Program-made: the position numbers and the translations under genes
In this document: positions 1-64,000 of the stretch, piece after piece
Layout of the letters: every line of letters starts with the position of its first letter
How positions within the stretch are numbered: position 1 is the first letter of the stretch
The notes under the pieces: generated by a model
What the model was told of the DNA's origin: nothing
The model's input: the letters and a program-made list of their open reading frames with translations, nothing else
The model's database searches: none
Source: Escherichia virus KFS-EC
Strand: one strand, 5' to 3'
Length of the DNA: 64,000 nt
Sequence record: MH560358

Positions 1-16
1 ATTTGTTCAACCATTA

Positions 17-349
17 TCACACCTTTAAAGTCATAGACGCATAAACATTAATGCCAGGCCAGTTAGGATCGCAATTATACTCAACATCCCACAAATAAAG
101 CGGTTTAGATGTATCAGCCAAGTTTTTAAAATCTTCTACCCACATTTCAAGGCTATATGATGGATAAACTAGGCTATCATATCCGCCGTAACGTTGGCCT
201 ACTGGTCGGTCAGTAAAAACTACATCAAGATCCGGTAATTCTTTTTCAAGGATAACCGCCAGCGCATAAATCAGACGGTCTTCCTTGTTACGCTGCCGTA
301 GGACCGTTGTCAGTTGGTTTTTCTGGTTCACTAGCAAGCACCTCCACAT
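17..349 (-). CDS. hypothetical protein (about 110 aa)
   Basis: Six-frame ORF; first ATG at 349 (track start 355 is GTG). No recognisable motif. Overlaps the upstream gene by about 60 nt. Confidence 0.35.
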   Translation of the reverse strand: MWRCLLVNQKNQLTTVLRQRNKEDRLIYALAVILEKELPDLDVVFTDRPVGQRYGGYDSLVYPSYSLEMWVEDFKNLADTSKPLYLWDVEYNCDPNWPGINVYASMTLKV

Positions 350-608
350 TTTCACAGAATGAAATTTTCACAGACACAATTTTACCATAAGTGAAGAATG
401 AATATACATTATCGAGATATTCAACGTCACCTACAATCACATCAAACTGCGGATCAGCCACTGCCGCAACATATTCTACCAGTTCATCAAGAGAATGCAA
501 CTTAATTTCATCAATTCGGCTGTATTTGGTTGCATCTTTGATTTTAAAACCACGTTCTTTCAGCTTATCAATTAGAATTTCACGCGGAGTTTCAAACAGT
601 TTGCTCAT
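288..608 (-). CDS. hypothetical protein (106 aa)
   Basis: ORF with GAGG Shine-Dalgarno a few nt upstream of the ATG at 608; no recognisable motif. Confidence 0.45.
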   Translation of the reverse strand: MSKLFETPREILIDKLKERGFKIKDATKYSRIDEIKLHSLDELVEYVAAVADPQFDVIVGDVEYLDNVYSFFTYGKIVSVKISFCENVEVLASEPEKPTDNGPTAA

Positions 609-629
609 AATATAATCCTCACATTAAAT

Positions 630-830
630 CTAAAATTTGTTAACGACGAATTGCATAATTAGACTAATCACAAACATTGCAAACCAAGTATAAATGCAAC
701 AGATAAAAGCTACATACAATTCAATCTGGTCAGAGAATACACCTGGTAAAAGCATTAGCAAAATAACAACAGTAAAAACGCTAGCGATACCCGCAACAAA
801 ACCAATATCATTTTTACTAATCGTCATCAA
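630..830 (-). CDS. small hydrophobic (membrane) protein
   Basis: 66-aa ORF dominated by hydrophobic stretches; tandem with two similar small ORFs. Confidence 0.4.
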   Translation of the reverse strand: MMTISKNDIGFVAGIASVFTVVILLMLLPGVFSDQIELYVAFICCIYTWFAMFVISLIMQFVVNKF

Positions 831-1036
831 GTCACCGTTTTGTAAAGAAACACAATAAAATCCAAGACAAGAAAGACAGTGTAAATGATCATCGTCAAGA
901 CAGTAAACACTGTCAAATTTTCATCGTTAGTTAATTCATAGTCGCCCATCCATACAACCACAAGATATAGCATTGAAAGAATGGAAGCACCTACGAAGTT
1001 AAAAAACATATTCTTGAGCGTCATATTAACAACCAT
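827..1036 (-). CDS. small hydrophobic (membrane) protein
   Basis: 69-aa ORF with two hydrophobic segments; 4-nt stop/start overlap with neighbour. Confidence 0.4.
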   Translation of the reverse strand: MVVNMTLKNMFFNFVGASILSMLYLVVVWMGDYELTNDENLTVFTVLTMIIYTVFLVLDFIVFLYKTVT

Positions 1037-1208
1037 CGCGGCTTAAGTCAACAGCAATTGCATACAGCATAATGAATATGCTAGCCGATCCGAGAATCAA
1101 TACACCCTCACATTTTGAAACTCGCTCATCAAAATGTAACATTATCCATCCGAGGATGTTAAAGGCGCAGACCGCGCCTATGTTCGCTAACCAATTAATC
1201 TTTTTCAT
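1026..1208 (-). CDS. small hydrophobic (membrane) protein
   Basis: 60-aa ORF, hydrophobic core; overlaps neighbour. Confidence 0.35.
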   Translation of the reverse strand: MKKINWLANIGAVCAFNILGWIMLHFDERVSKCEGVLILGSASIFIMLYAIAVDLSRDGC

Positions 1209-1216
1209 AATATACC

Positions 1217-1543
1217 TTAGAAAGAAACAGTTTTCAAGAAATCCAGATTTTTAGTACCGAAAACAGAAAAGTAGTGTTTTCCTTTTTCGGTTTTAGAGAA
1301 AGCGATTGTCTTCTCTACATGGTGACGGAAGCCAGACAGACGATCACCCAGGTCAAGGCGGCAAGCGTAAGTAGTGCCGTTTTCGAAAGTAACCTCGATT
1401 TGAGTTTTGTCGTATTCGCTTTCATAGGCTTTTGCTGCCGCGTCCTGTGCTTTACGCTCGAAGTCTTCGAAGTGGAATACTTCGTTTGCGTTAGCGAATA
1501 CAGAAGATTCAGAGAAGATAACTTTAACAGATACTGGTTTCAT
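1217..1543 (-). CDS. hypothetical protein (108 aa)
   Basis: ORF whose ATG directly abuts a conserved promoter-leader cassette ending ...AGGAGTATCAAAATG. Confidence 0.55.
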   Translation of the reverse strand: MKPVSVKVIFSESSVFANANEVFHFEDFERKAQDAAAKAYESEYDKTQIEVTFENGTTYACRLDLGDRLSGFRHHVEKTIAFSKTEKGKHYFSVFGTKNLDFLKTVSF

Positions 1544-1620
1544 TTTGATACTCCTTAGTAGTTCGTGTTTCGTTTCGATGGGTGTATTATGCTATACACC
1601 CTCTCTCGTGTCAACAACTT
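1544..1620 (-). promoter_or_regulatory. PeSL-like early promoter + stem-loop + leader cassette
   Basis: Minus-strand reading: TTGACA -35, AT-rich -10 within an inverted repeat, conserved CGAAACGAAACAC leader, GGAG SD, ATG. Same cassette recurs at least 10 more times in the window. Confidence 0.6.
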
Positions 1621-1622
1621 TT

Positions 1623-1811
1623 TTAGTCTTTTTTCATAATTTCTAGAGCAGTTTCTACAGCACCTTTCCAACCTTCCCACATAATGGACATAGTAAGGAA
1701 GTTAAAGCACCCGCAGGAATCAACCTTTTTAGAGATAAACCATTCTACAAACGCTTCGCTCATACCATGCTCTTTAGCGGATTCGCGTAATTGTTCAATT
1801 TGGTCTTCCAT
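1623..1811 (-). CDS. hypothetical protein (62 aa)
   Basis: ORF with GAGGTGA SD upstream. Confidence 0.4.
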   Translation of the reverse strand: MEDQIEQLRESAKEHGMSEAFVEWFISKKVDSCGCFNFLTMSIMWEGWKGAVETALEIMKKD

Positions 1812-1833
1812 AGTATCACCTCAACACTTAACG

Positions 1834-2028
1834 TTATTCAAACTCAAACGGTCTATTCATCCTATTGTAAAAGTACATATAACAAGCATAGTTATGTTTT
1901 GGTTGTACCGTATCAGATAGACACGCTTTTACAGCCTCGCGGTCCGATGGGTCTACACCCTCAGCTTTAAGTAATTCTAAAATCTGGTTATAGCGTACTC
2001 TTAGTTGTACTAATGGTTTATCCCCCAT
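1834..2028 (-). CDS. hypothetical protein (64 aa)
   Basis: ORF with AGGGGG SD upstream. Confidence 0.4.
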   Translation of the reverse strand: MGDKPLVQLRVRYNQILELLKAEGVDPSDREAVKACLSDTVQPKHNYACYMYFYNRMNRPFEFE

Positions 2029-2037
2029 ATTACCCCC

Positions 2038-2259
2038 TTATAGTTGATCAGCGATGTAAGCGTGACAAGCGCGGAGTTTCATTAATGCACTACCTTTCAC
2101 TTCGCCTACGATGTTCATAACTTCTAAGCGGTCGGATGGATTCATCTTAGAGCACCAGATCTGGTTAGCCAATTCCAGTTTACTCATATTTGGTTCCATC
2201 TCAAACAGTTCACGCTCAAAGTCGATAATTTCTTTTGCTGCGTCTTTAAAGTTAATCAT
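2038..2259 (-). CDS. hypothetical protein (73 aa)
   Basis: ORF immediately downstream of a PeSL-like cassette. Confidence 0.5.
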   Translation of the reverse strand: MINFKDAAKEIIDFERELFEMEPNMSKLELANQIWCSKMNPSDRLEVMNIVGEVKGSALMKLRACHAYIADQL

Positions 2260-2322
2260 TTTGATTCTCCCGTTTCGTTGATGGTTGTATTGTAGGGGAG
2301 TTATCCTCCCCTGTCAACACTT
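2260..2322 (-). promoter_or_regulatory. PeSL-like early promoter cassette
   Basis: TTGACAGGGGAGGATAACTCCCCTACAATACAACCATCAACGAAACGGGAGAATCAAAATG on minus strand; GGGGAG...CTCCCC inverted repeat spans the -10 region. Confidence 0.6.
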
Positions 2323-2325
2323 TTA

Positions 2326-2511
2326 TCAGAAATATGCAATATAGTTTGCCAGTCCTACAGAGTCATCATTCGGCATTGCTTTTACTGCCAGTTCAAACCC
2401 TGCTTCAACTTTCTGTTTAGCGGATTCTTCGTTATAACCCCAGATTACCAGAATAGCTACTACGTTTTCTTTGCTTACTGCTTTCAGTGCTTTAGTGATG
2501 CGACGTGCCAT
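2326..2511 (-). CDS. hypothetical protein (61 aa)
   Basis: ORF preceded by PeSL-like cassette. Confidence 0.5.
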   Translation of the reverse strand: MARRITKALKAVSKENVVAILVIWGYNEESAKQKVEAGFELAVKAMPNDDSVGLANYIAYF

Positions 2512-2596
2512 AATTTGATTCTCCGTTTAAGAAAGTGTGTTTCGTTTCGATGGGTGTATTATGCTATAGGCCGGGTCTGGTGTCAACAACTTTTTT
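2512..2596 (-). promoter_or_regulatory. PeSL-like early promoter cassette
   Basis: TTGACA at about 2581-2586 (minus strand), conserved leader CGAAACGAAACACACTT and GGAG SD. Confidence 0.6.
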
Positions 2597-2614
2597 AAAA
2601 AAATTTTAGGCAAT

Positions 2615-2638
2615 AAAAAAGCCACTCCGAAGAGTGGC
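2615..2638 (-). terminator. intrinsic terminator (minus-strand orientation)
   Basis: GCCACTC-CGAA-GAGTGGC hairpin followed by a T-run when read on the minus strand. Confidence 0.6.
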
Positions 2639-2789
2639 TTATAGGGAAGGTAGCGAATCTTCCTTGTCTCCAACCTGCTAGCGGCCTAGCAAGTGAATGC
2701 TTTAGCGTACCGGATCGCCCACATACGCTGTAATAAATGCGGCTAGGTGACGTCCAAATCATTCTAACCGCGCTGTCTTTAGTTCACTA

Positions 2790-3008
2790 TTATTTATATC
2801 GCTTTCTCTCGCGACGTTTTTGATCTTCTTCCTTGATAGAGTTAAATGCATCAAAAAGACACATGACACTAATAATAAACATAACCGTATTTTCTACGAT
2901 ATCCCACGGCTTCGCATCAGTACAGATCCCCAAAACGGTAAGAAATGCAAATAAGGCAGAAGAGATCACAAGCATGATACTTGCTAAGATATAAAAAGTC
3001 ATTTTCAT
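2790..3008 (-). CDS. small membrane protein (72 aa)
   Basis: Two hydrophobic segments and a basic C-terminus (RRERKRYK). Confidence 0.45.
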   Translation of the reverse strand: MKMTFYILASIMLVISSALFAFLTVLGICTDAKPWDIVENTVMFIISVMCLFDAFNSIKEEDQKRRERKRYK

Positions 3009-3199
3009 GGTTTTACCTCAATTCTTCGATATTCATCACACATCCACGCAGTAAGCAAGAATCCCAACACATAAGCAACAAAATACGTTAATGCTTCTTC
3101 TGGTTCGGTGCTATGCGTCATCATCAGACCAGCGAGAAAGGTCTTAACAATTACATTTAAAATAATTAGCCACGCAAATAATTTCATCGTTTGCCCCAT
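3005..3199 (-). CDS. small membrane protein (64 aa)
   Basis: Hydrophobic segments; 4-nt overlap with neighbour. Confidence 0.45.
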   Translation of the reverse strand: MGQTMKLFAWLIILNVIVKTFLAGLMMTHSTEPEEALTYFVAYVLGFLLTAWMCDEYRRIEVKP

Positions 3200-3423
3200 T
3201 TCGGTCGAGTCTTTTCAAACTTATACATTCCGTAACAATCTCGAATCATCCACGTAACAAGAGCACCAGTCAACACAGACAATACACAGAAGAAGTAAAA
3301 CGGTCCGGTTGCATTATCAACATGAGCAAGCCAGGTAAAGAAAACACATGCTAAGAATGTAAAGAACATCATAAAGCACAAGAAAGCGAAATATTTTATA
3401 CTACTCATAGCGCCACCATACAA
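3184..3423 (-). CDS. small membrane protein (79 aa)
   Basis: Hydrophobic segments. Confidence 0.45.
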   Translation of the reverse strand: MYGGAMSSIKYFAFLCFMMFFTFLACVFFTWLAHVDNATGPFYFFCVLSVLTGALVTWMIRDCYGMYKFEKTRPKWGKR

Positions 3424-3511
3424 CAGATCATAAGAAAACCCAACGCAATAAGAATTGCATCAAATTTAGTGAACTCAGGTCCACCTATCAAAATCATTCG
3501 TTCTATTTCGT

Positions 3512-3709
3512 TCATAGCGTACAAAGCCATTTAAAAGCACCACATAAAGCGAGCAGAATACTAGGTATAAACGAGACCATAACAAGTTTGCAAAAATCAT
3601 CTAAGGTAACACCGGAATAGCTACCTACTGTAACAACACCGATCATCAGACACAGAAAGAAAACAAATGCAATCATAAACAAAGTATTGCTAAACAGTTT
3701 AGTGATCAT
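3512..3709 (-). CDS. small membrane protein
   Basis: Hydrophobic ORF. Start placed at internal ATG 3709 (GGGGTG SD; 11-nt overlap with upstream gene) rather than track start 3790. Confidence 0.35.
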   Translation of the reverse strand: MITKLFSNTLFMIAFVFFLCLMIGVVTVGSYSGVTLDDFCKLVMVSFIPSILLALCGAFKWLCTL

Positions 3710-3902
3710 TAGACACCCCACGACGATCAATTTCAAAAACTTTTTTATCATCAACGAAGCATGTAACAACTGCCTCGTTGACTTCCGCAAATTGTTGTGT
3801 TACCCACTTAAGGTCAGAGCGAAACAATGTTCTATTAATAACAAATGTTTTACCGCTCTTATCCTTACCCATAAATTTTGCTTTAACCATATCCAATTCC
3901 AT
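3699..3902 (-). CDS. hypothetical protein (67 aa)
   Basis: ORF with AAGGTGA SD upstream of ATG at 3902. Confidence 0.45.
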   Translation of the reverse strand: MELDMVKAKFMGKDKSGKTFVINRTLFRSDLKWVTQQFAEVNEAVVTCFVDDKKVFEIDRRGVSNDH

Positions 3903-3909
3903 ATTATCA

Positions 3910-4068
3910 CCTTATTTGCTAATCGCTAAACCCAATCCGAAGAGAGCACCCGATGCTACAGTATACCCGAAAGTTTCAAATGCAGTAAAGATATCTAAGC
4001 CACCAGCTAACAGAGTTGCAGTAAACAGAGTACCAGCTACGAACATAAAAGTTTTACCGATAAATTTC
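3910..4068 (-). CDS. small membrane protein (52 aa, MKFIGKTFMFVAGTLF...)
   Basis: ORF below the 60-aa track cutoff, found by hand; its ATG abuts a PeSL-like cassette (GGAGAATCAAAATG). Confidence 0.45.
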
Positions 4069-4140
4069 ATTTTGATTCTCCTTTCGTTTGTTTGTGGGGG
4101 GTATCTTACTACCCCCGTTTCATGTTGTCAACTATTTTTA
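4069..4140 (-). promoter_or_regulatory. PeSL-like early promoter cassette
   Basis: TTGACA (4126-4131 minus), GGGGGTAGTAAGATACCCCCC inverted repeat, leader CAAACAAACGAAAGGAGAATCAAAATG. Confidence 0.55.
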
Positions 4141-4515
4141 AGAATATTTTACTTCGTCTACAATGTCTTTCATGACATTGATTTCCATTCCGGTCAGAAC
4201 ACGTTGGAACATGTGCTGCACATACGCTTTCAGGTATTCATTTGATGGCTTACTATCGAAAGTCTTTTTAGTGTAGTAGTCATCACCGAAAGCTACTGTA
4301 ATTACATTTTCGTCGTCGTTCCAAGCGATATAAGCAAATTTGCCGTTATCCCAGAAGCGAGCACTAATTGCTACTTTTGTTGAATCGAATCCTACTTCGC
4401 TGTGAGATTCAAGAACTACTTGCGTACCAGTTTCTTTATGAATGTAGTAGCGGGATACTAAGTCAAAGTTACGGGTGTAGTGACATTCGAATTTATCTTT
4501 AAACATCATCATCAT
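4138..4515 (-). CDS. hypothetical protein (125 aa)
   Basis: ORF preceded by PeSL-like cassette. Confidence 0.55.
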   Translation of the reverse strand: MMMMFKDKFECHYTRNFDLVSRYYIHKETGTQVVLESHSEVGFDSTKVAISARFWDNGKFAYIAWNDDENVITVAFGDDYYTKKTFDSKPSNEYLKAYVQHMFQRVLTGMEINVMKDIVDEVKYS

Positions 4516-4588
4516 TTTGATTCTCCTAAGTGTGTTTCGTTTCTATGTGTGCATTATGCTATAGTCGTTTATGGTTGTCAACACCTAA
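4516..4588 (-). promoter_or_regulatory. PeSL-like early promoter cassette
   Basis: TTGACA (4576-4581 minus), conserved leader and SD. Confidence 0.6.
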
Positions 4589-4592
4589 AAAC

Positions 4593-4618
4593 AAAAAACC
4601 CCGAAAAATTTTCGGGGT
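4593..4618 (-). terminator. intrinsic terminator (minus-strand orientation)
   Basis: CCCCGAAAA/TTTTCGGGG hairpin with T-run on minus strand, just downstream of the 57B-like gene. Confidence 0.6.
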
Positions 4619-4624
4619 ATAAAA

Positions 4625-5095
4625 TTACAGTTTGGTCGTCCACTCCAGGTCTAGATCTTCGACATACTCATGAGATCGGACAATCTCTAAATCGAACTCT
4701 AGGTCAGTGCCAAATTTACGCGCACCAACATCATAAGAAAGCGTGATATGCGGTACATATTCAGGATAATCCCACGTCGCACCTAAAGCAGTGCCGATAT
4801 CGTGTCTGAATTGCATGTAGTCGCTTTCAAATGCCAGCACAAGCGCATTAGTACCGGATTGAGTTTCAAACACTTTCAGATGGCATAGAGAGCCTAAGAA
4901 CTTCTCCCCTTCTTCTGGGATAAACGGAACATAGACACGAGAATATAAGATAGTGCTATGCAGTTTATCACGAGGAACGGCATTAGGCAGATCGTAGAAC
5001 TCCTGCAATTTTTCAATGCGGTCTAGTGTATCCTCAGTGAATTTAACCGCCGCATATGTACCTTTAACGGATTCTCTAAACGGGGTCATAATCAA
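4625..5095 (-). CDS. 57B: 2H-phosphoesterase-family protein, T4 57B-like
   Basis: Two H-x-T/S-x motifs (LHSTIL and PHITLS), the hallmark of 2H phosphoesterases; position immediately downstream of the 57A-like gene. Confidence 0.55.
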   Translation of the reverse strand: MIMTPFRESVKGTYAAVKFTEDTLDRIEKLQEFYDLPNAVPRDKLHSTILYSRVYVPFIPEEGEKFLGSLCHLKVFETQSGTNALVLAFESDYMQFRHDIGTALGATWDYPEYVPHITLSYDVGARKFGTDLEFDLEIVRSHEYVEDLDLEWTTKL

Positions 5096-5358
5096 GCCTC
5101 CGTGATCAGTTCTACTTCCTCTTCTGCGTCTTCCGCTGCTTCGTCTTTAGGGAGAAGTGCTTTCACTTCTTCGACAATAGCATCAAGGGAAACAGTCCCG
5201 TTTTCGTCTGGCTGAATACCCAGAATGCGTACCAGTTCCATCAATACACGCTCACGATCTTTCAGTTGGCCTTCTAAGAATGCGGCCTTTTCTTGAGTGT
5301 CAAACAGACGTACTTTCAGGACATTAATCATTTGTTCATGCTGATTGGACATATTCAC
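5092..5358 (-). CDS. 57A: tail-fibre assembly chaperone gp57A-like
   Basis: 88-aa coiled-coil-like protein with acidic C-terminus, adjacent to gene 1; resembles T4 gp57A as recalled. Confidence 0.55.
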   Translation of the reverse strand: MNMSNQHEQMINVLKVRLFDTQEKAAFLEGQLKDRERVLMELVRILGIQPDENGTVSLDAIVEEVKALLPKDEAAEDAEEEVELITEA

Positions 5359-5384
5359 ATCTCCTACTTGTTGATAACTTTTTA

Positions 5385-6041
5385 TTAAATGTTCGCGAGA
5401 ATCGCGCTTTCAAATTCTTCTAATGTACCATTATTTATGATAATGGTTTCACCGTCAATAGGCAAAATTCCTTTTTCGGTGGAGTGAGTCGATACAATAC
5501 CAGTATCACGCTGAATATGCAACACCTTAGCACCCATAGCACGCATTAGAGCAATTTCAATAGGCTGACGCACATCAACCACTACAAAATACCCTTCTTC
5601 ATTTTTGCGCTTCATAAACTCATTCACGAAGAGATTACACCAATAAAGCGGATTGATCAAGTTAACCATTATATCAGTACCGAGAGTGGTTAACATGAGA
5701 CGAATAGACCAGACGTTATTATGTTTTTCGCCGATCTCATTAACGACCTTGTAAATCTCAGCCAGACGATCACAAGTAAAGGAACTACCGCCATACTTCG
5801 AATCTAGCATAAGCAGACACTGAATAAACCACTTATGCGCGGTATAGGTATCAATACCTAGATCGGCTTCTCTGTCACGCCCTAACCCGTCAAAGTCAAG
5901 ATAAGTCAGACCTAAGTCTGGTTGACATTCGCATAAGATTTCTTTGATCGGTGCTGCCAGTTGATAACTGTGTCCATCAATGATTAACGCGGCAGTATCT
6001 TTTCCTACTCGCTTTTTACCACAAAGTGCAATCAATTTCAT
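5385..6041 (-). CDS. 1: deoxynucleoside monophosphate kinase (gene 1)
   Basis: N-terminal P-loop MKLIALCGKKRVGKDT; size and position match T4 gp1. Confidence 0.75.
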   Translation of the reverse strand: MKLIALCGKKRVGKDTAALIIDGHSYQLAAPIKEILCECQPDLGLTYLDFDGLGRDREADLGIDTYTAHKWFIQCLLMLDSKYGGSSFTCDRLAEIYKVVNEIGEKHNNVWSIRLMLTTLGTDIMVNLINPLYWCNLFVNEFMKRKNEEGYFVVVDVRQPIEIALMRAMGAKVLHIQRDTGIVSTHSTEKGILPIDGETIIINNGTLEEFESAILANI

Positions 6042-6056
6042 TATATAAGCCTCTTA

Positions 6057-6647
6057 TTACTTTCTAAAAGCAGGGTGCATAGCTTTAATACCTTCCACCC
6101 TCTGACGATCCGCCGCCTGAATTGCTGGGCGAGGAACGATCAGTTGACCATCACGTTCAATGCTCATTGTTTTAAAGGGAAGAATTGCAGTACACACCAG
6201 AGATTCATGCATATCATCGGTGTATGTTAACTCAAGTTCCCCCAATTGTGAACACCAACAACCATAAAAGTTAAAAGTGCACACAATGTTACGTCGTTCG
6301 TTGTCCATCATGTGAACTTGAACGGCTTCCGGCATTGAATCCTTCCACGCAGTGGAGTTACCGTTATTGTAGTCTACTATAGAAAGCATCCATGTGTAAA
6401 GGTTTAGATAGCTTTCCAAATGCTCATCGACAATAAACCGGACTACCAACGGGTCAAACTCCACATGACTAGACGGATAATCAGCGACCGCCAAACCATA
6501 TTGACCAGCAACTTGCTTAGTCGGTGGAATGGTTATAGCCGGAAGTGTAACACCTTGAGCATTTAAAGTAAAGCCTTTTGTTAGTTGTCCATCTGGAATA
6601 TTGATCTGCCAGTTGCTGGGGTTAGCATAGTTAAAGAGATTAGACAT
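6057..6647 (-). CDS. 3: gp3-like tail completion / sheath stabiliser
   Basis: Assigned by position between gene 1 and gene 2 homologues and by size (196 aa); no diagnostic motif. Confidence 0.5.
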   Translation of the reverse strand: MSNLFNYANPSNWQINIPDGQLTKGFTLNAQGVTLPAITIPPTKQVAGQYGLAVADYPSSHVEFDPLVVRFIVDEHLESYLNLYTWMLSIVDYNNGNSTAWKDSMPEAVQVHMMDNERRNIVCTFNFYGCWCSQLGELELTYTDDMHESLVCTAILPFKTMSIERDGQLIVPRPAIQAADRQRVEGIKAMHPAFRK

Positions 6648-6724
6648 TACTGATTCCTCAAATGAAAATATTTATTAACAATTGTCGCTTTGCGACGTGC
6701 CGGAGGCACTGACTACTTTTTAAC

Positions 6725-6767
6725 CGAAACAAATTTTTATTATTCTAAAGATCTTTCTTCGTTTTGG
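6725..6767. repeat. copy A of a ~45-bp repeated intergenic element
   Basis: CGAAACAAATTTTTATTATTCTAAAGATCTTTCTTCGTTTTGG; near-identical to sequence at 42904-42961 and 43066-43111. Confidence 0.7.
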
Positions 6768-6836
6768 TTATGTTTTAACCAATAACTATATTTTTATACA
6801 GTAATAAATAAAACGGGTACTATACGAGGACTTCTT

Positions 6837-7091
6837 ATGACAGAAGACATTTTGTTAAAACTCTATGATCGTTTGGATAACGAATTAGCAACATTGCGGG
6901 GTGAAGTTCTCTATTTGTCTAAATGCAATACAGATCTGCTTAAGCAGATTGCAGAAAGGGATGACCAAATAAAATCCCTTTCAGGTGCATTACGTGATCG
7001 CGACAAGGCATTAGAGATTTTACAGCGTGTTACCAATAAGGAAGAATTAAAAGACTTCTTACATGGTTATGCTCATGCTATCGATCTATAA
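6837..7091 (+). CDS. hypothetical coiled-coil protein (84 aa)
   Basis: Plus-strand ORF between minus-strand gene 3 and gene 2 homologues; GAGGA SD upstream; heptad-like sequence. Confidence 0.4.
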   Translation: MTEDILLKLYDRLDNELATLRGEVLYLSKCNTDLLKQIAERDDQIKSLSGALRDRDKALEILQRVTNKEELKDFLHGYAHAIDL

Positions 7092-7092
7092 T

Positions 7093-7116
7093 AAAAAAGC
7101 CCGTCATTGACGGGCT
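7093..7116 (-). terminator. intrinsic terminator (minus orientation)
   Basis: GCCCGTCA-TT-TGACGGGC hairpin with T-run on minus strand, downstream of gene 2. Confidence 0.6.
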
Positions 7117-7121
7117 TAATG

Positions 7122-7943
7122 TTATGCATCCTTCCAAACTTTCCTTGCGTCGTATTTCTTGCCTTTTGACATAAACTGATATGTCGGCATATAGATAATA
7201 TTGCTCCAGTCTTTCGGGCTAATCTCAACAAGTTTTGTTTTAATGTGTCCCGGTAGATATGCTTTGATCATGTGGTCACTACCACGCATACCTTTTACAT
7301 CGCTCCATTTGATTTTTAAGCGTGTTTTATTGCTCAAGGTAGGAGTAGATGCATATTGCTTTAAAAGTGCTTCCAGAAACTGCTGACGGGCTTTAGGCGT
7401 TACATAGTGTAAGTTAAGACCCAGCATAACAGTATTACCCGCTTTTGTCTTAGAATCACCCAGACAAATGATCAGCGGGAAAACATCCCAATATGGCAAA
7501 GTGTCTTTATACTTCGCATCATACATAAAGGTATAGATTCGCCCTACTTGCGGTTTTACAATCTGGTGTCCCTTTATTCCCGCTTTTATTGTTTTAGTAA
7601 ACCACTCCTGTGATTTTTCTTTCGGACGACTCTTTGATACAGCACGCATAGACGCACGAAAATCATTAATCATCATCATTGCGCGTTGCTGCTTATTGAG
7701 ACCCTTTGCGCCTTTCCCTTTTAGTTTTTCAACTTCTATTGCTGTTTTAATTTCGCTGGCATAACGAGACATACTTTTAGTGAAAGTCGCATAGGCTATT
7801 CCCTTAGAATCTGCAAATGCTTTAGCTGTCATGCCTTTGGCTTTTGCTTTCGCAAATTCTACACCCAATTCGACCCACTGTTTAGACTTTCTTTTTTGGG
7901 GAGACGGCTTTTCGTCTTCTGTGATTATTTCAAATACGCTCAT
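7122..7943 (-). CDS. 2: gp2-like DNA end protector protein
   Basis: 273-aa basic protein in the 1-3-2-4 position; size matches T4 gp2 as recalled. Confidence 0.55.
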   Translation of the reverse strand: MSVFEIITEDEKPSPQKRKSKQWVELGVEFAKAKAKGMTAKAFADSKGIAYATFTKSMSRYASEIKTAIEVEKLKGKGAKGLNKQQRAMMMINDFRASMRAVSKSRPKEKSQEWFTKTIKAGIKGHQIVKPQVGRIYTFMYDAKYKDTLPYWDVFPLIICLGDSKTKAGNTVMLGLNLHYVTPKARQQFLEALLKQYASTPTLSNKTRLKIKWSDVKGMRGSDHMIKAYLPGHIKTKLVEISPKDWSNIIYMPTYQFMSKGKKYDARKVWKDA

Positions 7944-7954
7944 AATATTATCCT

Positions 7955-8428
7955 CTATTTGTTAAGCCCTTTAAAGCCAAACACTTTCTTTAATGCATGT
8001 TCGGTTATGATCTTAAACTCCATGTTATGCTTTTGGCATAATTTCACGGCAGCTAACCATTTTTCAGTATTTTTTGTGTATGTCCATACTTCATGCATAT
8101 ATCGTTGCTTTGTCTTCGCGGTCATTCTTTTTGGCTTTTCCGGTGGCCTTGTCTCTTTAGCTGGTTTAACTTCCCATAAATGCTCCTTGCCATCATCAAA
8201 CTTAACGTAAAAATCCATAAAGTATCTGTGTCTTTTTCCGTCTGTTGATGACTCATAAGGAATTACTACGGTCTCAGATCCCCATTTTGCAACTCTAGGA
8301 TTGCGGTCTAGCCACTGCATGATCCATCTTTCCCAGCTTGAACGGTATGTGATCTTACGTATATCCCCTTTATACTTTTCCTTATTCTCAGGAACATACT
8401 TGCCCTTATAAGTGTTAGATCCTCCCAT
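7955..8428 (-). CDS. 4: gp4-like head completion protein
   Basis: 157-aa ORF between the gene 2 and gene 53 homologues. Confidence 0.55.
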   Translation of the reverse strand: MGGSNTYKGKYVPENKEKYKGDIRKITYRSSWERWIMQWLDRNPRVAKWGSETVVIPYESSTDGKRHRYFMDFYVKFDDGKEHLWEVKPAKETRPPEKPKRMTAKTKQRYMHEVWTYTKNTEKWLAAVKLCQKHNMEFKIITEHALKKVFGFKGLNK

Positions 8429-8443
8429 TTTAGCACCCTTTAT

Positions 8444-8451
8444 TATAAATA
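8444..8451 (+). promoter_or_regulatory. T4-type late promoter (TATAAATA)
   Basis: Exact TATAAATA about 33 nt upstream of the gp53 ATG. Confidence 0.6.
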
Positions 8452-8483
8452 CATAATACTATTTATCAATTGAGGGTGATAAA

Positions 8484-9038
8484 ATGCTCTTTTCTTTCTT
8501 CCCTGCCATTGAATACAACGGCAAGATGATTACTGACATTGTGCGCAATTACCGCGCATATTTCAACGCAATAATTTCTGATTATAACATACAAACATAT
8601 TACATTCAAGGTAGTCCACGACCGGAACAAGTTGCATATGAAGTATACGGAAACCAACAACTTTACTGGATCTTGCTGATGCTTAATGACGTATACGATC
8701 CGTTCCATGACTGGATCACCGATCAAGAGACAGCATATGAATCAGCCGAACAACGATATGCAAACGTAGGAGGAAATCAAGTATTATACCACGTTGATAT
8801 TGACGGAAACAAGTATTGGAATCTTACCGAATATCCGAAAGGATCAAGCAATTGGTATGATAAAGGGGATATTCATCATCGTCATTTGCAGTTTCAAGGT
8901 GCATTATCGGCAGTAGACACACTGGAAGATGCGATCCTCCGTAATGAGGAACGACGCAAGATCAAGATCATAGATCCTACACAAATTAAACAATTTATTA
9001 ACGCATTCATTCGAGAAATGGAAAAGGCTGATGTGTAA
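8484..9038 (+). CDS. 53: baseplate wedge protein gp53
   Basis: Position upstream of gp5, size (184 aa), late promoter upstream. Confidence 0.6.
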   Translation: MLFSFFPAIEYNGKMITDIVRNYRAYFNAIISDYNIQTYYIQGSPRPEQVAYEVYGNQQLYWILLMLNDVYDPFHDWITDQETAYESAEQRYANVGGNQVLYHVDIDGNKYWNLTEYPKGSSNWYDKGDIHHRHLQFQGALSAVDTLEDAILRNEERRKIKIIDPTQIKQFINAFIREMEKADV

Positions 9039-9049
9039 GGTGATTAATT

Positions 9050-10849
9050 ATGCTAATGTTTAATAACTCCGTTAAATGGTTTACCGGAATTGTAGAAAAC
9101 AGGGAAGACCCATTAATGCTGGGGCGCGTTCAGGTTAGGATTCATGGTATACATCCCTCGCTATCCGCACACGGTGACATTCAAGGTCTTCCAACCGAAG
9201 ATCTATTATGGATTACGCCAGTACAAGATATTACAAGCGCGGCGATCTCCGGTATAGGTCAAAGCCCTACTGGTATTGTTGAAGGTTCAATGGTATTTGG
9301 TTTGGCTTTAGATGAACGTTATTTAAACTGCGTTATTCTTGGTACTATTGCCGGACAATATACAGAGAAACCACTCACTACAGAAGGTTTTTGCGACCCT
9401 TCTGGTGCATATCCTCGTTATATTGGTAATGATGTTAATATTCTTGCTCGTGGCGGTATTAACCCAGAAACCGGACAAACAACAAAACCTGATAGTGTCT
9501 ATATTCGAGATGAAAACACTGGAGTTGCAGTAAATCCAGACGACGAGCCATTAGACCAAATTCCGGTTGATGATAATCCTGATTTTACAATAGAAAAAAT
9601 GCTGCGTGGCGATGAGGGGTATCGCGAGAAATGGTATCTTGATTCAGAAGGATATCCGACAATAGGCATCGGGCATTTGATCATTTATAAGAAAACCAGT
9701 GATCTTGGTATTATCAATAATGAACTTTCTAAGCTGGTAGGGCGTGAAGTTACAAACGGAAGACTTACAGCCGAAGAAGTTAGTAAAGTATTTGCTGACG
9801 ATATAGAAAAGACTCGTCGTGATATGCGCAAACATCCACGAATTGCACCTGTCTATAATAAATGTAATGCCTCACGTCGTATGGCATTAGAAAATATGGC
9901 GTTTCAAATGGGTGTTAGTGGATTGGGTAAATTTAAGAATAGTCTTGCTGCGATGTTAGCGGAAGAATGGAAACAAGCCTATGATGGATTACGTCAATCG
10001 GTGTGGGCTAACCAAACTCCAGGACGTTCAAGCCGTGTTTCTAAAATTATTCTTACTGGTAACTTAGAATCATATGGCGTAATTGCTCCAAAGAAAGAGG
10101 AATCTGTTTCTGATGATCCGCGAGCACGTTTGAGAAATGCCCGTATTGCTGCCTATAAGACGCAGAGAGCAGAAGAAGACCCAGAAGCACCGTTTACCCC
10201 ACAAGACACACGAATCATGTTTAAAGAGCCTAAGAGTTCGTATTCTGCAAGGTATCCATATAACCATGTATACGAGTCAGAGAGCGGTCATATTATCGAG
10301 ATTGATGATACTCCTTCTCATGAGCGATATCATCGTAAACATCCTTCTGGTACATTTGAAGAAACCAGACCGGACGGAACGAGGGTAGAAAAGATTGAAG
10401 GTGATGATTATCTGATCGTTAAGCAAGGCCGGAAAGTCAACGTTAAGGGTAATTTGCAAGTTGTTGTTGAAGGTGACGCGCAAGTTTATTATATGGGTAA
10501 TGTGATGCAAACCGTTGATGGTAACGTCACTGAATTTATTCGTGGCAATGTTAATCAGACCGTTGAAGGTACTGCTAACATGCATGTTGTCGGTGATGTT
10601 ACCGCTCAGCTTGACGCTAATTTGACGGCTAATGTCAAGGGTAATGCTGAATTAATGATCGAGGGTAACACTACCGAAACAATTAAAGGTAACTATGATT
10701 TAACCGTTGAGGGTAATTTTAATATGACCGTCAATGGCACTAAATCAGATCAGGTTAATGGTGACTGGTCCCGTAATTGTGGTGCAAGCGTTAAAGATAT
10801 TGCATCTGGTACAGTTAAAATTGATGGTAGCCGTATTGATCTTGGGTGA
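9050..10849 (+). CDS. 5: baseplate hub + tail lysozyme gp5
   Basis: Central T4-lysozyme-like segment (DSEGYPTIGIGHLI) and C-terminal periodic VxGNxxxx beta-helix repeats. Confidence 0.9.
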   Translation: MLMFNNSVKWFTGIVENREDPLMLGRVQVRIHGIHPSLSAHGDIQGLPTEDLLWITPVQDITSAAISGIGQSPTGIVEGSMVFGLALDERYLNCVILGTIAGQYTEKPLTTEGFCDPSGAYPRYIGNDVNILARGGINPETGQTTKPDSVYIRDENTGVAVNPDDEPLDQIPVDDNPDFTIEKMLRGDEGYREKWYLDSEGYPTIGIGHLIIYKKTSDLGIINNELSKLVGREVTNGRLTAEEVSKVFADDIEKTRRDMRKHPRIAPVYNKCNASRRMALENMAFQMGVSGLGKFKNSLAAMLAEEWKQAYDGLRQSVWANQTPGRSSRVSKIILTGNLESYGVIAPKKEESVSDDPRARLRNARIAAYKTQRAEEDPEAPFTPQDTRIMFKEPKSSYSARYPYNHVYESESGHIIEIDDTPSHERYHRKHPSGTFEETRPDGTRVEKIEGDDYLIVKQGRKVNVKGNLQVVVEGDAQVYYMGNVMQTVDGNVTEFIRGNVNQTVEGTANMHVVGDVTAQLDANLTANVKGNAELMIEGNTTETIKGNYDLTVEGNFNMTVNGTKSDQVNGDWSRNCGASVKDIASGTVKIDGSRIDLG

Positions 10850-10857
10850 GGTAACTA

Positions 10858-11427
10858 ATGGTTGAAATTCTTCCGATGAGTTCAAAATTGGAGGATATCA
10901 GCGAGCGAGAAATCTTTGAGGTGGTGTTCTCTTATAAAGCAACGCCACCGGATGCAAATACCACATACACGATTAAAGAGTTTAAGATCAGCGAGTATCG
11001 CCCTAATAAGGGCGTTACCGTTGAAGAAACTAAAATATCTGGTGAGTATAGGGATAGTTTTTCGCTTGGCGCGGATTCTCTTAAATATATAACGAAAGAT
11101 CGAATTAAAAAATCTGCCGGAAGTTTTGATGATTTACCAGATCCAACTACCGCAGATCTATATTATTTTAACGCTCCTACACGTCTACAGGAGGTTTATA
11201 CTTATAAAGTAACCCTAACCTATATCCAATCTGTTTCAGAGTCTTCTGGTGGTTCTGGTGAAGGAAATAGTGGTGGTTCCAATAGCCGAGAGGGTGCTGG
11301 TGAAACTAATCCGCCTCCGGTAGTAACCGAGCACACAATAGAGAAAGTTTATACTCAAACCGTTTTTGGAAATTGGGATGTGTGGAGTAAACAGTTAAGA
11401 GATTATGTTAGAAGAAGTGAGGGATAA
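10858..11427 (+). CDS. 5.1: gp5.1-like protein
   Basis: ORF immediately downstream of gp5; positional assignment only. Confidence 0.4.
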   Translation: MVEILPMSSKLEDISEREIFEVVFSYKATPPDANTTYTIKEFKISEYRPNKGVTVEETKISGEYRDSFSLGADSLKYITKDRIKKSAGSFDDLPDPTTADLYYFNAPTRLQEVYTYKVTLTYIQSVSESSGGSGEGNSGGSNSREGAGETNPPPVVTEHTIEKVYTQTVFGNWDVWSKQLRDYVRRSEG

Positions 11428-11428
11428 T

Positions 11429-11968
11429 ATGATTGAAGTAATTCATTACACCAAAGAAGATGAAATTTTATATAATAGACTACATGAACTATTTTATGAA
11501 GTTGACGGAAAGGTTTATAGAAGGTTCTCTCGTGGACGTTCTAAAGCCGGAAGTCTAGTTGGTGGATTGAAGATAAATCCATGTGGATATAGATATTGGA
11601 GACTTGCTGTTGATGGTAAAGAGTTTCAGAGGTCTCATGTTGTTTATCATATGCATCACGGACACACTCCGAGAAAACCACTACAAATAGATCATATTAA
11701 CACAAACTCCCTTGACGACCGAGTTAGCAATTTAAGACCAGCAACCGTTACTCAACAAATGTACAACCAAAATAAACAATCCGATTGCACATCTTCATAT
11801 ATTGGTGTTAATTGGAATAAAAATTCCAAAAAGTGGGAAGCTAGAATTAGAGCCAATGGAAAACGAATCCGTTTAGGTCTATTTGATAATGAAATTGACG
11901 CTGCGATTGCCTATAACACCGCTGCATTATCTAGAGATTCAAAAGTTAACAAATTAAACGATGTATGA
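11429..11968 (+). CDS. HNH homing endonuclease with AP2 DNA-binding domain
   Basis: HNH motif ([10 protein letters not shown]...[17 protein letters not shown]) followed by AP2-like [43 protein letters not shown]; start set at ATG 11429 with GTGAGGG SD. Confidence 0.8.
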
Positions 11969-11981
11969 AGATGGGGTTTTG

Positions 11982-12275
11982 ATGGCTGGTTTATCATATG
12001 ACAAAGCAAAAACTACTGGACATGGTAATTACGGTCCGACAATAATTAATGCAACTCAATCTAAGGTATTTGTTGAGGGTATCCCTGTATTAGTAGAAGG
12101 AGACCCAATTACACCACATACAAAAACAACAAAGCCTTATGATACACACGGGGGAACTACGGTCGCCAGTACCCCGAAAGTATTTGTTACCGGAAAGAAA
12201 GCAATTCAAATGGCAGATCGTATTAGCTGTGGCGATACCGTCGCTATGGCATCACCGAAGGTATTCATAAAATGA
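11982..12275 (+). CDS. 5.4: PAAR-repeat baseplate spike tip protein gp5.4
   Basis: About 97 aa, Gly/Thr-rich PAAR-like sequence directly upstream of gp6; start at internal ATG 11982 (GATGGGG SD). Confidence 0.6.
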
Positions 12276-14176
12276 CAAAGCAAAAGATTACACAAATTCC
12301 TGATATTTTTAATGCTGCTACATTCGATGAAATTAAAAGCGCATTAACAGACTGGATGAGAAACCAGGAAGAATTTAAAGATTTTGATTTTAATGGTGCT
12401 GGTATTAACGTATTGATGGACTTGCTCGCATATAATACCCTTTATATTCAGCAATTCGCCAACGCCGCTCTATATGAATCTTTTATCAGAACGGCAATTA
12501 AGCGTAGTTCAGTTGTTCAAGCCGCGCAAGATTTAGGATATTTGCCAGCAAGTAAAACTAGTGCATCGACTACAATTATGTTGCACGTATCCCATCCGCG
12601 AAATCCGGCAAGTATTCGAATCCCACGAGGAACTAAATTTATTGCAAGTGTGGATCGCCAGACTTCTTACCCGTTTGTTACTACCGAGGATGTTGTAAGC
12701 GTTTTGGGTTCAAATGGTTTATATACGCCTATGCTTAAAGTCGCACAAGGTCGTATTGTTCGTACAGAAATGTTATTTGATCCGAAGAAACAAATTCTGA
12801 TCCGTGATCCTGATATTGACCGCGCTCAGGTTAAGTTGTGGGTAGATGGTGCTGAATGGAAAGACTGGACACGAGAAAGCATTGTTAACGCAACTGGTGC
12901 AAGCAATATTTTCTATATGCGTGAAACCGTAGACGGTCATACAGAAATCTTCTTTGGTGAAGGCGAATCAACTTTATCTGCTGCTGGCGGTGCACTGGAA
13001 GCAAATTATATTGGTGGACTTAAGCCGTCAACTGGTGCTAATATTGTTATCGAATATATCAGCACTAAAGGCGCGGAAGCTAACGGATCTGTCAATTTCA
13101 CATACGCGGATACCCTTGCATCTATCTCTATTGTTAAAATTATTGAGAATCCGACAAATGACCGTGATTATGTCGGTGCAGATGGTGGTGGTGATCCTGA
13201 ATCAATCGAACGTATCCGTGAACTTGCTCCGGTAATGCGTGAATCTCAGCGTCGTTGTGTTACTGCTTCCGACTATGAGGCTTTTGTGTCTAGCCGTTTT
13301 GGTAGTATTGTTCAGGCGGTACAATGTTTCACCGACCGAGAAAAGCCAGGTTATGCTTTTGTTGCTGTTAAGCCGAAATCTGGCTTGCGCTTGACAACTG
13401 TTCAAAAAGAAGATATGCGGGATTATCTGGCAAAATATAACCTTGCCCCTATCACACCGAGCATCATTGACCCTAACTATCTATATATTAAACAGAATAT
13501 TAAAGTTTCATATTCAATCAATGACTTGTCTGAATCAGAACAGTGGCTGCGCGGTGCGGTTATTGATCAGATTGATGCATATTATAACGACGAAGTGGAA
13601 ATCTTTAACCAGACATTTAGTAAGTCTAAAATGCTTGCACGTATTGACAAGGCTGATGTTTCTGTAATAGGTTCTAGTGCAGAGATCGAGATGGTGCGAG
13701 AGATCGACAACTTCTATAAAGCACCTATGGCTGGAATCAAGTTCTTAAACCAATATAAGAGCGGAATCAAGTCTAGTTCTTTCAACTTTGAAAAGGATGG
13801 CAAGCAATACCCTATCCATTATGTAAGTACAGAAATGAACAAAGAATCCGGTTTAGCTAAATTACTGGTTGGACCTTTCCCTGTTGGTTCTACAATCGCT
13901 TTACCGCACTATTCCGGCACTGATTTTGATAAAGAGATTATCGACGGTGCGGACCTATACTTTGAGGTTGGAGAGGTTCAGCATTATGAAGACCTTATTT
14001 CATGGGATCTGGGTAAACTGAATATCAATAGCGATCGCTTTACTGGTTCATATATTGAGTTGACAGCTAAACCGATTGCTGATAACATCTTTACTAAAGA
14101 CGGTTCTTTGATCGTGTTTGAAAACGATCTCCGTCCTCAGTACACAACTATTAGTCTGGAGGCAATTGCTCAATGA
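12272..14176 (+). CDS. 6: baseplate wedge protein gp6
   Basis: 634 aa, position and size; 4-nt overlap with gp7. Confidence 0.75.
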
Positions 14177-17100
14177 TTAAAGCGCCTAGTGTAACTAGCT
14201 TGACAATAGAAAAATTGTCTGCTAATCAGGCGTATATCACATGGGATGACGTAGGCGAAAACTTCTTTTATTTTGTGGAGTTAGCCGAAACCAGAACACG
14301 AGACGGGGAGATCATCCCCGTCGATGAGTTAAGCTGGGTAAACCTGGGATATACTGCCGACCAAAACTGGTTTGAGGACAAAAACCTTTTTCCAGAATAT
14401 TATTACAAATTTCGTGTAGCAGTAGCCGCAGAAGGATTTGAACAAAGTAAATGGGTTGAGACAGAAGAATTTCAGACATTTAAAACAAACGCATATAATT
14501 TTTCTATGATGCGAGAGTTCAACCTTGCAAACGAGTTTGTTAAGCAAAAGTTTACATATGATAATCGTGATTATATTAAATTCAATACTGATTTAATTCA
14601 AGCATCATTGATGCAGGAAGATTTTGTTTTCAGTCCTGAATATGCAAACATCACAAATATTTCTAACAAAATTATTGTTGATGAAAACTTTCATGAAATA
14701 CAGGATCACATAGAAAAAGTTTGTATTGATATAAACCGCACTATGTTAGCGGAAATGAACGGTGTTTTGTACCTTTTCGAACGGTTCCAGCCGATCGTGA
14801 AAGTGTCAAATGATAAAGGTCAATCATGGAAAGCATATAAAGCGTTTAACGACCGTGTAGGCAATCCGGTTTCCCGTACATGCGTTTATCAGTCTAAAAC
14901 CACTACTTACGTTTTAGGATATGATCGAATCTTTTACGGACGACAAGCGAGCGATACTCGATGGAGCGCGGACGATGTTCGATTTAGTGATGATACGATC
15001 ACTTTTGCAAAGGTTGGTGACGAGAACGATTTAGGCTTTGACGTTGAGGTCTTTGGTGTATTTTCCAGATTAACAGGGGACACCACAAAATACGCCGAAG
15101 CTATGGCATGTAGTGATGACTATTTGTGGGTTGGTGCTAAGGATGTTATTCGCCGGATTCGTCTTAAGAATACTCCGGTTGATACCGTACAGGGTTCGCC
15201 TACATTTGGGGAAAAGATATTTGACCCTGATATTATCAGAGTAACAGGAAATGACAAAGCTGTTATTCAGAAAATGGATGTGATCGACGGTAAATTGCTT
15301 GTATTTGTTACTGGTGAAGTTAAACAGCGTTATCAAGATCCAACTAAACCAGAAAACGTTGTTCCGTCAGATGATGCGGGTGTATACTTAATTGGGAGTG
15401 ATGGTCTGTCTTTTCAGAGAGTATTTGGCAACACTCCGCAGGAAAGGGAATATATTCAGCATGGGTTCAGTAATATGTCAACCAATGGTGATGAGGTGTT
15501 TATAAGCCATTATAATCATCACTTCGAAAGCATTTTACCTGATCCAGAAACTGCCGCGAAATATGAATTGGGCGAAGCTGTAAAATATTCTCAGGAGCCA
15601 ACTTATCTAACTGATAAGAAAATACATCAAACTACTTTCAGAGCAAGTTATGATGATTTGCGTATTTGGGAGTTAGGACCGCAAGCGTATTATAATGAAG
15701 CCGACTATACATGGATGCGTCGAAATGGTGTTCGTGTGTGGATCACAAATGATAATCGCCCGTTGGTTGTTTATCCAGAGGTTATCTATACTCAAGAAGT
15801 TGATACGTCTGGCATTCTTGACCAAAATAGGGTCAACCGAGAAGTTTATGATAAAGGGACCGTGACCTGTTATCTTAACAATGTTAAATTTGAAGGATTC
15901 AAACAATATGCATCCGGTGTAATGTTCCATAAAAACACGGGAGAGATCATAGGTTTCTATCAATTTAATTATCGCGTTCGCGATCTGGTTGGTGTATATT
16001 GGAAGCCTACAAATGTAGCATTTGTTGCTGAACTGCAAAATCAGATCCGAGAGGTTCCCTGGGTTCCGGTTCACTACGATCGAGAGCAAGATCCAGATTT
16101 GCGACCTTTACTGAATAAGATGACACCGGATAGTTTTTTACTTGAGAACGAAAATTTCAGAAAATTCTCTGAATATTATCTGCAATTCTTAAGTGATGGT
16201 TCTGGAACATATTATAATAAACTAAAAAATCTGATTAAAAACAAATATCCACGCGAGCAAGATGCATATGAGTATCTTTGGTCAGAGATGAACAAACGAA
16301 ACATCTATGCAGATAAAAACAAGCGAGATGCGGTCGTAAGATTCTTCGAATCCCGCAAATCAGATTTTTATTCCACTAAGGGCGTGGAGGCTTCTTACAA
16401 GTTCTTGTTTAAGTTACTTTATAATGAAGATGTGGAAATTGAGGTTGAATCACAAGCCGGACTAGAGTATGATATTGTTGTTAGTTCAACGAACATTGAC
16501 GAGGATATCGTAGGTCGCACGATCTATACTCCAACCGGACGGGCTAACGTGACTTATCTTGAAAGGGAATATGAAGGTGGACGTCTACGCTGGCGAGTAG
16601 CCATTCATAACCTGATCGGGCGGTTCGAAGAAGGTCAAGTGATCAAATCAGAGAAAACAGCGTTTGAGGGGATGATCCTTGTTGGTGTACGTGGTAAAGA
16701 GTTGTTGAGTAGTTCGATCGACTATATCAACCGCTCACGAAGCCAATACACCATGAAGATTAAAAGTGCATTGCCAGTTTCGCGCTATGCAAATGATGTA
16801 ATGCGATTCGTTCATCCTGTCGGCTTTGGGTTTATCGGTGTTACCCTGCTTACGATGTTCATTAACAGCGGGTTGAGCATGAAGCACACCGAGACTATAA
16901 TTCAATCTCTGAAAAATTATAAGTTTGACAGCGGATTGCCTAGCGTGTATCCTGATCGGGTGGCAGACCTTGACGTTGACGGAAACATTAAGAAAGACCC
17001 GCTTACCGGAAAAGCATTATATTTGACTTCACCTTTAATTAGTGATGAATTTCCGGTTCCTCCTGAATATGATCAGGAGAACAGCGAATTGTTCCACGGA

Positions 17101-17259
17101 CTTAAAGCAAGCGAACGAAGATTTGCAATGAGTCCACTGTTTGACCAGTCGGCGGTAACATTCTCTATGTTCCGTGAACTTGTAGATAAACGGTTGAAAG
17201 ATAATATAGGGAATCCACGCGATCCGAAGAATCCGACACAGAGGAAAATTAATGGCTAA
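14173..17259 (+). CDS. 7: baseplate wedge protein gp7
   Basis: 1028 aa, position and size. Confidence 0.75.
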   Translation: MIKAPSVTSLTIEKLSANQAYITWDDVGENFFYFVELAETRTRDGEIIPVDELSWVNLGYTADQNWFEDKNLFPEYYYKFRVAVAAEGFEQSKWVETEEFQTFKTNAYNFSMMREFNLANEFVKQKFTYDNRDYIKFNTDLIQASLMQEDFVFSPEYANITNISNKIIVDENFHEIQDHIEKVCIDINRTMLAEMNGVLYLFERFQPIVKVSNDKGQSWKAYKAFNDRVGNPVSRTCVYQSKTTTYVLGYDRIFYGRQASDTRWSADDVRFSDDTITFAKVGDENDLGFDVEVFGVFSRLTGDTTKYAEAMACSDDYLWVGAKDVIRRIRLKNTPVDTVQGSPTFGEKIFDPDIIRVTGNDKAVIQKMDVIDGKLLVFVTGEVKQRYQDPTKPENVVPSDDAGVYLIGSDGLSFQRVFGNTPQEREYIQHGFSNMSTNGDEVFISHYNHHFESILPDPETAAKYELGEAVKYSQEPTYLTDKKIHQTTFRASYDDLRIWELGPQAYYNEADYTWMRRNGVRVWITNDNRPLVVYPEVIYTQEVDTSGILDQNRVNREVYDKGTVTCYLNNVKFEGFKQYASGVMFHKNTGEIIGFYQFNYRVRDLVGVYWKPTNVAFVAELQNQIREVPWVPVHYDREQDPDLRPLLNKMTPDSFLLENENFRKFSEYYLQFLSDGSGTYYNKLKNLIKNKYPREQDAYEYLWSEMNKRNIYADKNKRDAVVRFFESRKSDFYSTKGVEASYKFLFKLLYNEDVEIEVESQAGLEYDIVVSSTNIDEDIVGRTIYTPTGRANVTYLEREYEGGRLRWRVAIHNLIGRFEEGQVIKSEKTAFEGMILVGVRGKELLSSSIDYINRSRSQYTMKIKSALPVSRYANDVMRFVHPVGFGFIGVTLLTMFINSGLSMKHTETIIQSLKNYKFDSGLPSVYPDRVADLDVDGNIKKDPLTGKALYLTSPLISDEFPVPPEYDQENSELFHGLKASERRFAMSPLFDQSAVTFSMFRELVDKRLKDNIGNPRDPKNPTQRKING

Positions 17260-18247
17260 TGAAAATAGTGTGATCTATCGCTCAATCATTACTAGCAAAT
17301 TCAGAACAGAAAAACTTCTGAACTTCTATAATTCTGTAGGCGATGGAGCAAATCAAATTACAATTTATGGAACGTTTGGACGTTCGGAGCCGTGGTCAGA
17401 AAACGAAAAAGAGGTGGGCTTTGCCCCACCTTATCCGACCGATTCAACGGCTGGCGTTGTTGACATGTGGACCCATATGATGGGTGCGGTTAAGATTAAC
17501 AAATCACTTCTTGATGCGGTTATCCCCCGTAAAGATTGGGGTGATACCGGACAGGATAACCCGCGCACGTTCTTTATCAATGACGTTGTTGTTGTAAACT
17601 CAGCACCATATAACCGTACAGATGTTGGTAGCGGTTGGATGGTATATCGAGTGACAGATGTTCCTGATCGCGGTTACTGCTCTATTTCAAGCATTGACGC
17701 TAAGGTAGAGTGTTTGAAGCTGGGCGGAAAGTGGACACCTACCCATGAATCAATTGCGCCACCTGTAGGAAAGGGCGATTCTATTGATATGGGTGACGGA
17801 TATCGTTGGGAGTATTTGTACACAATTCCGCCTGATGCGGCTATCAACCGTTGCACCAATGAACATATTGTTGTTCCATTCCCTGATGAACTGCGACAAG
17901 ATCCGGCGCGTTGGGGATATGATAATGTGATCACCTGGTATAATGACTATAATCTGCTTTATCGGCTGAAAGTAGTAACTTTGCGTTTTCAGGCTTATAT
18001 GGACTCTGCGCAATTCACAACTACCGCGTTAGTGGGTAATACTGGTTTCCGTCAGTTAAGCATTATCCTTAACCCATTGGAAAAGAAAGCACGCCCTAGC
18101 GATCCAGACGTTAAAGCGGTTCAAGATAAGTACCGTCCGCAAGACTTAGAGCCACACTCAGGCGAAATGATCTACATGGAAAACCGACAACCTATCGTTC
18201 GGTCATTAGATCAAACAGAACTTGTTTCTGTATTGTTTGAGTTCTAA
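17252..18247 (+). CDS. 8: baseplate wedge protein gp8
   Basis: 331 aa, position and size. Confidence 0.7.
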   Translation: MANENSVIYRSIITSKFRTEKLLNFYNSVGDGANQITIYGTFGRSEPWSENEKEVGFAPPYPTDSTAGVVDMWTHMMGAVKINKSLLDAVIPRKDWGDTGQDNPRTFFINDVVVVNSAPYNRTDVGSGWMVYRVTDVPDRGYCSISSIDAKVECLKLGGKWTPTHESIAPPVGKGDSIDMGDGYRWEYLYTIPPDAAINRCTNEHIVVPFPDELRQDPARWGYDNVITWYNDYNLLYRLKVVTLRFQAYMDSAQFTTTALVGNTGFRQLSIILNPLEKKARPSDPDVKAVQDKYRPQDLEPHSGEMIYMENRQPIVRSLDQTELVSVLFEF

Positions 18248-18257
18248 GTGTATGATT

Positions 18258-18290
18258 TAAAAGCCAATTCGAGAGAGTTGGCTTTTTCCA
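18258..18290 (+). terminator. intrinsic terminator after gene 8
   Basis: AAAAGCCAA...TTGGCTTTTT hairpin with T-run. Confidence 0.6.
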
Positions 18291-18298
18291 TTTTTGGT

Positions 18299-18327
18299 GT
18301 TGACAATCTTATTTGGTAAGGTATAAT
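18299..18327 (+). promoter_or_regulatory. sigma70-type early promoter
   Basis: GTTGACA -35, 16-nt spacer, TATAAT -10, then GGAGGA SD and ATG at 18357. Confidence 0.7.
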
Positions 18328-18356
18328 ACACACATCTAAACAACGGAGGATAAATT

Positions 18357-18614
18357 ATGGCACGTCGTAAATTTACAGATAATTGTGAAGCAATTCAGGT
18401 ATCCCCTTGCGGTTGGGATGTGATCGCGAATGGTGAAAAGATCGGAGAGATCATCGATCATACTCATTCATCACTAGCCGATTATACCGATGAACTATGG
18501 GAGGGTATCAACTTCATGAATGACACTAAACGATTCAAGACTATTGATGAAGCTATACATTTTGTGTATAATCCAACTTTCGGTATGTGGAGTGATAGAA
18601 AATGGCACGCGTAA
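18357..18614 (+). CDS. hypothetical protein (85 aa)
   Basis: First gene of the inserted early module; strong SD. Confidence 0.55.
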   Translation: MARRKFTDNCEAIQVSPCGWDVIANGEKIGEIIDHTHSSLADYTDELWEGINFMNDTKRFKTIDEAIHFVYNPTFGMWSDRKWHA

Positions 18615-18934
18615 ATATTAAATTGCATTACACAATGAATAAAGCTAAGTTCCCAATGCAAAAGCATTACTATGGTCTACGTGCACAAGATCCTAAACTC
18701 TATGGTACTCATTGGTTTTGTAAACATGATAACCAATGGCACACATACGAAGAAATGCACGAGATGATGAAACAGGGTATTGAATTTAGTTATTCTAATT
18801 ATGACCATCGTATAACTTGCATTCGAAAATTGAAACGATGGATTCGTAAGAATCCGCAATTTAAAAACTTTGTGTTCTTTATGTCTCATACTTATCTGGG
18901 GCATAGCGTTACCGTAACAGCAAAGGTTAAATAA
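18602..18934 (+). CDS. hypothetical His-rich protein (110 aa)
   Basis: Second gene of the inserted module; overlaps neighbours. Confidence 0.5.
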   Translation: MARVNIKLHYTMNKAKFPMQKHYYGLRAQDPKLYGTHWFCKHDNQWHTYEEMHEMMKQGIEFSYSNYDHRITCIRKLKRWIRKNPQFKNFVFFMSHTYLGHSVTVTAKVK

Positions 18935-19773
18935 TGGCACGACTTTCTAAACAAGAACAAAAATTACACGACCGAGCAATGGAGTTGATTAATTCAGATC
19001 GTCCATTGACATTTGAAGAAAAAGAATTTTGCTATAATAACTATCATGGCGATGGGCTAGGTGGTTCCGGTGCATTCTTTACCCCAGAATGGCTTGCCTG
19101 GGATTTTACCATTGACGCACACTGCACAGGAAAAGTATTGGACCTTTGTGCTGGGATCGGTCGTTTATCTTTTTGTATGTTGCATCGTTGTAAGCCAGAA
19201 AAGATCGTATGCGTCGAACTCAATCCAGAATTTGCGCGGATTGGCAAGCGACTATTACCGGAGGCAGAATGGATCACCAGCGATGTATTCGAATTTGAGT
19301 CAAACGAGAAATTCGATGTTGTAATTAGCAATCCACCTTTCGGGGAAATCAATACTACCAACACAAAGGATGTATTTGAATATACTGGCGGTGAGTTTGA
19401 ATTTAAGGTTATGACGTTAGGCCAGAAGTTTGCCGATGTAGGTTACTTTATTGTTCCTTCTAGTTCCGCTGGTTTTGCCTATTCCGGCAGACCTTATTAT
19501 GATGAATCAGTGAAGTCTAATAAATATCTAAAATGGAGCAAACAAACTGGTTTGGTGACTTATGCCGGATGTGGGATCGATACATCAGTCTATCGCGATG
19601 AATGGCATAATACCAACGTTTTAACAGAAGTGGTTGAGGTTCGGTATTACGAGAAAGAAGCCGTAGAAGCGCCTAAATCGCGTCCTAACGAACAAATAGA
19701 AGAAAGTAAGGAGATTACCTTACCGAAACAGGAAACAGCGTCTGTGGCGCTCTCAGACTTGTTTGACATTTAA
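18934..19773 (+). CDS. putative N6-adenine (amino) methyltransferase, gamma-class-like
   Basis: Motif order FFTP (motif X-like), VLDLCAGIG (SAM-binding motif I), NPPFG (motif IV catalytic); substrate (DNA, RNA or protein) cannot be decided from sequence. Confidence 0.7.
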   Translation: MARLSKQEQKLHDRAMELINSDRPLTFEEKEFCYNNYHGDGLGGSGAFFTPEWLAWDFTIDAHCTGKVLDLCAGIGRLSFCMLHRCKPEKIVCVELNPEFARIGKRLLPEAEWITSDVFEFESNEKFDVVISNPPFGEINTTNTKDVFEYTGGEFEFKVMTLGQKFADVGYFIVPSSSAGFAYSGRPYYDESVKSNKYLKWSKQTGLVTYAGCGIDTSVYRDEWHNTNVLTEVVEVRYYEKEAVEAPKSRPNEQIEESKEITLPKQETASVALSDLFDI

Positions 19774-19777
19774 TTAT

Positions 19778-19804
19778 AAGCCGTCCTCGTGGGCGGCTTT
19801 TTTG
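19778..19804 (+). terminator. intrinsic terminator
   Basis: AAGCCGTCC...GGGCGGCTTTTTTG. Confidence 0.55.
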
Positions 19805-19813
19805 TATGTATTT

Positions 19814-19821
19814 TATAAATA
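19814..19821 (+). promoter_or_regulatory. T4-type late promoter (TATAAATA)
   Basis: Exact TATAAATA about 28 nt upstream of the gp9 ATG. Confidence 0.6.
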
Positions 19822-19848
19822 ATACATCATAACACGAGGAATTAAACA

Positions 19849-20703
19849 ATGGCACAAGTTCCAAAGAAAAGAATAGACACTGGTACAGTCGGCAATCCAT
19901 CGACTGGCGATATCTTATATGATGGCGGTAATAAAATTAACGATAACTTTGATTCGATCTATGACGCATTTGCGGACCAACGTCTAAAAGAGATTGATCA
20001 TGGTGCTGGTCGAATGGTTATTCATGCCACTGGATACTATCAGAAACACCCACGACAAAATTATGCAGGAACGGCGGTAGAGATTGGCAGTCTGCATGAT
20101 ATTGACACAACTCAAGGCGCATTAATAGCAATCCTTCCTAAAGCTAAAGTTGGTGAGGGTGTTGTGTTCATAAATAGTAACGGTAGCTTTTCGGCAACAA
20201 CACCACTAAACATTAGAACTCAAGCAGGAGATTCTATTAGCGGGTATTCCGGTGACGCGGTAATAACTCAACCTTTCTCAAAAGTCACCGTCTGGTGTAC
20301 TGCCGTCGAAGGTAGTAGGGTTACATGGCGGCTGGGCATCGAAAGTATGTTTACCGACACAACCACACCACTAGATAGGACAGTTAATGTAACTGGAGTT
20401 GCAACCAACGTTGCTATTGCAGCAAAAACAGAATATGTATCAATTAAACTACTAACAACCGCTAGCAATACGACGGGTTCAAAAATGCGCTCAAGCGAAA
20501 CTCTATTGATGATTGATGCCAGAGCCGGAAAAGTTTACGCGACAGAATATGCGGTTTTACAGAAAACAGAAGACGAATTATACACGGTTCGTTATTTCAT
20601 TGGTTCCGGCGATAAAGTATATGCAGAGTATAAGGCTACTGGCGAAAATATTCGTTTAGCAGTTAAAGCCACAGACACTATTAAAATCGGGGTTGCTACA
20701 TGA
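19849..20703 (+). CDS. 9: baseplate wedge / long-tail-fibre socket protein gp9
   Basis: N-terminus PKKRIDTGTVGNPSTGDILYDGGNKINDNF matches the recalled T4 gp9 N-terminus. Confidence 0.85.
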   Translation: MAQVPKKRIDTGTVGNPSTGDILYDGGNKINDNFDSIYDAFADQRLKEIDHGAGRMVIHATGYYQKHPRQNYAGTAVEIGSLHDIDTTQGALIAILPKAKVGEGVVFINSNGSFSATTPLNIRTQAGDSISGYSGDAVITQPFSKVTVWCTAVEGSRVTWRLGIESMFTDTTTPLDRTVNVTGVATNVAIAAKTEYVSIKLLTTASNTTGSKMRSSETLLMIDARAGKVYATEYAVLQKTEDELYTVRYFIGSGDKVYAEYKATGENIRLAVKATDTIKIGVAT

Positions 20704-22502
20704 AACAATTAATTAATATCGGTAACGTTGTAGATGACGGTACTGGTGATTATCTAAGAAAAGGCGGTCAAAAGATCAACGACAACTTTTCTGAACTTTA
20801 TACTAAGCTGGGGGATGGCGATACCCCCCACGCATCCGGTGCATGGAAAACGCATACAGATCCATTATTAAAGCCTAATTTTGGTGATGCGTGGGCTATC
20901 AATACAACAAACAACGCTGTGTCGGTAGAGCTTCCTAAAGGTGGCGTTGGTGATTATAACAAGACAATTAAACTTCGTGATGTTTGGCGCTCGTGGGCGT
21001 CTCACAACGTAACACTTAAGCCAGCGCAAGGCGATACAATTAAAGGATCACCAATCGACCGAGAATTGTATAAAGACTTCATGGACGTTGAATTGGTTTA
21101 TTGTGCGCCTGGACGTTGGGAATATATCGAAAACAAGAGAGTTGACACGATCACCACGTCTGATCTAAGCACAGTAGCTAAGGAAGTTTATATTGCCACA
21201 GAAGGGCAAACAGATTTCCCTAATGTATTTGGTTCCAACACATATAACACGCGAAATGTGGAAGTATATTATCGAGGAAACCTTTTATATTATGGCAAGT
21301 CTTTTAGTAATGACTCTAACTACGGTTCAATCGGTGAGGATGGATCACTTGTTGAACTTGATGGCAAAAGCATAAAACTTCGTTTTCCTTGTTCTGCTGG
21401 GGACACCGTTCAAATTATTACATATATGGACGGAATTGCGTCTTTCCGTTCTAGTTATATCACGCACACAATTAGAGTGTATGATACCGGAATGACAGCA
21501 CTAGAAACTATTCCGGGTGAAGTATGGGTTGGTGATTTGTCTAAGAAAAAAGAATTTACTAATGCTGATTTGGGCGTTAGTAAACGTGATATAATTAACC
21601 CAAATTCATTTGAGTTATTAATAAATGGTACTCAAATGATTAAAGCTGGTGATGCTGATCTTCCTTCGTTTGTCTGTGAAGGTGCTGACGGAGAAACCGA
21701 AGAGAGTTGCGCACTTGCTGGCGGTCAGTGGGTACAGTCTGGAGAAGATTATTCACTGGTATTTGATGAGAATAGCATTGTAACAGGGATTAAATTAGCT
21801 AAAGCGTTGGACAATAGAGATACTATAACAATTCGTTGGTTTAATAACGATATCGGAACTCTATTAGAATGGGATGGTGTCGGCGGAATTAAAGAAAAAG
21901 CAGACAAGATTTATCTCAATAACGAAGACGAAGTTAATTTAACAAAACAAATTGAATATACAGACTTCCAGAATCCTAGCCAGAAAAACACTCGTCCGGC
22001 GGAAGAGTATTCAGGTCGAATTATGGATATATATTCACTGTTTGATATTTTCCATCCGGTCGGCACGATATACGAAAACGCACATAACCCAGCTAACCCA
22101 GCGACCTATATGGGGTTTGGTATCTGGGTTCGGTATGCGGAAGGAGAATTTCTTGCTGGTTGGTCTTCCGATGCCAGCGACCAGAATTTTGCATTAAACA
22201 ATAACGATCTTGATGTTCATGGACAACCTACACACACCGCTGGCGGTACTGGTGGTGATGTTGCCTATCAAATCAAGAAAAATATGATTCCTGAATTACA
22301 ATCCAGCGATCGTGTTTTGGTGAAAGACGATACAGGGTCGATTATCATTGGTGGCTGTCAAGTTGATCCCGATGCGGAAGGTCCAGCGTTTACGAAATAT
22401 CGAGAGGATATCGTAAAAGTTAATTCTGGAAATGTTGACCCATCAATGATGGGTATTCTTCCTCCATATCGCACCGTTCATCGCTGGTTAAGGGTAGGTT
22501 AA
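20700..22502 (+). CDS. 10: baseplate wedge protein gp10
   Basis: 600 aa; position between gp9 and gp11. Confidence 0.8.
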   Translation: MKQLINIGNVVDDGTGDYLRKGGQKINDNFSELYTKLGDGDTPHASGAWKTHTDPLLKPNFGDAWAINTTNNAVSVELPKGGVGDYNKTIKLRDVWRSWASHNVTLKPAQGDTIKGSPIDRELYKDFMDVELVYCAPGRWEYIENKRVDTITTSDLSTVAKEVYIATEGQTDFPNVFGSNTYNTRNVEVYYRGNLLYYGKSFSNDSNYGSIGEDGSLVELDGKSIKLRFPCSAGDTVQIITYMDGIASFRSSYITHTIRVYDTGMTALETIPGEVWVGDLSKKKEFTNADLGVSKRDIINPNSFELLINGTQMIKAGDADLPSFVCEGADGETEESCALAGGQWVQSGEDYSLVFDENSIVTGIKLAKALDNRDTITIRWFNNDIGTLLEWDGVGGIKEKADKIYLNNEDEVNLTKQIEYTDFQNPSQKNTRPAEEYSGRIMDIYSLFDIFHPVGTIYENAHNPANPATYMGFGIWVRYAEGEFLAGWSSDASDQNFALNNNDLDVHGQPTHTAGGTGGDVAYQIKKNMIPELQSSDRVLVKDDTGSIIIGGCQVDPDAEGPAFTKYREDIVKVNSGNVDPSMMGILPPYRTVHRWLRVG

Positions 22503-22503
22503 T

Positions 22504-23148
22504 ATGATTTCTAAAACACGTTCTAAAGCAAGCGTATTTTCTAGTGACGCAGCATTCATTTCATACGATCCGGGGTTGAAAGACCCCGTTATTGGCAACA
22601 TTCGCCCAATTGGTGGATTAAACGTAGACCAATCTCGCAAAGGTTCTTTTATTAACAACGTGCAGTCGGCAATTGATGACCTGTATAGCATTTCTATGCT
22701 TAATGTTGGTGATGTATTGGTAACTACAAATTCAACTCCACCGGAAGCGGCAGGACAAATAGAAACTCTTTCTTTCACTGGAACGGTAACAAATAAACAC
22801 GATCCAGCCGCGCAAAAAGTTGTAATTGAAGTTTTGGGCTATCCATTTGTTGTTAATGTTGGAACATCGAATGTTGCATTGTGCGAGACAGTTGCAGAAA
22901 AATTTACTGAATTGAAAGACAAAAGCATCCTGTTCTCTAAAGTTCAGAGGAAAGGCACTGGCAACGATCAAATAGAGATTCAGTATATTGATTCAAACGC
23001 ACACGAAGCAACGGTCGTAGAAAAATATGGTATTAGCGTTCGTGGGGAAATAAATTCCCCTGCTCGTTATGGTTATGGTGCATGGTCCAAATTGGGAACG
23101 GAAGAAAAATTTGATACAACACTATTTTATTTTAAGCGTATTGCGTAA
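22504..23148 (+). CDS. 11: baseplate wedge protein gp11
   Basis: 214 aa; C-terminal ...LFYFKRIA similar to recalled T4 gp11 end. Confidence 0.8.
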   Translation: MISKTRSKASVFSSDAAFISYDPGLKDPVIGNIRPIGGLNVDQSRKGSFINNVQSAIDDLYSISMLNVGDVLVTTNSTPPEAAGQIETLSFTGTVTNKHDPAAQKVVIEVLGYPFVVNVGTSNVALCETVAEKFTELKDKSILFSKVQRKGTGNDQIEIQYIDSNAHEATVVEKYGISVRGEINSPARYGYGAWSKLGTEEKFDTTLFYFKRIA

Positions 23149-23158
23149 GGTGTAAATT

Positions 23159-24562
23159 ATGAATAACACTATTAATCACATAAAAGACGATGCACAGTAT
23201 GTTAAGTTTGACCCTACCGGAAATTGGCCTAGCAATATAAAAAACGTACAAGCGGCATTAGCCGCTATTCAGGGGTTTGCTATTGCAGGTCTTCCAACGG
23301 CAACCGAAGAAACAGCGGGTATTGCTGAAATTGCTACTCAAAAAGAAGTAGATGATGGGTTGGATGGAACTAAAATTGTTACCCCAAAAACATTGGCTGT
23401 TAAGCTGTCAAGACCGGACGCAACAAAATTTGTTAAAGGGATCACTCGCTATGCTAATAACGACGAAGCTATGGGCGATACTCCAAATATTGCAATTGGT
23501 CCTGATACATTAACCCATGTATTCGAGAAGAAGAAAGCAACGGAAACCGTACAGGGTACAATTAAAATTTGTTCTATGGATGCGGCAAAAATCGGTAGCG
23601 ATGACACTATGGCAGTTACGCCTAAAAAGATGCACGCTGCTATTGCTCAGATTGTTCCTGGGTTGATTCCAGAACAAAACACGGCGACCGAGTCCCGTGA
23701 GGGTTTAGTTAGACTGGCGACAAGCCAACAAACGCTTGCTGGTACTATCAGAGAAGGATTTGCCGTTAGTCCATATGCATTTTCCAACGCAAGAGCAAAT
23801 GAAAATCAGGCGGGTACGGTTAAAATTGCCTCATCCCAACAAATGATTGACGGTAATGACAACACAGTAGTAGTATCAGCACAAAAATTTGCGAACACTA
23901 AAGCAACCACTGGACAATTCGGTGTTGTTAAGCTAACAGATAATCCCGGTTCCGGTGAAGCAAATGCTGCGTTATCTGCAAATGCTCGTGTATTGCCTCT
24001 AAGCGGTGGTGTCGTTACCGGTGATGTGTATCGTCATAGCGGAGGCGACGGAAACCAGTTTACCACTAAAAACGAAATGGATGCATGGTGTATGCCAATT
24101 GGTGCAATTATTCTAACTGCATTCAATAGCAATGATCATGGCGCATTTAAAATTTGTAACGGGCAATGGTTGAATAAACACCAATATCCTACGCTATTTG
24201 CTCGCATCGGATTTACATATGGTGGTGACGGTGGAGACCATTTTGCTGTTCCAGATATGCGCGGTCTTGTTGCTCGTGGGTGCGATTGGGGAAGAGGTTT
24301 AGACCCAGGTCGTGGATTTGGTACTTATCAAGACGACACCATGCAACATATGACAGGTAACTTCCCTGTAGCTAACCGCTATCGCGGTTGGACTGGTGGT
24401 GCATTTACCATCACAGGTGGTCAATGGAGCACGAACTATAAAAACGGTGGCGGCGATGATTGGGGTAGTATTGTTAACTTTGACAGCGCAAGACAGGTTA
24501 GAACGTCTGGCGAAACTCGCGTTAAAAGCCTTGCATTAAACTACGTTATAAGGGTACAATAA
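23159..24562 (+). CDS. 12: short tail fibre protein gp12
   Basis: N-terminal YVKFDPTGNWP..., C-terminal ...ALNYVIRVQ similar to recalled T4 gp12. Confidence 0.85.
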   Translation: MNNTINHIKDDAQYVKFDPTGNWPSNIKNVQAALAAIQGFAIAGLPTATEETAGIAEIATQKEVDDGLDGTKIVTPKTLAVKLSRPDATKFVKGITRYANNDEAMGDTPNIAIGPDTLTHVFEKKKATETVQGTIKICSMDAAKIGSDDTMAVTPKKMHAAIAQIVPGLIPEQNTATESREGLVRLATSQQTLAGTIREGFAVSPYAFSNARANENQAGTVKIASSQQMIDGNDNTVVVSAQKFANTKATTGQFGVVKLTDNPGSGEANAALSANARVLPLSGGVVTGDVYRHSGGDGNQFTTKNEMDAWCMPIGAIILTAFNSNDHGAFKICNGQWLNKHQYPTLFARIGFTYGGDGGDHFAVPDMRGLVARGCDWGRGLDPGRGFGTYQDDTMQHMTGNFPVANRYRGWTGGAFTITGGQWSTNYKNGGGDDWGSIVNFDSARQVRTSGETRVKSLALNYVIRVQ

Positions 24563-26331
24563 TGATCGAACAATTAAACATTCGAAAGATCCCTAACGTC
24601 GATGGTGTCCCCGGAGAGGGACAACATTCTATTAGCTGGATTAAAAATGGTGAATGTCTAAGCGCAGCAACCACAGAAACAGGACACGAGGGGACGCTTA
24701 ACCGCGCCCCTTATGCGATTCAAGAAAATATTGTTCGTCTGGATGAAAATTCTAAGACAACGGTAACAAAAGTTAACGAAGTTGTTACAGCAGTTAATGA
24801 TATTAAAACTACTTTAGGCGCGGTTGCTGATGGTAGTATTATTGATATTGTCAATCAAACTATTGCAAAGGTTGAGTCTGTAGAAGAAAATTTAGGAGAA
24901 ACTTCAAGGACATTACAAACCACAGTAGATGAACTGGCGGAGACAGGAAAGAAAATTGGTGTTCGTCCGGCAGCAGATCCGAGTACACGAACAATATATG
25001 ATGATATTTCTTTCATCAAACAAGAATTGGGTGCTTTCCCTAACTTCAACATCAACGGTTATCCAGATCCAGGTAGTTCCGGTTCCGGTATCAAATATCG
25101 AGTTATCCAGAATACGGAAGCATTAAACAACCACGGTCAGCGAATCCGCCAACTAGAAAACGACTGGCAAGATTCTGACGTTGGAGAGCTAACAAAACAA
25201 GTTAACAAAATGCGAAGCGAGCTAGGCGACCCATCACTAGCAACACAGGACAATGTTTATCTTCGTCTTCGTACCAACACTCGCAATATCGCTAGTATAT
25301 CAAACGAAGTTCAGGAAGTAAAGAAAGCGATTCTATTTGAATCAATTCCTGATATCGGTACTAAAGTAACCAAGCTACAATCTGATTATACACAGCTTAA
25401 TGATGAAGTCAACGGCGTTGACGCTGGTATCCGTCCTCGTTTAACTCGTCTGGAAAATAAGATTGGCAATCCTCAATCCGCTGGAAGTATTGATTATCGA
25501 TTGACTAATCAAGAACGGGAATTTGTAGATCTTAAATCTATTGTCGGTTTCAGTGGTGCTGATGGCCTACGTGGTGAGGTTGCACGAATCACTAACACCG
25601 TCGGCACGGATAACGAGCGTCACACAATCGCTGGTCGACTGAAAATCGTCGAAAACACGCAAGGGCGTTTAGAAGCAAACGTGCAGGATATCGAGCAAAT
25701 GATCGGCAATCGAGATTCCGGTCTAATCGCTGGGGTTATTAAGCTGTCAAGCGACATGTACGGCAATCCAGAAGGAAGCACGCAGTTTGAACAAGATGGG
25801 ATCGTGAAAACTGTTAAGGCATTGAGCACGTCAAATGAAAGCAAGGTAACAGACGTTCCTGATGATGGGTTCCACTATCTCCGCAAACACGGAGAATGGG
25901 TCCAAGTTGCGTGGGCTGCTGGTGCATTTAAAAACACCACTCAGATTGATCTTACTCTAGACGAACAAGACCAATACAAAGGAATCCCGCTTACTGACAT
26001 GACCGCAGAAGTTCCAGTGCGTGGATTGGTTAAGAGCGAATCTCTTGTTACGGTTAACGACAAAGGCTTATTCCGTTGTGTTTTCCGTTGTTCTGTACAC
26101 GCGGCACATAACGCTACTTTCGTAGTCGGTATTGCTAAAAATGGTCAGATTGTACATGAGGTACGAAATGGTCATTATGGAACTGATGAATTAATTAGCT
26201 ATTCTACCAGTGCTTTCCTAAATATTGAAAAGGGCGACCGGATCGATATTCGTATTAAGGGTGTATCCGTAGAAGCATTAGCGCAACCGCTACAAATTAA
26301 AGAGTTCCTCTTTGGGATTTCTCCGGTATAA
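24562..26331 (+). CDS. wac: fibritin (whisker) with C-terminal extension
   Basis: N-terminus NVDGVPGEGQHSISWIKNGE, long coiled-coil-like middle, foldon-like FHYLRKHGEWVQV, then ~140 extra residues. Confidence 0.85.
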   Translation: MIEQLNIRKIPNVDGVPGEGQHSISWIKNGECLSAATTETGHEGTLNRAPYAIQENIVRLDENSKTTVTKVNEVVTAVNDIKTTLGAVADGSIIDIVNQTIAKVESVEENLGETSRTLQTTVDELAETGKKIGVRPAADPSTRTIYDDISFIKQELGAFPNFNINGYPDPGSSGSGIKYRVIQNTEALNNHGQRIRQLENDWQDSDVGELTKQVNKMRSELGDPSLATQDNVYLRLRTNTRNIASISNEVQEVKKAILFESIPDIGTKVTKLQSDYTQLNDEVNGVDAGIRPRLTRLENKIGNPQSAGSIDYRLTNQEREFVDLKSIVGFSGADGLRGEVARITNTVGTDNERHTIAGRLKIVENTQGRLEANVQDIEQMIGNRDSGLIAGVIKLSSDMYGNPEGSTQFEQDGIVKTVKALSTSNESKVTDVPDDGFHYLRKHGEWVQVAWAAGAFKNTTQIDLTLDEQDQYKGIPLTDMTAEVPVRGLVKSESLVTVNDKGLFRCVFRCSVHAAHNATFVVGIAKNGQIVHEVRNGHYGTDELISYSTSAFLNIEKGDRIDIRIKGVSVEALAQPLQIKEFLFGISPV

Positions 26332-26337
26332 GAAATT

Positions 26338-26361
26338 AAAGGGGCGTTAAGCCCCTTTTTC
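26338..26361 (+). terminator. intrinsic terminator after wac
   Basis: AAAGGGGCGTTAAGCCCCTTTTT. Confidence 0.65.
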
Positions 26362-26377
26362 GTTTATAGGTGATATT

Positions 26378-27310
26378 ATGTCAGGATATGTAACCAATAA
26401 CCCCAGAGAATTAAAAGACGCTATTCTGCGTCGTTTAGGCGCACCAGTAATTAACGTAGAAGTCACAGAAGACCAGATTTACGATTGTATTCAGAGAGCA
26501 CTAGAACTCTATGGAGAATATCATTTCGATGGTGTGAATAAAGGATATAAAGTATTTCGTGTTAGTGCAGAGCAAGCGCAACACGGGGTATTTGATTTAA
26601 GCGATTCTGGAGTATTCGCAGTAACTAAAATAATTCGAACAAACGTAGGTAGCGCGGCTACGATGGATGGTACTGCCGTTTATCCGTGGTTTACTGACTT
26701 TCTGTTGGGTTTAGCGGGTGTAAATGGCGGTTTAGGATCTGGCTGTAGTAAATTTTATGGTCCAAATGCAATGGGTGGTGATCTAGGATATTTCGAACAT
26801 CTTATGAGCTATAGAGCCACTATGCAAAATATGCTCAATCCGCTGCCAGATTACTGGTATAATAGCGCAAACGGACAACTTAAGATTACAGGAAACTTCC
26901 GAGAAGGTGATCTCATTGTTGTTGAATTATATGTTAAAAGCTATGTAGACGTTCCTGATATGATCGGCGCGGTTGCTGGTTATGCTCATGCGGGAGGATG
27001 TTCTACCGCTGGCGGGATTAGCGCCGTTTATGATAATCCAACTGCTGGTTTAAGCGGGATTGTTGCTGGCATGGGACCGATCAGTGAGAACAAGCAGGGC
27101 GCATATAATAACCGTTGGGTTAAAGACATGGCAACCGCTTTCACTAAGGAGGTGTGGGGGTCCATCATGGCTAAACATCAAGGTCTGCAATTACCCGGCG
27201 GTGTCACTGTTGATGGTATCCGAATCATTGAAGAAGCACGCGCCGACATTGAGAAATTGCGACAAGAACTACTTGACTTAGATCCACCATTTGGTATACT
27301 AATGATATAA
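26378..27310 (+). CDS. 13: neck protein gp13
   Basis: 310 aa; position and size. Confidence 0.7.
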
Positions 27311-27363
27311 AATAAATATGGGTATATGTTATCATATACCCTATGTAATATCGGAGATACTAA

Positions 27364-28179
27364 ATGGAACATTATGTATACAAAATAACCAACAAAATAA
27401 ACGATAAGATTTATGTCGGTGTTCGGTCTTGTGATGGATTAGCCGAAGACGATACAAAATACATGGGAAGTGGAAAAATAATAAAACAAGCTATTAAACA
27501 TCATGGATTAGAAAATTTCACCAAAGAGATATTGTCAAAATTTGATAGCAGAGAAGATGCGGATAAAGAAGAGGCAAGGATTGTTACGGTTGATTTTGTC
27601 AAGAGAGAAGACACGTATAATATAGCAGAAGGCGGTGGAACTGTTTGTATGTGGAAGGTTTCTGATGAAGCAAAGATAGAAGAAATGAGAAAAAAGATCT
27701 CAGAGAAAAATACTGGAAGAAAACATACTAAAGATACAAGACAAAAGATGTCCGCATCTCAAAAGGGAAGGAAGCATACGGAAGAAACAAAAGAAAAGAT
27801 GAGGCAAAATAACTTAGGAAAAGTTATTGCAGAAGAGACAAAAGAAAAGTTAAGGATGATTAATTTAGGAAAAAGACACACCGAAGAAACGCGAAGAAAA
27901 ATGTCTGATTCACATAAGGGTCTATCCTTATCCGATGAGGTGAAGGATAAGATAAGACAAAAACACACAGGACGTGTTTTTACTAAAGAATGGAGAGAAA
28001 GAATTAGCAAATCTAGAATCGGAATAACTAGCACTAGATCAAGAAGAATAAGCATCAACGGAGTGATATACAATAGCATAGGAGAAGCTGTTATAAAATT
28101 AAACGTTAAGAGAGGATTGATTGTCGGAAGACTTAAATCAAATACCGATAAAAACAAAAATTATTTCTTCGTAGATTAA
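27364..28179 (+). CDS. GIY-YIG homing endonuclease with NUMOD3-like repeats
   Basis: N-terminal YVYKITNKINDKIYVGV (GIY-YIG) and repeated GRKHTxET(K/R)xKM motifs. Confidence 0.8.
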   Translation: MEHYVYKITNKINDKIYVGVRSCDGLAEDDTKYMGSGKIIKQAIKHHGLENFTKEILSKFDSREDADKEEARIVTVDFVKREDTYNIAEGGGTVCMWKVSDEAKIEEMRKKISEKNTGRKHTKDTRQKMSASQKGRKHTEETKEKMRQNNLGKVIAEETKEKLRMINLGKRHTEETRRKMSDSHKGLSLSDEVKDKIRQKHTGRVFTKEWRERISKSRIGITSTRSRRISINGVIYNSIGEAVIKLNVKRGLIVGRLKSNTDKNKNYFFVD

Positions 28180-28215
28180 TAAATTGGGGGAATACTCCCC
28201 CATTTGGAGTAACAT

Positions 28216-28956
28216 ATGTTTAACAACACTCTTTTTGCTCGCCTTGAATCGCAGAAGGACTACGAGAATACACGACAAACAGAGATTTTAAATCCGTGGG
28301 TGAATTTTAATTCACATACAAACACCCAGACGTTAGCCGACGTTATGGTCGCCGAAGCTATTCAGATGCGAGGTGTAGAATTATATTACATCCCTCGTGA
28401 ATTTGTCAAACCAGATATGATATTTGGTGAGGATGTTCAAAGCAAATTTACTAAAGCATGGAAATTTGCGGCTTATATTAACTCATTTGATGGGTATGAA
28501 GGAGCGGGTAACTTCTTCTCTAGTTTCGGTTATCAAGCCAATGATGAACTAACTTTTACGGTTAACCCCAACCTATTCAAGCATCAAGTAGATGATCAAG
28601 AGCCAAAATCAGGTGACTTAATTTATATTCCAATGAGTAATGATCTCTTTGAAATTAATTACGTCGAGCCATATCAGCCGTTTTTTCAGGCTGGCAAAAA
28701 TGCCATGCGTAAAATTATTGCAGAGAAATTCGTGTATAGCGGTGAGGAATTGCGACCAGAATTACAACGCAATGAGGGAATTAATGTTGATGAGTTTGCG
28801 GATCTGGACCTTGCACCGATCACTAATCTGGACGGATTAACAGATATCAACTTAGAACAGTACAAAGAAGATAAGCAATTCAGAAGCGAAGGACAAGATT
28901 TTATTGACCCGTTTGATCCTATTAATGGCAAGGGTTCACCTTTTGCTAATTTTTGA
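28216..28956 (+). CDS. 14: neck protein gp14
   Basis: 246 aa; position and size. Confidence 0.7.
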
Positions 28957-28982
28957 TAAATACTCATAAACAAGGGGGTCAA

Positions 28983-29816
28983 ATGTTCGGTTGGCACTAT
29001 AATTCGTCAATTAGACGGTATATTGTATTGCTGGGTAATTTATTCTCCGGCGTACAAATTAAAAGGGTGCGTAGTGACGGTGAGCGGTTTATTAAAGTTC
29101 CTATCACCTACGCAAAGAAAGAAAAATTCATGATGAGTCTGGACAAATATAACAATATCTCAAGTGAGGAAGACGTAGCAAAGGTAGAAACTATTTTACC
29201 GCGCATGTGTCTTTCTTTGATTGATATGACATACGCCCAGAACTTTAAAACCAATATTGCAAATAAGACAGTTCCAAAATATACGGCTGATGGAATAAGG
29301 AGCGTAACACAATATAACCCCGTACCATATAAGTTTACCTTCGAGTTGGGGATTTATACACGTAACGAAGATGATATGTTTCAGATAATTGAACAGATTC
29401 TTCCTTACTTCCAGCCTCATTTTAACTGTAAGATTAAAGAACTACACGGTAATGATGTATGGATTGATCGAGATATTCAGGTCACAATTAGTTCTATTAC
29501 TCCAGATGAACAGGTAGGCGAAGATAAGTTTTCTCGTCGTCGTCTTGAGTGGACCATTATGTTTGAGTTCATCGGGTTTATCTATCCTCCAGCTACCGAC
29601 GTTAAGGGGGAAATCAGAACGATTTATCTTGATTTTCATGCTAATTCTCGTGAATTAAATCCTAGCGGTAATTTTGAATCGGTGGACCATGAAGTTGTTA
29701 AACGTGACGTCGAGCAAGAAGAATGGGATGGAACTGTCAAAGAATCATATTCTAGTGATATTCCAATACCAGTTGCACCAACTCCACCGGGTCCACGTAT
29801 TGTAAGAGAATTTTAA
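28983..29816 (+). CDS. 15: tail sheath stabiliser / tail terminator gp15
   Basis: Start at MFGWHYNSSIRRY (AGGGGG SD), similar to recalled T4 gp15 N-terminus. Confidence 0.75.
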   Translation: MFGWHYNSSIRRYIVLLGNLFSGVQIKRVRSDGERFIKVPITYAKKEKFMMSLDKYNNISSEEDVAKVETILPRMCLSLIDMTYAQNFKTNIANKTVPKYTADGIRSVTQYNPVPYKFTFELGIYTRNEDDMFQIIEQILPYFQPHFNCKIKELHGNDVWIDRDIQVTISSITPDEQVGEDKFSRRRLEWTIMFEFIGFIYPPATDVKGEIRTIYLDFHANSRELNPSGNFESVDHEVVKRDVEQEEWDGTVKESYSSDIPIPVAPTPPGPRIVREF

Positions 29817-29829
29817 GAGGTAATTTATT

Positions 29830-32150
<2,321 letters not shown>

Positions 32151-32181
32151 CGATAATGCATAAAAAGATGAGGAAATTCTA

Positions 32182-34185
32182 ATGACTCTATTATCACCGG
32201 GTTTCGAAACGAAAGAAACTACTCTCTCCACTACCATTGTGCAATCTGCGACTGGTCGCGCTGCACTGGTAGGTAAATTCCAATGGGGTCCAGCTTTCCA
32301 GATTATTCAAGTAACTAATGAAGTTGAATTAGTTAATAAATTTGGTCAGCCGGATAATAACACCGCAGACTATTTCATGAGCGGGGCTAACTTCCTCCAG
32401 TATGGCAATGACCTGCGTGTTGTTCGTGTATTGAATAAAGAAAAAGCGAAAAACGCAACTGCCCTAGCTGGTAACGTCGAGTTTGAAATCACAAACGAAG
32501 GTTCAAACTATGAAGTAGGCGATACCATCAAGATTAAACATAACCGTCAAGATATTGAAACGGCTGGTAAAGTAACTAAAGTTGATGGTGATGGTAAAGT
32601 TAAGGGCGTATTTATCCCAACTGGTAAAATTATCGCTCACGCTAAAGCAATCGGTGTATATCCAGAACTTGATGGCGGTTGGACGGCAGAGTTCACTTCT
32701 TCGTCAGGTAACGGTAGTGCGGCGCTGTCAGTAACTAAAATTGTTACTGATTCCGGTCTTCTGTTAACGGATCTGGAAACTTCCCGCGCCAATATCACAA
32801 ATCAGACTTTCTTGACTAAACTCCAGAAGTATGATATGCCAGCGGTAAGCGCGATCTATGCTGGTGAGATTGGCAACTCGCTGGAAGTTGAAATTCTGGC
32901 ACGTAGCGCGTTCAGTGGCGCGGTAGCACCTGAATTAACTATGTATCCGTTCGGCGGAACTCGTGCCGCAGCACGCAACCTGATTCCATATGCACCGCAG
33001 AATGATAATCAATATGCATTTATTGTTCGTCGCGATGGTGTTGTGGTAGAATCCTATGTACTGTCTACTCTGAAAGGGGATAAAGACGTATACGGCAATT
33101 CTATCTACATGGACGACTTCTTTGCTCGTGGTTCTAGCCAGTACATCTATGCAACCGCTCAAGGGTGGGTAGATGGTTTCAGTGGTATTATCTCTCTTGC
33201 TGGTGGTGTTTCTGCTAACGAAGCAACGACTGGTGGAGTTGGTGCTGATCCGTTCATCGGTGCGATGATGCAAGGTTGGGATCTGTTTGCTGAACGAGAA
33301 TCTATTCACGTAAACCTGTTGATCGCTGGTGCATGTGCTGGCGAAGGCGATGCGTTCTCTACCGTACAGAAACATGCTGTTTCCATCGGTGATGAGCGTC
33401 AGGATTGCTTAGTAATGGTTTCTCCGCCGCGTAGCACTGTTGTTAATATTCCGGTGACTACCGCAATTGATAACCTGATTGCATGGCGCGAAGGTTCAGG
33501 AAACTATAATGAAAACAACATGAACATTAATACCACTTACGCGGTTATTGATGGTAACTACAAATATCAGTATGACAAATACAACGACGTAAACCGTTGG
33601 GTTCCGTTGGCTGCTGATATTGCTGGTTTGTGCGCTCGCACTGATGCTGTATCCCAGCCGTGGATGAGTCCGGCAGGTTATAACCGTGGTCAGATCATGA
33701 ACGTGGTTAAACTGGCAATTGAGCCTCGCAAGGCGCACCGCGATCGTCTGTATCAGGCCGCAATTAACCCGGTAATCGGTGCTGGTGGTGAAGGGTTTAT
33801 CCTGATGGGTGATAAAACCGCTACGACTGTTCCTAGCCCGTTTGACCGCATTAACGTTCGTCGTCTGTTTAACATGCTGAAAAAGAATATCGGCGATTCA
33901 AGCAAATACAAACTGTTTGAAAACAACGATAACTTTACTCGCGCTTCCTTCCGTATGGAGGTTTCGCAATATCTCAGCACGATTCGCTCTCTGGGTGGCA
34001 TTTATGACTTCCGAGTACAATGCGACACCACGAATAACACGCCGGATGTAATTGATCGTAACGAATTTGTTGCTAGTATGTTCATCAAACCAGCAAAATC
34101 GATCAACTATATCATGCTCAATTTCACTGCTGTTGCAACTGGTTCTGATTTTGACGAAATTATCGGTCCAGCTAACCAGGCATAA
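32182..34185 (+). CDS. 18: tail sheath protein gp18
   Basis: 667 aa, position and size. Confidence 0.9.
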   Translation: MTLLSPGFETKETTLSTTIVQSATGRAALVGKFQWGPAFQIIQVTNEVELVNKFGQPDNNTADYFMSGANFLQYGNDLRVVRVLNKEKAKNATALAGNVEFEITNEGSNYEVGDTIKIKHNRQDIETAGKVTKVDGDGKVKGVFIPTGKIIAHAKAIGVYPELDGGWTAEFTSSSGNGSAALSVTKIVTDSGLLLTDLETSRANITNQTFLTKLQKYDMPAVSAIYAGEIGNSLEVEILARSAFSGAVAPELTMYPFGGTRAAARNLIPYAPQNDNQYAFIVRRDGVVVESYVLSTLKGDKDVYGNSIYMDDFFARGSSQYIYATAQGWVDGFSGIISLAGGVSANEATTGGVGADPFIGAMMQGWDLFAERESIHVNLLIAGACAGEGDAFSTVQKHAVSIGDERQDCLVMVSPPRSTVVNIPVTTAIDNLIAWREGSGNYNENNMNINTTYAVIDGNYKYQYDKYNDVNRWVPLAADIAGLCARTDAVSQPWMSPAGYNRGQIMNVVKLAIEPRKAHRDRLYQAAINPVIGAGGEGFILMGDKTATTVPSPFDRINVRRLFNMLKKNIGDSSKYKLFENNDNFTRASFRMEVSQYLSTIRSLGGIYDFRVQCDTTNNTPDVIDRNEFVASMFIKPAKSINYIMLNFTAVATGSDFDEIIGPANQA

Positions 34186-34258
34186 TCAGTAAATTAGCAT
34201 AGATTAAAAGTTAAATCAAGCGGGGAGAAAATCCCCGCTCTATTAAGGAATATCAATT

Positions 34259-34753
34259 ATGGCACTCGATTTGAATGATATTACACGCGGTTTCGAGTCT
34301 GGCGATTTTGCTCGTCCTAACCTGTTTGAAGTTGAGATCCCGTATCTGGGGCAAAACTTTAAGCTGATGTGTAAGGCTGCGACTGTCCCGGCTGCTACCG
34401 TAGAAAAAATTGCTATAGGCTATCAAAACCGTAAAATTAACATCGCTGGCGACCGTGTATACGACGACTGGACCATCACTGTATTCAACGATGACGCACA
34501 CAAGATCCGTGATGCTATCGTTGCATGGAGCGATCAGACACACGGCACTGGTTCGGCGATCACGGGTGCAACTCCTGCACAATATAAGAAACAAGCTATT
34601 GTTCGTCAACTTAACCGTAACACCGAATCAACTAGCGAAAAAACATTGTACGGTATTTTCCCGACCAACGTTGGTGAAGTAACCCTCGATTGGGAACAAA
34701 ACAACGAAGTTGAAACGTTTGAAGTTACTTTTGCTATCGATTGGGTAGAATAA
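34259..34753 (+). CDS. 19: tail tube protein gp19
   Basis: 164 aa, follows the sheath gene; hairpins flank it. Confidence 0.85.
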   Translation: MALDLNDITRGFESGDFARPNLFEVEIPYLGQNFKLMCKAATVPAATVEKIAIGYQNRKINIAGDRVYDDWTITVFNDDAHKIRDAIVAWSDQTHGTGSAITGATPAQYKKQAIVRQLNRNTESTSEKTLYGIFPTNVGEVTLDWEQNNEVETFEVTFAIDWVE

Positions 34754-34811
34754 ATATATTATCATGCGGGGAGAAGTTCCCCGCCTAATTTCTCCCAATT
34801 CGAGGTGAATA

Positions 34812-36377
34812 ATGTTTAGTAGATTAAAAATGCTTGCGCGTTGGGCTGATTTTGACAACGACAAATACGAAGAACAAATTAAAGATAAAGCAGAGTCTAT
34901 CGCCGCACCTAAAAACAATGATGGTGCTACGGAAGTAGAAATTAATGATAATTTACCTGCTAGCGCGTGGAACTCTCTTACCCAGCAATTTTACAGCACC
35001 GACCAGAAAATCAGCACAACTAAGCAATTAGTTAACACATATCGCGGTTTGATGAATAACCATGAAGTCGAAAACGCTGTACAAAATATCGTTAACGATG
35101 CGATTGTATTTGAAGAAGGTCATGAAGTTGTTTCATTAAATCTTGAGGCGACTGGCTTTAGTGAATCTGTAAAAGAGCGCATTCATGAAGAATTTAAAGA
35201 TCTTTTAAACACTATCCAGTTTGATAGGCGCGGTCAGGATATGTTCCGTCGCTGGTATGTCGATTCGCGTATTTTCTTCCATAAAATCATCGGCAAAAAT
35301 CCAAAAGATGGTATCGTAGAATTACGCCAGCTTGACCCACGTAATCTTGAATACGTTCGAGAGATCATTACAGAAGACACACCGGAAGGTAAAATTTATA
35401 AAGCAACGAAAGAATATTTCATTTACACTGTAGGCAATAGCTCTTATTGCGCAGGTGGTCAAGTATTCTCTCCTAATAGTCGCGTTAAAATCCCGCGTAG
35501 TGCTATTACATACGCTCACAGCGGCTTGATGGATTGTGATGATAAATATATCATTGGTTATTTGCATCGGGCTGTTAAGCCAGCAAACCAGCTTAAATTG
35601 TTGGAAGACGCAATGGTCGTTTATCGTATCACGCGTGCACCGGAACGCCGAGTGTTCTTTATTGATACCGGAAACATGAACAACCGCAAGGCTGCACAGC
35701 ACATGAACTCAGTGGCACAGTCTTTTAAAAACCGCGTTGTTTATGATGCATCGACTGGTAAACTTAAAAACCAGCAAGCAAATCTATCAATGACAGAGGA
35801 CTACTGGTTACAGCGTCGAGATGGTAAAGCAATAACCGACGTTACTACTTTACCCGGTGCATCCGGTATGAGTGATATCGATGATATTCGCTACTTTAAC
35901 CGTAAATTGTATGAAGCGTTGCGTGTACCATTGTCACGCAGTAATCTCTCCGATGCTAATATGGTGATCGGTGGTGACGGTTCAGAAATTACTCGCGATG
36001 AGTTGGAATTTTCGAAATTCATTAGAACTCTGCAATCACAGTTTTCGGAAGTATTGCGCGATCCTCTGAAATATAATCTGATTCTCAAAAATGTAATTAC
36101 GGAAGACGATTGGGATCGTGAAATAAATAATATCAAGGTGGTTTTCCATCGGGACTCTTATTATACAGAAGTTAAAGACGCGGAAATTTTAGAACGTCGA
36201 ATCGGTCTAATCGAACGTATTACACCTTACATTGGTAAATATTTCTCTAACCAGACAGTGATGCGTGACATTCTGAAATATACCGATGACCAGATGGACA
36301 CCGAGAAGAAACAGATCGAAGAAGAAGCGAACGATCCGCGCTTTAAACAAACTCCCGATGAAATAGAGGATTTTTAA
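34812..36377 (+). CDS. 20: portal vertex protein gp20
   Basis: 521 aa, position upstream of the prohead core genes. Confidence 0.85.
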   Translation: MFSRLKMLARWADFDNDKYEEQIKDKAESIAAPKNNDGATEVEINDNLPASAWNSLTQQFYSTDQKISTTKQLVNTYRGLMNNHEVENAVQNIVNDAIVFEEGHEVVSLNLEATGFSESVKERIHEEFKDLLNTIQFDRRGQDMFRRWYVDSRIFFHKIIGKNPKDGIVELRQLDPRNLEYVREIITEDTPEGKIYKATKEYFIYTVGNSSYCAGGQVFSPNSRVKIPRSAITYAHSGLMDCDDKYIIGYLHRAVKPANQLKLLEDAMVVYRITRAPERRVFFIDTGNMNNRKAAQHMNSVAQSFKNRVVYDASTGKLKNQQANLSMTEDYWLQRRDGKAITDVTTLPGASGMSDIDDIRYFNRKLYEALRVPLSRSNLSDANMVIGGDGSEITRDELEFSKFIRTLQSQFSEVLRDPLKYNLILKNVITEDDWDREINNIKVVFHRDSYYTEVKDAEILERRIGLIERITPYIGKYFSNQTVMRDILKYTDDQMDTEKKQIEEEANDPRFKQTPDEIEDF

Positions 36378-36617
36378 ATGAAACAATTTATCGAAGCAAT
36401 TAAAACTCGCGATCTAACGCTGATCGAAAAAGAATTTGATAAGATCATGGAGGCTAAAAAAGCCCAGATCATCGAATCACAGCGTGTCGAAATCGCATCC
36501 AGTATCATGATCGAAGGTGAAGAAGAAAAAGACCGCGATGATGAAGATATGGATTATGAGGACGACGAAGACGAAGATCGCAAAGACGATAAAAAAGATA
36601 AAGAAGACGACGAATAA
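36378..36617 (+). CDS. 67: prohead core protein gp67
   Basis: 79 aa with highly acidic C-terminal tail (DDEDMDYEDDEDEDRKDD...). Confidence 0.7.
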   Translation: MKQFIEAIKTRDLTLIEKEFDKIMEAKKAQIIESQRVEIASSIMIEGEEEKDRDDEDMDYEDDEDEDRKDDKKDKEDDE

Positions 36618-36629
36618 TAGGAAGCCAAC

Positions 36630-37037
36630 ATGATTAAAGATTTTACTCCTAAAGCTGACTTAGAAACTTTTCTGCCGGAAGCACAGGAAAAATTGGACAT
36701 GTTGGCTATGTTTGAGTCAGAAGAACTATTGAAAATCGTTGAAGGTATCTCCGAGGATGAGCCGGAACTGGCGGTAGCAATGCTGTCTATCATCGACGGA
36801 ATTACTGTAAATGAAGCAATGGTTAAACATGTAAACGCACGCGGGGAAGTTGCACGTAAGAAAGATCGCAAAACCCGTGAGCGTAATGCTTACATGACTA
36901 CTGGCCTAAGCAAAGCTAAACGCCGTCAAATTGCCCGTCGTGCTGCAAAAACCAAACGTGCAAATCCATCTATCGAACGTCATGCGGAACGTAAGCGCAA
37001 AAAAGCAATGCGTAAACGTAAGGCGTTAGGATTATAA
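36630..37037 (+). CDS. 68: prohead core protein gp68
   Basis: 135 aa with basic C-terminus; position. Confidence 0.65.
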   Translation: MIKDFTPKADLETFLPEAQEKLDMLAMFESEELLKIVEGISEDEPELAVAMLSIIDGITVNEAMVKHVNARGEVARKKDRKTRERNAYMTTGLSKAKRRQIARRAAKTKRANPSIERHAERKRKKAMRKRKALGL

Positions 37038-37048
37038 CAGGAAACAAC

Positions 37049-37744
37049 ATGGAAAAGAACGAATTACTGATCGAACAATGGGGCGTTCCTTGTGCTCGCG
37101 GTAGTTCGTCATTGCTTGAATCATTTGATGATAAGGCTACAGGAAATCTCTATATTCAAGGGATTTTCCTGCAAGCCGAAACGGTAAACCGCAATAAACG
37201 CTGGTATCCTCGCAGTGTTCTAGAAAATGCGGTTACTAAATACATACATGAACAAGTTGAGACACATCAAGCTCTAGGCGAACTTAATCACCCAGCAAGA
37301 GCAATGCCAGATCCATCTAATGCTTGCATCATAATTGAAAAATTATGGTGGGAAGGTAATAACGTGATGGGTAAAGCCCGTGTTATTGAAGGGGATAAAG
37401 GCGCAGGTGATAAACTTGCTGCACTGATTCGCGCTGGCTGGATTCCTGGCGTTTCCTCCCGTGGGTTGGGTCGGTTGAAAGACTCTGGTCGCGGATACAA
37501 TATTGTACAGGAAGGTTTTGTGTTGACGGTTGGTGTTGATGTTGTATGGGGTCCGAGCGCACCTGATGCGTGGGTAACTCCTGTTGTTGAGTCAACGGAT
37601 AGCGATTCTAGCGCGTCAGACGCACCAGAAAGCGATAAAACCGAAAAAGTGACTAACCCTACAGCCTCACAACAAAACATCGTAGAATTGAATAATAGCG
37701 CGTTTATGGCGCTCGCAGAAGCGTTATCTAAACGCTATAAATAA
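37049..37744 (+). CDS. 21: prohead core protease gp21
   Basis: LIEQWGVP..., ALGELNHP, GDKLAALIRAGWIPGVSSRGLG closely match the recalled T4 gp21. Confidence 0.9.
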   Translation: MEKNELLIEQWGVPCARGSSSLLESFDDKATGNLYIQGIFLQAETVNRNKRWYPRSVLENAVTKYIHEQVETHQALGELNHPARAMPDPSNACIIIEKLWWEGNNVMGKARVIEGDKGAGDKLAALIRAGWIPGVSSRGLGRLKDSGRGYNIVQEGFVLTVGVDVVWGPSAPDAWVTPVVESTDSDSSASDAPESDKTEKVTNPTASQQNIVELNNSAFMALAEALSKRYK

Positions 37745-37775
37745 TAACGTCGTTATCAACAAGAAGGTTATAACC

Positions 37776-38570
37776 ATGCTTAAAGAAATGCTGCTCGAAG
37801 AAGCAAAACAGATCACCGTAGACGTTGCTCTCGATGACCTGTTTGAATCCGTCGAACTGTCGCCGGAAGTAAAAGAAAATTTTGGTACTATCTACGCTCA
37901 GGCGGTAAAAGCTAATGCTGTTGCTCTGGCAGAAAGCCACATTGAAAAAATCGCCGCTAAAGCCGATGAACTGGTAGAATCAAAGGTCGAAGAAGCACGC
38001 ACCGAGATTGAAACCAAACTGTACGAAGATGCAGATAAATTCCTGAATCACTTAGGCGCTAAATGGCTGGCAGAAAATAAAGAAGCCGTTACCCGTAATA
38101 TTAAAGCGGATCTGTGCGAATCCCTGATTGGTTCTCTGAAAGATGTTTTCGTTACTCACAATGTTGTAGTACCGGAAGAATCTGTAGACGTTGTTGCTGA
38201 ACTTGACGAAGCACTCAAAGAAGAAAAAGAAAAAACCTCTGAACTCTTTGATGCCAAACTGCAACTTGAAAGCGAAATTCGTGGCATGAAGCGCGAACAA
38301 GCGATCAATGAAAGCACTCGTGATCTTTCCGATACTCAGAAAGAAAAAGTAACCGCGCTGATTGAAGGTCTGGAATATAGCGAAACTTTCGATAAGAAAT
38401 TAACTGCAATTGTCGAAATGGTTGCTAAGAAAGAAGACAAACCAGCGAAGATTGAAGAATCACTAAATACTGATGCCGACAAGCTGAATGTTATTGCAGA
38501 AGCTGTCGAAGAATCAGAGAAAAAGGCAACTGTAGATTCCGGCGTATCCCGCTACCTGAATTTCATCTAA
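37776..38570 (+). CDS. 22: prohead core scaffold protein gp22
   Basis: 264 aa, acidic coiled-coil-like. Confidence 0.8.
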   Translation: MLKEMLLEEAKQITVDVALDDLFESVELSPEVKENFGTIYAQAVKANAVALAESHIEKIAAKADELVESKVEEARTEIETKLYEDADKFLNHLGAKWLAENKEAVTRNIKADLCESLIGSLKDVFVTHNVVVPEESVDVVAELDEALKEEKEKTSELFDAKLQLESEIRGMKREQAINESTRDLSDTQKEKVTALIEGLEYSETFDKKLTAIVEMVAKKEDKPAKIEESLNTDADKLNVIAEAVEESEKKATVDSGVSRYLNFI

Positions 38571-38588
38571 TGTAATTCAAATCTACTT

Positions 38589-38596
38589 TATAAATA
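38589..38596 (+). promoter_or_regulatory. T4-type late promoter (TATAAATA)
   Basis: Exact TATAAATA about 34 nt upstream of the gp23 ATG. Confidence 0.65.
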
Positions 38597-38629
38597 CTTT
38601 AGGTTAACAACAAACAAGGTTTAAAGAAC

Positions 38630-40216
38630 ATGAAAACTACCAAAGAACTGATGGAAAAATGGTCCCCGCTGCTGGAAAACGAAAAACTGCCGGAAATCGC
38701 AACTGCGTCTAAGCAGAAACTGGTTGCTAAAATTCTGGAATCTCAGGAAGCGGATTTTGCTGTAGACCCGATCTATAAGGATGAAAAAGTTGTTGAAGCA
38801 TTCGGTGGCTTTATCGCAGAAGCCGAAGTTGCTGGCGACCACGGTTATGACGCATCTCAGATCGCGGCTGGTCAGACTACTGGTGCAATCACCAACGTAG
38901 GTCCGGCTGTTATCGGTATGGTTCGCCGTGCTATTCCTAACCTGATCGCATTTGATATTTGTGGCGTTCAGCCGATGAGCACTCCGACTAGCCAGATCTT
39001 TGCAATCCGTTCTGTATACGGTCCAGATCCGCTGAAATCTGGTGCTCGCGAAGCATTCCATCCGATGTATGCACCTGATGCGTTCCATAGCTCTCTTGCT
39101 GCTAAAGGTGCAACTGTAGGTTCACCAACTGGTACTGCATTCGCTAAACTAACTCTCAGCACTCCGATTGAAGCAGGTGATATTGTACACCACACCTTCG
39201 CAGAAACTGGCATTGCATATCTGCAAAACGTTACCGCAGGACAAGTAACCCCGACCCAAGCTGGCAGCGAGTCAGATGATGAAGTTGTCATGAAGCTGAT
39301 GGAAGAAGGTAAACTGGCTGAAATCGCTTTCGGTATGGCTACTTCCATTGCCGAAATTCAGGAAGGCTTTAACGGTTCCAGCAATAACCCGTGGGCTGAA
39401 ATGTCAATGCGTATTGACAAACAGGTTGTTGAAGCGAAATCTCGCCAACTGAAAGCCCGTTACTCTATCGAAGTTGCGCAGGATCTGCGTGCTGTACACG
39501 GTATGGATGCTGACGCTGAACTGAATGCTATCCTGGCTAACGAAGTTCTGCTGGAAATCAACCGTGAAATCGTTGACGTCATCAACTTTACCGCTCAGGT
39601 TGGTAAGACTGGTATGACTCAGACCGTTGGTTCTAAAGCTGGTGTATTTGACCTGCAAGATCCGATCGATACTCGCGGTGCTCGTTGGGCTGGTGAATCC
39701 TTCAAATCTCTGATCTACCAGATCGACAAAGAAGCTGCTGAAATCGCTCGTCAGACTGGTCGCGGTGCTGGTAACTTTGTTATCGCTTCCCGTAACGTTG
39801 TAAACATTCTGGCTTCTGCTGATCAGGGTATCAGTCTTGCTATGCAGGGTGCTGCAAAAGGTCTGAATACCGACACCACTAAAGCTGTTTTCGCTGGTGT
39901 TCTGGCTGGTAAGTACAAAGTATTCATCGACCAGTATGCTCGTCAGGACTACTTCACCGTAGGTTACAAAGGCGATAACGAAATGGATGCTGGTATCTAC
40001 TATGCTCCGTATGTTGCTCTGACTCCGCTGCGTGCAACTGATCCGCAGTCTTTCCACCCGGTTCTGGGCTTCAAGACTCGCTACGGCATCGGTATTAACC
40101 CGTTTGCAGACAGCAAATCCCAGGCACCGTCCGCTCGCATCACCTCCGGTATGTTGAGCAAAGACAGCGTAGGTAAAAACGCATACTTCCGTCGTGTATG
40201 GGTTAAAGGTTGCTAA
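38630..40216 (+). CDS. 23: major capsid protein gp23
   Basis: LPEIA, GDHGYDASQIAAGQTTGAITNVGPAVIGMVRRAIPNLIAFDICGVQPM closely match the recalled T4 gp23. Confidence 0.95.
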   Translation: MKTTKELMEKWSPLLENEKLPEIATASKQKLVAKILESQEADFAVDPIYKDEKVVEAFGGFIAEAEVAGDHGYDASQIAAGQTTGAITNVGPAVIGMVRRAIPNLIAFDICGVQPMSTPTSQIFAIRSVYGPDPLKSGAREAFHPMYAPDAFHSSLAAKGATVGSPTGTAFAKLTLSTPIEAGDIVHHTFAETGIAYLQNVTAGQVTPTQAGSESDDEVVMKLMEEGKLAEIAFGMATSIAEIQEGFNGSSNNPWAEMSMRIDKQVVEAKSRQLKARYSIEVAQDLRAVHGMDADAELNAILANEVLLEINREIVDVINFTAQVGKTGMTQTVGSKAGVFDLQDPIDTRGARWAGESFKSLIYQIDKEAAEIARQTGRGAGNFVIASRNVVNILASADQGISLAMQGAAKGLNTDTTKAVFAGVLAGKYKVFIDQYARQDYFTVGYKGDNEMDAGIYYAPYVALTPLRATDPQSFHPVLGFKTRYGIGINPFADSKSQAPSARITSGMLSKDSVGKNAYFRRVWVKGC

Positions 40217-40302
40217 TATAAGCCAATTCCTGAAAAACTCCGGTCGGGTGAAATACCCGACTTATCATAAACCTTATGACAGTGTAAAGTGTTAATTCCA
40301 AA

Positions 40303-40331
40303 GGGAAGACTCGAAAGGGTCTTCCCTTTTT
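40303..40331 (+). terminator. intrinsic terminator after gp23
   Basis: GGAAGAC-TCGAAAGG-GTCTTCC hairpin + T-run. Confidence 0.7.
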
Positions 40332-40347
40332 GCGTATTATAACCTGT

Positions 40348-40355
40348 TATAAATA
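40348..40355 (+). promoter_or_regulatory. late-promoter-like TATAAATA
   Basis: Exact TATAAATA at the start of the 23-24 intergenic region. Confidence 0.4.
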
Positions 40356-40716
40356 AGGTTGCAAGCCTATATTCTATTGGGAGCGAAAATCGATACACAC
40401 AACAAAGACAGGAAGATGCGGAACATCGGTGGGTTGCTAGCCTAAATCCGGTGGATATGATATGTGATTTCTTTTGATGCTGGATTTATTAAAACACAAC
40501 AAACAATTCCACCAATTTTCGTAGTAACTGCATGGCAAAGGGACCAATGAATGAAATGAGCGTTCATGTTGATATTGGGTCGGATAGATTTGGTAGATAT
40601 ACAGATCTGGTGTATGCCGACCTTGTTATGACATTCCAGCGTGACGCTAGCGATAATTTTTGGTTTTGGTACGCTGTTCCCTGAATTAACCCAAAATTCT
40701 CCATAAGGAGGAATGC

Positions 40717-40869
40717 ATGAGTAAGAAAGAAAACAGCTATGTTATGACTCGTAAGGAATACAACGAATTGATGTTAGCATTAGCTTATGCAATTATTCGT
40801 TCTGATCATGCAATTAATCTGGTAAACAAAGTTAACCGTAGCGTTGATAATGTTTCTAGGAAGAAGTAA
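40717..40869 (+). CDS. small hypothetical protein (50 aa, MSKKENSYVMTRKEYNELM...)
   Basis: Below track cutoff; strong TAAGGAGG SD upstream and a hairpin + T-run terminator directly downstream. Confidence 0.5.
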   Translation: MSKKENSYVMTRKEYNELMLALAYAIIRSDHAINLVNKVNRSVDNVSRKK

Positions 40870-40879
40870 GTTTATTTTT

Positions 40880-40906
40880 GGAATCCTTCGGATTCCTTTT
40901 TCTTTT
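40880..40906 (+). terminator. intrinsic terminator
   Basis: GGAATCC-TTC-GGATTCC hairpin + T-run. Confidence 0.65.
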
Positions 40907-40908
40907 TG

Positions 40909-40916
40909 TATAAATA
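40909..40916 (+). promoter_or_regulatory. T4-type late promoter (TATAAATA)
   Basis: Exact TATAAATA 38 nt upstream of the gp24 ATG at 40954. Confidence 0.6.
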
Positions 40917-40953
40917 TGATATATCCATTAAGGCAAATACAGGATTCATAAGC

Positions 40954-42195
40954 ATGACTCATATTTTTACTGAACTGTTGCGGGAATCTACTTCCTCAGT
41001 AGCTAACCAGACAGCGCGACCGCAACTATTATCATTAACTCGCGCGGTAAACAACCTGATTTTCTCTGATCTGGTAGCAATCCAACCAACGGATCAACCA
41101 GTATCTGCATTGTACGGCCTACGTTATCTTAATCGTGATGGTCAGATGACTTTCCGAACTGCTGCAACCTACGGTGGCGCGGCTGGTGATCGCACAGAGA
41201 TTGAAGAGTTTTCAAAAGAAAAATCTTATGACGAAGGCGCACTGTTCAAATCAGGCGATGTTGTATACGAAGTTGTGACCGCTGGTACAGTCGGTGAAGA
41301 TGCCGAAACTCCAGAATCTGCGATCTTTAAAGGCGTAATGACAAACAAAATTCGTTTCTATAGCGATTGTGCATCGGTAGAATACTTTGAAGATAAAAAC
41401 ACCGAAATTGTGTCTACCTCTATGCAGTTTGACAAGTGGCAAGTTAATGTAGGTTCTCGTAAACTGAAAACCTCGTTCACCACTGAATTAATGCAGGATC
41501 TTGAGGCAAGCCAAATCAACTCTGAAAACTCTGTAATTGATCTTCTGGCTACTGTTGCTTCCGAAGAGATCAACAAAGATATTATTCAGAAGTTGATCAC
41601 TGTATCATCTCGCTATAAAATTAAAGGGATCACCCCTGATGGCGTACTTTCTCTCGTTAGCGTTCAGGATGCACCATCACAAGCGCGTGAACTTTACCGC
41701 TATGCTTGCGAGATGAGCAATCAAATGTTGCGGACTTCCTCCTTTGCTGGTACATACGTTTTGGCGTCTTCTCGCGTGGTTGGCCTCCTGCAATCATCCG
41801 GTTGGATGGAAGAAACCGACAATGCTCTAAGCGAAGGTCGTCTACGTTGCGGTCTGGAAGTGTACGCAGACACGACAACACCTTTCGATTATATGCTCGT
41901 TGGTTGTAAGCACATGATCGGTGATATGGAGAGTGTAGGTTCTCTGTTCTACTCCCCATATACAGAAGCCGACGGCGCTGGCGCGTATAAGAGCGTAATT
42001 GACCCTAATAGCTTCCAGCATCATGTAGCTATTATGAATCGTTATTCACTCTCTGTCAACCCATACACATCAAAAGTTGATCAGGAAGAACACCAGGTCA
42101 TCAAGGGTGACGATTGGGGTAAAATGGCTGGACGTTCAGAAATGTCCTACATTTTAGGAATCGAACTGCCACCACTTGAGATTGACAACGCTTAA
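40954..42195 (+). CDS. 24: head vertex protein gp24
   Basis: ELLRESTSS...RPQLLSLTRA matches the recalled T4 gp24 N-terminus; track start 40906 lies within the late promoter so 40954 is preferred. Confidence 0.9.
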   Translation: MTHIFTELLRESTSSVANQTARPQLLSLTRAVNNLIFSDLVAIQPTDQPVSALYGLRYLNRDGQMTFRTAATYGGAAGDRTEIEEFSKEKSYDEGALFKSGDVVYEVVTAGTVGEDAETPESAIFKGVMTNKIRFYSDCASVEYFEDKNTEIVSTSMQFDKWQVNVGSRKLKTSFTTELMQDLEASQINSENSVIDLLATVASEEINKDIIQKLITVSSRYKIKGITPDGVLSLVSVQDAPSQARELYRYACEMSNQMLRTSSFAGTYVLASSRVVGLLQSSGWMEETDNALSEGRLRCGLEVYADTTTPFDYMLVGCKHMIGDMESVGSLFYSPYTEADGAGAYKSVIDPNSFQHHVAIMNRYSLSVNPYTSKVDQEEHQVIKGDDWGKMAGRSEMSYILGIELPPLEIDNA

Positions 42196-42783
42196 CTAAA
42201 TATCTAACCAAGACAAGTCAGATCCGCCCAAGATTTTTTCGACGGCGGATCTATTTTCTTGATGATATAAGTTAAAACATGGTATCCCATGTCTACGGGC
42301 AACATAAACAGCAATTCTAGTTCCTCCCGAAACGATTCCATTAACTTCTTTCGCCCAGAATATCACACAATCTACAGGATCATCAAGTGTCTCACCTAAG
42401 ACTTGAGCAACATTTCTAGAAAACAGATTTTGCATGTATAACGGTATAGAACGAGGATTATCATAAACGTGTTCTAATTCATCCATCGCCAGATTTTTTT
42501 GTTCTAAGGTTTGCCATGCAATCACATCATGACCGTTATGCTTGTGGTCATAAAACTTCCAATTTGGAATGAAAATTTTTCTATACTCTGGATCGTAATA
42601 CTTCATGAAAGCATTGTCCATACCGTAAGCCCCTCCAGAATGCGCTACAACGCGATTTTCTGACAATACCCTCCCAATGGTACTAGCCATTATCAAAATG
42701 TCGCTAGGCGCTTTTCTAGAGCCGATTAAAGCACATCTACGAAGTGGTTTTACTCCAAATAGATCTTGTAACTGGTCAAACAT
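42196..42783 (-). CDS. DprA/Smf-like (SLOG-type Rossmann fold) protein
   Basis: ALIGSRKAP...VVAHSGGAYGMDNAF and later IVSGGTRIAVYVARRHGIPCFNL resemble the DprA/SLOG nucleotide-binding signature; convergent with gp24. Confidence 0.45.
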   Translation of the reverse strand: MFDQLQDLFGVKPLRRCALIGSRKAPSDILIMASTIGRVLSENRVVAHSGGAYGMDNAFMKYYDPEYRKIFIPNWKFYDHKHNGHDVIAWQTLEQKNLAMDELEHVYDNPRSIPLYMQNLFSRNVAQVLGETLDDPVDCVIFWAKEVNGIVSGGTRIAVYVARRHGIPCFNLYHQENRSAVEKILGGSDLSWLDI

Positions 42784-42903
42784 AATATTTCCTCCATAGA
42801 AAGCAATATCATACTACAAGTTAATAACAAATACAAGTATCCGCGTAGCGGAAGCGAGCACAGCGAGCAATAAAACACTTCCAGTAATTGATTAATAAAT
42901 GTT

Positions 42904-42961
42904 CGAAACAAATTTTTATTATTCTATAAGATAAGTCTTCGTTTTGATCATAATTTAATCA
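42904..42961. repeat. copy B of ~45-bp repeated intergenic element
   Basis: CGAAACAAATTTTTATTATTCTATAAGATAAGTCTTCGTTTTGATCATAATTTAATCA. Confidence 0.7.
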
Positions 42962-43065
42962 TACATGTAAAAAACTACACAAAAGGATATCGCTTCGCGA
43001 ACTCCTACGGAGTATAACATTTGTGTTACAATATGTAGTGATTAATAATTAACCAAAGATACATT

Positions 43066-43111
43066 TTCTATGTTCTAAAGATCTTTCTTCGTTTTGATCA
43101 TAATTTAATCA
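43066..43111. repeat. copy C of ~45-bp repeated intergenic element
   Basis: TTCTAAAGATCTTTCTTCGTTTTGATCATAATTTAATCA; 24-nt identical to copy A, 26-nt identical to copy B. Confidence 0.7.
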
Positions 43112-43168
43112 AACAGTATTAATATTGTGCACATGTAAACTAAAATTATGTTAATAACAGATACAAAA

Positions 43169-43188
43169 AGCCGCCCCTAAGGACGGCT
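43169..43188 (-). terminator. possible terminator (minus orientation)
   Basis: AGCCGCC...GGACGGCT imperfect hairpin with T-run on minus strand, downstream of the 145-aa ORF. Confidence 0.4.
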
Positions 43189-43196
43189 AATGTTAA

Positions 43197-43634
43197 TTAT
43201 TTGTTGATAACGATCTGATTTCGGCGAATGGTAACATTACTCTTAGAGATGATCAGATCATCCGGCACTACGTTAGTTTTGTATGGCTGGAAGCGAACAA
43301 GCATCTGATTGCGTTTAGACCCTTCCTTAATCTTGATTTCCATCTGGATATTGTTGCCTACGTGAGCAACCGCAATTTCACCTTTATTCTCATAGACCCA
43401 CTTGCTGGTAACGTCTCCCGCAAAAGCCTTAATAACTTGCAATGCTTCGTCGTATGCGGTAGAGCTGTGAACTTTCAGAAGGCCAGCCGTAGCAAGACGG
43501 GAGCAGGTGATCGCCGGAGATTGCCAAACATCAACATTAATTTGCTCAATCAGCGTAACACCGCCCTGATCAACTGCTTTGAATGCTTCGAACATTGCCT
43601 TTTTCATTGCTACGTGGTTTTTACGGAATTTCAT
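43197..43634 (-). CDS. hypothetical protein (145 aa)
   Basis: ORF; no recognisable motif. Confidence 0.5.
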   Translation of the reverse strand: MKFRKNHVAMKKAMFEAFKAVDQGGVTLIEQINVDVWQSPAITCSRLATAGLLKVHSSTAYDEALQVIKAFAGDVTSKWVYENKGEIAVAHVGNNIQMEIKIKEGSKRNQMLVRFQPYKTNVVPDDLIISKSNVTIRRNQIVINK

Positions 43635-43680
43635 AATTAGTCACCTCTATTGATTAGTTATTCAGAATATTAATTACAAA

Positions 43681-44064
43681 TCAGGACATTGCCCGTTTGA
43701 ATGCGTCCATTATAACAGTGTTATTTGGCATGTCAACACGTTTTTGAACTTTATTTTTAAATTTTTTGTTGATGTGGTGTTTACGATAAACAACCTTTTC
43801 ACGGTTGGCGTAAGCCTCTCGTGCATCTTTTACCATCAACCATGCCTTAGCCGCATCTTGTCCGCTGATCCCGCCAATCTTTTTAGCAATATCAACAAAA
43901 TTAAGACCGTGGTCTTCGCGTAGCATGTAAACCATTAACGCTGTTTTCTTGTCCATCACTTCGCCCCATTGACGATTAACAGGATAGTGATCAGCACCGG
44001 AAACTGGATCATGACAGTACCAATAAACCGGATAAACGCATTTTCTGACTTCCACACATGACAT
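43681..44064 (-). CDS. hypothetical protein (127 aa)
   Basis: ORF; possible helix-turn-helix-like segment LNFVDIAKKIGGISGQDAAKAW (weak). Confidence 0.45.
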   Translation of the reverse strand: MSCVEVRKCVYPVYWYCHDPVSGADHYPVNRQWGEVMDKKTALMVYMLREDHGLNFVDIAKKIGGISGQDAAKAWLMVKDAREAYANREKVVYRKHHINKKFKNKVQKRVDMPNNTVIMDAFKRAMS

Positions 44065-44317
44065 GCGACTAGCTGATAGACCATTGTTGCAACCAAAGCC
44101 AGAAAATACATCTCGATTGGTGCTTCTTTGATCAATCGTACAATCTCATTCATACTTCACCTCATACATTCATAAACACAACAACGAATAATACAGTAAC
44201 AGTTATTAAAGCCATTTTCAACCCCATATTCATAATATTTTCTTCGCCTCACTATGACAGTAGCATGTCGATGCGTGCCATTATAGGCATCTAAATCGCT
44301 CTGTCAAGCACTAAAAA

Positions 44318-44348
44318 CAAAAAAGCCACCCCGAAGGATGGCTGATAG
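44318..44348 (-). terminator. intrinsic terminator downstream of hoc
   Basis: AGCCATCC-TTCG-GGGTGGCT hairpin + T-run on minus strand. Confidence 0.6.
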
Positions 44349-44354
44349 ATTTCA

Positions 44355-45581
44355 TTAAGCAGGATGCGTTTCACGAATGCGTAGAACTCGATCTGACGTC
44401 TCTCGGTCCAGTTTATGGAACTCTTTGGAATGATACATGAAACCATTGCGAGATTCCATGCAAGTGCAATCACTATATTTTTCTTCCGCTGCCGCGATTG
44501 TCTCCAGATCTTTGGCGTACTTGCTGGTAGAATAAACTTCTCGGTCACGCCACTCTAACCCAGCCTTATTGTATTTAACGATCTCGTCAAATACCCACCA
44601 TCCAATGTAGATAAATGAAGTTTTGCGCCACGGGATCGGGTGTACGTAACGAAACATTTTATGAAGAGATTCAACAACTTCCATTGAACATTTTCTGCTT
44701 GCACTTGATGCAACTTCTACTGTTTCCTCTTCGATCTGTTGATATAGTTTAGCAACACACCAGAATTTGGCTGTGTCATCGTAAGTAGCACGCTCTTTGA
44801 ATAGATGACCGTCTGGCATGATAGAAAATCCTTCCAGTGCTTCGCCGTCCTCACTACCGATCAGAGTCGGTGACGGTTGCCCTTCGCGCTGCAAATACCA
44901 GTTATGTTTGATCGTCAATTTAGGCATACCGCTAGAATCGCCTACAATGTCCTCTGACACAACATAATTAAGTAAGATCTCCTTACCTAGTGCCACGGTC
45001 TTTGATTCCACCACATCCTGATCTACGTTCATTGTTGCCAGCATGATTTTAGTCGATGCGCTATCGGCTGAATCTTCCGACTCACCCCACACTTTTACAG
45101 TATACACGCCGTTTTTATCTGCTGTAAATTCTTTGATTGTAATATTCTGTTTTGTGTCTATAACTTCTTCGCCCTTACTCCAACTATAATGTAGTTCATA
45201 GTTGTCTGCTGGAGTCTTCCCACCCGAAAATTTTACTGTTGCATGTAATTCTACGTCTTTTTGTGATGATACGTAGAAATGCGGCGGTTCGGTGATATTT
45301 ACGATTAATTCAGCTTCTTCCATGAGGAAAACGTCAGATTCTACTGATGTCGTCGTATCGGTATCTTGTACCGTTACTTTATAGCTACCCGCATTTTCAC
45401 TTGTTGCGTCTGCTACAGTTAGCGTAGCTGTGCTATTTTCATGCGGTTGGTCGTCTTTTGTCCATGTATATGTCAAATTGCTGGGTAATGGTTCGTCACC
45501 CGTTACAGTCGCCGTTAAGGTGAAACCATCGCCAGCAAGAAAACATCTTTTGTCAGATTTAATTGATACTGTGAAAGCCAT
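44355..45581 (-). CDS. hoc: head outer capsid protein Hoc (Ig-like domains)
   Basis: N-terminal MAFTVSI..., repeated Ig-like TYTW/KVTV segments, C-terminal YVHPIPWR...IGWWVFDEIV...ESRNG matching recalled T4 Hoc C-terminus. Confidence 0.8.
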   Translation of the reverse strand: MAFTVSIKSDKRCFLAGDGFTLTATVTGDEPLPSNLTYTWTKDDQPHENSTATLTVADATSENAGSYKVTVQDTDTTTSVESDVFLMEEAELIVNITEPPHFYVSSQKDVELHATVKFSGGKTPADNYELHYSWSKGEEVIDTKQNITIKEFTADKNGVYTVKVWGESEDSADSASTKIMLATMNVDQDVVESKTVALGKEILLNYVVSEDIVGDSSGMPKLTIKHNWYLQREGQPSPTLIGSEDGEALEGFSIMPDGHLFKERATYDDTAKFWCVAKLYQQIEEETVEVASSASRKCSMEVVESLHKMFRYVHPIPWRKTSFIYIGWWVFDEIVKYNKAGLEWRDREVYSTSKYAKDLETIAAAEEKYSDCTCMESRNGFMYHSKEFHKLDRETSDRVLRIRETHPA

Positions 45582-45846
45582 ATAAAGCCACTCCCATAGA
45601 AAATCCGAATTTAATTAATTGAAATAGTTGATTGCCATCAACCAGATAACCATTGCGAGATTCCAATACATGAGTATTAGAATAGTGATGCAACGAGGCC
45701 GAAATAGTATCGATCTCGTCTGGGTATTTGTTCTGTTTGATGTAATACATTGATTTTGTTAGACATGTAGTATCCTCTTTTTAATTGCATAACGGAACTA
45801 CAATTAAAATTATAACAAATATTTCACAACTTTTATCACCCAAAAA

Positions 45847-46572
45847 TTACTTGAGTGTGTGGAATTGGCTATGTTTAGTCTCTCGCACCTTGACAGACCC
45901 ATCGCGTTTGATATAATAGATCAGTGACTTGAGGGTGTCGTGTACATACGCGTGCGGGAAACGCTCTGGATACTTCTTCCAATCTGGAGTATTAACGATC
46001 CAGTCGAAAATCCACCACGGGCAGGAGTAGTAACCACGACCGCCACCGATCAAGCAAATGGTCGGACGGAAGCCAGTAAGATCGCAAAATGAATCAGTGT
46101 CATGTGCTGGGGAACGATGCTCTGCTTCGTTAGAGAAAATGTTGGCTACCGGAGATTCCACTTTAACTTCCGGTGCTTCTTCAACATCTGACTTAACTTC
46201 TTCGACCACTGGTTCAACTGCTGGAGATTCTTCTTTTGTTTCTTCAATGGCGATCTCAGGTTCTTTCATTGCTTCAACCAGAGACGGATCAACTTCGTCG
46301 AATACCACTTTATCATCTGCGGTGTCTGCTGCCAGAATAAGATCGTTAATACTGGTTCCTTCTGCCGGAGTTTCTTCTTCCATTTCGGAAGCCAGTTTAG
46401 TTAATTCGGTTTCTACGAACTCGATCATGTTCTCTAGTGATAAAGTCTTTTTGACCTTAATATCAAATTGTTTTGCGTAGTCAGCTAATTCTGTTTTAGC
46501 TGTTTTCTGTGCTTCTTTGTCGTCGGACGCCGCAATAGCGCGGAGTTCTTCGAAATATTCTTTATCAAACAT
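45847..46572 (-). CDS. inh: Inh-like protein with Hoc-type C-terminal WW motif
   Basis: Position between hoc and uvsW as in T4; acidic middle; C-terminal CPWWIFDWIV parallels Hoc IGWWVFDEIV. Confidence 0.45.
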   Translation of the reverse strand: MFDKEYFEELRAIAASDDKEAQKTAKTELADYAKQFDIKVKKTLSLENMIEFVETELTKLASEMEEETPAEGTSINDLILAADTADDKVVFDEVDPSLVEAMKEPEIAIEETKEESPAVEPVVEEVKSDVEEAPEVKVESPVANIFSNEAEHRSPAHDTDSFCDLTGFRPTICLIGGGRGYYSCPWWIFDWIVNTPDWKKYPERFPHAYVHDTLKSLIYYIKRDGSVKVRETKHSQFHTLK

Positions 46573-46598
46573 GTTATTCTCCTGATTGGGGGTGTTTG

Positions 46599-46606
46599 TA
46601 TAAATA
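46599..46606 (+). promoter_or_regulatory. T4-type late promoter (TATAAATA)
   Basis: Exact TATAAATA 37 nt upstream of the uvsW ATG. Confidence 0.55.
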
Positions 46607-46642
46607 TTTGTATACTGTATTTATTGAGTGAGGCTATTCGCT

Positions 46643-48145
46643 ATGCAAGATATTAAAATTCACTTTCTGAACTACTCCCATGTTCAAATTGAATGTAGCG
46701 ATTCAATTTTATTAGAAATGCGAGATTATTTTAGTTTTGAAGTCGAGGGAGCGCGGTTTCAAAAAAGATTTAAGTATGGTGGATGGGATGGGCGTATTCG
46801 TCTTTTAGATTACAACGGAAAGCTGCCAATCGGCCTAACTAAAACCGTGGGAATCTTCGCTAAAAATATGGGCTATAGCGTATGGGTAGATCCTCGCTTA
46901 TTCGAAAAAGAACAAGTTACAGAAGAAGAAATTACAAAATGGTGTAATGACTTAGAATTATATTCCGGTGCTAACAGGATCACCCCGCATTGGTATCAAT
47001 CAAAGGCTGTCTTTGAAGGTATCCATCATAAACGCCGTATGTTAGTTTTGCCTACGTCCGCTGGTAAATCTGCGATTGCTTGTATGTTGTCTCGCTGGTA
47101 CTTAGAGAACTACGAAGGGAAAGTGCTGATCATCGTTCCTACCACGTCGCTAGTGCTGCAAATGCGTGATGATTTTGTTGATTATCGCCAGTTTCCGTAT
47201 GAAGCAATTCATACTATCATGAGCGGTACTAGTAAACACGTAGGTGATCGCCTGATCGTTGTTAGTACGTGGCAATCAGCATGTAAACAGCCTCGTGAGT
47301 GGTTCCAACAATTTGGGATGGTAATTGTTGATGAATGTCACAAAGCCACTGCTAAAAACCTGCTAAACATCGTTACTGATATGGCTCATTGCCAATTTAA
47401 GATCGGCATGACTGGTTCCCCTCGTGACGGGAAAGCTAACATGATGCAGTATGTCGGGCTTTTCGGTGATATTTCCAAGATCGTGAGTATTGACCGCCTG
47501 ATGGAAGAAGGGCAGGTGACAAAACTGAAAATTAACTGTCTTTTCCTTCGTTATACCGATGAGGAATGTAGCGCGGTTAAGGGGCGAGAATATGCGGAAG
47601 AGATCAAGTATATTACGTCTAACCCACGACGAAATAAGTTTGCTTGTAATTTGGCGCTAAAACTCGCTAAGAAGGGCGAAAACGTATTCCTTATGTTCCG
47701 CAATACTAAGCACGGAAAACTTATGTATGACGCGTTACAGAAGGTACACGACAAGGTTTATTATATTGACGGTGGAGTTAAGACAGAAGAACGTGATGAA
47801 TTTAAGAAAATGGCGGAGGGTGACACCGGGATCATTTGTGTTGCGTCTTATGGTGTATTCTCTACTGGTGTTTCAATTAAGAATTTGCATCATGTTATTT
47901 TCGGTCATCCAGTGAAGGAATCAACTATCGTTCGTCAGAGTATCGGTCGTGCATTGCGTAAACATGGTTCGAAAGACATTGCAACGGTCTGGGATCTTAT
48001 AGATCATCTGGCGGTGAAGACAAAGAGCAAGAATGCTAAGAAACAGTTTAGCCACCTTAATTATGCTCTTAAACATGCGCTTGAAAGAATAAAAATTTAT
48101 AACACCGATCGATTCGAATATGTCACGAAAACAATCGAGATTTAA
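46643..48145 (+). CDS. uvsW: UvsW SF2 DNA helicase
   Basis: MQDIKIHF N-terminus like recalled T4 UvsW; Walker A LPTSAGKS, DECH box (VVDECHKAT). Confidence 0.85.
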   Translation: MQDIKIHFLNYSHVQIECSDSILLEMRDYFSFEVEGARFQKRFKYGGWDGRIRLLDYNGKLPIGLTKTVGIFAKNMGYSVWVDPRLFEKEQVTEEEITKWCNDLELYSGANRITPHWYQSKAVFEGIHHKRRMLVLPTSAGKSAIACMLSRWYLENYEGKVLIIVPTTSLVLQMRDDFVDYRQFPYEAIHTIMSGTSKHVGDRLIVVSTWQSACKQPREWFQQFGMVIVDECHKATAKNLLNIVTDMAHCQFKIGMTGSPRDGKANMMQYVGLFGDISKIVSIDRLMEEGQVTKLKINCLFLRYTDEECSAVKGREYAEEIKYITSNPRRNKFACNLALKLAKKGENVFLMFRNTKHGKLMYDALQKVHDKVYYIDGGVKTEERDEFKKMAEGDTGIICVASYGVFSTGVSIKNLHHVIFGHPVKESTIVRQSIGRALRKHGSKDIATVWDLIDHLAVKTKSKNAKKQFSHLNYALKHALERIKIYNTDRFEYVTKTIEI

Positions 48146-48188
48146 TAAATAGGGGCTTTAATGCCCCTTTATTCTACGGAGATTAAAA

Positions 48189-48425
48189 ATGATTAGCTTT
48201 AAACGTTTTTTGGTTGAGGCCGCTATTGACGGTTTCATGCGTAAGATTTATTCTTGTAATACTATCGAGGGATTAAATGAACTTGAGGCATATTATGAGA
48301 AGCGCAAGAAAGAAACAGAATTGAAACCTGCTGATGATATTTCGATCCGTGATGCCATCGCCGGACGCCGTAAGCAATTGGAAGCGGACAACGAGCCAGA
48401 AGAGGAGCCGGAAGAAGATTTTTAA
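48189..48425 (+). CDS. uvsW.1: UvsW.1-like small protein
   Basis: 78-aa ORF directly after uvsW; acidic C-terminus. Confidence 0.6.
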   Translation: MISFKRFLVEAAIDGFMRKIYSCNTIEGLNELEAYYEKRKKETELKPADDISIRDAIAGRRKQLEADNEPEEEPEEDF

Positions 48426-48430
48426 GATAT

Positions 48431-48458
48431 AAAAAAGCCCCATCAATGATGGGGCAAA
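48431..48458 (-). terminator. intrinsic terminator (minus orientation)
   Basis: GCCCCATC-AA-GATGGGGC hairpin + T-run on minus strand. Confidence 0.6.
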
Positions 48459-48488
48459 ATAAACCAATTAAAATCGGTTATCAACAAA

Positions 48489-48665
48489 TTACATTAACAG
48501 CATTGTTTGCTCTACGAGTTGTTCTTGTTCTTCGCCGTTCGCATCTTCACTAATCGAACGTTCTGTTACTAGCTGTAAGCAGTAGCCAGTGTGAACAACG
48601 CCGTTTTCTGTCTGGACGGCTAACGCATCCTCGACAGGTTGTTTACAACAAATACAGATTTTCAT
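48489..48665 (-). CDS. small Cys-rich protein (58 aa, MKICICCKQPVED...)
   Basis: Below track cutoff; strong AGGAGG SD; lies between uvsW.1 and uvsY where T4 has small uvsY.-x ORFs. Confidence 0.45.
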   Translation of the reverse strand: MKICICCKQPVEDALAVQTENGVVHTGYCLQLVTERSISEDANGEEQEQLVEQTMLLM

Positions 48666-48686
48666 AAAAATTCCTCCTGCATGTAT

Positions 48687-49094
48687 TTAGCGTCCAGATT
48701 CCAGCATACGCAATTCTATAGCATTCTTGATCGCAAATCCACGAGATTTAACGATATCAAGTGCGCGACCAGCAAAATCCATTACCATCTGGTAATATGC
48801 AATTTTCGTATCAAGCGGTAAGATCTCGTCGTCTGCTGCCATGACAACTTTCAATTCTGATTTCTCATATTCAGCGCGACACCAGTCATCACTACGGTTA
48901 GTGTAAAAGTCAAGACGATTTTTCATAGCCTTTTTCTTTTTAGCCTCAAGAGCAATCGTCTCTCTTTTCGCCTCGCTGTAAATCCTTAACCACTTTGAGT
49001 ATACTACCGGATTATTCAGCGCCTCCCATTGCAACTTAGTCGCATCGATCTTCATGTCAGCTTCTAATTGTTCTTTCAAATCGTTTAGGTCCAT
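48687..49094 (-). CDS. uvsY: recombination mediator UvsY
   Basis: DLNDLKEQLEADMKIDATKLQWEA...KSRGFAIKNAIELRMLE matches the recalled T4 UvsY. Confidence 0.9.
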   Translation of the reverse strand: MDLNDLKEQLEADMKIDATKLQWEALNNPVVYSKWLRIYSEAKRETIALEAKKKKAMKNRLDFYTNRSDDWCRAEYEKSELKVVMAADDEILPLDTKIAYYQMVMDFAGRALDIVKSRGFAIKNAIELRMLESGR

Positions 49095-49141
49095 AATATC
49101 CCCTTATTCACACTAAGACCTATATCATATCACACACAAAA

Positions 49142-49528
49142 TCACTTTGCAAGTCTTATGCGTAGTTGTTCAAGATCATCTGGGTTATCTATTACTGAAA
49201 AGTAGATTGATACTATGATCGAGTTGTCATCATACTGCGGAGTTACTTCTACTGTCAGGTTTCGGACCCGTGGTTCATAGTTTCGGATCGCCTCATTGAT
49301 GTTTTTTGATAAGGTATCCACTGTCAGTGGGTTCATGTTCTCAAACAGTGATTTATTGAGATCGCATCCAAACAGTGGATCAAATGGACGAGATCCCTTG
49401 CGAGTAGTCACGATCAGTAGAATAGAATCCTTAACCGCTTTAATCCCTATGTTCTTTTTAACGTCGTTATTCCACGATCTGGATATATTGAGATCCAAAT
49501 CAGTATACATCTGATTAATAGTTGCCAT
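49142..49528 (-). CDS. 25: baseplate wedge protein gp25
   Basis: TTRKGSRPFDPLFGCDL...IYFSVIDNPDDLEQL matches recalled T4 gp25; start at ATG 49528 with GAGGT SD. Confidence 0.9.
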   Translation of the reverse strand: MATINQMYTDLDLNISRSWNNDVKKNIGIKAVKDSILLIVTTRKGSRPFDPLFGCDLNKSLFENMNPLTVDTLSKNINEAIRNYEPRVRNLTVEVTPQYDDNSIIVSIYFSVIDNPDDLEQLRIRLAK

Positions 49529-49536
49529 GTTATACC

Positions 49537-50166
49537 TCAAAGAATTTTAAGGAAACTGGATAGACCTGATAATGAATATACACCAGATTCCCCGCATTCG
49601 CACTTGATCGGTACTGCCAGCGTGATTTGATTTCTTGTTAGCTCGTCGATCACTTCTTCCACTTTATCCGTGGTAAGCATATCCAGCACGCGGTCAAAGT
49701 CCTGTGCGTTCAGGTCGTCTATATTGAATTGCTGATCTCCGATCACGATATATTCGATACATGCAATTACCATCTGCATAATATCAACATCTTCTGTAAA
49801 CTTAGGTTGACGAAATTTGATTTTTACTTGCCCTAAGTCCAGAATATACGGTTCAACTTCTGGTATCTGTGTGCGTGAAACATCAAGAGAGTATACTTTC
49901 TCTTTATTGCATACACCACACACCCAAGTAGCATCAAATTTCATCTTATTGAGGCTGTGACACCATAAGAGAAGAAAAATATATTCTGCTTCGCATTTCT
50001 CTAGCTCTAATGCATTGATCCCCGTACATTCATGTATGATCTCTATAACAACCTCTGACAGCTTGCCAGTCTCTTTTGCTGCTACCAGTTTTTGAAATTC
50101 GCCGAAGGTGAAAGCACGGGCGTGTATCAACTTTTCGCCTAATTGGATCTTGAACAAGTATTGCAT
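49537..50166 (-). CDS. 26: baseplate hub protein gp26
   Basis: 209 aa; position between gp25 and gp51. Confidence 0.65.
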   Translation of the reverse strand: MQYLFKIQLGEKLIHARAFTFGEFQKLVAAKETGKLSEVVIEIIHECTGINALELEKCEAEYIFLLLWCHSLNKMKFDATWVCGVCNKEKVYSLDVSRTQIPEVEPYILDLGQVKIKFRQPKFTEDVDIMQMVIACIEYIVIGDQQFNIDDLNAQDFDRVLDMLTTDKVEEVIDELTRNQITLAVPIKCECGESGVYSLSGLSSFLKIL

Positions 50167-50208
50167 AATAAAACACCCTTTATAAACACATAGAATTATT
50201 TAGTATTT

Positions 50209-50216
50209 TATAAATA
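50209..50216 (+). promoter_or_regulatory. T4-type late promoter (TATAAATA)
   Basis: Exact TATAAATA about 21 nt upstream of the gp51 ATG (short leader). Confidence 0.5.
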
Positions 50217-50236
50217 CCCGAAAGGGGGATTATACC

Positions 50237-51007
50237 ATGAATATTATCCGAATAAAACTACCGGAAGGTGTGCAGAGATTTAAACCATTCACGGTAAAAG
50301 ATTATAGAGATTTCCTTCTGGTGTCAACTGAAATTAAGATGAATCCAGAAGAAGAACAAACGATTCTTGATGAGCTATTAGAAGAAATATATCCAGACGT
50401 AGATCCGGCATTTCGTGAATATATTTTCCTGAATGTCTTTACTAGTTCAATTGGTAAAACTAAGATACCGCTTTGTTTTACTTGCCCGACTTGCAACAAA
50501 GAAAGAAGAATGTTGCTTAACTTACAGGTTGAAGCCCTAAAACCAATCGTTCTAGAGGCCGCAGGGCTTAAAATAACTTTCCGGTATGTTAAACCATCAA
50601 CCGACTATGCAAAAACGTTTCTGGATGCGATAGAGCGTGTATCTGATGGTATTAATGATTATCTATGGACTGAATTACCGGAAGAAGTTAGAGAACAGGT
50701 TATCGATTCAATCTCATTTGCTGAATTTGAAGAAGTTGTCAAGCAGATGCACACAATCAAGATCGAACAAAAGATATCTTGTTGTGAAAGTCATGACCTG
50801 AAATACATAGGTCTTCTTCCATTATTCAAATTGTTGTTGAATCCAGATGAGTTATTCATCTTTTATCGAATAAACCATCTATTGGCAAAATCAAATTATT
50901 CTATCAGTGATCTTATGGATATGTTACCCGTCGAGAGAAACATTGCACTGACACTGGTCGAGAAAGACGTAAAAGAGGCAAATAATGCAAAGAACGGGGT
51001 TTCCTAA
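50237..51007 (+). CDS. 51: baseplate hub assembly protein gp51
   Basis: 256 aa; position. Confidence 0.65.
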   Translation: MNIIRIKLPEGVQRFKPFTVKDYRDFLLVSTEIKMNPEEEQTILDELLEEIYPDVDPAFREYIFLNVFTSSIGKTKIPLCFTCPTCNKERRMLLNLQVEALKPIVLEAAGLKITFRYVKPSTDYAKTFLDAIERVSDGINDYLWTELPEEVREQVIDSISFAEFEEVVKQMHTIKIEQKISCCESHDLKYIGLLPLFKLLLNPDELFIFYRINHLLAKSNYSISDLMDMLPVERNIALTLVEKDVKEANNAKNGVS

Positions 51008-52094
51008 TGTCTCAATAAAACTTTATCAGGATTATGAGGCATTTCTAAATCATCGCTTTATAGAATTGGGCGCTACCTTTGTTACAATGACTCTGCGTGA
51101 TTCGATTCGTGGGGTGAACGAAGGATTGTTGCAATTCTATGATAATAAGGCGATGCATACAAAATTAAACGGGAGAGAGATCATTCAGATTTCGCTATCC
51201 ACTGCTAATACAGATGAAGTGTTTAACCGAATCTATGGGATCTCTCATAGTAATGTAACAATTGACCAAAAATCCGACAACATTTTAACATTCCAGTTAA
51301 AGAGCTATCACGAATCATTAAACCTTAAATTTTCTCGCTCATTGACAAATAACGCGGTTAATAACGTAACTAGCATGATTGATGCCATCTATAAGGAAGT
51401 TCCTTTATGGAAACCTACTATAAAGGGTGATAACGTTGTTATTCCTCGTTGTCCGTGGGTTAGTACCATAAATGACTATATGGATTTTGTGAGGGCATAC
51501 GGGCAAAGCGTAGAAACCGAGTCTTTCGTGTATTGCTGGGAAGATTTTGATGGTATAACGATCGCTGGACACGATACAATATTAAAAAATGAGCCAATAC
51601 CAGCTATAATCTGTGAGCCTAGACTCATGGGGCAGTTTATTGATATGTCGCCTAATCTGATGGTTTTTAATTTCGAGTGGCAGACTAAGAGCAATGCTAA
51701 AGTTAAAAATTCATTTAGCAATGTGACATACACAACTATTGATTTTGTTACTAAGCAGTATAATAAAATTATTGTTGGTAATGGGGATAATATTGCACAC
51801 TTTGCTCATGGTGGCGCTTATGGCGATTTAACTTATAAGAATGCGTTTTTGGAAGGTTCTAAACTTGCCACAATAGAACAATATGATTCATATGCTACCG
51901 CCGTGTGTCACGGTAATTTTTCGTTGCGCCCCGGCATGGTTATTCGATTCTTTGATGAGAAGCAACAAGCACGCAATGATTTTATTGTTGACGAAGTGGT
52001 GCATGAAATTAGCCGAGAGCAATCATTAACTCACCTGTATATGATCGGTAATAGCGAAGAATTACAGGAAGTCAACTTTGAAGGTAAGATATAA
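50985..52094 (+). CDS. 27: baseplate hub protein gp27
   Basis: 369 aa; position. Confidence 0.7.
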   Translation: MQRTGFPNVSIKLYQDYEAFLNHRFIELGATFVTMTLRDSIRGVNEGLLQFYDNKAMHTKLNGREIIQISLSTANTDEVFNRIYGISHSNVTIDQKSDNILTFQLKSYHESLNLKFSRSLTNNAVNNVTSMIDAIYKEVPLWKPTIKGDNVVIPRCPWVSTINDYMDFVRAYGQSVETESFVYCWEDFDGITIAGHDTILKNEPIPAIICEPRLMGQFIDMSPNLMVFNFEWQTKSNAKVKNSFSNVTYTTIDFVTKQYNKIIVGNGDNIAHFAHGGAYGDLTYKNAFLEGSKLATIEQYDSYATAVCHGNFSLRPGMVIRFFDEKQQARNDFIVDEVVHEISREQSLTHLYMIGNSEELQEVNFEGKI

Positions 52095-52612
52095 TGACAG
52101 AAACTAAACCTATGTTAAAATTTGTTGTTCCTGTAAAAAAAATAGAGATAAACGGGAAACATATCAAGATCCCAAAAATGGGGATTAAGCAACATCGATT
52201 ATTAAAAGATGTTCGTAGCTGTGATGAAACATTAAAGATTCTTCTTGATTCAATCTGTCCTGGGTTAAACGCTGCCGAGTCTGAATTGGTTATGCTTAAC
52301 CTTTGTGCGTTTAATGGTAAGTGTCTGGAAGAAAAAGATGGTCTTAAGCTGTCTGATGTGTATATTTGTACAGAGACTGAATTTACTTTAAATGGTAAAG
52401 TCTTTAAATTTAAAAATCCAATGTATACTTCTGACCCCATTATCGATGACGCTGATTTCTTGAGTCATCATTATCACGATCCTAGCGTAGACTTCCATGA
52501 TTTCCCAGCTTTTATTATGGATTGGGCTACAGGATTAAGAAAAACTATTGCACTGGATACACCGGAAGGTACTATCTATGGTGGAATTAACATATTGGAT
52601 CGCCTATCATGA
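52094..52612 (+). CDS. 28: baseplate hub distal protein gp28
   Basis: 172 aa; position. Confidence 0.65.
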   Translation: MTETKPMLKFVVPVKKIEINGKHIKIPKMGIKQHRLLKDVRSCDETLKILLDSICPGLNAAESELVMLNLCAFNGKCLEEKDGLKLSDVYICTETEFTLNGKVFKFKNPMYTSDPIIDDADFLSHHYHDPSVDFHDFPAFIMDWATGLRKTIALDTPEGTIYGGINILDRLS

Positions 52613-54342
52613 ATGACGCATTAACATCATTTCGCGGGATGCGCAAGGAAGCGGAAGAAAACCCGATTGATAAACTTAACAAATTAGATAAACTTGATTC
52701 TATTGATAATTTGCAAGCCGCTACCGAATTGGTGGCTGAGACAGTGGAACAAAAATCTAATGAAGTTGTTGGTGCGGTAGAGGATAACACCGCAGCCAAT
52801 GAATTGACGGCAGAAAATACACAATCTACCGCTGGCAATACCCAAAAAACTTATGAAGAATTGCAAAAACTCAATAATTTCTCTTCTCAGATGAATGAGA
52901 AATTACGTGGTTTTGGTGTTATGATGGAACGTAGATTTGGTGTTGTCAGTAAAATGGCTAGCGGTATTGGTGCGATTGAAGAAGCATTGAAAAAACCGGA
53001 ACAACCGCAAACAATGCCATCACCTCAGCCAGTTTTGCCTACTGTGCCGGAACAGCCTAATAATGACAACTATCAAGGTCTTCCAAAGAAAAAACCAGAT
53101 GTTGAGGAACGGAAGAAAAAGAACGCCACAGATAAGCGTAATGCAGATTCTATGGAAAATCTTCTTAAAGTTGTTCGTGGAGGATTTAAAGAAACCATAG
53201 GTATCTCTAATAAGGTCTTAGGGATGTTATTTAAGATCACTTTGACCGCTATGGCAGAAGCCGCAAAATGGGGTGCTATTTTGATGGGTATTGTTTTTGT
53301 CATTGATACCCTGATGGTTCATTTCAGATATTGGAGCGATTTATTCGAGACAAAGTTCAGTGAATTTATGGATAAGGCCGGAGAATGGGCTGGTCCTATT
53401 AGCGATATTTTAACTACTGTTCGTCAGGTTCGAGATTATTGGTCTAAAGGCGAATATGGGGAGTTAATTAAATCTCTTGTTATGGGTATTGGTGATGCAT
53501 TCTATAAAACCTTTATCCAACTTGATCGAATTATCACTACTGGTATTGCTAAAATTCTTCGCATGATCCCTGGTATGGGTGATTATGCCGATAAGTTAGA
53601 ATATGGTGCTTTAAAATCTGCTGTCGCTCAAGGCTATACGCCAAATGAAAGAGAACTCGAATTAATGGATAAGATCGAGTCTGAACACGAAGAAGACAAA
53701 TATGGAGAGCGCACAGGATGGACAGGAAAAGCCCGTGATATTGGCGAAGCTATTGGGGATTCTATTAAGGATAAAGTTAACGAAGGTCTTGTTAGTCTGG
53801 GCTGGAGAGATCAAAAGGATGTTGACGCAGAGAAACGACAAGAAGAATTAAAACGCGGGGAATATAAGTCTGTTTCTGCTGAACAACGATCTGCTAGTCG
53901 TAAACTTAGAATTAAAAGCGAGGGCGCGATCAATAATATTAATGAAGTTATGGAGAATTTGAGCGGTGACTATGACAAAGAAAGAATGGGAGAGTTGAAA
54001 AAGGATATTGATGTTTACCGTGAGCAAGTTCAAGATCCTACATTAGTTGAAAGTGATCGTTCTCAGTTAGAGCGTCTTATTGAAAAATTTGATGAGATGT
54101 ATGCTGATAAAACTAAGGGTGTGGTTCCAACTAATCCTGTTCCTGCAACTGAAACGGAAACAGCAAAACAAGCGGAACGTACTGAACAAATGCAGAAACA
54201 AGCTGCAATCCAGCAACAAACGACAAATCAGACCTCAAACGTAAATAATACACAAATTGTAACAAACAATAGAACTATTAAACAGGGTGCACCAACAACT
54301 AGAATTGATGCTCCCGGTACAATTAATATGGGGAACTTTTAA
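52609..54342 (+). CDS. 29: tail length determinator / baseplate hub protein gp29
   Basis: 577 aa; hydrophobic central segment; position. Confidence 0.7.
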   Translation: MNDALTSFRGMRKEAEENPIDKLNKLDKLDSIDNLQAATELVAETVEQKSNEVVGAVEDNTAANELTAENTQSTAGNTQKTYEELQKLNNFSSQMNEKLRGFGVMMERRFGVVSKMASGIGAIEEALKKPEQPQTMPSPQPVLPTVPEQPNNDNYQGLPKKKPDVEERKKKNATDKRNADSMENLLKVVRGGFKETIGISNKVLGMLFKITLTAMAEAAKWGAILMGIVFVIDTLMVHFRYWSDLFETKFSEFMDKAGEWAGPISDILTTVRQVRDYWSKGEYGELIKSLVMGIGDAFYKTFIQLDRIITTGIAKILRMIPGMGDYADKLEYGALKSAVAQGYTPNERELELMDKIESEHEEDKYGERTGWTGKARDIGEAIGDSIKDKVNEGLVSLGWRDQKDVDAEKRQEELKRGEYKSVSAEQRSASRKLRIKSEGAINNINEVMENLSGDYDKERMGELKKDIDVYREQVQDPTLVESDRSQLERLIEKFDEMYADKTKGVVPTNPVPATETETAKQAERTEQMQKQAAIQQQTTNQTSNVNNTQIVTNNRTIKQGAPTTRIDAPGTINMGNF

Positions 54343-55400
54343 TGAAAATTAGTGTTATCAATGATGCCGTTGATAGCTTTAAAGCGGGGGTTAAAACCTC
54401 CGCTGGTTTTACCTCAAAAAATAAAGGGAAAACATTAACCGCTCAATTCCCCGCTGAACGTGCTAGCGGTAATGATGCTAGCGGTTATTATATCAACGAC
54501 TTATATAATAATGGTCTGTTATTCACTGCATACGATTATACATCTCGTACTACTGGTTCGTTGCGTGATTTCAGGAAAAAGAAAAATGTTGCTAGCGGTT
54601 TTGGCGGTAGCGTTAATATCGCTGGTTTTGATTTAAATTTGGGTGGGAGAAATGCTGCATTTGACCGAGAGGCAATTGCTAATATTCTTCTTCCTCGTAG
54701 TCAATCTGACGTTGACGCTGCCAGCCATAAGTTTAATGATGTTGGTGAATCTGTTATTTCTCGCGGCGGTGGTACTTTAGGCGGTGCTCTTTCTAATATG
54801 GCATCTACTGCCGTTTTTGGTGGTATCGAAAGTATTACTGGTGGATACCTTGCCGATCACGGTGAACAGATTTATAATACTGCGCGAAGCATGTATGCGG
54901 GTGCTGACGCACGAACGAAAAACTACGTATGGCATCTAACCCCACGTAGTATTGAAGACCTTCGCAATATTCTGATCATATACGAAACGTTTTTAGAATT
55001 GTCTTATGGTTCTAGTGGTATTTCCAGCACCGCAAAAGAATTAAAAGCGGAAGTTGATGCGTGGTATAAAAATACACTATTGAGAAAATCCACTCCAGAG
55101 GAAGCGAAGAGAAATGATACTCTGTTTGAAGGGATCACCGATTTTCTATCAAACGTAATTACTGTATCTAACCCGACAATATGGATGATCTCTAACTTCG
55201 GCAAGCGTACATCGTTTGAAGGGCGTAGCGATGCATTTGGTCCCGCTCAGATCTCAAGTGTACGTCTGGACAAGTCGCCTGATGGTAAGTTTAATGGCCT
55301 TGCTATTTCTCCTAACTTGCCGAGTACCTTTGTTCTGGAAGTATCATTTAGAGAGATCTTGACACTTTCCCGTGGTACTATATTTGGGAGTGCGGCATAA
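54342..55400 (+). CDS. 48: baseplate tail-tube junction protein gp48
   Basis: 352 aa; position. Confidence 0.7.
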   Translation: MKISVINDAVDSFKAGVKTSAGFTSKNKGKTLTAQFPAERASGNDASGYYINDLYNNGLLFTAYDYTSRTTGSLRDFRKKKNVASGFGGSVNIAGFDLNLGGRNAAFDREAIANILLPRSQSDVDAASHKFNDVGESVISRGGGTLGGALSNMASTAVFGGIESITGGYLADHGEQIYNTARSMYAGADARTKNYVWHLTPRSIEDLRNILIIYETFLELSYGSSGISSTAKELKAEVDAWYKNTLLRKSTPEEAKRNDTLFEGITDFLSNVITVSNPTIWMISNFGKRTSFEGRSDAFGPAQISSVRLDKSPDGKFNGLAISPNLPSTFVLEVSFREILTLSRGTIFGSAA

Positions 55401-56332
55401 TGTTTGATTTAAATGACTTTAACGAACAAGCCGCTAACCTTGACTTTCAGCGATCTAACTTATTCAGCGTGGCATTTGCCACCACTCCAAGTAATAAGAC
55501 ACAAGCGATCCTAGAAAGTATGGGCGGTGCGGTATATGATATTATACCAAATGCATTAAATGACTATTTCGGGATTACTCGTGGTGATTATACTGACGCA
55601 TTAACAAATCTTGCTGTACAGGGTGTTAGGCGTGCTGTTGATTCATCTGGTGTCAAAAAGTATCTTTTAGGTGCAATGTCATCCCGCGTAGTTCAATCTC
55701 TTCTGGGGCAATTTGATGTTGGTACGTATGCTCTTGACTGGTTCAATATGGCATATAAGACAAGCGGTCTTCTGGTGTATGCTGTTAAGGTTCCAGAAAA
55801 CAGATTGAATTATGAAATGGACCGCAATCACAATGCACCAAACATTCGAATTACCGGACGTGATTTTGACCCGCTTGTATTGAGCTTTAGAATGGACTCT
55901 AGCGCATCAAACTATAGAGCAATGCAGGATTGGGTTAACTCAGTAGAAGACCCAGTTACAGGGCTTCGTGCGCTTCCTGTTGACGTTGAAGCAGATATTC
56001 AGGTTAACTTACATAACCGAATGGGAGTTCCTCACACGATCATGATGTTTAATGGTTGTGTTCCTGTTGGTGTGAGTGCACCGGAATTAAACTATGAAAA
56101 CAACAACGAAATCACAACATTCGATGTTACTTTCGCATATCGTTCTATGCAAACTGGTGCTGTAGGAGAGCAAGCCGCGCGAGAATGGATTGAGGATAAG
56201 GCAATAAACGCAATAACAAACACTTTCGGCAATAATTTACTTGATAGTGGGTTATCTGCTGCTGGTAATGCTTTATCGCGTCTAAATGGCGTTGGTGGGC
56301 GTGTGGTGAATACTGTCACTAACTGGTTCTGA
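55400..56332 (+). CDS. 54: baseplate tail-tube initiator gp54
   Basis: 310 aa; position. Confidence 0.7.
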   Translation: MFDLNDFNEQAANLDFQRSNLFSVAFATTPSNKTQAILESMGGAVYDIIPNALNDYFGITRGDYTDALTNLAVQGVRRAVDSSGVKKYLLGAMSSRVVQSLLGQFDVGTYALDWFNMAYKTSGLLVYAVKVPENRLNYEMDRNHNAPNIRITGRDFDPLVLSFRMDSSASNYRAMQDWVNSVEDPVTGLRALPVDVEADIQVNLHNRMGVPHTIMMFNGCVPVGVSAPELNYENNNEITTFDVTFAYRSMQTGAVGEQAAREWIEDKAINAITNTFGNNLLDSGLSAAGNALSRLNGVGGRVVNTVTNWF

Positions 56333-56341
56333 TGAACGAAA

Positions 56342-56365
56342 GGCGGGGATTATCCCCGCCTTTTT
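56342..56365. terminator. bidirectional intrinsic terminator
   Basis: GGCGGGGA-TTA-TCCCCGCC hairpin flanked by A-run and T-run. Confidence 0.7.
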
Positions 56366-56834
56366 ATTTTGCTAAATCATTGCAATATTTTAGTGCCTTA
56401 GTTTGAAATTCTGCGCTGTTAAGTTCTTCATAACGGTCATAATCACCGTTTAATGCTGCCTTTCTTGCTTCTTGCTCTATCTGCATGTCAGACATGATAA
56501 TACAGCGATCCCGCGCTTTCATCTTCTCAAGTTGTATAGACTCTTCTTTCTGCTTGCGCAATTCTTCTTGACGCTTCTTTTCTTCTTGTGCTTCTTTGAT
56601 TGCATCCTTGAACATCTGCGTTTGTGGTGCTAAACCAACTTTAACGCGATCCACGTCTCGACGTTCCATTTTAGAAATAAAGCACGATTCGATCTGATCA
56701 TCACTTGCATATGCTGCTTTACATTCACGAAGCAAGAAAACCGGATCTGATTTAGCATTCATCATAGCTTCCATGTTGGCACAACCAGTAAGCATGAATG
56801 CAGCCGCAAGACCAATCAGTTTAATCATTTTCAT
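56364..56834 (-). CDS. predicted lipoprotein (156 aa)
   Basis: Signal peptide with lipobox LTGC (MKMIKLIGLAAAFMLTGC); charged coiled-coil-like middle; own GAGGTGA SD inside the 3' end of the upstream gene. Confidence 0.6.
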   Translation of the reverse strand: MKMIKLIGLAAAFMLTGCANMEAMMNAKSDPVFLLRECKAAYASDDQIESCFISKMERRDVDRVKVGLAPQTQMFKDAIKEAQEEKKRQEELRKQKEESIQLEKMKARDRCIIMSDMQIEQEARKAALNGDYDRYEELNSAEFQTKALKYCNDLAK

Positions 56835-57655
56835 TTAGTCACCTCACCGAAAATTGTAAATTGTCTACGATTCTCATCGCCGAAAGATTCTACTACGTCG
56901 TTTACCTTGACGCAAGTCCCGCGCGGTAAAATTACTTCACATTCGCAAGGGTTCCATGCAATTGACCCAACAACAAAACCTTTATGATCTTTTACGTCAA
57001 TTACCCATGATACATTACAAGAATGTTGCATCTTTCCGGTCATTGATTCATATCGATTCTCACAATAAAGGCTAGTGCTGTTTGATAGCCATCCTCCAAA
57101 GATGATTGGTGTCATGCTGGTTGACACAAAGTTTTTAAAGGTAAATTCCTTATCTTCAATAATACGCTCTATTGTCTGAATGTCAAGATGTTGACCGCGA
57201 TAAAGAGTACCGTTTAACTTTTCGGTTTTATCCATGACACAATCCATCAAATCGACAATCTCTGATATCTCATCGGTCATGTCTTCTTCCCCTAAGAGAG
57301 CACCATTTACCCATTCGTATTGCTCAGACACATAATCACAGATTGCATTATATTCTGCTGGTGTTATGTTGTTATGTTTGTAATGTTTGAATACATTATC
57401 TCCAAAGTCTTCGGAGTGTACTTCATACATCACATTAATGATTTTCTTGACAAATCCATAATCTTGTGTCTCACGCTCAAGGAAGCGGATAACCTTCACA
57501 TAATCATCAAAGTTAATCTGATCGCTGATCATCTCAGTGATCATGTAACCATTAATCCCCTCAATGTCATATGTTTCGATGTAATTATCCATACGTTCCA
57601 TCATTGATTCGCGTGATTCTTCTGAAAGACGAAAATCCTGTAATTTCTTGAACAT
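56831..57655 (-). CDS. Alt-like ADP-ribosyltransferase paralogue (274 aa)
   Basis: R-S-ExE triad: LYRG, FVSTS, ECEVILPRG, parallel to YRG / YVSTS / ECEILLPRG in the adjacent Alt. Confidence 0.7.
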   Translation of the reverse strand: MFKKLQDFRLSEESRESMMERMDNYIETYDIEGINGYMITEMISDQINFDDYVKVIRFLERETQDYGFVKKIINVMYEVHSEDFGDNVFKHYKHNNITPAEYNAICDYVSEQYEWVNGALLGEEDMTDEISEIVDLMDCVMDKTEKLNGTLYRGQHLDIQTIERIIEDKEFTFKNFVSTSMTPIIFGGWLSNSTSLYCENRYESMTGKMQHSCNVSWVIDVKDHKGFVVGSIAWNPCECEVILPRGTCVKVNDVVESFGDENRRQFTIFGEVTK

Positions 57656-57666
57656 TTTAAGCCTCC

Positions 57667-57700
57667 CATATAACAGAAAACGGGGCTAGTATAAAACTAG
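57667..57700. terminator. bidirectional hairpin terminator
   Basis: Perfect palindrome AAAACGGGGCTAGT...ACTAGTCCCCGTTTT. Confidence 0.65.
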
Positions 57701-57733
57701 TCCCCGTTTTAGTCAACCATTATTTCTTAAAAA

Positions 57734-59785
57734 TTACATTTTAAATTTATCTGGCATTGCGTCTACAGATACCAGATCAGCGATAAGCTGACGTAGAGTT
57801 GCCTTATCTGCTTTCTTACGTTCGGTTTTAGCTTCGCTAATGAAGCTGGAGAAAGACAGGTCAGAAGCAGGTTTAACAACACCTTCACGGATGAATGCAT
57901 CACCGTCCGCGATCATCTCGCCAGATTCTTGTAATGCTGCCAGTTCATTTTTGTTCATAATATGTGCCTCAATGTAATAAGTTTCTTGTGAATCCGTCGA
58001 TGCCGTAGCACGAGTTACCGTATCAAAGGATAACACAACACCGCGAGGAAGTAAAATCTCGCATTCTTTGTAAGCAAATGCTTTGTTACCTACTGGCAAG
58101 ACAGGGAGGTTTTCCGCGCCAGCAATGGAGAAAGCAACATTAGCGCCACCTTCACCACGAGAGCCAGCCATAGAATCAACACCAGCAACGGCACTAGCCA
58201 CGTTTGCATTCCAGCCGCCAAAAATGTTAGGTGCAAGGGAAGTGCTCACATAGTTTTTAAAGTAAAACGCTTTTTGCTTACGTGCAGTTTCCCACATTTG
58301 CGACCGGAAGTCCATACCACGATACAGAATAGTACCCGGATCAAGTTTAACGCCATAGTTGGAGAAGGCATTATCCAGTGCATCGCACATCTTGACCAAT
58401 TCTTCTGGATCTGAGATGCCTTCAAACTCTTCCAGCTTACGGTCGGTTAGGAAGTTGTTCATATTGATGTATGCTGCATCGGCATATTCGCTCAACACAA
58501 AACCTTCCGCGCCTGGCAGATCAAGATCAATATCTGCCATCATTTCACCCATGTTGCTAGCAATTGCTTCAAACATACCGGAAGCAACATTACGTAGGGC
58601 ATCGGTTTTAATCTGGGTGATGTGACTACGCAGCATTTCAGCTTTTACATCTGCTGGCATAGACTGGTCTACTCGAACCATTGCTAGGGCGGTGATCTTG
58701 TTTTCGAATACTTCCTCGCTCATGATTTCTTTTAAGCGTTTGATTGATGCTGCGATAACTTCCGCAGACAACGGATCATATTGATCCTGAACTTTTACCA
58801 GTTCGCTTACTGCGTATTTTGCATCGGCTTCGCTTTCAAAAATAGTACGCATGAAACCATAGCGAGTGATAATATCACTTGTCCAGTCATTCAGAGAACG
58901 GGCGGTTGAACGTTCTAAGGCTTGACGATCAATCAGAGTATTAAACTGTTTCTTAGGTTCGGCTTCGGTGATATCTTCTTCCGGTTTAAGATTAATTTTT
59001 TCTGGATGATTCACATAGTCGCTGTTATAGGTCGCTTGAGTTTTCAGCATTTCTTCTTTAGTCAAACGAGATTTAGCCGCTACGCGTTGTTCCGCTTCCG
59101 CGTTTCGTTCTTCTTCTGACACAAGACTAGCCGCATACGCCTCATCTTTAGTCAGTGATTCACCAGTAGCCTTAGATACCCAGCGATCACCTAAATCACT
59201 TTCTACTTTAGTGAACAAGGATTCATCAAGTTTAATCCCTTTAATCTTATCAATCGCCATACCGCGACGCTTGACAACAACTAAAGCGATCTTTTTGCTG
59301 GTCATTACTTCCTGCTGGAATACTTCAAACTTCGGTGTACGACGCACCAAACGCTCTATAACGCGCTTAACCAGTTCGGTCTTACCTTTCATGCGGGATA
59401 CGTTAAAACGGAACATAACAGCGTCTAATTGCGCTTTACGGGCTGTTTCCATAACCACATCAAAAGCACTTGCCATGACTGCAATCGGGTTATCGCCTAG
59501 ACCATTTTTAAGCTGTACAATACGACCGCTTTTGTTCATTTCGCACAGTACAACATGTGCGGTCTTGTCACCCATACGAATGATTTTAGGTGTTTTGTTG
59601 GTGAAGTTACAAAGACGGACAATCACATCTTTATCGCGTGTCTGTACTGCAAAAAGCTGTTTAGGATTCTGCTTAGGCTTTAAGCACTGTACAGGAGCAA
59701 TACTGCCAAAGTTTTCTTCCTCTTCCGTCAACAGCCATTTCTCGAAAGATTCAATCATTAGATCGTCGATTTCTAAGTTAAACAT
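57734..59785 (-). CDS. alt: ADP-ribosyltransferase Alt
   Basis: 683 aa, C-terminal R-STS-ExE motifs; position after gene 54 as in T4. Confidence 0.85.
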   Translation of the reverse strand: MFNLEIDDLMIESFEKWLLTEEEENFGSIAPVQCLKPKQNPKQLFAVQTRDKDVIVRLCNFTNKTPKIIRMGDKTAHVVLCEMNKSGRIVQLKNGLGDNPIAVMASAFDVVMETARKAQLDAVMFRFNVSRMKGKTELVKRVIERLVRRTPKFEVFQQEVMTSKKIALVVVKRRGMAIDKIKGIKLDESLFTKVESDLGDRWVSKATGESLTKDEAYAASLVSEEERNAEAEQRVAAKSRLTKEEMLKTQATYNSDYVNHPEKINLKPEEDITEAEPKKQFNTLIDRQALERSTARSLNDWTSDIITRYGFMRTIFESEADAKYAVSELVKVQDQYDPLSAEVIAASIKRLKEIMSEEVFENKITALAMVRVDQSMPADVKAEMLRSHITQIKTDALRNVASGMFEAIASNMGEMMADIDLDLPGAEGFVLSEYADAAYINMNNFLTDRKLEEFEGISDPEELVKMCDALDNAFSNYGVKLDPGTILYRGMDFRSQMWETARKQKAFYFKNYVSTSLAPNIFGGWNANVASAVAGVDSMAGSRGEGGANVAFSIAGAENLPVLPVGNKAFAYKECEILLPRGVVLSFDTVTRATASTDSQETYYIEAHIMNKNELAALQESGEMIADGDAFIREGVVKPASDLSFSSFISEAKTERKKADKATLRQLIADLVSVDAMPDKFKM

Positions 59786-59853
59786 TTTATATCCTCTAGT
59801 TGATAACCTATAAACCTATATTTATGAAAACGGGGATTAACGCCCCCTTTTTA

Positions 59854-60066
59854 TTATAATGCACCATCAAGCAATTGCTCTAAGGTGTATCCTGAATAGT
59901 CTTTTTCAATCAGGATATATTTTCCTACTCGTTTAATACAACCACGCATTTCAACGTATTCTGCGTAGTTGATGGTACGAGTTGTTCCATCTTCCAGTAA
60001 TGCAGTACCGATTTCGTTAATGCGGTCATAAGTTACGTCGGTAATGATGATTTCGATGTTAGCCAT
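59854..60066 (-). CDS. hypothetical protein (70 aa)
   Basis: Start set at ATG 60066, which abuts the PeSL-like cassette; the track's N-terminal extension is translation of the leader. Confidence 0.5.
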   Translation of the reverse strand: MANIEIIITDVTYDRINEIGTALLEDGTTRTINYAEYVEMRGCIKRVGKYILIEKDYSGYTLEQLLDGAL

Positions 60067-60140
60067 TTGATACTCCTTAGTAGTTCGTTTCGGTATGTGT
60101 GCATTATAGGGGATCACCGATCCCCTGTCAACAACTTTTT
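60067..60140 (-). promoter_or_regulatory. PeSL-like early promoter cassette
   Basis: TTGACA (60126-60131 minus), GGGGATC...GATCCCC inverted repeat, leader CGAAACGAACTACTAAGGAGTATCAAATG. Confidence 0.6.
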
Positions 60141-60657
60141 AGTTATTTTTTAATTGTTCATCTTGCAATAATGCAATCACATGCTGGCGATGTTCTTCCG
60201 ATTGAGGTACACCGAAAAAGTTTGTTTTGTAGAAATACTCTAATCGGTCTTCTCGTGTGCTCTCTTCCATCATGATCGCGGGTAGTCCGAGATTTCGGAA
60301 ACGTCGCTTTTCTGCTGGCGTAAAATCACTGTAATACAACATAGAATCATCATTACAAGCAATGCTAAACTCATCTTTCATAAAGGAGAATATTGCGTTT
60401 AAACGCTGTTTACCGTCCACGATTTCGATCTCATAGCGAGAGCCATCATCAATCTTAGCCATTGCGATAGCACCAACCGGAAAATCATTAATCAGGTTTT
60501 CGATAAACATACGTTTGTTTTCGGTGTCCCATACCAAAGGACGCTGATAATCTGGGTTCATGTTGATATAGCCATCTTCTAACCATGCTTCGTAAACAGA
60601 GATGACAAAGTTTTTAGTATTGGTATAGTAACGGCGTTTAGGCGTTAAACGGTTCAT
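60139..60657 (-). CDS. DUF262 / ParB-like nuclease-domain protein
   Basis: DYQRPLVWDTENKRMFIENLINDFPVG...VDGKQRLNAIFSF fits the DUF262 signature (Y-x-RP-x-VW ... DGQQR); start at 60657 with AGGAG SD. Confidence 0.65.
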   Translation of the reverse strand: MNRLTPKRRYYTNTKNFVISVYEAWLEDGYINMNPDYQRPLVWDTENKRMFIENLINDFPVGAIAMAKIDDGSRYEIEIVDGKQRLNAIFSFMKDEFSIACNDDSMLYYSDFTPAEKRRFRNLGLPAIMMEESTREDRLEYFYKTNFFGVPQSEEHRQHVIALLQDEQLKNN

Positions 60658-60658
60658 G

Positions 60659-60991
60659 TTATAGTCTCCTGAATGGATCATCACGTAAATCAATATCTTT
60701 TAAGAACTCATCCCATGAATGGCGGATATTGTTCTTAATTCTCCAGATAAGCGCAGGGATTGAACGCTCTCCCATCTGGAAGTATGGATCATATGATCCG
60801 TATGACCAATATGCTACTACAATTCCACAATCAGCGCAATAGTATTCTATTTCACTTGCTGGCGACCAAAGTCCATCAATATGATCGGTGATCTTGCTTT
60901 CGATGTTATGGCTATGACAATCAGGGCAACGGATGCAATGACCTTGTTTATCGTAATTTGACGTTAGAGAATACTTAAACAATCTCATCAT
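60659..60991 (-). CDS. Cys4 zinc-ribbon protein (110 aa)
   Basis: CIRCPDCHSH...CADCG metal-binding pattern. Confidence 0.5.
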   Translation of the reverse strand: MMRLFKYSLTSNYDKQGHCIRCPDCHSHNIESKITDHIDGLWSPASEIEYYCADCGIVVAYWSYGSYDPYFQMGERSIPALIWRIKNNIRHSWDEFLKDIDLRDDPFRRL

Positions 60992-61704
60992 GGATCCTTA
61001 TTTGCTTCAAATACTGCCTTTGCGAATCCTCGCGGGGTAAGTGACCTGATAGTCTTTGTTTTCGTTCCTTTCCCGCCTAGCTTAGAATGCTGTTTACTGT
61101 ACCCTTTATTAATCTGCACCGGTTTCTTTTCTGGCATTATAAAGCCTTGTCCGGTCCATAAGCAAGTCTTTTTTGGGTACATATCACGGGCGGCAATATA
61201 CTCAGGAAACGTAGGATGCTTATCATCTTCCGGCAAATAACCGCCATATTCCCACGGATGGAACATGTAATCAGGCTTACGCCACATGCTAGAGATAACG
61301 CTTACAGGATTCTCTATCATGTAGGGAACTCCTAGCCATTCACCCAAATAAGCGGTTATTTTAGCTGCCCGTACATCATGAACTTGAATCAATGGTCCTT
61401 GTTCTAGTTTCTTTCGTTCAAAGTGCGCAGCGCCACTAACAGCTAAATTGGTGCACGGTGGGAATGCAAAGATAATATCCGGTTTCCCCCATTCAAGGTC
61501 CATTGCTCTTTCCAGCCAGTTCAAATCAACCCAGGTGTTTACATAGGTAATGTTTTGATGTTCAAATCGGGTATTATATTTTTTGTATGTACCGTGGTCG
61601 CCATCGTCAGCATTAAAGCAGATCACCTTATGACCCGCTTTAGCCCATTCTAACCCCATTATCCCCGATCCGTCAAAGTTGCAGAATATTAATTTTTGTT
61701 TCAT
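60988..61704 (-). CDS. compact DNA C5-cytosine methyltransferase-like protein
   Basis: Motif I-like FCNFDGSGIMG, motif IV IIFAFPPCTNLAVSG (catalytic Pro-Cys), motif VI MIENPVS in canonical order and spacing; no recognisable target-recognition region or motifs IX/X. Confidence 0.6.
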   Translation of the reverse strand: MKQKLIFCNFDGSGIMGLEWAKAGHKVICFNADDGDHGTYKKYNTRFEHQNITYVNTWVDLNWLERAMDLEWGKPDIIFAFPPCTNLAVSGAAHFERKKLEQGPLIQVHDVRAAKITAYLGEWLGVPYMIENPVSVISSMWRKPDYMFHPWEYGGYLPEDDKHPTFPEYIAARDMYPKKTCLWTGQGFIMPEKKPVQINKGYSKQHSKLGGKGTKTKTIRSLTPRGFAKAVFEANKDP

Positions 61705-61946
61705 ATACTCCCCTTTAATCCAACACAGATTTTAGAAGGTTCTTTGCCGTGCCACATTAAGTAAAGTCCGTTAATGCGGCCTTGTTTTGTATATGATTCT
61801 TTTCTGATCTTCTTATAGTGTCGTGTTTCCTCAGCCGATTGTTTAGAATACCAATCATAAAGGAAGATGAACAAAGGCCACCCATTAGCGGCCTTAATGC
61901 AGTTATTCAAAAATTCCTTATTGCGTTTAATTAATTTTCTTTTCAC
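61701..61946 (-). CDS. hypothetical protein (81 aa)
   Basis: ORF, stop/start overlap with neighbours. Confidence 0.45.
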   Translation of the reverse strand: MKRKLIKRNKEFLNNCIKAANGWPLFIFLYDWYSKQSAEETRHYKKIRKESYTKQGRINGLYLMWHGKEPSKICVGLKGSI

Positions 61947-62194
61947 GCTGCCCCCATTGGTTTGATAGTAACAGAATCTAAAAGACCTTTGTTAGCCAGT
62001 TCGCGGCAAGTTTTCAGATCCGCAACTTCCCAGCCAGCCGCAATCAGGTTATCGATTAGGCTGTTAGCAACTTCTTCGCTCATGAAAGAGCACTGTTTGC
62101 CGATGGTGTAGCGTACACGCTGTAATTTCAGTTTACGGAAGCCTTTAACGTTCAGGTCTTTAGCGATTTTCTTTGCGGTTTCGATGTTAGCCAT
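61943..62194 (-). CDS. hypothetical protein (83 aa)
   Basis: First gene after a PeSL-like cassette. Confidence 0.5.
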   Translation of the reverse strand: MANIETAKKIAKDLNVKGFRKLKLQRVRYTIGKQCSFMSEEVANSLIDNLIAAGWEVADLKTCRELANKGLLDSVTIKPMGAA

Positions 62195-62275
62195 TGTTTG
62201 ATTCTCCTAAGTGGTATCTCGTCTTGATGGTTGTATTGTAGGGGGAGTTATCCTCCCCTGTCAACACTTTTTATA
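62195..62275 (-). promoter_or_regulatory. PeSL-like early promoter cassette
   Basis: TTGACAGGGGAGGATAACTCCCCCTACAATACAACC...GGAGAATCAAACAATG (minus strand). Confidence 0.6.
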
Positions 62276-62278
62276 AAA

Positions 62279-62446
62279 TTATTTGTTAATTTCTGGTGCG
62301 TTGCTAGGATAGTAACCTTCTTTAACTCCGAGATATTTCGCAACCATCCCTACAATCTTCTGTGCTACTACAATGTCAAATTTCAGATAATCTTCGCCGT
62401 GGGTTTCAATGATATATGCTTCACATGCTGCTTTAGTCTCGAACAT
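62279..62446 (-). CDS. small hypothetical protein (55 aa)
   Basis: Below track cutoff; ATG abuts a PeSL-like cassette. Confidence 0.45.
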   Translation of the reverse strand: MFETKAACEAYIIETHGEDYLKFDIVVAQKIVGMVAKYLGVKEGYYPSNAPEINK

Positions 62447-62520
62447 TTTGATTCTCCTATTTCGTTTCGTTATGTGTGTATTATAGGGGATCTCCCGATC
62501 CCCGTCAACAACTTTTTTAA
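62447..62520 (-). promoter_or_regulatory. PeSL-like early promoter cassette
   Basis: TTGACG variant -35, GGGGATCGGGAGATCCCC inverted repeat, conserved leader. Confidence 0.55.
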
Positions 62521-62522
62521 AA

Positions 62523-62804
62523 TTATTCGTGATTAGTTTCGATGTTGTGCATTTTGCACCAGTTCAGCCAATCACCCAGATCCTGATAGTTAATGCTTTT
62601 ATCTGCTGCCATCGTTTTTGTCTTGATACCCATATGTGCGTTATGAGTAAGCATTTTTACAGTGAACTCAATTTTATCACCTTTAGCTTTAACATCAACC
62701 AGTTTGGTCCACTGGCTACCAGCGCCGCGAATGTTCATACCAACGATGTTTCCGATGTATGCTTCTTTGTTTTTCAGGATTTCGGTTGCTTTGATGAATT
62801 TCAT
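62523..62804 (-). CDS. hypothetical protein (93 aa)
   Basis: ORF preceded by PeSL-like cassette. Confidence 0.5.
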   Translation of the reverse strand: MKFIKATEILKNKEAYIGNIVGMNIRGAGSQWTKLVDVKAKGDKIEFTVKMLTHNAHMGIKTKTMAADKSINYQDLGDWLNWCKMHNIETNHE

Positions 62805-62878
62805 TTTTGATTCTCCAGTTCGTTTCGGTATGTGTGTATTATGCTATGTTCTTACTTTGGTGTCAACAACTTTTTTAG
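62805..62878 (-). promoter_or_regulatory. PeSL-like early promoter cassette
   Basis: TTGACA (62861-62866 minus) plus conserved leader. Confidence 0.6.
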
Positions 62879-63144
62879 ATATTTTCAGAAATAAATTTTA
62901 AAACTTGACGTAAATGTTTCTCATCTTTGATAGTCGCCGGAAGTTCTTCTTTTACTTCCTGTGCAAGATAGATATTTCCGTTCCAAGTGAAAGATCCGTC
63001 TTCGTTTACGCGATAGCTGAACATCCACTCGCAATCATTTTCGATTTCATATACACACAGAAGGGTGTAATCGTTAAAGTTATTGATTTCAAGGTCGAAG
63101 CCGTGACGTTTTGCAAAGTTGGTAGTGGTTTTAGTCAGCGCCAT
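62875..63144 (-). CDS. hypothetical protein (89 aa)
   Basis: ORF preceded by PeSL-like cassette. Confidence 0.5.
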   Translation of the reverse strand: MALTKTTTNFAKRHGFDLEINNFNDYTLLCVYEIENDCEWMFSYRVNEDGSFTWNGNIYLAQEVKEELPATIKDEKHLRQVLKFISENI

Positions 63145-63225
63145 TGTTTGATTCTCCTAAGTGGTATCTCGTTTCGATGTGTGTATTATGCTATAGGCGT
63201 GATTTGGTGTCAATGCCTTTTTTAA
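63145..63225 (-). promoter_or_regulatory. PeSL-like early promoter cassette
   Basis: TTGACA (63208-63213 minus) plus conserved leader. Confidence 0.6.
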
Positions 63226-63238
63226 AATTTTATGCAAT

Positions 63239-63263
63239 AAAAAGCCGACGCTAAGGTCGGCTA
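63239..63263 (-). terminator. intrinsic terminator (minus orientation)
   Basis: AGCCGAC-GCTAAG-GTCGGCT hairpin with T-run on minus strand. Confidence 0.6.
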
Positions 63264-63269
63264 ATAAAA

Positions 63270-63578
63270 TCATTTAGACAAATAATCATTCTGTGCAATC
63301 CGGTCGGCGTATGCTGGTGTTATGTCAATCGCCAACACTTTAACGCGTGCTTTCTTGCGACCTGGGTTTTCTCGTAACCAGTGCTCATGACCGTGAACAT
63401 TTTTATACTGAGATGCTTCTTCGAAGGTACGGATCGGACCTGGGTAATCAGCGTAAAGGATCTCTAGGTCATCGGTGATGTAAAAATATACATCATAATT
63501 ACTGTTCTCTAGTTTAAGCAGAGAGTTGCGAAATTGTGGTAAATTCTCGCGGGTAAATTCAACTACAAGATTTTTCAT
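63270..63578 (-). CDS. hypothetical protein (102 aa)
   Basis: ORF; no recognisable motif. Confidence 0.45.
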   Translation of the reverse strand: MKNLVVEFTRENLPQFRNSLLKLENSNYDVYFYITDDLEILYADYPGPIRTFEEASQYKNVHGHEHWLRENPGRKKARVKVLAIDITPAYADRIAQNDYLSK

Positions 63579-63628
63579 AGTGATATCCTCATTCAGATAG
63601 ATTAAAAGGGGGCTTAACGCCCCGTATA

Positions 63629-63916
63629 TTAAAACAGTCCTTCCTGTACACCGTAGTAGAGTTCGTCGCTGATAATTTCATTAATGCGACGGTGTGCATA
63701 TTCCTGATTTGCGAAGTTGTCAGCAAGTTCTACTTTAGTTTCGCCGTCATGAGTCCATTTAGTGATAACTTTACCATCTGCAAATTTGAAGTTGAACTCT
63801 TTAGCTACTGCATCGCGTACCAGACGTGCGAACTTGTTGTTACGGATTGCATTATCGGTTTCGTGTGCAGCGTGAGCGAATTTGTTAACTTTCAGAGTGA
63901 TAGTAATGTATGCCAT
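63629..63916 (-). CDS. hypothetical protein (95 aa)
   Basis: ORF preceded by PeSL-like cassette. Confidence 0.5.
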   Translation of the reverse strand: MAYITITLKVNKFAHAAHETDNAIRNNKFARLVRDAVAKEFNFKFADGKVITKWTHDGETKVELADNFANQEYAHRRINEIISDELYYGVQEGLF

Positions 63917-64000
63917 AATTTGATTCTCCTAGTTAGAAAGTGTATCTCGTTTCGATGGGGATATTATGCTATATCCCCGATCCGGTGTCAACACTTTTTA
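63917..64000 (-). promoter_or_regulatory. PeSL-like early promoter cassette (runs to window edge)
   Basis: TTGACA (63986-63991 minus), GGGGATAT...ATATCCCC inverted repeat, conserved leader. Confidence 0.55.

Follow-up and report, generated by a model that had tools for sequence, protein, structure and literature searches.

The five repeated elements in the left-hand part of the window (the whole 64,000-nucleotide stretch of MH560358, Escherichia virus KFS-EC) are very probably PeSLs (promoter-early stem-loops), regulatory cassettes that recur in the genomes of RB49-type T4-like phages. The window comes from an RB49-like Krischvirus (a T4-type coliphage), and its positions 1-8000 show a 98% match to RB49 56119-64100. 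Five left-hand cassettes of PeSL type flanking small minus-strand genes, and eleven cassettes in all, had been claimed in the original prediction; all five were found on the minus strand in intergenic gaps, close to where it had placed them, and the total of five left-hand and six right-hand copies also stood. The left-hand cassettes had already been described, so the finding is correct but ordinary: early promoters and terminators of RB49 were predicted by Nolan et al. 2006 (PMC1524935, additional files 3 and 6), and all five left-hand promoters, as well as both left-hand terminators, match those predictions one-to-one in position. The cassette type was named in 2010 for coliphages RB49 and phi1 (Arbiol et al. 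2010, PMC2839356; Comeau et al. 2014, PMC4122927). As first stated, the observation thus re-discovers a published element and adds one more genome to a known picture. The five left-hand elements are as follows.

1544 to 1622, minus strand: probable PeSL cassette between g114 (1623-1811) and g113 (1217-1543); -35 box TTGACA 1614-1609, -10 box CATAAT 1591-1586, 8-bp hairpin GGGTGTAT/ATACACCC at 1601-1580 over the -10 box (RNA fold -16.1 kcal/mol, z -5.1), leader CATCGAAACGA 1580-1570, SD block GGAGTATCAAA 1554-1544; corresponds to RB49 Pe:57746 and is called a promoter in the GEC-3S annotation.
2260 to 2325, minus strand: probable PeSL cassette between g117 (2326-2511) and g116 (2038-2259); -35 box 2317-2312, -10 box TACAAT 2294-2289, SD block 2270-2260; the 17-nt spacer between the boxes (2311-2295) itself forms the hairpin GGGGAG-GATAA-CTCCCC (fold -21.0 kcal/mol, z -5.0); corresponds to RB49 Pe:58430.
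2512 to 2640, minus strand: probable PeSL cassette (2512-2596) with terminator, upstream of g117; intrinsic terminator 2640-2619 upstream of the -35 box (9-bp stem, then a T run), A/T-rich tract, -35 box 2586-2581, -10 box CATAAT 2563-2558, leader CATCGAAACGA 2552-2542, SD block 2524-2514; corresponds to RB49 Pe:58699 plus terminator 58720-58737, with promoter and terminator both annotated in GEC-3S.
4071 to 4137, minus strand: probable PeSL cassette between g125 (4138-4515) and the 52-aa gene g124; -35 box 4131-4126, weak -10 box TAAGAT 4108-4103, hairpin GGGGGTA/TACCCCC at 4116-4097 over the -10 box (fold -13.6 kcal/mol, z -2.6), SD block 4081-4071; corresponds to RB49 Pe:60244.
4516 to 4624, minus strand: probable PeSL cassette (4516-4588) with terminator, between gene 57B (4625-5095) and g125; ordinary terminator 4618-4598 upstream of the -35 box, -35 box 4581-4576, -10 box CATAAT 4558-4553, leader CATAGAAACGA 4547-4537, SD block 4526-4516; corresponds to RB49 Pe:60694 plus terminator 60699-60717.

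All five are intergenic, and the genes downstream of them are of unknown function except dmd; each transcription unit has a cassette in front of it. The cassettes share one order of parts, consisting of an A-rich tract, TTGACA, a 17-nt spacer, the -10 box, a conserved CATCGAAACGA-like leader and then GGAGAATCAAA preceding ATG. Near-consensus sigma-70 promoters are found throughout, with 11 of 12 positions and a 17-nt spacer in four left-hand copies and 10 of 12 in the copy at 4071-4137, owing to its TAAGAT. The motif GGAGWATCAAA occurs 11 times in the window, always on the minus strand, compared to 0.08 occurrences expected by chance, and GGAG(A/T)ATCAAA sits 0-3 nt ahead of ATG in every one of the eleven copies. 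A composite pattern, TTGAC-N19-ANNAT-N5-CM-N3-8-ACGA, was found 10 times where 0.01 was expected. Alignment of the cassettes extended the likeness beyond the promoter hexamers to the upstream A-tract with GTTG, to ACACCCAT and CGAAACGA, and to GGAGAATCAAA(A)ATG; TATAG often precedes the -10 box, the A-tract with (A)GTTG or GTG lies immediately upstream in all copies, and in three compact copies the stop codon of the upstream gene is 4-7 nt from the -35 box. In pairwise comparison, left-right cassette pairs carried exact runs of 7-30 nt, compared to a mean of 6.5 nt for random pairs of 95-nt windows. Given these runs and the extended similarity, the resemblance is not limited to a generic promoter consensus.

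A PeSL is recognised by a stable stem-loop, often a G run, a loop and a C run, at one of five positions relative to the promoter. A hairpin was present in every left-hand copy, three lying inside the promoter and two being ordinary terminators just upstream, and in 10 of the 11 cassettes of the window, with RNA-fold z values of -1.7 to -5.1. A U run follows the hairpins at 2640-2619 and 4618-4598 and is absent after those at 1601-1580, 2311-2295 and 4116-4097; these three are therefore not classical intrinsic terminators. Judged by sequence, the five left-hand copies qualify as PeSLs as defined by Arbiol et al. (2010). They resemble the RB49/phi1 PeSLs in belonging to the same phage group, in their AT-rich tract and TTGACA-N17-TATAAT-like promoter, in having a G(n)-loop-C(n) hairpin in the published positions followed by SD and ATG, and in their intergenic location ahead of ORFans. 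For other PeSLs of RB49 and phi1, promoter and terminator activity has been shown by lacZ fusions (PMC2839356). The GenBank annotation of GEC-3S also carries the left-hand cassettes as promoters, and both it and Nolan et al. 2006 differ from the PeSL description in recording promoters only, without the hairpin or the concept of recombination.

That concept applies most directly to the other end of the window. Its right-hand half is the HPR3 locus (ORF185-199), where mini-circles were shown in RB49 and phi1; the gene content of HPR3 in this genome is its own, with ORF186, ORF192 and ORF195/196 absent. Six cassettes are located there.

60067 to 60138, minus strand: chimeric cassette made from the PeSLs found on either side of ORF186 in RB49 and phi1, with the crossover inside the shared CATACCGAAACGA leader.
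62195 to 62278, minus strand: cassette preceding the ORF190 homologue, with a promoter core near-identical to that of the 2260-2325 cassette and a leader and SD matching those of the 63145-63269 cassette.
62447 to 62522, minus strand: cassette preceding the ORF191 homologue; its spacer contains a hairpin, and RB49 has the extra ORF192 at this site.
62805 to 62874, minus strand: cassette upstream of the ORF193 homologue, the sole copy of the eleven without a hairpin.
63145 to 63269, minus strand: cassette preceding the ORF194 homologue; it carries a terminator at 63262-63243 and marks the breakpoint where RB49 has its ORF195/196 block.
63917 to 64000, minus strand: cassette preceding the ORF198 homologue, cut by the window end; its hairpin covers the -10 box.

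In comparison with RB49, phi1, Brandy and ELT4, all indel breakpoints in 59800-64000 fell within cassettes or at their edges. Brandy has a chimeric cassette removing ORF191, together with a second, diverged ORF191 module elsewhere. Promoter cores and leaders shuffle independently, since relatedness in the spacer and in the leader is uncorrelated among cassettes (Mantel r 0.06) and the best partners for the two differ in 9 of the 11. Recombination cassette by cassette is thus clear in the right-hand region, exchange between cassettes is well supported as a process, and the genome supplies a clean new example of the published mechanism, ORF186 having been lost via a crossover in its two flanking PeSL leaders.

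The left-hand cluster had been called hyperplastic, a description that does not hold within the genus: 56 of 57 Krischvirus records are collinear over 1200-4700. In having almost no linked plasticity within the genus the five left-hand copies differ from the RB49/phi1 PeSLs; this and the gene content of HPR3 aside, no substantial difference separates the cassettes of this genome from them. The cluster is evolutionarily stable apart from one relative, Skers, in which the 1544-1622 cassette is the exact site of an inserted ORFan plus T1-type cassette, and the two insertion junctions lie within the shared CATCGAAAC block. The association of PeSLs with indels is seen for the right-hand copies, and on the left only in Skers. 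With no gene gained or lost on the left in the other 56 relatives, a recombination role for these copies is, Skers aside, drawn from the family rather than seen locally.

The -10/leader core of the cassettes is also found outside the T4-like phages. T1-like phages (Drexlerviridae) have repeated cassettes as well, tonn for example having 20 copies; these too are intergenic and carry a variable G/C hairpin ahead of the -10 box, and in four tonn copies the leader is exactly CATCGAAACGA, followed by SD and ATG. They differ in their upstream half, which is another conserved box, ATAGCACTTTTTGTTAAAAC, without TTGACA at 17 nt; this box is absent from the window, and a limited literature search found no paper describing the T1-like cassettes as PeSL-like. 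T1-like phages also share g115, g116 and g117 with the left region. Apart from one weak Acinetobacter phage match, g117 occurs in Krischvirus and T1-like phages only, with about 77% nucleotide identity to the T1-like copies, while g115 and g116 have 82-84% nucleotide identity to two Drexlerviridae phages. We tentatively suggest, at somewhat less than even confidence, that RB49-type PeSLs are one branch of a promoter-leader design common to several enterobacterial phage families (Krischvirus, T1-like Drexlerviridae, 174-kb Klebsiella phages and others), with CATAAT-N5-CATCGAAACGA acting as a short homology patch that moves small early genes and their promoters between unrelated co-infecting phages. 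Its concrete traces are the sharing of g117 and of g115/g116 with T1-like phages and the Skers insertion. Should the core be such a cross-family recombination linker, it would account for the spread of small early accessory genes between coliphages that are not related, and the spread would become testable by co-infection.

The same distribution can be read without recombination. The cassettes could be independent strong early promoters, with selection on the functions of promoter, start site and ribosome binding maintaining their extended likeness, so that the five left-hand copies would have no recombination role. This is consistent with the structural stability of the left region and with the occurrence of the CATAAT-N5-CATCGAAACGA core in over 80 viral contigs that differ widely in size, with SD and ATG within 45 nt in 74 of 86 matches. 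The T7 promoters A1, A2 and A3 also favour it by sharing blocks with individual cassettes. The promoter core at 4071-4137 resembles A2, with TTGACAACATGAA and AGTAAGATAC in common; A1 has CCTATAG ahead of the -10 box and CCATCGA at its start site, as do the cassettes 2512-2596 and 63145-63269; and A3 has CACAT(A)GAAACGA in common with 4516-4588. These host-polymerase early promoters belong to another phage family; they do not recur as dispersed repeats, lack a hairpin in the spacer and are not followed directly by SD and ATG. Against independent promoters are the chimeric cassettes that coincide exactly with indel junctions, both on the right-hand side and in relatives, the position of the Skers junctions in the sole structural variant of the left region, and the mini-circles demonstrated experimentally for the PeSL family (PMC2839356). 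We therefore consider it rather unlikely that the left-hand copies are independent promoters and nothing else.

The original prediction had also taken long identical stretches at opposite ends of the window to indicate recent duplication or exchange between the two regions. The stretches are real, since 2295-2324 and 62242-62271 are identical over 30 nt and 2278-2298 and 62224-62244 over 21 nt, with a 1-nt difference in a G run separating the two, and the left and right copies do form one family with extended identity; recent duplication or exchange within this genome was not supported, and we regard it as improbable. In its favour are this block of about 47 nt (2278-2324 and 62224-62271), which includes an idiosyncratic hairpin spacer, the 83% identity over 89 nt between the cassettes 2512-2596 and 63917-64000, and the ORF198 promoter core of Brandy and ELT4, which equals the 1544-1622 core (GGGTGTATAGCATAATACACCC) and might reflect a core swap or a compensatory change. 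However, the same promoter core and hairpin spacer are present in the left-hand copies of RB49, FL37 and GEC-3S (3 of 3 checked) and on the right in 4 of 5 genomes checked, including RB49, phi1 and ELT4, Brandy's right-hand copy having lost the promoter core of the block by cassette-by-cassette deletion. The block therefore predates the sampled genus or is maintained across it. The genes flanking left and right cassettes have no protein similarity (all E > 0.08), and the case is therefore not one of segmental duplication; the collinearity of the left region also speaks against recent exchange. Moreover, CATAAT-N5-CATCGAAACGA and CCTATAG before the -10 box also occur in unrelated coliphages, including T7 A1-A3 and T1-like phages, and some of the similarity is therefore common strong-promoter design, not within-genome copying.

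It is very improbable that the repeats represent small mobile elements, autonomous or not, of MITE/IS or integron attC type that insert by means of a dedicated transposase or integrase: the copies are dispersed, in a single orientation, intergenic and ORFan-linked, and Arbiol et al. drew an analogy to integron cassettes, but the alignment showed no terminal inverted repeats or target duplications at cassette edges, the junctions are homologous crossovers inside shared sequence and not precise element ends, and no integrase or recombinase was reported in RB49/phi1 (PMC2839356). Lambdoid morons and integron cassettes are similar in that one or a few genes travel with their own promoter and terminator; the movement of morons is not thought to go through regulatory sequences, and integrons depend on an integrase and on attC sites, whereas PeSL junctions are homologous crossovers in the promoter-leader repeat.

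For the left-hand cassettes as PeSLs, the following course of events can be proposed. Host RNA polymerase would fire the cassettes straight after infection, which would give five short early units on the left (g125; g124 to g118; g117; g116 to g114; g113 onward), with the hairpins and terminators presumably insulating adjacent units. The GGAG block may double as a RegB/S1 cleavage site, by which these mRNAs would later be shut off. The strong-site consensus of RegB, GG*AGRAYARAA, is T4-derived and RB49 has a diverged regB gene (PMC3014915); GGAGAATCAAA agrees with the consensus at 10 of 11 positions, as nine copies do, and two copies agree at 9 of 11. The putative site lies in intergenic ribosome-binding sites of early genes, and the T4 RegB/S1 targets are likewise in early translation-initiation regions. 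Following the PeSL mini-circle model, the 70-100 bp of dispersed homology could then let the phage recombination system delete, insert and swap genes between cassettes, changes that are visible in the right-hand cluster of the window.

The 52-aa membrane protein gene of the original prediction is present; its coordinates, given there as 3910-4068, were wrong and are corrected here.

3912 to 4070, minus strand: g124, gene for a 52-aa hydrophobic protein, including the stop codon; the same as RB49p124.

Its product has a full-length match to phrog_16462 (E 7e-36), and transmembrane segments at 7-29 and 33-50 were predicted for RB49p124 (Nolan 2006, PMC1524935). g124 is the first gene of the unit behind the 4071-4137 cassette, which runs through dmd (3699-3902) and five small membrane-protein genes and ends at the terminator 2640-2619. 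Separately, a conserved, structured 180-nt stretch at 2612-2792 is unannotated. A search of Rfam gave no match reaching the gathering threshold (best 23.9 bits, threshold 100), and no tRNA or tmRNA was found; the stretch, missing from every annotation, is a candidate small RNA of the phage.

Cassettes of the PeSL (promoter-early stem-loop) type had been predicted at both ends of the window, and a promoter scan run on both strands recovered all five left-hand copies, which were then aligned with the six copies at 60067-64000. On the minus strand, four of the left-hand cassettes carried TTGACA-N17-(C/T)A(T/C)AAT with -35 boxes at 1614, 2317, 2586, and 4581, and the scan also found a weaker copy with its -35 box at 4131 and a -10 box of TAAGAT. 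Conservation among the 11 aligned cassettes reached well past these hexamers, including an A-tract and GTTG upstream, often TATAG before the -10 box, then ACAC(C/A)CAT, CGAAACGA, and GGAG(A/T)ATCAAA, the last at a distance of 0-3 nt from ATG. GGAGWATCAAA occurred 11 times in the window against 0.08 expected, each time on the minus strand with a start codon immediately after it, while a composite promoter-leader pattern occurred 10 times against 0.01 expected. The longest exact runs between left-hand and right-hand cassettes were 7-30 nt, compared with a mean of 6.5 for random pairs of 95-nt windows. The cassettes are thus real, and a hairpin was present in 10 of 11.

Cassettes, hairpins, and terminators of the left-hand region
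1544-1622, minus strand: PeSL cassette
1601-1580, minus strand: hairpin over the -10 box, z -5.1
2260-2325, minus strand: PeSL cassette
2311-2295, minus strand: hairpin occupying the entire spacer, z -5.0
2512-2596, minus strand: PeSL cassette
2640-2619, minus strand: terminator, ordinary hairpin and T-run, directly upstream of the A-tract
4071-4137, minus strand: PeSL cassette
4116-4097, minus strand: hairpin over the -10 box, z -2.6
4516-4588, minus strand: PeSL cassette
4618-4598, minus strand: terminator, ordinary hairpin and T-run, directly upstream of the A-tract

The element type, and these individual copies of it, have been published before and appear in database annotation. The PeSL definition comes from RB49 (51 copies) and phi1 (52 copies) themselves; promoter and terminator activity was shown for some of them, and mini-circles were demonstrated at the ORF191-194 locus (Arbiol et al. 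2010, PMC2839356), which is the right-hand end of the window. The left-hand hairpin positions fall within the five PeSL subclasses of the published definition (PMC2839356). The list of 51 RB49 early promoters includes all five left-hand copies (Nolan et al. 2006, PMC1524935). When the -35 boxes were mapped onto RB49, at 57732, 58416, 58685, 60230, and 60680, the five cassettes and two terminators coincided one-to-one with the published promoters Pe:57746, 58430, 58699, 60244, and 60694 and terminators 58720-58737 and 60699-60717 (Nolan et al. 2006, PMC1524935). The name PeSL is correct for the cassettes. The GenBank record of GEC-3S also has five promoters and two terminators annotated at the homologous sites. 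We consider the cassette finding itself to be of low interest, and the leader shared across phage families and the candidate RNA described below to be of moderate interest. A hairpin also covers the -10 box of one further minus-strand promoter (57688-57716; TTGACT...TATACT, AAAACGGGG...CCCCGTTTT), found upstream of the gene at 56831-57655; since its leader and SD differ, this promoter qualifies as PeSL-like under the published definition and stands outside the eleven.

The original prediction read the similarity between the two ends as recent duplication or exchange. The quoted segment, GGGGAGTTATCCTCCCCTGTCAACAC, is indeed shared by both ends, lying within a 30-nt identity (2295-2324 = 62242-62271), and is adjoined by a 21-nt identity (2278-2298 = 62224-62244), with a shift of one G in a homopolymer run between the two. 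For the left cluster, however, three results leave recent exchange unsupported: the age of the shared block, the unrelated proteins, and the collinearity of the region. RB49, FL37, and GEC-3S each carried an identical version of the block common to 2260-2325 and 62195-62278 in the left-hand copy, and on the right the block recurred, with or without an extra C, in RB49, phi1, and ELT4; it is thus either ancestral to the sampled genus or kept throughout it. All-against-all blastp of the left and right small proteins gave no match below E 0.08, so the genes were not duplicated, and the cassettes alone are common to both regions. Window 1-8000 matched Escherichia phage RB49 (NC_005066, 56119-64100) at 98.1% and 56 further Krischvirus records at 95-99%, and the stretch 1200-4700 was covered in full by 57 of 57 Krischvirus records; in 56 of them it formed one unbroken collinear piece (3481-3509 bp). 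Within the genus, then, the left cluster shows no plasticity. Extra DNA of ~1 kb in FL37 and ELT3 was suspected to be an insertion in the left cassette region, and this was rejected, as the FL37 piece is outside the cluster. It is an extra gene (locus L002, 7102-8154; 350 aa, hypothetical) between gene 2 and the ORF130 homologue, at window position about 7100 and not at a cassette, and may be a homing-endonuclease-type insertion. ELT3 has a comparable extra ~1 kb, and its own 1200-4700 stretch is collinear.

Recombination between cassettes is nonetheless evident. Across the 11 copies, spacer and leader similarity were uncorrelated (Mantel r 0.06, p 0.27), and the nearest relative differed between spacer and leader in 9 copies; the 62195-62278 cassette, for example, has its core as in 2260-2325 and its leader as in 63145-63269. 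When 59800-64000 was compared with RB49, phi1, Brandy, and ELT4, each breakpoint lay within a cassette or on its margin. The cassette at 60067-60138 is a chimera, the 5′ half corresponding to the PeSL that precedes ORF186 in RB49 and the 3′ half to the one that precedes ORF185, with the switch point within CATACCGAAACGA and with ORF186 absent from the window. Relative to RB49, the window lacks ORF186, ORF192, and ORF195/196 (sites 60067-60138, 62523, and 63166-63261), whereas relative to phi1 ORF186 is the sole gene missing; G37-3 and ECD7 are collinear with the window at these three sites. An analogous chimera in Brandy has removed ORF191 from its original site by cassette-by-cassette deletion. 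Comparison with window 62278-62517 also revealed a second, diverged (84-88%) ORF191 module with its cassette elsewhere in Brandy (locus L006, 7737-7977) and ELT4 (locus L007, 6954-7192). The crossovers observed here fall between the -10 box and the SD, as do those of the published mini-circles (PMC2839356).

The leader was also found beyond Krischvirus. A distant DNA search with 1200-4700 matched g117 in more than 100 T1-like Drexlerviridae phages at ~77% identity, and g115 and g116 in the Drexlerviridae phages GaoY1-9D and BECP10 at 82-84% identity; these three genes span 1829-2524 of the window. By tblastn, g117 (Pfam DUF7421) was confined to Krischvirus and T1-like phages, apart from one weak match in an Acinetobacter phage. 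The Drexlerviridae homologues of g115-g117 are preceded by a cassette consisting of ATAGCACTTTTTGTTAAAAC, a G/C hairpin, a -10 box, N5-7, CATCGAAACGA, an SD, and ATG, and its upstream box occurred 20 times in phage tonn against 0.24 expected. This T1-type box is absent from the window, where a single match with 3 mismatches lies inside a coding region and is consistent with chance. An IMG/VR scan (loci L011-L090) located CATAAT-N5-CATCGAAACGA on at least 80 viral contigs, which were 6-360 kb long. Among the 86 matches listed, SD and ATG followed within 45 nt in 74, and the upstream halves varied, with the T1-type box in 49 and TTGACA/G at canonical spacing in 11. A 174-kb Klebsiella phage (Roth22) has both a T1-type cassette and the leader CATCGAAACGAAACACACTTTAGGAGA, the latter nearly identical to the leaders of the 2512-2596 and 4516-4588 cassettes. 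The T7 early promoters (locus L091, T7 380-960) show likenesses as well: A2 has TTGACAACATGAA and AGTAAGATAC in common with the 4071-4137 cassette, A1 has CCTATAG and CCATCGA in common with 2512-2596, and A3 has CACATGAAACGA in common with 4516-4588. In searchable papers, we found no description of PeSLs outside T4-like phages.

Skers (MW748999; locus L097, 345-650), whose left region alone among the 57 relatives is structurally altered, provides one direct piece of evidence that a crossover between phage families can take place in the shared leader. Its insert, a 47-aa ORFan (SKERS_252) with a Drexlerviridae-type cassette (ATAGCACTTTTTGTTAAAAC...TATAGT...CATCGAAAC), lies exactly within the 1544-1622 PeSL. 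At the upstream junction Krischvirus sequence continues as far as CATCGAAACGA, while at the downstream junction T1-type sequence continues as far as CATCGAAAC and is followed by the Krischvirus leader. Both junctions are at the common CATCGAAAC leader block. A tblastn search of the phage collection for a donor of the ORFan matched Skers alone.

A candidate small structured RNA lies at 2612-2792 on the minus strand, in the 180 nt from the g118 stop codon to the 2512-2596 cassette. The stretch is unannotated in RB49 and GEC-3S, and a few records have short automatic ORF calls in it. Its predicted fold (-60.3 kcal/mol, z -3.4) has the 2640-2619 terminator as its 3′ end, and its identity is 96-100% in 57 Krischvirus relatives. 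In the most diverged copies the differences fall in predicted loops and linkers, with the one exception being a single C-to-A in kaaroe at the flank of the third helix. No compensatory pairs were seen among these 96-100% identical relatives. A protein-coding gene was rejected, since indels of 1 and 2 nt disrupt the only ORF, of 55 aa at 2595-2762, in FL37, kaaroe, JSE, and PHB13. An Rfam scan of 1-8000 at E<=1 gave only weak, terminator-driven matches, which were rejected, and a tRNA/tmRNA scan of the whole window found none. At the 5′ edge of the stretch, overlapping the last g118 codons, TATAAATA at 2798-2791 is the sole minus-strand copy in the window, although its overall count of 10 against 5.9 expected is not significant; a late promoter for the stretch is no more than a possibility. 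The candidate RNA could be 3′ UTR-derived or, less securely, driven from this site.

Every gene in 1-6650 is on the minus strand; besides small genes of unknown function, the left cluster contains dmd and homologues of T4 55.3, 57B, 57A, 1, and 3. From position only, the region may be divided into five units: the promoter at 4581 would serve g125; that at 4131 would serve g124, dmd, and five genes for small membrane proteins, up to the 2640-2619 terminator; and those at 2586, 2317, and 1614 would serve g117, g116 to g114, and g113 with downstream genes, respectively. The predicted 52-aa membrane protein gene is real, being RB49p124 with a full-length match to phrog_16462 and two transmembrane segments predicted earlier, but its coordinates are 3912-4070 rather than 3910-4068.

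The ribosome-binding block GGAGAATCAAA agrees at 10 of 11 positions with the strong RegB/S1 site consensus GG*AGRAYARAA, a consensus taken from T4, while the RB49 regB gene is diverged (PMC3014915). We infer that the block may be conserved because of a double role as ribosome-binding site and early-mRNA inactivation site.

Two runs of tiny, strongly hydrophobic proteins (41-74 aa; maximum 19-residue hydropathy 2.1-2.9) are encoded on the minus strand at 630-1208 and 2790-3709, in the units of the 1544-1622 and 4071-4137 cassettes, respectively. The g113 product (1217-1543, minus strand) matched Pfam LPD25, large polyvalent protein-associated domain 25, with E 3e-14, and ORF113 is among the genes tied to islands, plasmids, or integrons (Arbiol et al. 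2010, PMC2839356).

Follow-up and report, generated by a model that had tools for sequence, protein, structure and literature searches.

A predicted HNH-AP2 homing endonuclease gene inserted at the gene 5.1/5.4 junction in the baseplate operon of a Krischvirus

The DNA examined here, referred to below as the window, is a stretch of 64,000 nucleotides of Escherichia virus KFS-EC (sequence record MH560358), a Krischvirus (RB49-like, Straboviridae), for which the closest record is vB_EcoM_G5211 with 96.8% identity and colinearity over 25 kb. Among its baseplate genes, an ORF assigned to an HNH-AP2 endonuclease extends over positions 11429..11968 on the + strand and encodes 179 aa followed by a TGA stop. 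The frame is free of interruption over the whole of its 179 codons, and the assignment draws on the ORF list, the sequence itself, Pfam and PHROG matches and an AlphaFold2 model. Upstream lies gp5.1 (10858..11427, + strand, 189 aa), which is assigned to phrog_1168 and aligns with RB49 gene 5.1, and downstream lies the PAAR spike-tip protein gp5.4 (11982..12275, + strand, 97 aa), recognised by Pfam PAAR_motif at 2.4e-10 and starting where it is annotated to start in RB49, MIZ4 and G5211. Both neighbours had been named correctly in an earlier, sequence-only reading of the window.

The gp5.1 stop codon TAA occupies positions 11425-11427 and is separated by a single nucleotide from the endonuclease ATG at 11429, in agreement with the earlier description of a start codon that abuts the gp5.1 stop. 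A Shine-Dalgarno motif, GAGG (11419-11422, + strand), is evident in the sequence with a 6-nt spacer to this ATG and lies inside a rewritten tail of gp5.1 (described below); an RBS is annotated at the equivalent position in the Ec_Makalu_003 record. A longer form beginning at the in-frame ATG 11405 (187 aa) was considered and discarded, as it lacks a comparable Shine-Dalgarno motif and as the alignment with a 41%-identical homologue from phage Whisky starts at residue 4 of the 179-aa protein. With an intact ORF, the GAGG motif and no support for the 11405 start, the coordinates and the length originally given for the gene were retained.

The sequence-only reading had proposed that the protein combines an HNH nuclease motif with an AP2-type DNA-binding domain. 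The first part was borne out directly by Pfam HNH_3 (PF13392), which matches aa 70-111 with 37.1 bits against a cut-off of 24.8, while the second needs some qualification because the match to Pfam AP2 (PF00847) at aa 123-168 reaches 32.7 bits and so stays 0.6 bits below the cut-off of 33.3, although it is backed by profile and fold comparisons. The best PHROG match was phrog_99, annotated as HNH endonuclease, at 2.6e-45. When the single sequence was compared with the PDB using phmmer, the AP2 domain of Arabidopsis WRI1 was found at 5.6e-6 and I-HmuI was not found, whereas a profile built from an alignment of 21 homologues recovered both, the WRI1 AP2 domain at 1e-16 and I-HmuI (1U3E) at 1.4e-12 over profile positions 28-122.

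The same alignment was supplied to AlphaFold2 and yielded a model with a mean pLDDT of 93.3 and a pTM of 0.82. The model begins with a helix and a beta-sheet, continues with a beta-beta-alpha unit (E86-89, E102-105, H107-112) for which pLDDT lies above 90, and ends with a three-stranded sheet and a helix, the AP2 part, in which strands E127-130, E135-142 and E145-152 are followed by helix H155-169. Foldseek against the PDB ranked I-HmuI first with a probability of 1.00 over an alignment of only 89 columns, followed by the AP2 domains of TEM1, WRI1 and AtERF1; for the GCC-box domain of AtERF1 the TM score, normalised to the target, was 0.77 with an rmsd of 1.9 A over 61 columns. From the profile matches, the model and the Foldseek comparison, therefore, the protein is predicted to join an I-HmuI-like DNA-binding sheet and an HNH nuclease to a C-terminal AP2 domain that binds DNA. 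The HNH (His-Me finger) domain maps to 11636..11761 on the + strand (aa 70-111; Pfam, family alignment, I-HmuI profile and model) and the AP2-type domain, with its three strands and helix, to 11795..11932 on the + strand (aa 123-168; Pfam, profile and Foldseek).

Alignment to I-HmuI also located the residues of the HNH motif, which are encoded on the + strand at 11690-11695 (D88-H89), 11729-11731 (N101) and 11756-11758 (Gln110). The family alignment shows no variation at D88, H89, N101, L102 and R103, and in the HMMER alignment D74-H75, N87 and N96 of I-HmuI stand opposite D88-H89, N101 and position 110, respectively. In the I-HmuI structure paper, Asn96 together with Asp74 is said to hold the catalytic metal, His75 reportedly being the general base. 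The window protein and each of the four other phage copies have Gln at residue 110, and the metal-ligand Asn or His expected there is absent. Among 139 HNH motifs extracted from 170 retrieved proteins, the equivalent position carries Asn in 134 and Gln in five, and the Asn three residues further on (Asn113) is kept in all five Gln motifs. Since Gln occurs in only five of the 139 related motifs, activity could be altered or lost; judged from these alignments, Gln110 appears to be a rare but recurrent variant and the predicted nuclease activity is plausible, if not assured.

Alignments of occupied and empty alleles defined the inserted cassette as 11409..11972 on the + strand, 564 bp that replace the 5 bp ACATA of the empty allele. 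Empty alleles read GATTATGT ACATA GGGGTGTTTAATGGCTGG, while in occupied alleles GATTATGT is followed by a cassette that runs from TAGAAGAAGTGAGGGATAAT through the ATG...TGA of the ORF to AGAT, after which the GGGG of the flank resumes. The cassette consequently comprises a new gp5.1 tail and stop, a Shine-Dalgarno motif, the endonuclease ORF and 4 nt. Its boundaries are identical in all occupied alleles, and megablast matches of two cassette-less phages end exactly at 11408. The GC content of the cassette is 35.3%, compared with 40.1-41.3% for genes 5, 5.1, 5.4 and 6 and 40.6% for the window.

The left edge of the insert falls within gp5.1, five codons ahead of the native stop, such that the last codons of gp5.1, 11409-11427, are derived from the cassette and the C-terminus is changed from ...DYVHRGV* to ...DYVRRSEG*. 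At the other end, the ribosome-binding site of gp5.4, GGGG, is kept by the cassette 5 nt ahead of ATG 11982. The earlier statement that the gene is inserted between gp5.1 and gp5.4 is accordingly right with respect to the neighbours but not with respect to the exact gap, because the insert supplies the preceding gene with its tail and stop.

Occupancy of the junction was surveyed with a 2.4-kb query around the ORF that matched 58 phage records, of which 40 were listed. The whole query was present in five of the 58 (MIZ4, MIZ5, G5211, G37-3 and Ec_Makalu_003), with 98.9-99.4% identity of the ORF protein, and at least 28 records (28 of the 40 listed) carry the empty allele, where the matched span is 1,840-1,843 bp instead of 2,400. 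In RB49 the empty junction has nothing between the two genes, the 5.1 stop overlapping the 5.4 start (TAATG). The carriers are a minority among phages that are otherwise 96-98% identical and all are occupied at a single exact site, so that the presence/absence polymorphism that the sequence-only reading had proposed to look for does exist at this locus; with an HNH_3 match and a gene found in five of 58 records rather than universally, neither observation that might have spoken against that reading was made. Outside the five carrier records, the best tblastn identity among 50,697 phage records was 42%. A scan of IMG/VR with gp5.1 produced three loci, all of them empty alleles, and the more distant empty relative L007 was used as an outgroup.

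None of the 14 alleles examined has a disrupted ORF, and the five phage alleles together show 14 polymorphic sites within the ORF, 10 synonymous and 4 non-synonymous. In the G37-3 record (locus L009, 3275-5177) the annotation divides gene 6 into two overlapping CDS (3275-4924 and 4887-5177), which suggests a frameshift or a sequencing error.

Seven records, representing the six phages GEC-3S, W115, G2494, Skers, JEP8 and Whisky, carry a different HNH gene of 246 aa at the junction, and we refer to it as cassette B and to that of the window as cassette A. The B protein, BN201_0137 in GEC-3S, is 30% identical to the A protein, matches HNH_3 and contains two weak AP2-like repeats, and its cassette, like A, uses the 5.1/5.4 junction and has to its right the same diverged patch of gp5.4 that is described below for the window. 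It differs from A in being inserted 18 bp further right, after gp5.4 codon 3, leaving the gp5.1 tail native, and in carrying an upstream spacer of its own with a hairpin and a near-consensus late promoter. In GEC-3S (locus L013, 2426-2491), as in the same stretch of W115, G2494 and Whisky, insertion of the B cassette behind ATGGCTGG of gp5.4 leaves a short remnant frame, followed by a GC hairpin (GGCGGG...CCCGCC), the near-consensus late promoter CATAAATA and its own Shine-Dalgarno motif; the right end of the cassette regenerates the gp5.4 start and, therefore, about 18 bp are repeated on both sides.

Whisky carries, in addition, a third HNH-AP2 gene between gp5.4 and gp6 (locus L014, 3530-4084) that encodes 184 aa, 41% identical to the window protein, and because this gene is present together with the 246-aa B gene the PAAR gene of Whisky is flanked by two endonuclease genes. 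In T4 (locus L024, 4697-5119) the equivalent slot, after 5.1 and before 5.3/5.4, is taken by segC, a GIY-YIG gene, and therefore unrelated nuclease families use the 5.1 junction repeatedly across the Straboviridae.

With regard to expression, a single T4-type late promoter motif precedes the endonuclease on the + strand, TATAAATA at 8444..8451, directly before gene 53, and the next one on that strand occurs at 19814. Across the whole window TATAAATA was found 10 times against 5.9 expected, nine of the 10 matches being on the + strand. A promoter belonging to the cassette was sought and sigma-70-like matches were at or below shuffle expectation, the nearest + strand TATAAATA being that at 8444; likewise, no terminator-like site was found within the cassette, where matches were at or below shuffle expectation, and one weak 5-pair terminator-like site occurs in gp5.1 at 11061-11075. 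An RNA hairpin over the endonuclease start codon was marginal (z = -1.95, with 6 of 200 shuffles equally good) and was given no weight. Because the single upstream + strand TATAAATA is at 8444 and neither sigma-70-like nor terminator-like matches exceed shuffle expectation, the cassette looks promoter-less, as does T4 segC. The endonuclease would then be read in the late message extending from 53 over 5 and 5.1 to 6, with the promoter before gene 53 as its presumed source, and its translation would be coupled to that of gp5.1. A tblastn search revealed no paralogue of the gene elsewhere in the 64-kb window.

A look-up of the exact protein identified further contigs. Six of these were retrieved together with their 1.5-kb flanks; they and the window represent six distinct backgrounds. 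Across these backgrounds the cassette shows no differences at 564 sites, whereas the flanks differ at 23-83 of 2,903 sites (0.8-2.9%; Fisher p 1e-6 to 0.017), in a set that was chosen by exact protein identity, a choice that removes non-synonymous differences by construction and leaves synonymous ones free to occur. When compared with G5211, G37-3, MIZ4 and Makalu_003, the cassette of the window differs at 9-14 of 564 sites (1.6-2.5%) and is about as diverged as the flanks. The identical cassettes in six backgrounds, set against these differences from four others, therefore imply that the cassette exists in two or more lineages and that one of them has recently spread.

Immediately to the right of the insert, alignments revealed a diverged patch at 11973..12045 on the + strand, 73 bp that include the Shine-Dalgarno motif and the first 21 codons of gp5.4, which appear recoded. 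Relative to every empty allele, and likewise to the A alleles of the four other phages, the patch shows differences at 19 of 73 positions (26%), as against 0-1 of 73 relative to B alleles. Within the 21 codons of gp5.4 there are 12 synonymous codon changes together with P18G and V21I, the background level of divergence being 1-3%. Megablast with a 78-bp stretch at the patch, run against the whole phage collection, had the seven B records as its only matches. None of the eight empty alleles fetched has the patch, which is present, whole or in part, in 10 of 14 A alleles, namely the window, the six exact-protein contigs and three further contigs; the possibility that the combination of cassette A with a B-type patch is unique to the window was discarded, since the nine further contigs show the same arrangement. 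Its right end varies: beyond 12008 SRR13740806 carries the common haplotype, three SRR2235xxxx contigs show a mosaic, and the patch is missing altogether from MIZ4-type alleles. The outgroup L007 shares Gly18 with the patch and differs at many other sites. These alignments fit a patch that was imported from a more divergent lineage, L007 not being the donor.

For gp5.4, a start at 11961 was rejected in favour of ATG 11982, which gives a protein of 97 aa matching RB49 and T4. In alleles with the diverged patch (window 11961-12275; loci L025, L026, L028-L030, L032 and L033) the junction reads TTTTGATGG, and an in-frame ATG within the 3' end of the endonuclease gene there leads gene callers to a PAAR protein of 104 aa.

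A second, dimorphic patch lies in gp5.1 at 11387..11398 on the + strand, 10 bp to the left of the insert, where the window has AGTAAACAGTTA and encodes WSKQL rather than WAQQL; it differs from the alternative form, GCGCAGCAACTA, at 7 positions in 12 bp (SK versus AQ). The AGTAAACAGTTA form is present in 14/14 A, 3/4 B and 3/8 empty alleles, and the GC-richer form occurs in the outgroup L007. ECD7 is a phage whose empty junction carries the AGTAAACAGTTA form. We considered whether the left patch is specific to occupied alleles and rejected this in view of its presence in empty ones, the A alleles moreover sharing ancestry; it might form part of the nuclease recognition site.

Taken together, the alignments show cassettes A and B as alternative occupants within shared imported flanks. 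The flank patterns are also compatible with co-conversion tracts of variable length around a homing site; as a counterpoint to homing, they could also result from ordinary recombination of diverged phages in which no nuclease takes part.

On balance we consider that the gene is probably a free-standing HNH-AP2 homing endonuclease gene (HEG) in the late baseplate operon of a Krischvirus and that it is predicted to home into the empty junction. As far as can be judged from sequence comparisons, the endonuclease is most likely active, or was so recently. Mobility, and the marker exclusion of neighbouring baseplate genes that the sequence-only reading had also envisaged, are properties that we infer on account of the low GC content of the cassette, its identity in diverged backgrounds and the variable length of the flank tracts.

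By analogy with I-HmuI and with T4 SegC, SegF, SegG and MobE (PMC2988022), the following course of events may be envisaged. During a mixed infection the protein would bind the uninterrupted 5.1/5.4 junction of a cassette-less phage by means of its AP2 domain and N-terminal sheet and would nick or cut at or near that junction. Repair from the cassette-bearing genome would then copy the cassette and a variable extent of the gp5.1 and gp5.4 flanks, amounting to localized marker exclusion. The carrier genome would itself be protected because the insertion splits the junction, and the window may be further protected by the adjacent diverged gp5.4 patch, which is otherwise tied to the competing B endonuclease of the same slot.

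The alternative that survives best is an inactive or decaying HEG, an element that once invaded the junction, lost catalysis through the change from Asn to Gln and is now moved by ordinary homologous recombination only. Such a history would account for Gln110, at the position of I-HmuI Asn96, in all copies and for its rarity among relatives (5 of 139), and it accords with a cassette that between some phage pairs is as diverged as its flanks and that is carried by a minority of phages. We nevertheless judge it unlikely, given that the ORF has remained full-length in 14/14 alleles with a synonymous excess of 10:4 and that the cassette is identical in six diverged backgrounds; the same Gln, moreover, recurs in four other protein clusters where the rest of the motif is intact, which suggests a tolerated variant.

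Domestication is a still less probable explanation, and we give it little credence. Here the product would be a sequence-specific DNA-binding protein or nuclease that serves the phage rather than itself, for instance by acting as a late regulator, by competing with co-infecting phages or by defending against satellites. Such a role would suit the purifying selection seen in the ORF, its place in a late structural operon with translational coupling, and the co-option of AP2 and HEG DNA-binding domains elsewhere (PMC10448857), but it would not suit the sporadic distribution of the gene, most close relatives, RB49 included, being viable without it, and the low GC content of the insert and the presence of other nuclease cassettes, unrelated in sequence, in the same slot also argue for a selfish element. 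That the cassette with its diverged gp5.4 patch is an assembly artefact or chimera of one sequence, as the otherwise exclusive association of the patch with the B endonuclease in the curated phage collection might suggest, is refuted by the same arrangement, with small variations, in nine independent contigs (eight sequencing runs and one NCBI assembly).

Returning to the preferred reading of a homing endonuclease gene, we tentatively suggest an extension of it that we think is somewhat less likely to be right than wrong. The 5.1/5.4 junction may be a contested landing pad on which cassettes A and B displace each other, the 73-bp patch, with its divergence at wobble positions, being an allele that confers immunity to cleavage and that short conversion tracts pass from one cassette to the other. 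The window would then be a doubly protected recombinant, and the graded end-points of the patch in metagenomic contigs would be fossil tracts left by encounters of the two cassettes.

Both HNH-AP2 homing endonucleases and the marker exclusion of T4-like phages belong to textbook knowledge, and there is no conceptual novelty in the gene as such, since its class is known and an annotation exists for the identical protein. NCBI lists the exact 179-aa protein as YP_010097159.1 / AXF53173.1, 'HNH endonuclease [Escherichia virus KFS-EC]', its UniRef entry is named AP2/ERF domain-containing protein, and the copies of MIZ4, G5211 and Makalu_003 appear in GenBank as '(putative) HNH endonuclease'. The family is large, with 110,728 cluster representatives matching at E values up to 1e-3. 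The window gene adds an uncharacterised representative to a well-known kind, and its existing annotation is correct. A literature search found no paper on the 5.1/5.4 nuclease locus in Krischvirus.

What the analysis adds is modest: a gp5.1 tail that is rewritten by the insert, the variant Gln110, and a contested hot spot that has a shared diverged gp5.4 patch. The locus marks a recombination hot spot beside the spike-tip (PAAR) and lysozyme genes of a genus that is used in therapy collections, and nuclease-driven conversion at the junction, if it occurs, would spread local baseplate alleles between co-infecting phages. With three occupancy states, a shared diverged flank and a range of tract end-points, it is also a small natural model in which the competition of homing endonucleases with one another can be studied along with target-site immunity.

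Magnani et al. 2004 delineated the HNH-AP2 endonucleases as a mobile-element class, according to the passages of PMC1524935 and PMC10448857 in which that work is cited. Nolan et al. 2006 (PMC1524935) reported HNH-AP2 genes from RB49 and RB43, and related AP2-associated HNH genes were described at recombination boundaries in other phages by Barth et al. 2023 (PMC10448857). The window protein resembles the HNH-AP2 HEGs of phages and cyanobacteria, among them ORF040c of RB49, a phage of the same genus, in combining an N-terminal HNH_3 domain with a C-terminal AP2 domain and in being encoded by a small, free-standing gene (about 160-250 aa) that occurs sporadically in phage genomes. It differs in having Gln rather than Asn at the third motif position, and the other HNH-AP2 genes of Krischvirus lie at other loci and are only about 40% identical to it.

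Two further systems provide useful comparisons. I-HmuI (1U3E), the HNH nicking endonuclease of Bacillus phage SPO1, aligns with the window protein over the N-terminal beta-sheet and HNH module, with the D-H and N(LR) residues conserved, but it is intron-encoded, has helical and HTH C-terminal DNA-binding modules instead of an AP2 domain and retains Asn96 where the window protein has Gln. T4 SegC is the closest parallel in position, as its gene occupies the slot directly after 5.1 and before 5.4 in a promoter-less cassette set tight against 5.1. Edgell et al. described segC as an active, promoter-less GIY-YIG endonuclease gene inserted at 5.1/5.3 whose product cuts that junction, and the cutting is reported for phages without segC (PMC2988022). 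Unlike the window protein, SegC is of the GIY-YIG family, with no sequence relationship between the two, and its gene overlaps 5.1 by 20 bp and leaves the tail of that gene as it was, whereas cassette A rewrites it.

Follow-up and report, generated by a model that had tools for sequence, protein, structure and literature searches.

A putative clamp-binding tail on an orphan methyltransferase encoded in an early-type cassette between baseplate genes 8 and 9 of Krischvirus phages

The gene of a methyltransferase, equipped with its own promoter and terminators and lying inside a late baseplate cluster, raises the question of what the enzyme modifies and how it reaches its substrate. The locus belongs to Escherichia virus KFS-EC, a member of Krischvirus (RB49/Phi1/JSE group), of which a stretch of 64,000 nucleotides (record MH560358, hereafter the window) has been analysed; all features given below lie on the plus strand. 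The interval is flanked by the late genes of the baseplate wedge subunit gp8 upstream (17252..18247; Pfam PF09215 Phage-Gp8, 1e-142) and of the baseplate wedge/tail-fibre connector gp9 downstream (19849..20703; Pfam T4_gp9_10_N, 4e-41), and it has been found to hold, in this order, a terminator, a perfect promoter, two small reading frames (ORF85 and ORF110), a 279-aa methyltransferase with an NPPF motif, a second terminator and the late promoter TATAAATA. The first intrinsic terminator (T1, 18259..18296) consists of a 12-bp stem with the loop GAGA and a U-run (hairpin at 18259-18286, -15.6 kcal/mol, z = -5.4 vs shuffles); its counterpart is annotated as a terminator in vB_EcoM_G37-3, and it is predicted to end the late transcript of genes 6-7-8. 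The following sigma-70 early-type promoter (18300..18327) matches the consensus at 12/12 positions, with TTGACA at 18300-18305, TATAAT at 18322-18327 and a spacer of 16. The 64 kb contain a single further perfect TTGACA-N15-18-TATAAT site, and in six Krischvirus sequences the hexamers of the cassette promoter have been invariant and its spacer variable. ORF85 (18357..18614), a small acidic protein of phrog_16603, ORF110 (18602..18934), a His/Cys-containing protein with 9 His of phrog_12630, and the methyltransferase ORF (18934-19773) are linked by overlapping start and stop codons. The second terminator (T2, 19778..19805), a 9-bp G+C-rich stem with a U-run (hairpin at 19778-19799, -15.9 kcal/mol, z = -4.5), has an annotated counterpart in G37-3 as well, and TATAAATA, a T4-type late promoter for gp9 (19814..19821), precedes the gp9 ATG by 35 nt, a distance shared by vB_EcoM_G37-3, the one relative checked.

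All elements that an earlier note on this DNA had placed in the interval have been recovered there by ORF, motif, profile and hairpin checks, and the unit that it described, enclosed by terminators and led by a consensus sigma-70 promoter within the cluster of late baseplate genes, is upheld by the 12/12 match and the z-scores of both hairpins. Generic promoter and terminator scans of the cassette region have given no enrichment over shuffles, so that the number of sites carries no weight; the case for such a unit is made instead by the perfect match, by its conservation and by the z-scores of the hairpins.

Regarding its distribution, other T4-like genera lack the cassette between genes 8 and 9, in line with the interpretation of the note: the two genes abut with a gap of 63 nt in T6, 9 nt in Slopekvirus Matisse and 11 nt in Biquartavirus AhFM11, the comparison covering these three phages. 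By contrast, 56 of the 57 close relatives (the Krischvirus records found) carry it, with all three ORFs together. In related metagenomic phages, the methyltransferase is the sole gene at this junction (L100, L101) or is accompanied by an unrelated ORF of 154 aa (L102); L100 reproduces the order terminator, perfect promoter, methyltransferase, terminator (a hairpin equivalent to T2) and TATAAATA upstream of gp9, without the small ORFs. The methyltransferases of RB16 and KP15 lie elsewhere, between genes 41 and 61, and are preceded by two small overlapping ORFs which differ from the Krischvirus neighbours. The acquisition has not been recent in KFS-EC, considering the 56/57 Krischvirus records and the more distant relatives with cassette or methyltransferase. 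Base composition has given no information on a foreign origin: the region of the two small ORFs is slightly richer in AT (35-37% GC), and the methyltransferase gene resembles the flanks.

The note had further treated the three genes as one module in which the methyltransferase is served by two partners, and in its strongest form this reading makes ORF85 and ORF110 the specificity, regulatory or inhibitor subunits of an acquired anti-restriction system. Their overlapping codons on a single transcript between two terminators, the co-conservation of the three ORFs in the 56 Krischvirus records and the pair of small overlapping ORFs before the RB16 and KP15 genes would fit, but the RB16 pair has no similarity to ORF85 or ORF110, and homology between the two pairs has been discarded. 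Moreover, the methyltransferase stands alone in L100 and L101 and beside a different ORF in L102 (ORF85 being missing from all three), whereas ORF85 and ORF110 occur together without any methyltransferase in Vequintavirus (rV5-like phages), with an ORF85 copy ~69% identical in FV3 and ORF110 copies ~59% identical. In the RB49 reference record, ORF85 is split into two CDS, and ORF110 exists in the genus as two alleles (99% and ~71% identity) beside methyltransferases that are 93-98% identical. Neither protein matches PADLOC or Pfam (ORF85 was searched with PHROG, Pfam, NCBIfam, PADLOC and tblastn), and for ORF110 the AF2 model has been poor and a fold search has given no match. The one-module claim is therefore abandoned, a subunit role of the two proteins is considered very improbable, and ORF85 and ORF110, judged by their distribution, appear as variable cargo that is not tied to the methyltransferase.

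In the large gene, GAFFTP (motif X, 19069-19086, aa 46-51), DLCAGIG (motif I, 19138-19158, aa 69-75) and NPPFG (motif IV, 19330-19344, aa 133-137) follow each other in the order X-I-IV of the gamma class, with (D/N)PP(Y/F/W) after the AdoMet GxG motif, in agreement with the amino-methyltransferase proposed earlier. All three motifs hold invariant columns, N133, P134, F136 and G137 being invariant in 48 homologues, and the catalytic motifs are kept across hundreds of homologues. The catalytic core (aa 1-238, 18934..19647) comprises N-terminal helices, a Rossmann AdoMet domain and a small C-terminal subdomain, and its fold is that of a class I Rossmann methyltransferase, closest to adenine-N6 enzymes. 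Among the profiles, Pfam Eco57I is just exceeded (27.2 vs threshold 25.3), N6_Mtase is missed (17.0 vs 20.4) and the generic MTS model is passed (38.9 vs 23), while the best profiles of the PADLOC defence library, which is without curated cut-offs, are DNA methyltransferases (mad2 at 2e-17, then Type II and orphan enzymes; MTase_II at 1.5e-9). The protein is most probably an orphan N6-adenine DNA methyltransferase. It is set apart from T4 Dam, a phage orphan methyltransferase that likewise lacks a cognate nuclease and is presumed to protect its own DNA, but that belongs to the alpha class and to a different family and has no gp43-like tail; no Pfam match of the MethyltransfD12 class has been obtained at E <= 0.1. 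RB49 carries a separate dam (RB49p063), whose product ends ...VYVTNVD without a clamp-type tail, and the cytosines of RB49 are unmodified (PMC4041780). A methylase of a Type I/II/III restriction-modification or MADS system with partners has been rejected as well, the neighbours being gp8, gp9 and the two ORFs that match neither PADLOC nor Pfam.

One may instead assume that the enzyme acts on RNA or protein (rRNA or tRNA adenine/guanine, mRNA, or a PrmC-like target) in host takeover or translation, with a tail of other function or none, and indeed METTL5/PH1948, RsmC/RsmD and PrmC/HemK share the AdoMet domain and the (N/D)PP(F/Y) motif and are top or near-top structural and sequence matches. 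However, this likeness extends no further than the shared domain, and the thresholds are missed: NCBIfam TIGR03534 (PrmC/HemK) reaches 37.4 bits vs a curated cut-off of 199.1, with a match limited to aa 64-136, and NF007023 (RsmC/RsmD) 29.9 vs 295 over the AdoMet domain only, so that the rRNA and protein methyltransferase identities which the earlier note had seen as fatal to its proposal are rejected. In fold searches, M.TaqI, M.BseCI, CamA and HsdM score nearly equal to the RNA and protein methylases, and the PADLOC DNA methyltransferase profiles score higher. Homologues with tails of the beta-clamp type adjoin bona fide DNA methylases (MT-A70, C5, N6_N4) and replication genes (helicase, primase-polymerase, RecT), a context foreign to METTL5, RsmC/RsmD and PrmC/HemK, which also lack clamp tails; a tail matched to the clamp of the replicon, be it beta or gp45, is sensible only for an enzyme bound to DNA. 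Against the DNA methyltransferase assignment counts the small size of the enzyme, without an obvious large target-recognition domain: compared with M.TaqI, Eco57I-like enzymes, HsdM and MADS mad2, it is much smaller and has no recognisable domain of that kind, no specificity subunit and no restriction partner. An unusually small phage adenine methylase family has been speculated to act on RNA in a review on jumbo phages (PMC7824862). On this evidence, we regard an RNA or protein substrate as unlikely, and the names given to the gene in current databases (prmC, release-factor or rRNA methyltransferase) are probably incorrect.

A further feature, of which the earlier note had made no mention, is the C-terminus. 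Following the core, an acidic linker (aa 239-271, 19648..19746), predicted to be disordered and varying in length and sequence among relatives, leads to the octapeptide ALSDLFDI and the stop codon (19747..19773), and the protein thus ends ...SVALSDLFDI (C-terminal peptide KQETASVALSDLFDI). Other Krischvirus methyltransferases end ...GTLSDLFDI or ...GTLTDLFDI, and the RB49 DNA polymerase gp43 ends ...KVASLTDLFDI. Apart from gp43 and the methyltransferase, no ORF in ~159 kb of Krischvirus sequence has been found to end L[ST]DLFDI, and 55 Krischvirus records, among them the closest relative of the window, agree fully (100% identity) in the last 120 aa of gp43. The T4 proteins gp43, gp55 and gp33 bind the sliding clamp through short hydrophobic-acidic epitopes at their C-termini; these epitopes are freely interchangeable, and at least that of gp55 is borne on a variable, apparently unstructured linker (PMC2988020). 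By analogy with the work on T4 and RB69, the gp43 tail of RB49 may be taken as a gp45-binding epitope. The methyltransferase of the window shows the features of such a ligand, namely a hydrophobic-acidic peptide at the extreme C-terminus that matches gp43 and a variable, unstructured linker (pLDDT ~40 for residues 248-278, linker and tail, next to a confident core). ALSDLFDI is consequently a putative gp45 sliding-clamp-binding epitope, and as far as it can be read from sequence, this gp43-like tail appears as the strongest clue to both substrate and mechanism. It would differ from the known epitopes in its bearer, a methyltransferase, which is absent from the gp45 ligand lists of PMC2988020 and PMC9690074.

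The likeness to gp43 might also be functionless, a scar of recombination with gene 43 or a product of chance, on an orphan DNA methyltransferase that diffuses freely. The tail measures 8 residues only, 22 of the last 27 nt of the gene are identical to the 3' end of gp43, as fits a copy event, many family members have no tail, and the methyltransferase tails of RB16 (NLFTFTIE) and KP15 (DLFTFTIE), two phages which encode gp45, are unlike their own gp43 tails (SLNTLFGDDW and SLNDLFGDW). Since the two tails differ in these phages, the exact match is specific to the Krischvirus lineage; outside of it, exact covariation between methyltransferase and gp43 tails has not been found in RB16, KP15 and L040/L042, where the two tails have no more in common than an aromatic LF or F.F core. 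Within Krischvirus, however, L[ST]DLFDI is kept while the adjacent linker diverges, the more distant relatives with the gene at the 8/9 junction bear other gp45-type endings (TLDFVDFSEI, SLSMFDI), LF-type tails occur in two independent T4-like lineages, and C-termini across the wider family are ~70-fold enriched in canonical beta-clamp motifs. A tail devoid of function is thus improbable in our judgement. The 22/27 nt identity may also mean recombinational capture of a peptide that has been tolerated rather than selected, which we count against a tether.

The family comprises about 360 clusters at 50% identity, on mobile elements. C-terminal QLxLF is an established motif for binding the beta clamp (PMC4549789), and QLSLFDAA or QLTLF forms the end of homologues from temperate phages and from Pseudomonas megaplasmids, one megaplasmid copy carrying an 80-aa Pro/Ala linker before AQLSLFDAA. 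At 80 viral loci, Q.[SD][LIM]F has been found in the last 12 aa of 28 of the 76 methyltransferase ORFs but in only 2 of ~2,560 other ORFs, one of which is again the methyltransferase, read from an alternative start. Similarly, in a set of 150 representatives obtained by clustering at 50% identity, 34 bear Q..[LIMF]F within the final 20 aa, compared with 1.6 expected after shuffling and 0.33% of other 20-aa windows. The methyltransferase of the window is without the Q..LF motif, and ~30% of the family representatives, jumbo-phage and prophage copies included, have no tail, so that tethering would not be essential for activity. In a tree of the cores, the Krischvirus type groups with tail-less enterobacterial prophage copies in 199 of 200 bootstraps and with the RB16/KP15 type in 0 of 200; this indicates that gp45-type tails arose at least twice, the LF-type tail of RB16/KP15 belonging to a second, independently acquired T4-like lineage. 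The tail-less prophage copies sit as morons at the end of the prophage and are possibly expressed from the lysogen. On balance, we lean towards the view that the family rides the sliding clamp by an exchangeable C-terminal peptide matched to the clamp of its replicon, which would be QLxLF for beta in temperate phages and megaplasmids, gp43-like or LF tails for gp45 in T4-like phages (acquired at least twice), and none in prophage copies.

A tail that binds gp45 could also be mainly regulatory, its occupancy of the clamp competing with gp43, gp33 and gp55 and thereby adjusting replication or the time at which late transcription sets in, with methylation as a secondary matter. The match to the gp43 epitope, the interchangeability of gp45 epitopes among ligands (PMC2988020) and the position of the gene inside a late operon speak in its favor, but the catalytic motifs do not vary, elements without gp45-dependent late transcription widely carry this core with a beta tail, and no sign of high expression has been seen. 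Such a role is accordingly held to be extremely unlikely.

Considering these points, we think it probable, with considerable room for doubt, that the cassette is an autonomous early unit whose clamp-tethered orphan N6-adenine DNA methyltransferase modifies newly made phage DNA. The host sigma-70 RNA polymerase would start at the consensus promoter, presumably early in infection, while the two terminators would insulate the unit from late read-through and gp9 would be re-expressed from its own late promoter. The conserved cargo would be the small orphan (D/N)PP(F/Y) amino-methyltransferase, built of a folded core (aa 1-238), a flexible acidic linker and ALSDLFDI as a gp43-type gp45 epitope, and ORF85 and ORF110 would be unrelated small early genes on the same transcript, dispensable for the methyltransferase. 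Because the tail is of the octapeptide type used by gp43, docking on gp45 is proposed: the enzyme may bind gp45 trimers loaded on replicating DNA and methylate nascent targets directly behind the fork. This methylation would add to that by the separate Dam and may shield the cytosine-unmodified Krischvirus DNA from host restriction, the early expression and the anti-restriction benefit both being suggested by the sequence.

Known systems couple clamp binding to other activities or other chemistries. Phage Mu MuC is a beta-clamp-binding protein of a mobile element. IS transposases, also proteins of mobile elements, use the host clamp via a C-terminal QLxLF (PMC4549789), the ending of many methyltransferase homologues, but the activity attached in IS transposases and MuC is transposition or transcription, and the copy of the window has a peptide of the gp45 type. 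A further parallel is given by eukaryotic DNMT1, a DNA methyltransferase recruited to new DNA via a short PCNA-binding motif (PIP-box; PMC9690074), by which maintenance methylation is coupled to replication, as recruitment by the clamp is here supposed for the phage enzyme. Whereas DNMT1 is a large C5-cytosine enzyme for hemimethylated CpG, the phage protein combines an amino-methyltransferase core of 240 aa with a C-terminal peptide for gp45 (beta in homologues), and the two are analogous, not homologous. In a literature search of incomplete coverage, no paper has been found on clamp-binding methyltransferases of phages or bacteria, nor on the function of RB49 ORF143.

Orphan methyltransferases are common in phages, and to our knowledge it has so far been unexplained how they keep pace with the very fast synthesis of phage DNA. 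A polymerase-type clamp peptide on a methyltransferase suggests an answer, which is to ride the clamp and to modify the DNA as it is made. If true, this would be the viral and bacterial counterpart of replication-coupled DNA methylation by DNMT1-PCNA and its first prokaryotic or viral parallel, and gp45 would gain a new kind of ligand beside the polymerase and the late-transcription factors. Krischvirus phages are present in therapy collections, where DNA modification status affects host range. For the family as a whole, the switch between beta-type and gp45-type tails would amount to a natural experiment showing how an enzyme is redirected by short linear motifs as it passes from one replicon to another.

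The window belongs to Krischvirus, the RB49/Phi1/JSE group of T4-like coliphages, and the early-type cassette between gp8 (17252-18247) and gp9 (19849-20703), both assigned by Pfam, has been found right to the base as the earlier note laid it out. Terminator T1, a 12-bp hairpin (18259-18286), is followed by a promoter TTGACA-16-TATAAT with 12/12 matches (18300-18327), by ORF85 (18357-18614), ORF110 (18602-18934) and a methyltransferase ORF of 279 aa (18934-19773), whose neighbouring starts and stops overlap, and by the G+C-rich terminator T2 (19778-19799); the T4-type late promoter TATAAATA at 19814 lies 35 nt upstream of gp9. The fold of either hairpin is far more stable than that of shuffled sequences (z = -5.4 for T1, -4.5 for T2), and across six Krischvirus sequences the promoter hexamers are invariant while the spacer drifts. 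Only two perfect TTGACA-16-TATAAT sites occur in the 64 kb window; the second (45890-45917, plus strand), with an ORF of 241 aa on the minus strand to one side and one of 505 aa on the plus strand to the other, may likewise act as a strong early promoter within the structural region.

A 2.5-kb query spanning the cassette has matched 57 phage records at 93-95% identity, with at least 80% of the query covered in 56 of them and the same gene set in the records listed. Because genes 8 and 9 abut elsewhere, with gaps of 63 nt in T6, 9 nt in one Slopekvirus and 11 nt in one Biquartavirus, the cassette, measured against other T4-like genera, is an insertion, but an old one and fixed in Krischvirus. 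The observation of the earlier note is confirmed and its interpretation in part supported. The cassette by itself is no novelty: the methyltransferase gene is annotated in many records, and the RB49 genome work already lists it as RB49ORF143w, a new ORF weakly matching methyltransferases (PMC1524935).

That the three genes form one module has become highly improbable, as their distribution is independent. The methyltransferase family corresponds to phrog_3820 (287 phage records), and those of its members that were examined from outside Krischvirus occupy other genomic positions and lack ORF85 and ORF110. In RB16 and KP15 the gene sits between genes 41 and 61, and no similarity to ORF85 or ORF110 has been found for the two small ORFs directly 5' of it. 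In two metagenomic Krischvirus relatives, L100 and L101, the methyltransferase (65% identical) is the sole gene between gp8 and gp9, in a layout matching that of the window (terminator, perfect TTGACA-16-TATAAT, methyltransferase, terminator, TATAAATA), and in a third, L102, a single unrelated 154-aa ORF precedes it. The early region of Vequintavirus FV3 carries ORF85 and ORF110 adjacent without the methyltransferase, and other rV5-like phages carry ORF110 without either. Since the methyltransferase and the small ORFs occur independently of each other, the former is the conserved cargo of the cassette and the latter are interchangeable passengers. L100 also encodes, between gp2 and gp53 (228-710, minus strand), a 160-aa protein with a Tn7 TnsA-like N-terminal endonuclease domain, which may be a mobile nuclease insertion.

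Two alleles of ORF110 occur in Krischvirus, sharing about 99% and about 71% identity with the window copy (window 18602-18934; comparison loci L004 3010-3830 and L005 3501-3830). Because they diverge while the flanking ORF85 and methyltransferase genes stay 93-98% identical, allelic replacement of ORF110 inside the cassette is indicated. Copies about 59% identical are present in many rV5-like Vequintavirus genomes, with that of FV3 beside the ORF85 homologue. Residues C40, H42, H47, H69, C73 and H96 do not vary among six ORF110 sequences and may form a metal site. ORF85, undivided in the window and most relatives, is annotated as a pair of short CDS in RefSeq for RB49 (RB49p140/p141; L098 1403-1649); either this old record contains a frameshift or a sequencing error, or the gene is dispensable.

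As to the METHYLTRANSFERASE question, the window enzyme shows the motif order X (GAFFTP), I (DLCAGIG), IV (NPPFG), and all three motifs contain columns invariant across 48 homologues. The Pfam matches are a generic MTS domain (9e-10), Eco57I narrowly over its cut-off and N6_Mtase narrowly under. The profile searches which the earlier note proposed have given no membership in PrmC or RsmC, and in PADLOC DNA methylases score best, with MADS mad2 first (2e-17) and Type II and orphan MTases behind it. The names 'prmC' and 'rRNA guanine-N2' in some records are unsupported, because the NCBIfam matches to PrmC, RsmC and L3 glutamine methylase do not extend beyond the AdoMet domain and, at 30-37 bits, stay far below their cut-offs (199-295). 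In the AlphaFold model (residues 1-240 confident, pTM 0.80) the nearest solved structures are adenine-N6 enzymes without exception, with nearly equal scores for the RNA-acting METTL5, Erm and KsgA and the DNA-acting M.TaqI, M.BseCI, CamA and HsdM. By its modelled fold the enzyme is therefore probably an exocyclic-amino, adenine-N6 methyltransferase, a fold which does not discriminate RNA from DNA.

Behind this core, where residues 248-278 are predicted to be disordered (pLDDT about 40), an acidic linker leads to a C-terminal ...ALSDLFDI. In the methyltransferases of other Krischvirus phages the linker varies and L[ST]DLFDI is kept. The DNA polymerase gp43 of RB49 ends in ...KVASLTDLFDI, a C-terminus shared at 100% identity by 55 Krischvirus genomes, the window's closest relative among them, and 22 of the last 27 nt are identical between the two genes. 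Across about 159 kb of Krischvirus DNA (the window plus RB49 1-50 kb and 119-164 kb), such endings occur in gp43 and the methyltransferase only. In T4 and RB69, gp43, gp55 and gp33 each bind the sliding clamp gp45 through a short C-terminal peptide of hydrophobic and acidic character; that of gp55 is carried by a divergent linker which seems to be unstructured, and the epitopes can be exchanged between these proteins with function kept (PMC2988020). The architecture of the methyltransferase is exactly alike, its peptide being the polymerase's version, and each of these sequence features supports its status as a putative gp45 ligand. The endings of RB49 gp55 (...SLDQFYEIEN; L012, RB49 27531-28064) and gp33 (...TNTLDI; L099 23696-23965) are less gp43-like than the methyltransferase tail. 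A 70-aa ORF of the window (59854-60066, minus strand) with the hydrophobic-acidic end ...YTLEQLLDGAL matches a loose gp45-epitope pattern and could be a chance match or a further clamp ligand.

A tail without function appears unlikely in view of the family, which comprises about 360 clusters at 50% identity (profile search, E <= 1e-30). Q..[LIMF]F lies within the last 20 residues of 34 of 150 representatives, at most 4 residues from the end in 28 of these, compared with 0.33% of other 20-aa windows and 1.6 expected with shuffled tails; exact C-terminal QLTLF, QLALF or QLSLF are common, and the consensus motif binding the bacterial beta clamp is a C-terminal QLxLF (PMC4549789). In a set of 80 viral loci, most methyltransferases on 40-66 kb contigs terminate in a linker plus Q[LAPM][SD]LF[GD]xAA, and the strict beta-type pattern has been found in 28 of 76 methyltransferase ORFs and 2 of roughly 2,560 others, one of the two being a methyltransferase read from a different start. 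A Pseudomonas megaplasmid copy carries an 80-residue Pro/Ala linker ending in AQLSLFDAA. The 'AA' after QLSLFD probably lies outside the clamp motif, since in the G+C-rich phage contigs L058, L059, L067 and L077 a large share of ORFs end in ...AA, probably a by-product of Shine-Dalgarno/start-codon overlap with the next gene at GAGGCGGCATGA-type junctions.

T4-like phages, which encode their own clamp, carry LF-type tails in place of the beta-type: DLFDI, TLDFVDFSEI and SLSMFDI in the Krischvirus lineage, [ND]LFTFTIE or TFDFRIE in the RB16/KP15/Phynn lineage. Outside Krischvirus the tail is not copied from the local gp43 (RB16 NLFTFTIE vs SLNTLFGDDW; KP15 DLFTFTIE vs SLNDLFGDW), and the clamp assignment would follow from motif type only. 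Tails are absent from jumbo-phage copies, from Citrobacter copies beside bssR/yliH (C. freundii) and from those ending roughly 30 kb siphovirus-like enterobacterial prophages. These prophage homologues (53-61% identical; L008-L011 8001-8717, L018-L039 with the gene at the contig end, L023) lie at the extreme end of roughly 30-36 kb elements, 3' of tail-tip, GIY-YIG and DUF2806 genes, a moron-like position which suggests expression from the lysogen; one identical protein of this type occurs in 887 contigs. In a core distance tree the Krischvirus type has joined the tail-less enterobacterial prophage type in 199 of 200 bootstraps and the RB16/KP15 type in none of 200. Because the tree parts the two lineages, T4-like phages appear to have acquired the gene at least twice, with an LF-type tail in both.

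Gene context points to DNA as the substrate. Neighbours of the beta-tail homologues include MT-A70, C5 and N6_N4 DNA methylases, a helicase, a primase-polymerase with an AAA_25 domain and RecT, and in RB16 and KP15 the gene is surrounded by replication genes. A jumbo-phage review has speculated that one family of small adenine methylases in phages might target RNA (PMC7824862); if these are of the phrog_3820 type, the family's tails argue against this. An RNA or protein substrate seems rather unlikely. RB49 DNA has ordinary cytosines (PMC4041780), and RB49 encodes a separate Dam without such a tail. In Krischvirus SAP cytosines are reported to be fully modified, for which no pathway is known, while those of the 99.96% identical TB34 are canonical (2026 paper, PMC13390438). 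The cassette is an unlikely cause of this difference, because both records (OZ034687.1, OX001802.1) match the query region with identical identity and score, and an NPPF enzyme would not produce C5 modifications.

The bacterial SSB has the acidic C-terminal tip ...DDDIPF. Beside the beta-tail methyltransferase, a ResIII/Helicase_C helicase (L067 5484-7211, L077 5891-7618) ends in ...DDVPF or ...DDEIPF, which may be a second, SSB-like mimicked replication-protein tail.

We consider it fairly probable that the cassette is early and encodes an orphan N6-adenine DNA methyltransferase docked to gp45 by its gp43-type tail. The insulated unit would be transcribed early by host RNA polymerase, and the tail would dock the enzyme onto gp45 trimers loaded on replicating phage DNA, where it would modify its own sites directly behind the fork and add protection against host restriction; a purely regulatory tail is hardly to be expected. 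In a literature search of incomplete coverage no publication describing a clamp-binding motif in a methyltransferase of phages or bacteria has been found, and a clamp-partner review of 2022 lists DNMT1-PCNA as the sole methyltransferase case (PMC9690074). The interest beyond a plain extra methyltransferase lies in a tail that mimics the polymerase's and, across the family, in tails matched to the clamp, by which this orphan phage DNA methyltransferase would act like a clamp client.

Follow-up and report, generated by a model that had tools for sequence, protein, structure and literature searches.

The fibritin of phage T4 ends a few residues past its foldon (487-aa chain in 2bsg), whereas the wac product of Escherichia virus KFS-EC (MH560358) continues for 138 residues after W451 and is thus not of the T4 type. 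This raises the question of whether the extension is a genuine part of the whisker protein, which fold it adopts, and what it would do at the distal end of a neck whisker. The locus was studied within a window of 64,000 nucleotides, a term that we use for the whole stretch of DNA that was analysed. A preliminary description of this stretch had proposed a fibritin with a globular domain appended beyond a foldon-like motif, a domain that could serve as an extra adhesin or environmental sensor.

The wac gene and its surroundings

The ORF is an ordinary wac gene of an RB49/JSE-like Krischvirus, a structural gene that is annotated correctly and does not represent a new system. At the DNA level it is 99.8% identical to wac of Escherichia phage vB_EcoM_G2248 and about 95% identical to that of JSE, and it matched 56 records of the phage collection, all of them RB49-like Krischvirus in which the gene is annotated as wac or fibritin neck whiskers. 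The protein matches the cluster 'fibritin [Escherichia virus KFS-EC]' (P0008) with 100% identity, and PHROG 1056, 'fibritin neck whisker', covers aa 1 to 582 (E=3.8e-180); NCBIfam held no model for it. The gene lies between gp12 and gp13, as do the fibritin genes of T4-like phages, and this placement, the PHROG match and the colinear alignment with T4 fibritin described below bear out the initial identification of the protein as fibritin.

The coordinates of the gene, its parts and its neighbours are collected in Table 1. The stop codon of gp12 overlaps the wac ATG, with gp11 further upstream, and the wac stop codon occupies positions 26329-26331; position 25840, from which the preliminary description counted its domain, is codon 427. 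In the terminator-like element downstream of wac, the hairpin proper spans 26338-26358, and a putative terminator is annotated at the same site between wac and gp13 in the G2248 record. The PF26809 assignment of gp13 was made on the same-position 310-aa gene that directly follows an identical wac in four other loci (L009-L012). Only one opposite-strand ORF of at least 40 aa lies within 25840-26331 (40 aa, at 25941-26063), and the searches for tRNA genes and Rfam families found none in the window.

Table 1. Location of wac, its segments and its flanking features in the window
Feature	Position	Strand	Basis
wac (fibritin / neck whisker protein, 589 aa + stop codon)	24562..26331	+	ORF list
N-terminal neck-attachment domain, aa 1-84	24562..24813	+	Alignment to T4 constructs
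Segmented coiled-coil shaft, aa 85-427	24814..25842	+	Colinear T4 fibritin alignment
Foldon-homologous segment, aa 428-451, KVTDVPDDGFHYLRKHGEWVQVAW	25843..25914	+	Sequence homology and modelled strands
Predicted C1q/TNF-like (BclA_C-like) jelly-roll head, aa 452-589	25915..26328	+	
gp12 short tail fibre, upstream of wac	23159..24562	+	Pfam Collar E=7.8e-16, annotations
gp13 neck protein, downstream of wac	26378..27310	+	PF26809 Phage_T4_gp13, G2248 annotation
Intrinsic terminator-like hairpin AAAGGGGCGTTAAGCCCCTTT and T-rich tail, wac/gp13 gap	26338..26366	+	

Between gp13 and gp14 there is a free-standing GIY-YIG homing endonuclease gene (271 aa, 27364-28179, + strand), the product of which has SegE_GIY-YIG, NUMOD3 and I-TevI DNA-binding domains and matches TIGR01453. 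This gene is present at the site in only 5 of about 56 Krischvirus records, and G2248, the closest relative in wac, is without it. Contigs with a 100%-identical fibritin carry no endonuclease, a 194-aa SegE-like gene at the gp13/gp14 site, or a 251-aa I-TevI-like gene between gp14 and gp15; the gp13-gp15 region is a hotspot of mobile endonuclease turnover. The baseplate cluster is interrupted between gp8 (17252-18247) and gp9 (19849-20703) by three genes at 18248-19773 (+ strand), two of which are small (18357-18614 and 18602-18934) and have no family match, while the third (18934-19773) encodes a 279-aa SAM-dependent methyltransferase with an NPPF motif and Pfam matches to MTS (9e-10) and Eco57I methylase (5e-6). 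Finally, a 690-bp stretch (40217-40905) from gp23 (38630-40216) to gp24 (40906-42195) contains only two 50-aa ORFs. A T4-type late-promoter motif, TATAAATA, is found at 40348 within this gap, and a second one at 40909, just inside the gp24 start.

Foldon homology and fold of the head

Up to the foldon, the protein follows the T4 plan. The N-terminal constructs of T4 fibritin, 1ox3 and 2ibl, align with aa 7-84 (E about 3e-14), so that the conserved N-terminal domain of about 50 aa by which fibritins attach to the neck is present, and aa 7-429 are colinear with T4 fibritin 6-433 (2bsg, E=1.3e-50) through the coiled-coil shaft. A second 2bsg segment pairs aa 427-449 with T4 458-480. The Pfam profile Fibritin_C (PF07921) matches aa 368-450 (E=1.2e-24, 86.7 bits against a cut-off of 21) over profile positions 2-91 of 93, and its end coincides with the end of the motif FHYLRKHGEWVQVAW, aa 437-451. 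When the 27-aa T4 foldon was compared with the C-terminal 174 aa by BLASTP, 10 of 19 positions were identical (E=7e-7), and the residues shared with T4 include P433, D435, G436, Y439, R441, K442, G444, E445, W446 and V447. An AlphaFold2 (AF2) model places the foldon beta-hairpin at aa 438-442 and 445-449 (strands E11-15 and E18-22). The homology of aa 428-451 to the T4 foldon is genuine and beyond chance, and on this point the Fibritin_C match, the 2bsg alignment and the BLASTP result uphold the early reading of the motif as foldon-like. The strings quoted in that reading, RCVFRCSVHAAHNATFVVGIAKNGQIVHEV and IDIRIKGVSVEAL, are present in the translation, and the stretch beyond the motif, put there at about 140 residues, counts 138 (aa 452-589) up to the stop codon.

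Sequence profiles of known domains only faintly recognise these 138 residues in the window protein itself. The Pfam C1q profile scored 14.4 bits against a cut-off of 23.7 (E=0.045) and BclA_C 13.4 bits against a cut-off of 38 (E=0.074), both below threshold, so that by curated profile thresholds the window protein falls outside the C1q/TNF superfamily. An alignment search with the full-length fibritin retrieved 17 homologues with 31-100% identity. When 15 C-terminal fragments, drawn from these homologues, the window, P0001/P0002 (see below) and P0005, were scanned singly, BclA_C matched 12 of them (best E=3.9e-7) and C1q matched 10 (best E=0.0023). One protein, P0022, had a precomputed PF18573 hit; PF28231 (STB2_C), seen on some homologues as a 'faint' precomputed hit only, was disregarded.

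AF2 prediction of aa 428-589 with a 15-sequence alignment gave a model with a mean pLDDT of 89.5 and a pTM of 0.83, consisting almost entirely of strands, in agreement with the beta-rich character expected at the outset. A single-sequence prediction of aa 416-589 reached a pLDDT of only 50.8 and was kept out of the fold search. In the accepted model, an all-beta sandwich begins three residues past the foldon hairpin with no linker, the C-terminal STFL turn of the T4 foldon being replaced by the first strand of the head. The sandwich has the ten-strand jelly-roll arrangement of the C1q/TNF superfamily, although its identity to the heads of that superfamily is only 9-18%. Among its structural matches, 9k09 and 8ke9 align over 142-145 residues, which exceeds the jelly roll alone. 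On the basis of the model, aa 452-589 are best described as a C1q/TNF-like jelly-roll domain, and since neither Pfam profile reaches its curated threshold on the window protein, this assignment rests on the predicted structure together with the homologues. The separate globular domain postulated beforehand is thus recovered in prediction, with a fold that had been among those put forward for testing. C1q-like heads at the ends of phage fibres are very common; a Foldseek search of BFVD returned 490 matches at E<=0.001.

At the sequence level, the head leads only to other fibritins. Among PDB sequences, phmmer with the head and a profile search retrieved foldon constructs and no others. Run exhaustively against 1.84 billion cluster representatives, phmmer recovered only two genuine matches to the head, the fibritins P0003 (77%) and P0005 (30%); two other hits, P0004 and P0006, were rejected as internally repetitive proteins with scores that are sums of many weak repeats. 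Only P0001, P0002 and one fragment came out of a word-indexed protein search, whether the query was the head alone or a 4-sequence alignment. P0001 and P0002 are ENA metagenome gene calls of 110 aa that consist of the last 110 head residues from an internal Met start, and one of them sits on a 50-kb contig. Rather than free-standing head proteins, they are probably wac genes that were truncated or mis-called.

Distribution and conservation

The head was found by tblastn in all 56 of the 56 Krischvirus records, once per genome and always under wac, with 75.7-100% identity. It shares 77.1% identity with that of RB49 (NC_005066) across 140 of 140 residues and 90% with that of JSE, and the expanded C-terminal domain is homologous to RB49 gpwac throughout, which places the protein in the RB49 type. 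tblastn also detected the head in the fibritin of Serratia phage WSPA at 30% identity, and, used as a query itself, the WSPA head led to the fibritins of Serratia phages 4S, PS2, Muldoon and SP1 and of Cronobacter phage VP8. From IMG/VR came just three more loci, all Krischvirus-like.

A further branch came from structure. The second hit of a Foldseek search of predicted viral structures was a 159-aa 'uncharacterized protein' of Klebsiella phage KPV15, which has the foldon-like sequence AYLRKQGEWF followed by a head, and hhalign of this head against the window module gave a probability of 95.9% (E=6e-9, 156 columns). As the 159-aa CDS adjoins a 421-aa CDS annotated as 'neck whiskers protein' and precedes gp13, it is the 3' part of a frameshift-split wac. 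The split gene lies at 16804-18569 of its locus (L008; KY000080 100803-102568), and the split is likely a sequencing error, many other structural genes in the record being split as well. The KPV15-type module is present in about 170 further records, mostly of Klebsiella Jiaodavirus and also of Raoultella, Erwinia, Yersinia and Salmonella phages, where it is annotated as fibritin or hypothetical protein and in one case as a chaperone.

The frameshift in KPV15 is evidence that this locus can be misannotated, and it is the nearest that we come to support for regarding the extension as an artefact, in which read-through, a gene fusion or faulty assembly would have linked wac with an unrelated ORF downstream; nothing in the window itself speaks for it. 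An intact ORF of about 587-589 aa is found in 56 independent phage genomes and in metagenomic contigs, its stop codon is followed by the terminator hairpin, and the foldon hairpin and the jelly roll form one continuous chain in the model. The artefact explanation is effectively refuted by the conservation of the intact ORF, and we give it next to no credence.

Foldon-plus-head is a conventional fibritin C terminus in several Straboviridae genera. The preliminary description had stated that its proposal would fall if the motif proved unrelated to the T4 foldon and the extra residues proved to be part of an ordinary fibritin ending in close relatives; the homology of the motif has stood, and the exceptional status of the extension has not. 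Foldon-plus-head may even be the ancestral fibritin ending of enterobacterial T4-like phages, with the bare foldon of T4 as a derived truncation. If so, the published view of 'alien' C-terminal modules acquired by lateral transfer would need revision, because Krischvirus, Serratia and Cronobacter phages and Jiaodavirus (subfamily Tevenvirinae) all carry homologous modules. A bolder proposal couples such an ancestry with a knob that binds a ligand, either as a lectin-like sensor or adhesin for glycans of the host envelope or as a pH- and ion-sensitive latch for the long tail fibres, and we regard this combination as speculative and rather unlikely.

Within the Krischvirus-like set retrieved, homologues have 589 aa, with one of 587 aa. 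Identity in aa 1-50 is 84-88% for most Krischvirus homologues (80-88% overall). Among near-full-length homologues the foldon is the best-conserved segment, at 79-100% in the Krischvirus-like set, and conservation of the head equals or exceeds that of the shaft (90% versus 76% in JK32, 91% versus 83% in P0009). Within the head, variation falls mainly at aa 459-487; the loop NGHYGTDEL (534-542) shows none or almost none.

These figures bear on the suggestion that the head is an accessory adhesin or lectin for a host glycan or protein, which would provide reversible attachment through the neck or a cue for tail-fibre release. Many structural neighbours of the head are indeed receptor-binding heads, but a shared fold says nothing about the ligand, and across phages from different E. 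coli and Shigella hosts the head is at least as conserved as the shaft and lacks the hypervariability typical of host-range determinants. As judged from the sequences, the pattern would not be that of a host-range adhesin under diversifying selection. In cyanophage A-1(L), the CBD alone bound no cells, and the carbohydrate-binding module of its neck fibre bound no host. Large receptor screens assign specificity in Straboviridae to gp37, gp38 and gp12, and a screen signal in the neighbouring fibritin gene is, in our own reading, most simply explained by linkage to gp12. Our analysis yielded nothing in favour of a role as adhesin or environmental sensor, which we consider unlikely.

Proposed role and comparison with known systems

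In C1q, in collagens VIII and X and in BclA, the C1q-like head nucleates the trimeric stalk and sets its register. A comparable arrangement can be proposed for the whisker, which would be a fibre trimer of four parts, namely, a neck-binding domain, a segmented coiled coil, a foldon hairpin and the 138-residue jelly-roll head. At the tip of the whisker, the head would sit on the fibre axis as a compact knob of three chains. Its trimeric state is expected because fibritin is a trimer (PMC3797505), and the hairpin and the head should form one trimeric unit at the tip because the head abuts the foldon without a linker. Foldon and head together would act as a C-terminal nucleus that registers the three chains so that the coiled coil can zip up, a task that falls to the bare foldon in T4.

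Published work on fibritin assembly is in line with such a role. Letarov and Krisch (2013, PMC3797505) distinguish eight C-terminal forms of fibritin, the 'RB49 type' among them. According to that review, which cites Letarov et al. (2005) and Latypov et al. (2007), only the T4 and JS98 fibritins trimerise with the small foldon motif alone, while others, including that of RB49, need additional expanded C-terminal sequences for the trimer to fold. The T4 foldon is thus reported to suffice where the RB49 one does not, and the predicted fold offers a structural hypothesis for why the RB49 fibritin needs its expanded C terminus. The behaviour of C1q-like heads, the T4 foldon and the RB49 result are the reasons why we take trimerisation and nucleation of folding to be the primary role of the ending.

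The same RB49 result could also be accommodated if the foldon-like hairpin were vestigial and the head a passive stabilising cap with no specific partner, and C1q/TNF trimers are typically very stable. A vestige would hardly be expected to be the most conserved segment of the protein, as the foldon is here, and the several head loops that are invariant or nearly so suggest more than a scaffold. A mere cap appears improbable to us, somewhat more so than an adhesin.

Besides a part in folding, the knob may provide the distal surface encountered by the long tail fibres during attachment and retraction, by analogy with the C terminus of T4 fibritin, for which evidence summarised in PMC3797505 indicates an interaction with a motif close to the long-tail-fibre knee. 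We looked for a gp36 type common to phages with head-bearing fibritins, a comparison that is confounded by phylogeny; KPV15 gp36, the gene for which may be truncated, resembled T4 gp36 (50% over 91% of the query) more closely than it did the Krischvirus protein, which lends no support to a shared knee module. Taken as a whole, the explanation of the ending as a trimerisation and folding nucleus that also presents a distal knob to the long tail fibres is the one that we think probable. Residues 452-589, and the loop 534-542 in particular, provide a defined target for work on the handling of long tail fibres by the whiskers in RB49-like, Jiaodavirus and Serratia phages.

Among known heads of the predicted fold, those of the BclA C-terminal domain, ExsFA/BxpB, gC1q, collagen VIII/X NC1 and EDA-A1 belong to the C1q/TNF superfamily and cap trimeric stalks; here the stalk is an alpha-helical coiled coil with a foldon and not collagen. 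Phage heads of the same type, such as the A-1(L) gp33 CBD (8ke9), the A4 tail fibre (9k09), the receptor-binding protein of phage 1358, PRD1 P5 and TM4 gp23, share with the modelled head both the fold and a distal position on a trimeric phage fibre. They differ in that their carriers are host-contacting tail fibres or vertex spikes, whereas the head described here is on the neck whiskers, the documented role of which in T4 is the handling of the long tail fibres.

Among fibritins, that of T4 (1aa0, 1avy, 1rfo, 2bsg) is homologous in the N-terminal domain, the coiled coil and the foldon hairpin. A non-terminal foldon motif has a precedent in the JS98 type (PMC3797505), but there the first foldon is followed by a short coiled-coil spacer and a second foldon and not by a jelly roll. 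From the RB49-type fibritins of RB49, Phi1 and JSE there is no substantive difference, the family, the architecture and the gene position between gp12 and gp13 being the same. The foldon-plus-head ending is lineage-typical and was already described in 2005 and 2013. In the literature, however, the RB49-type C-terminal moiety is called 'alien' or 'unrelated to T4 Wac', as by Golomidova et al. (2022, PMC9569957) for RB49-like phages, whereas here the foldon is retained and continues into a predicted C1q/TNF-like jelly roll. Our literature search found no paper linking fibritin with a C1q/TNF-like domain, and what is new here is the assignment of this fold, the finding that the foldon has been kept rather than exchanged, and the homology between the modules of Krischvirus, Serratia phages and Jiaodavirus. 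The foldon is widely used as a trimerisation tag, and its natural use would appear to be often an internal one, in which it is fused directly to a C1q/TNF-like head.
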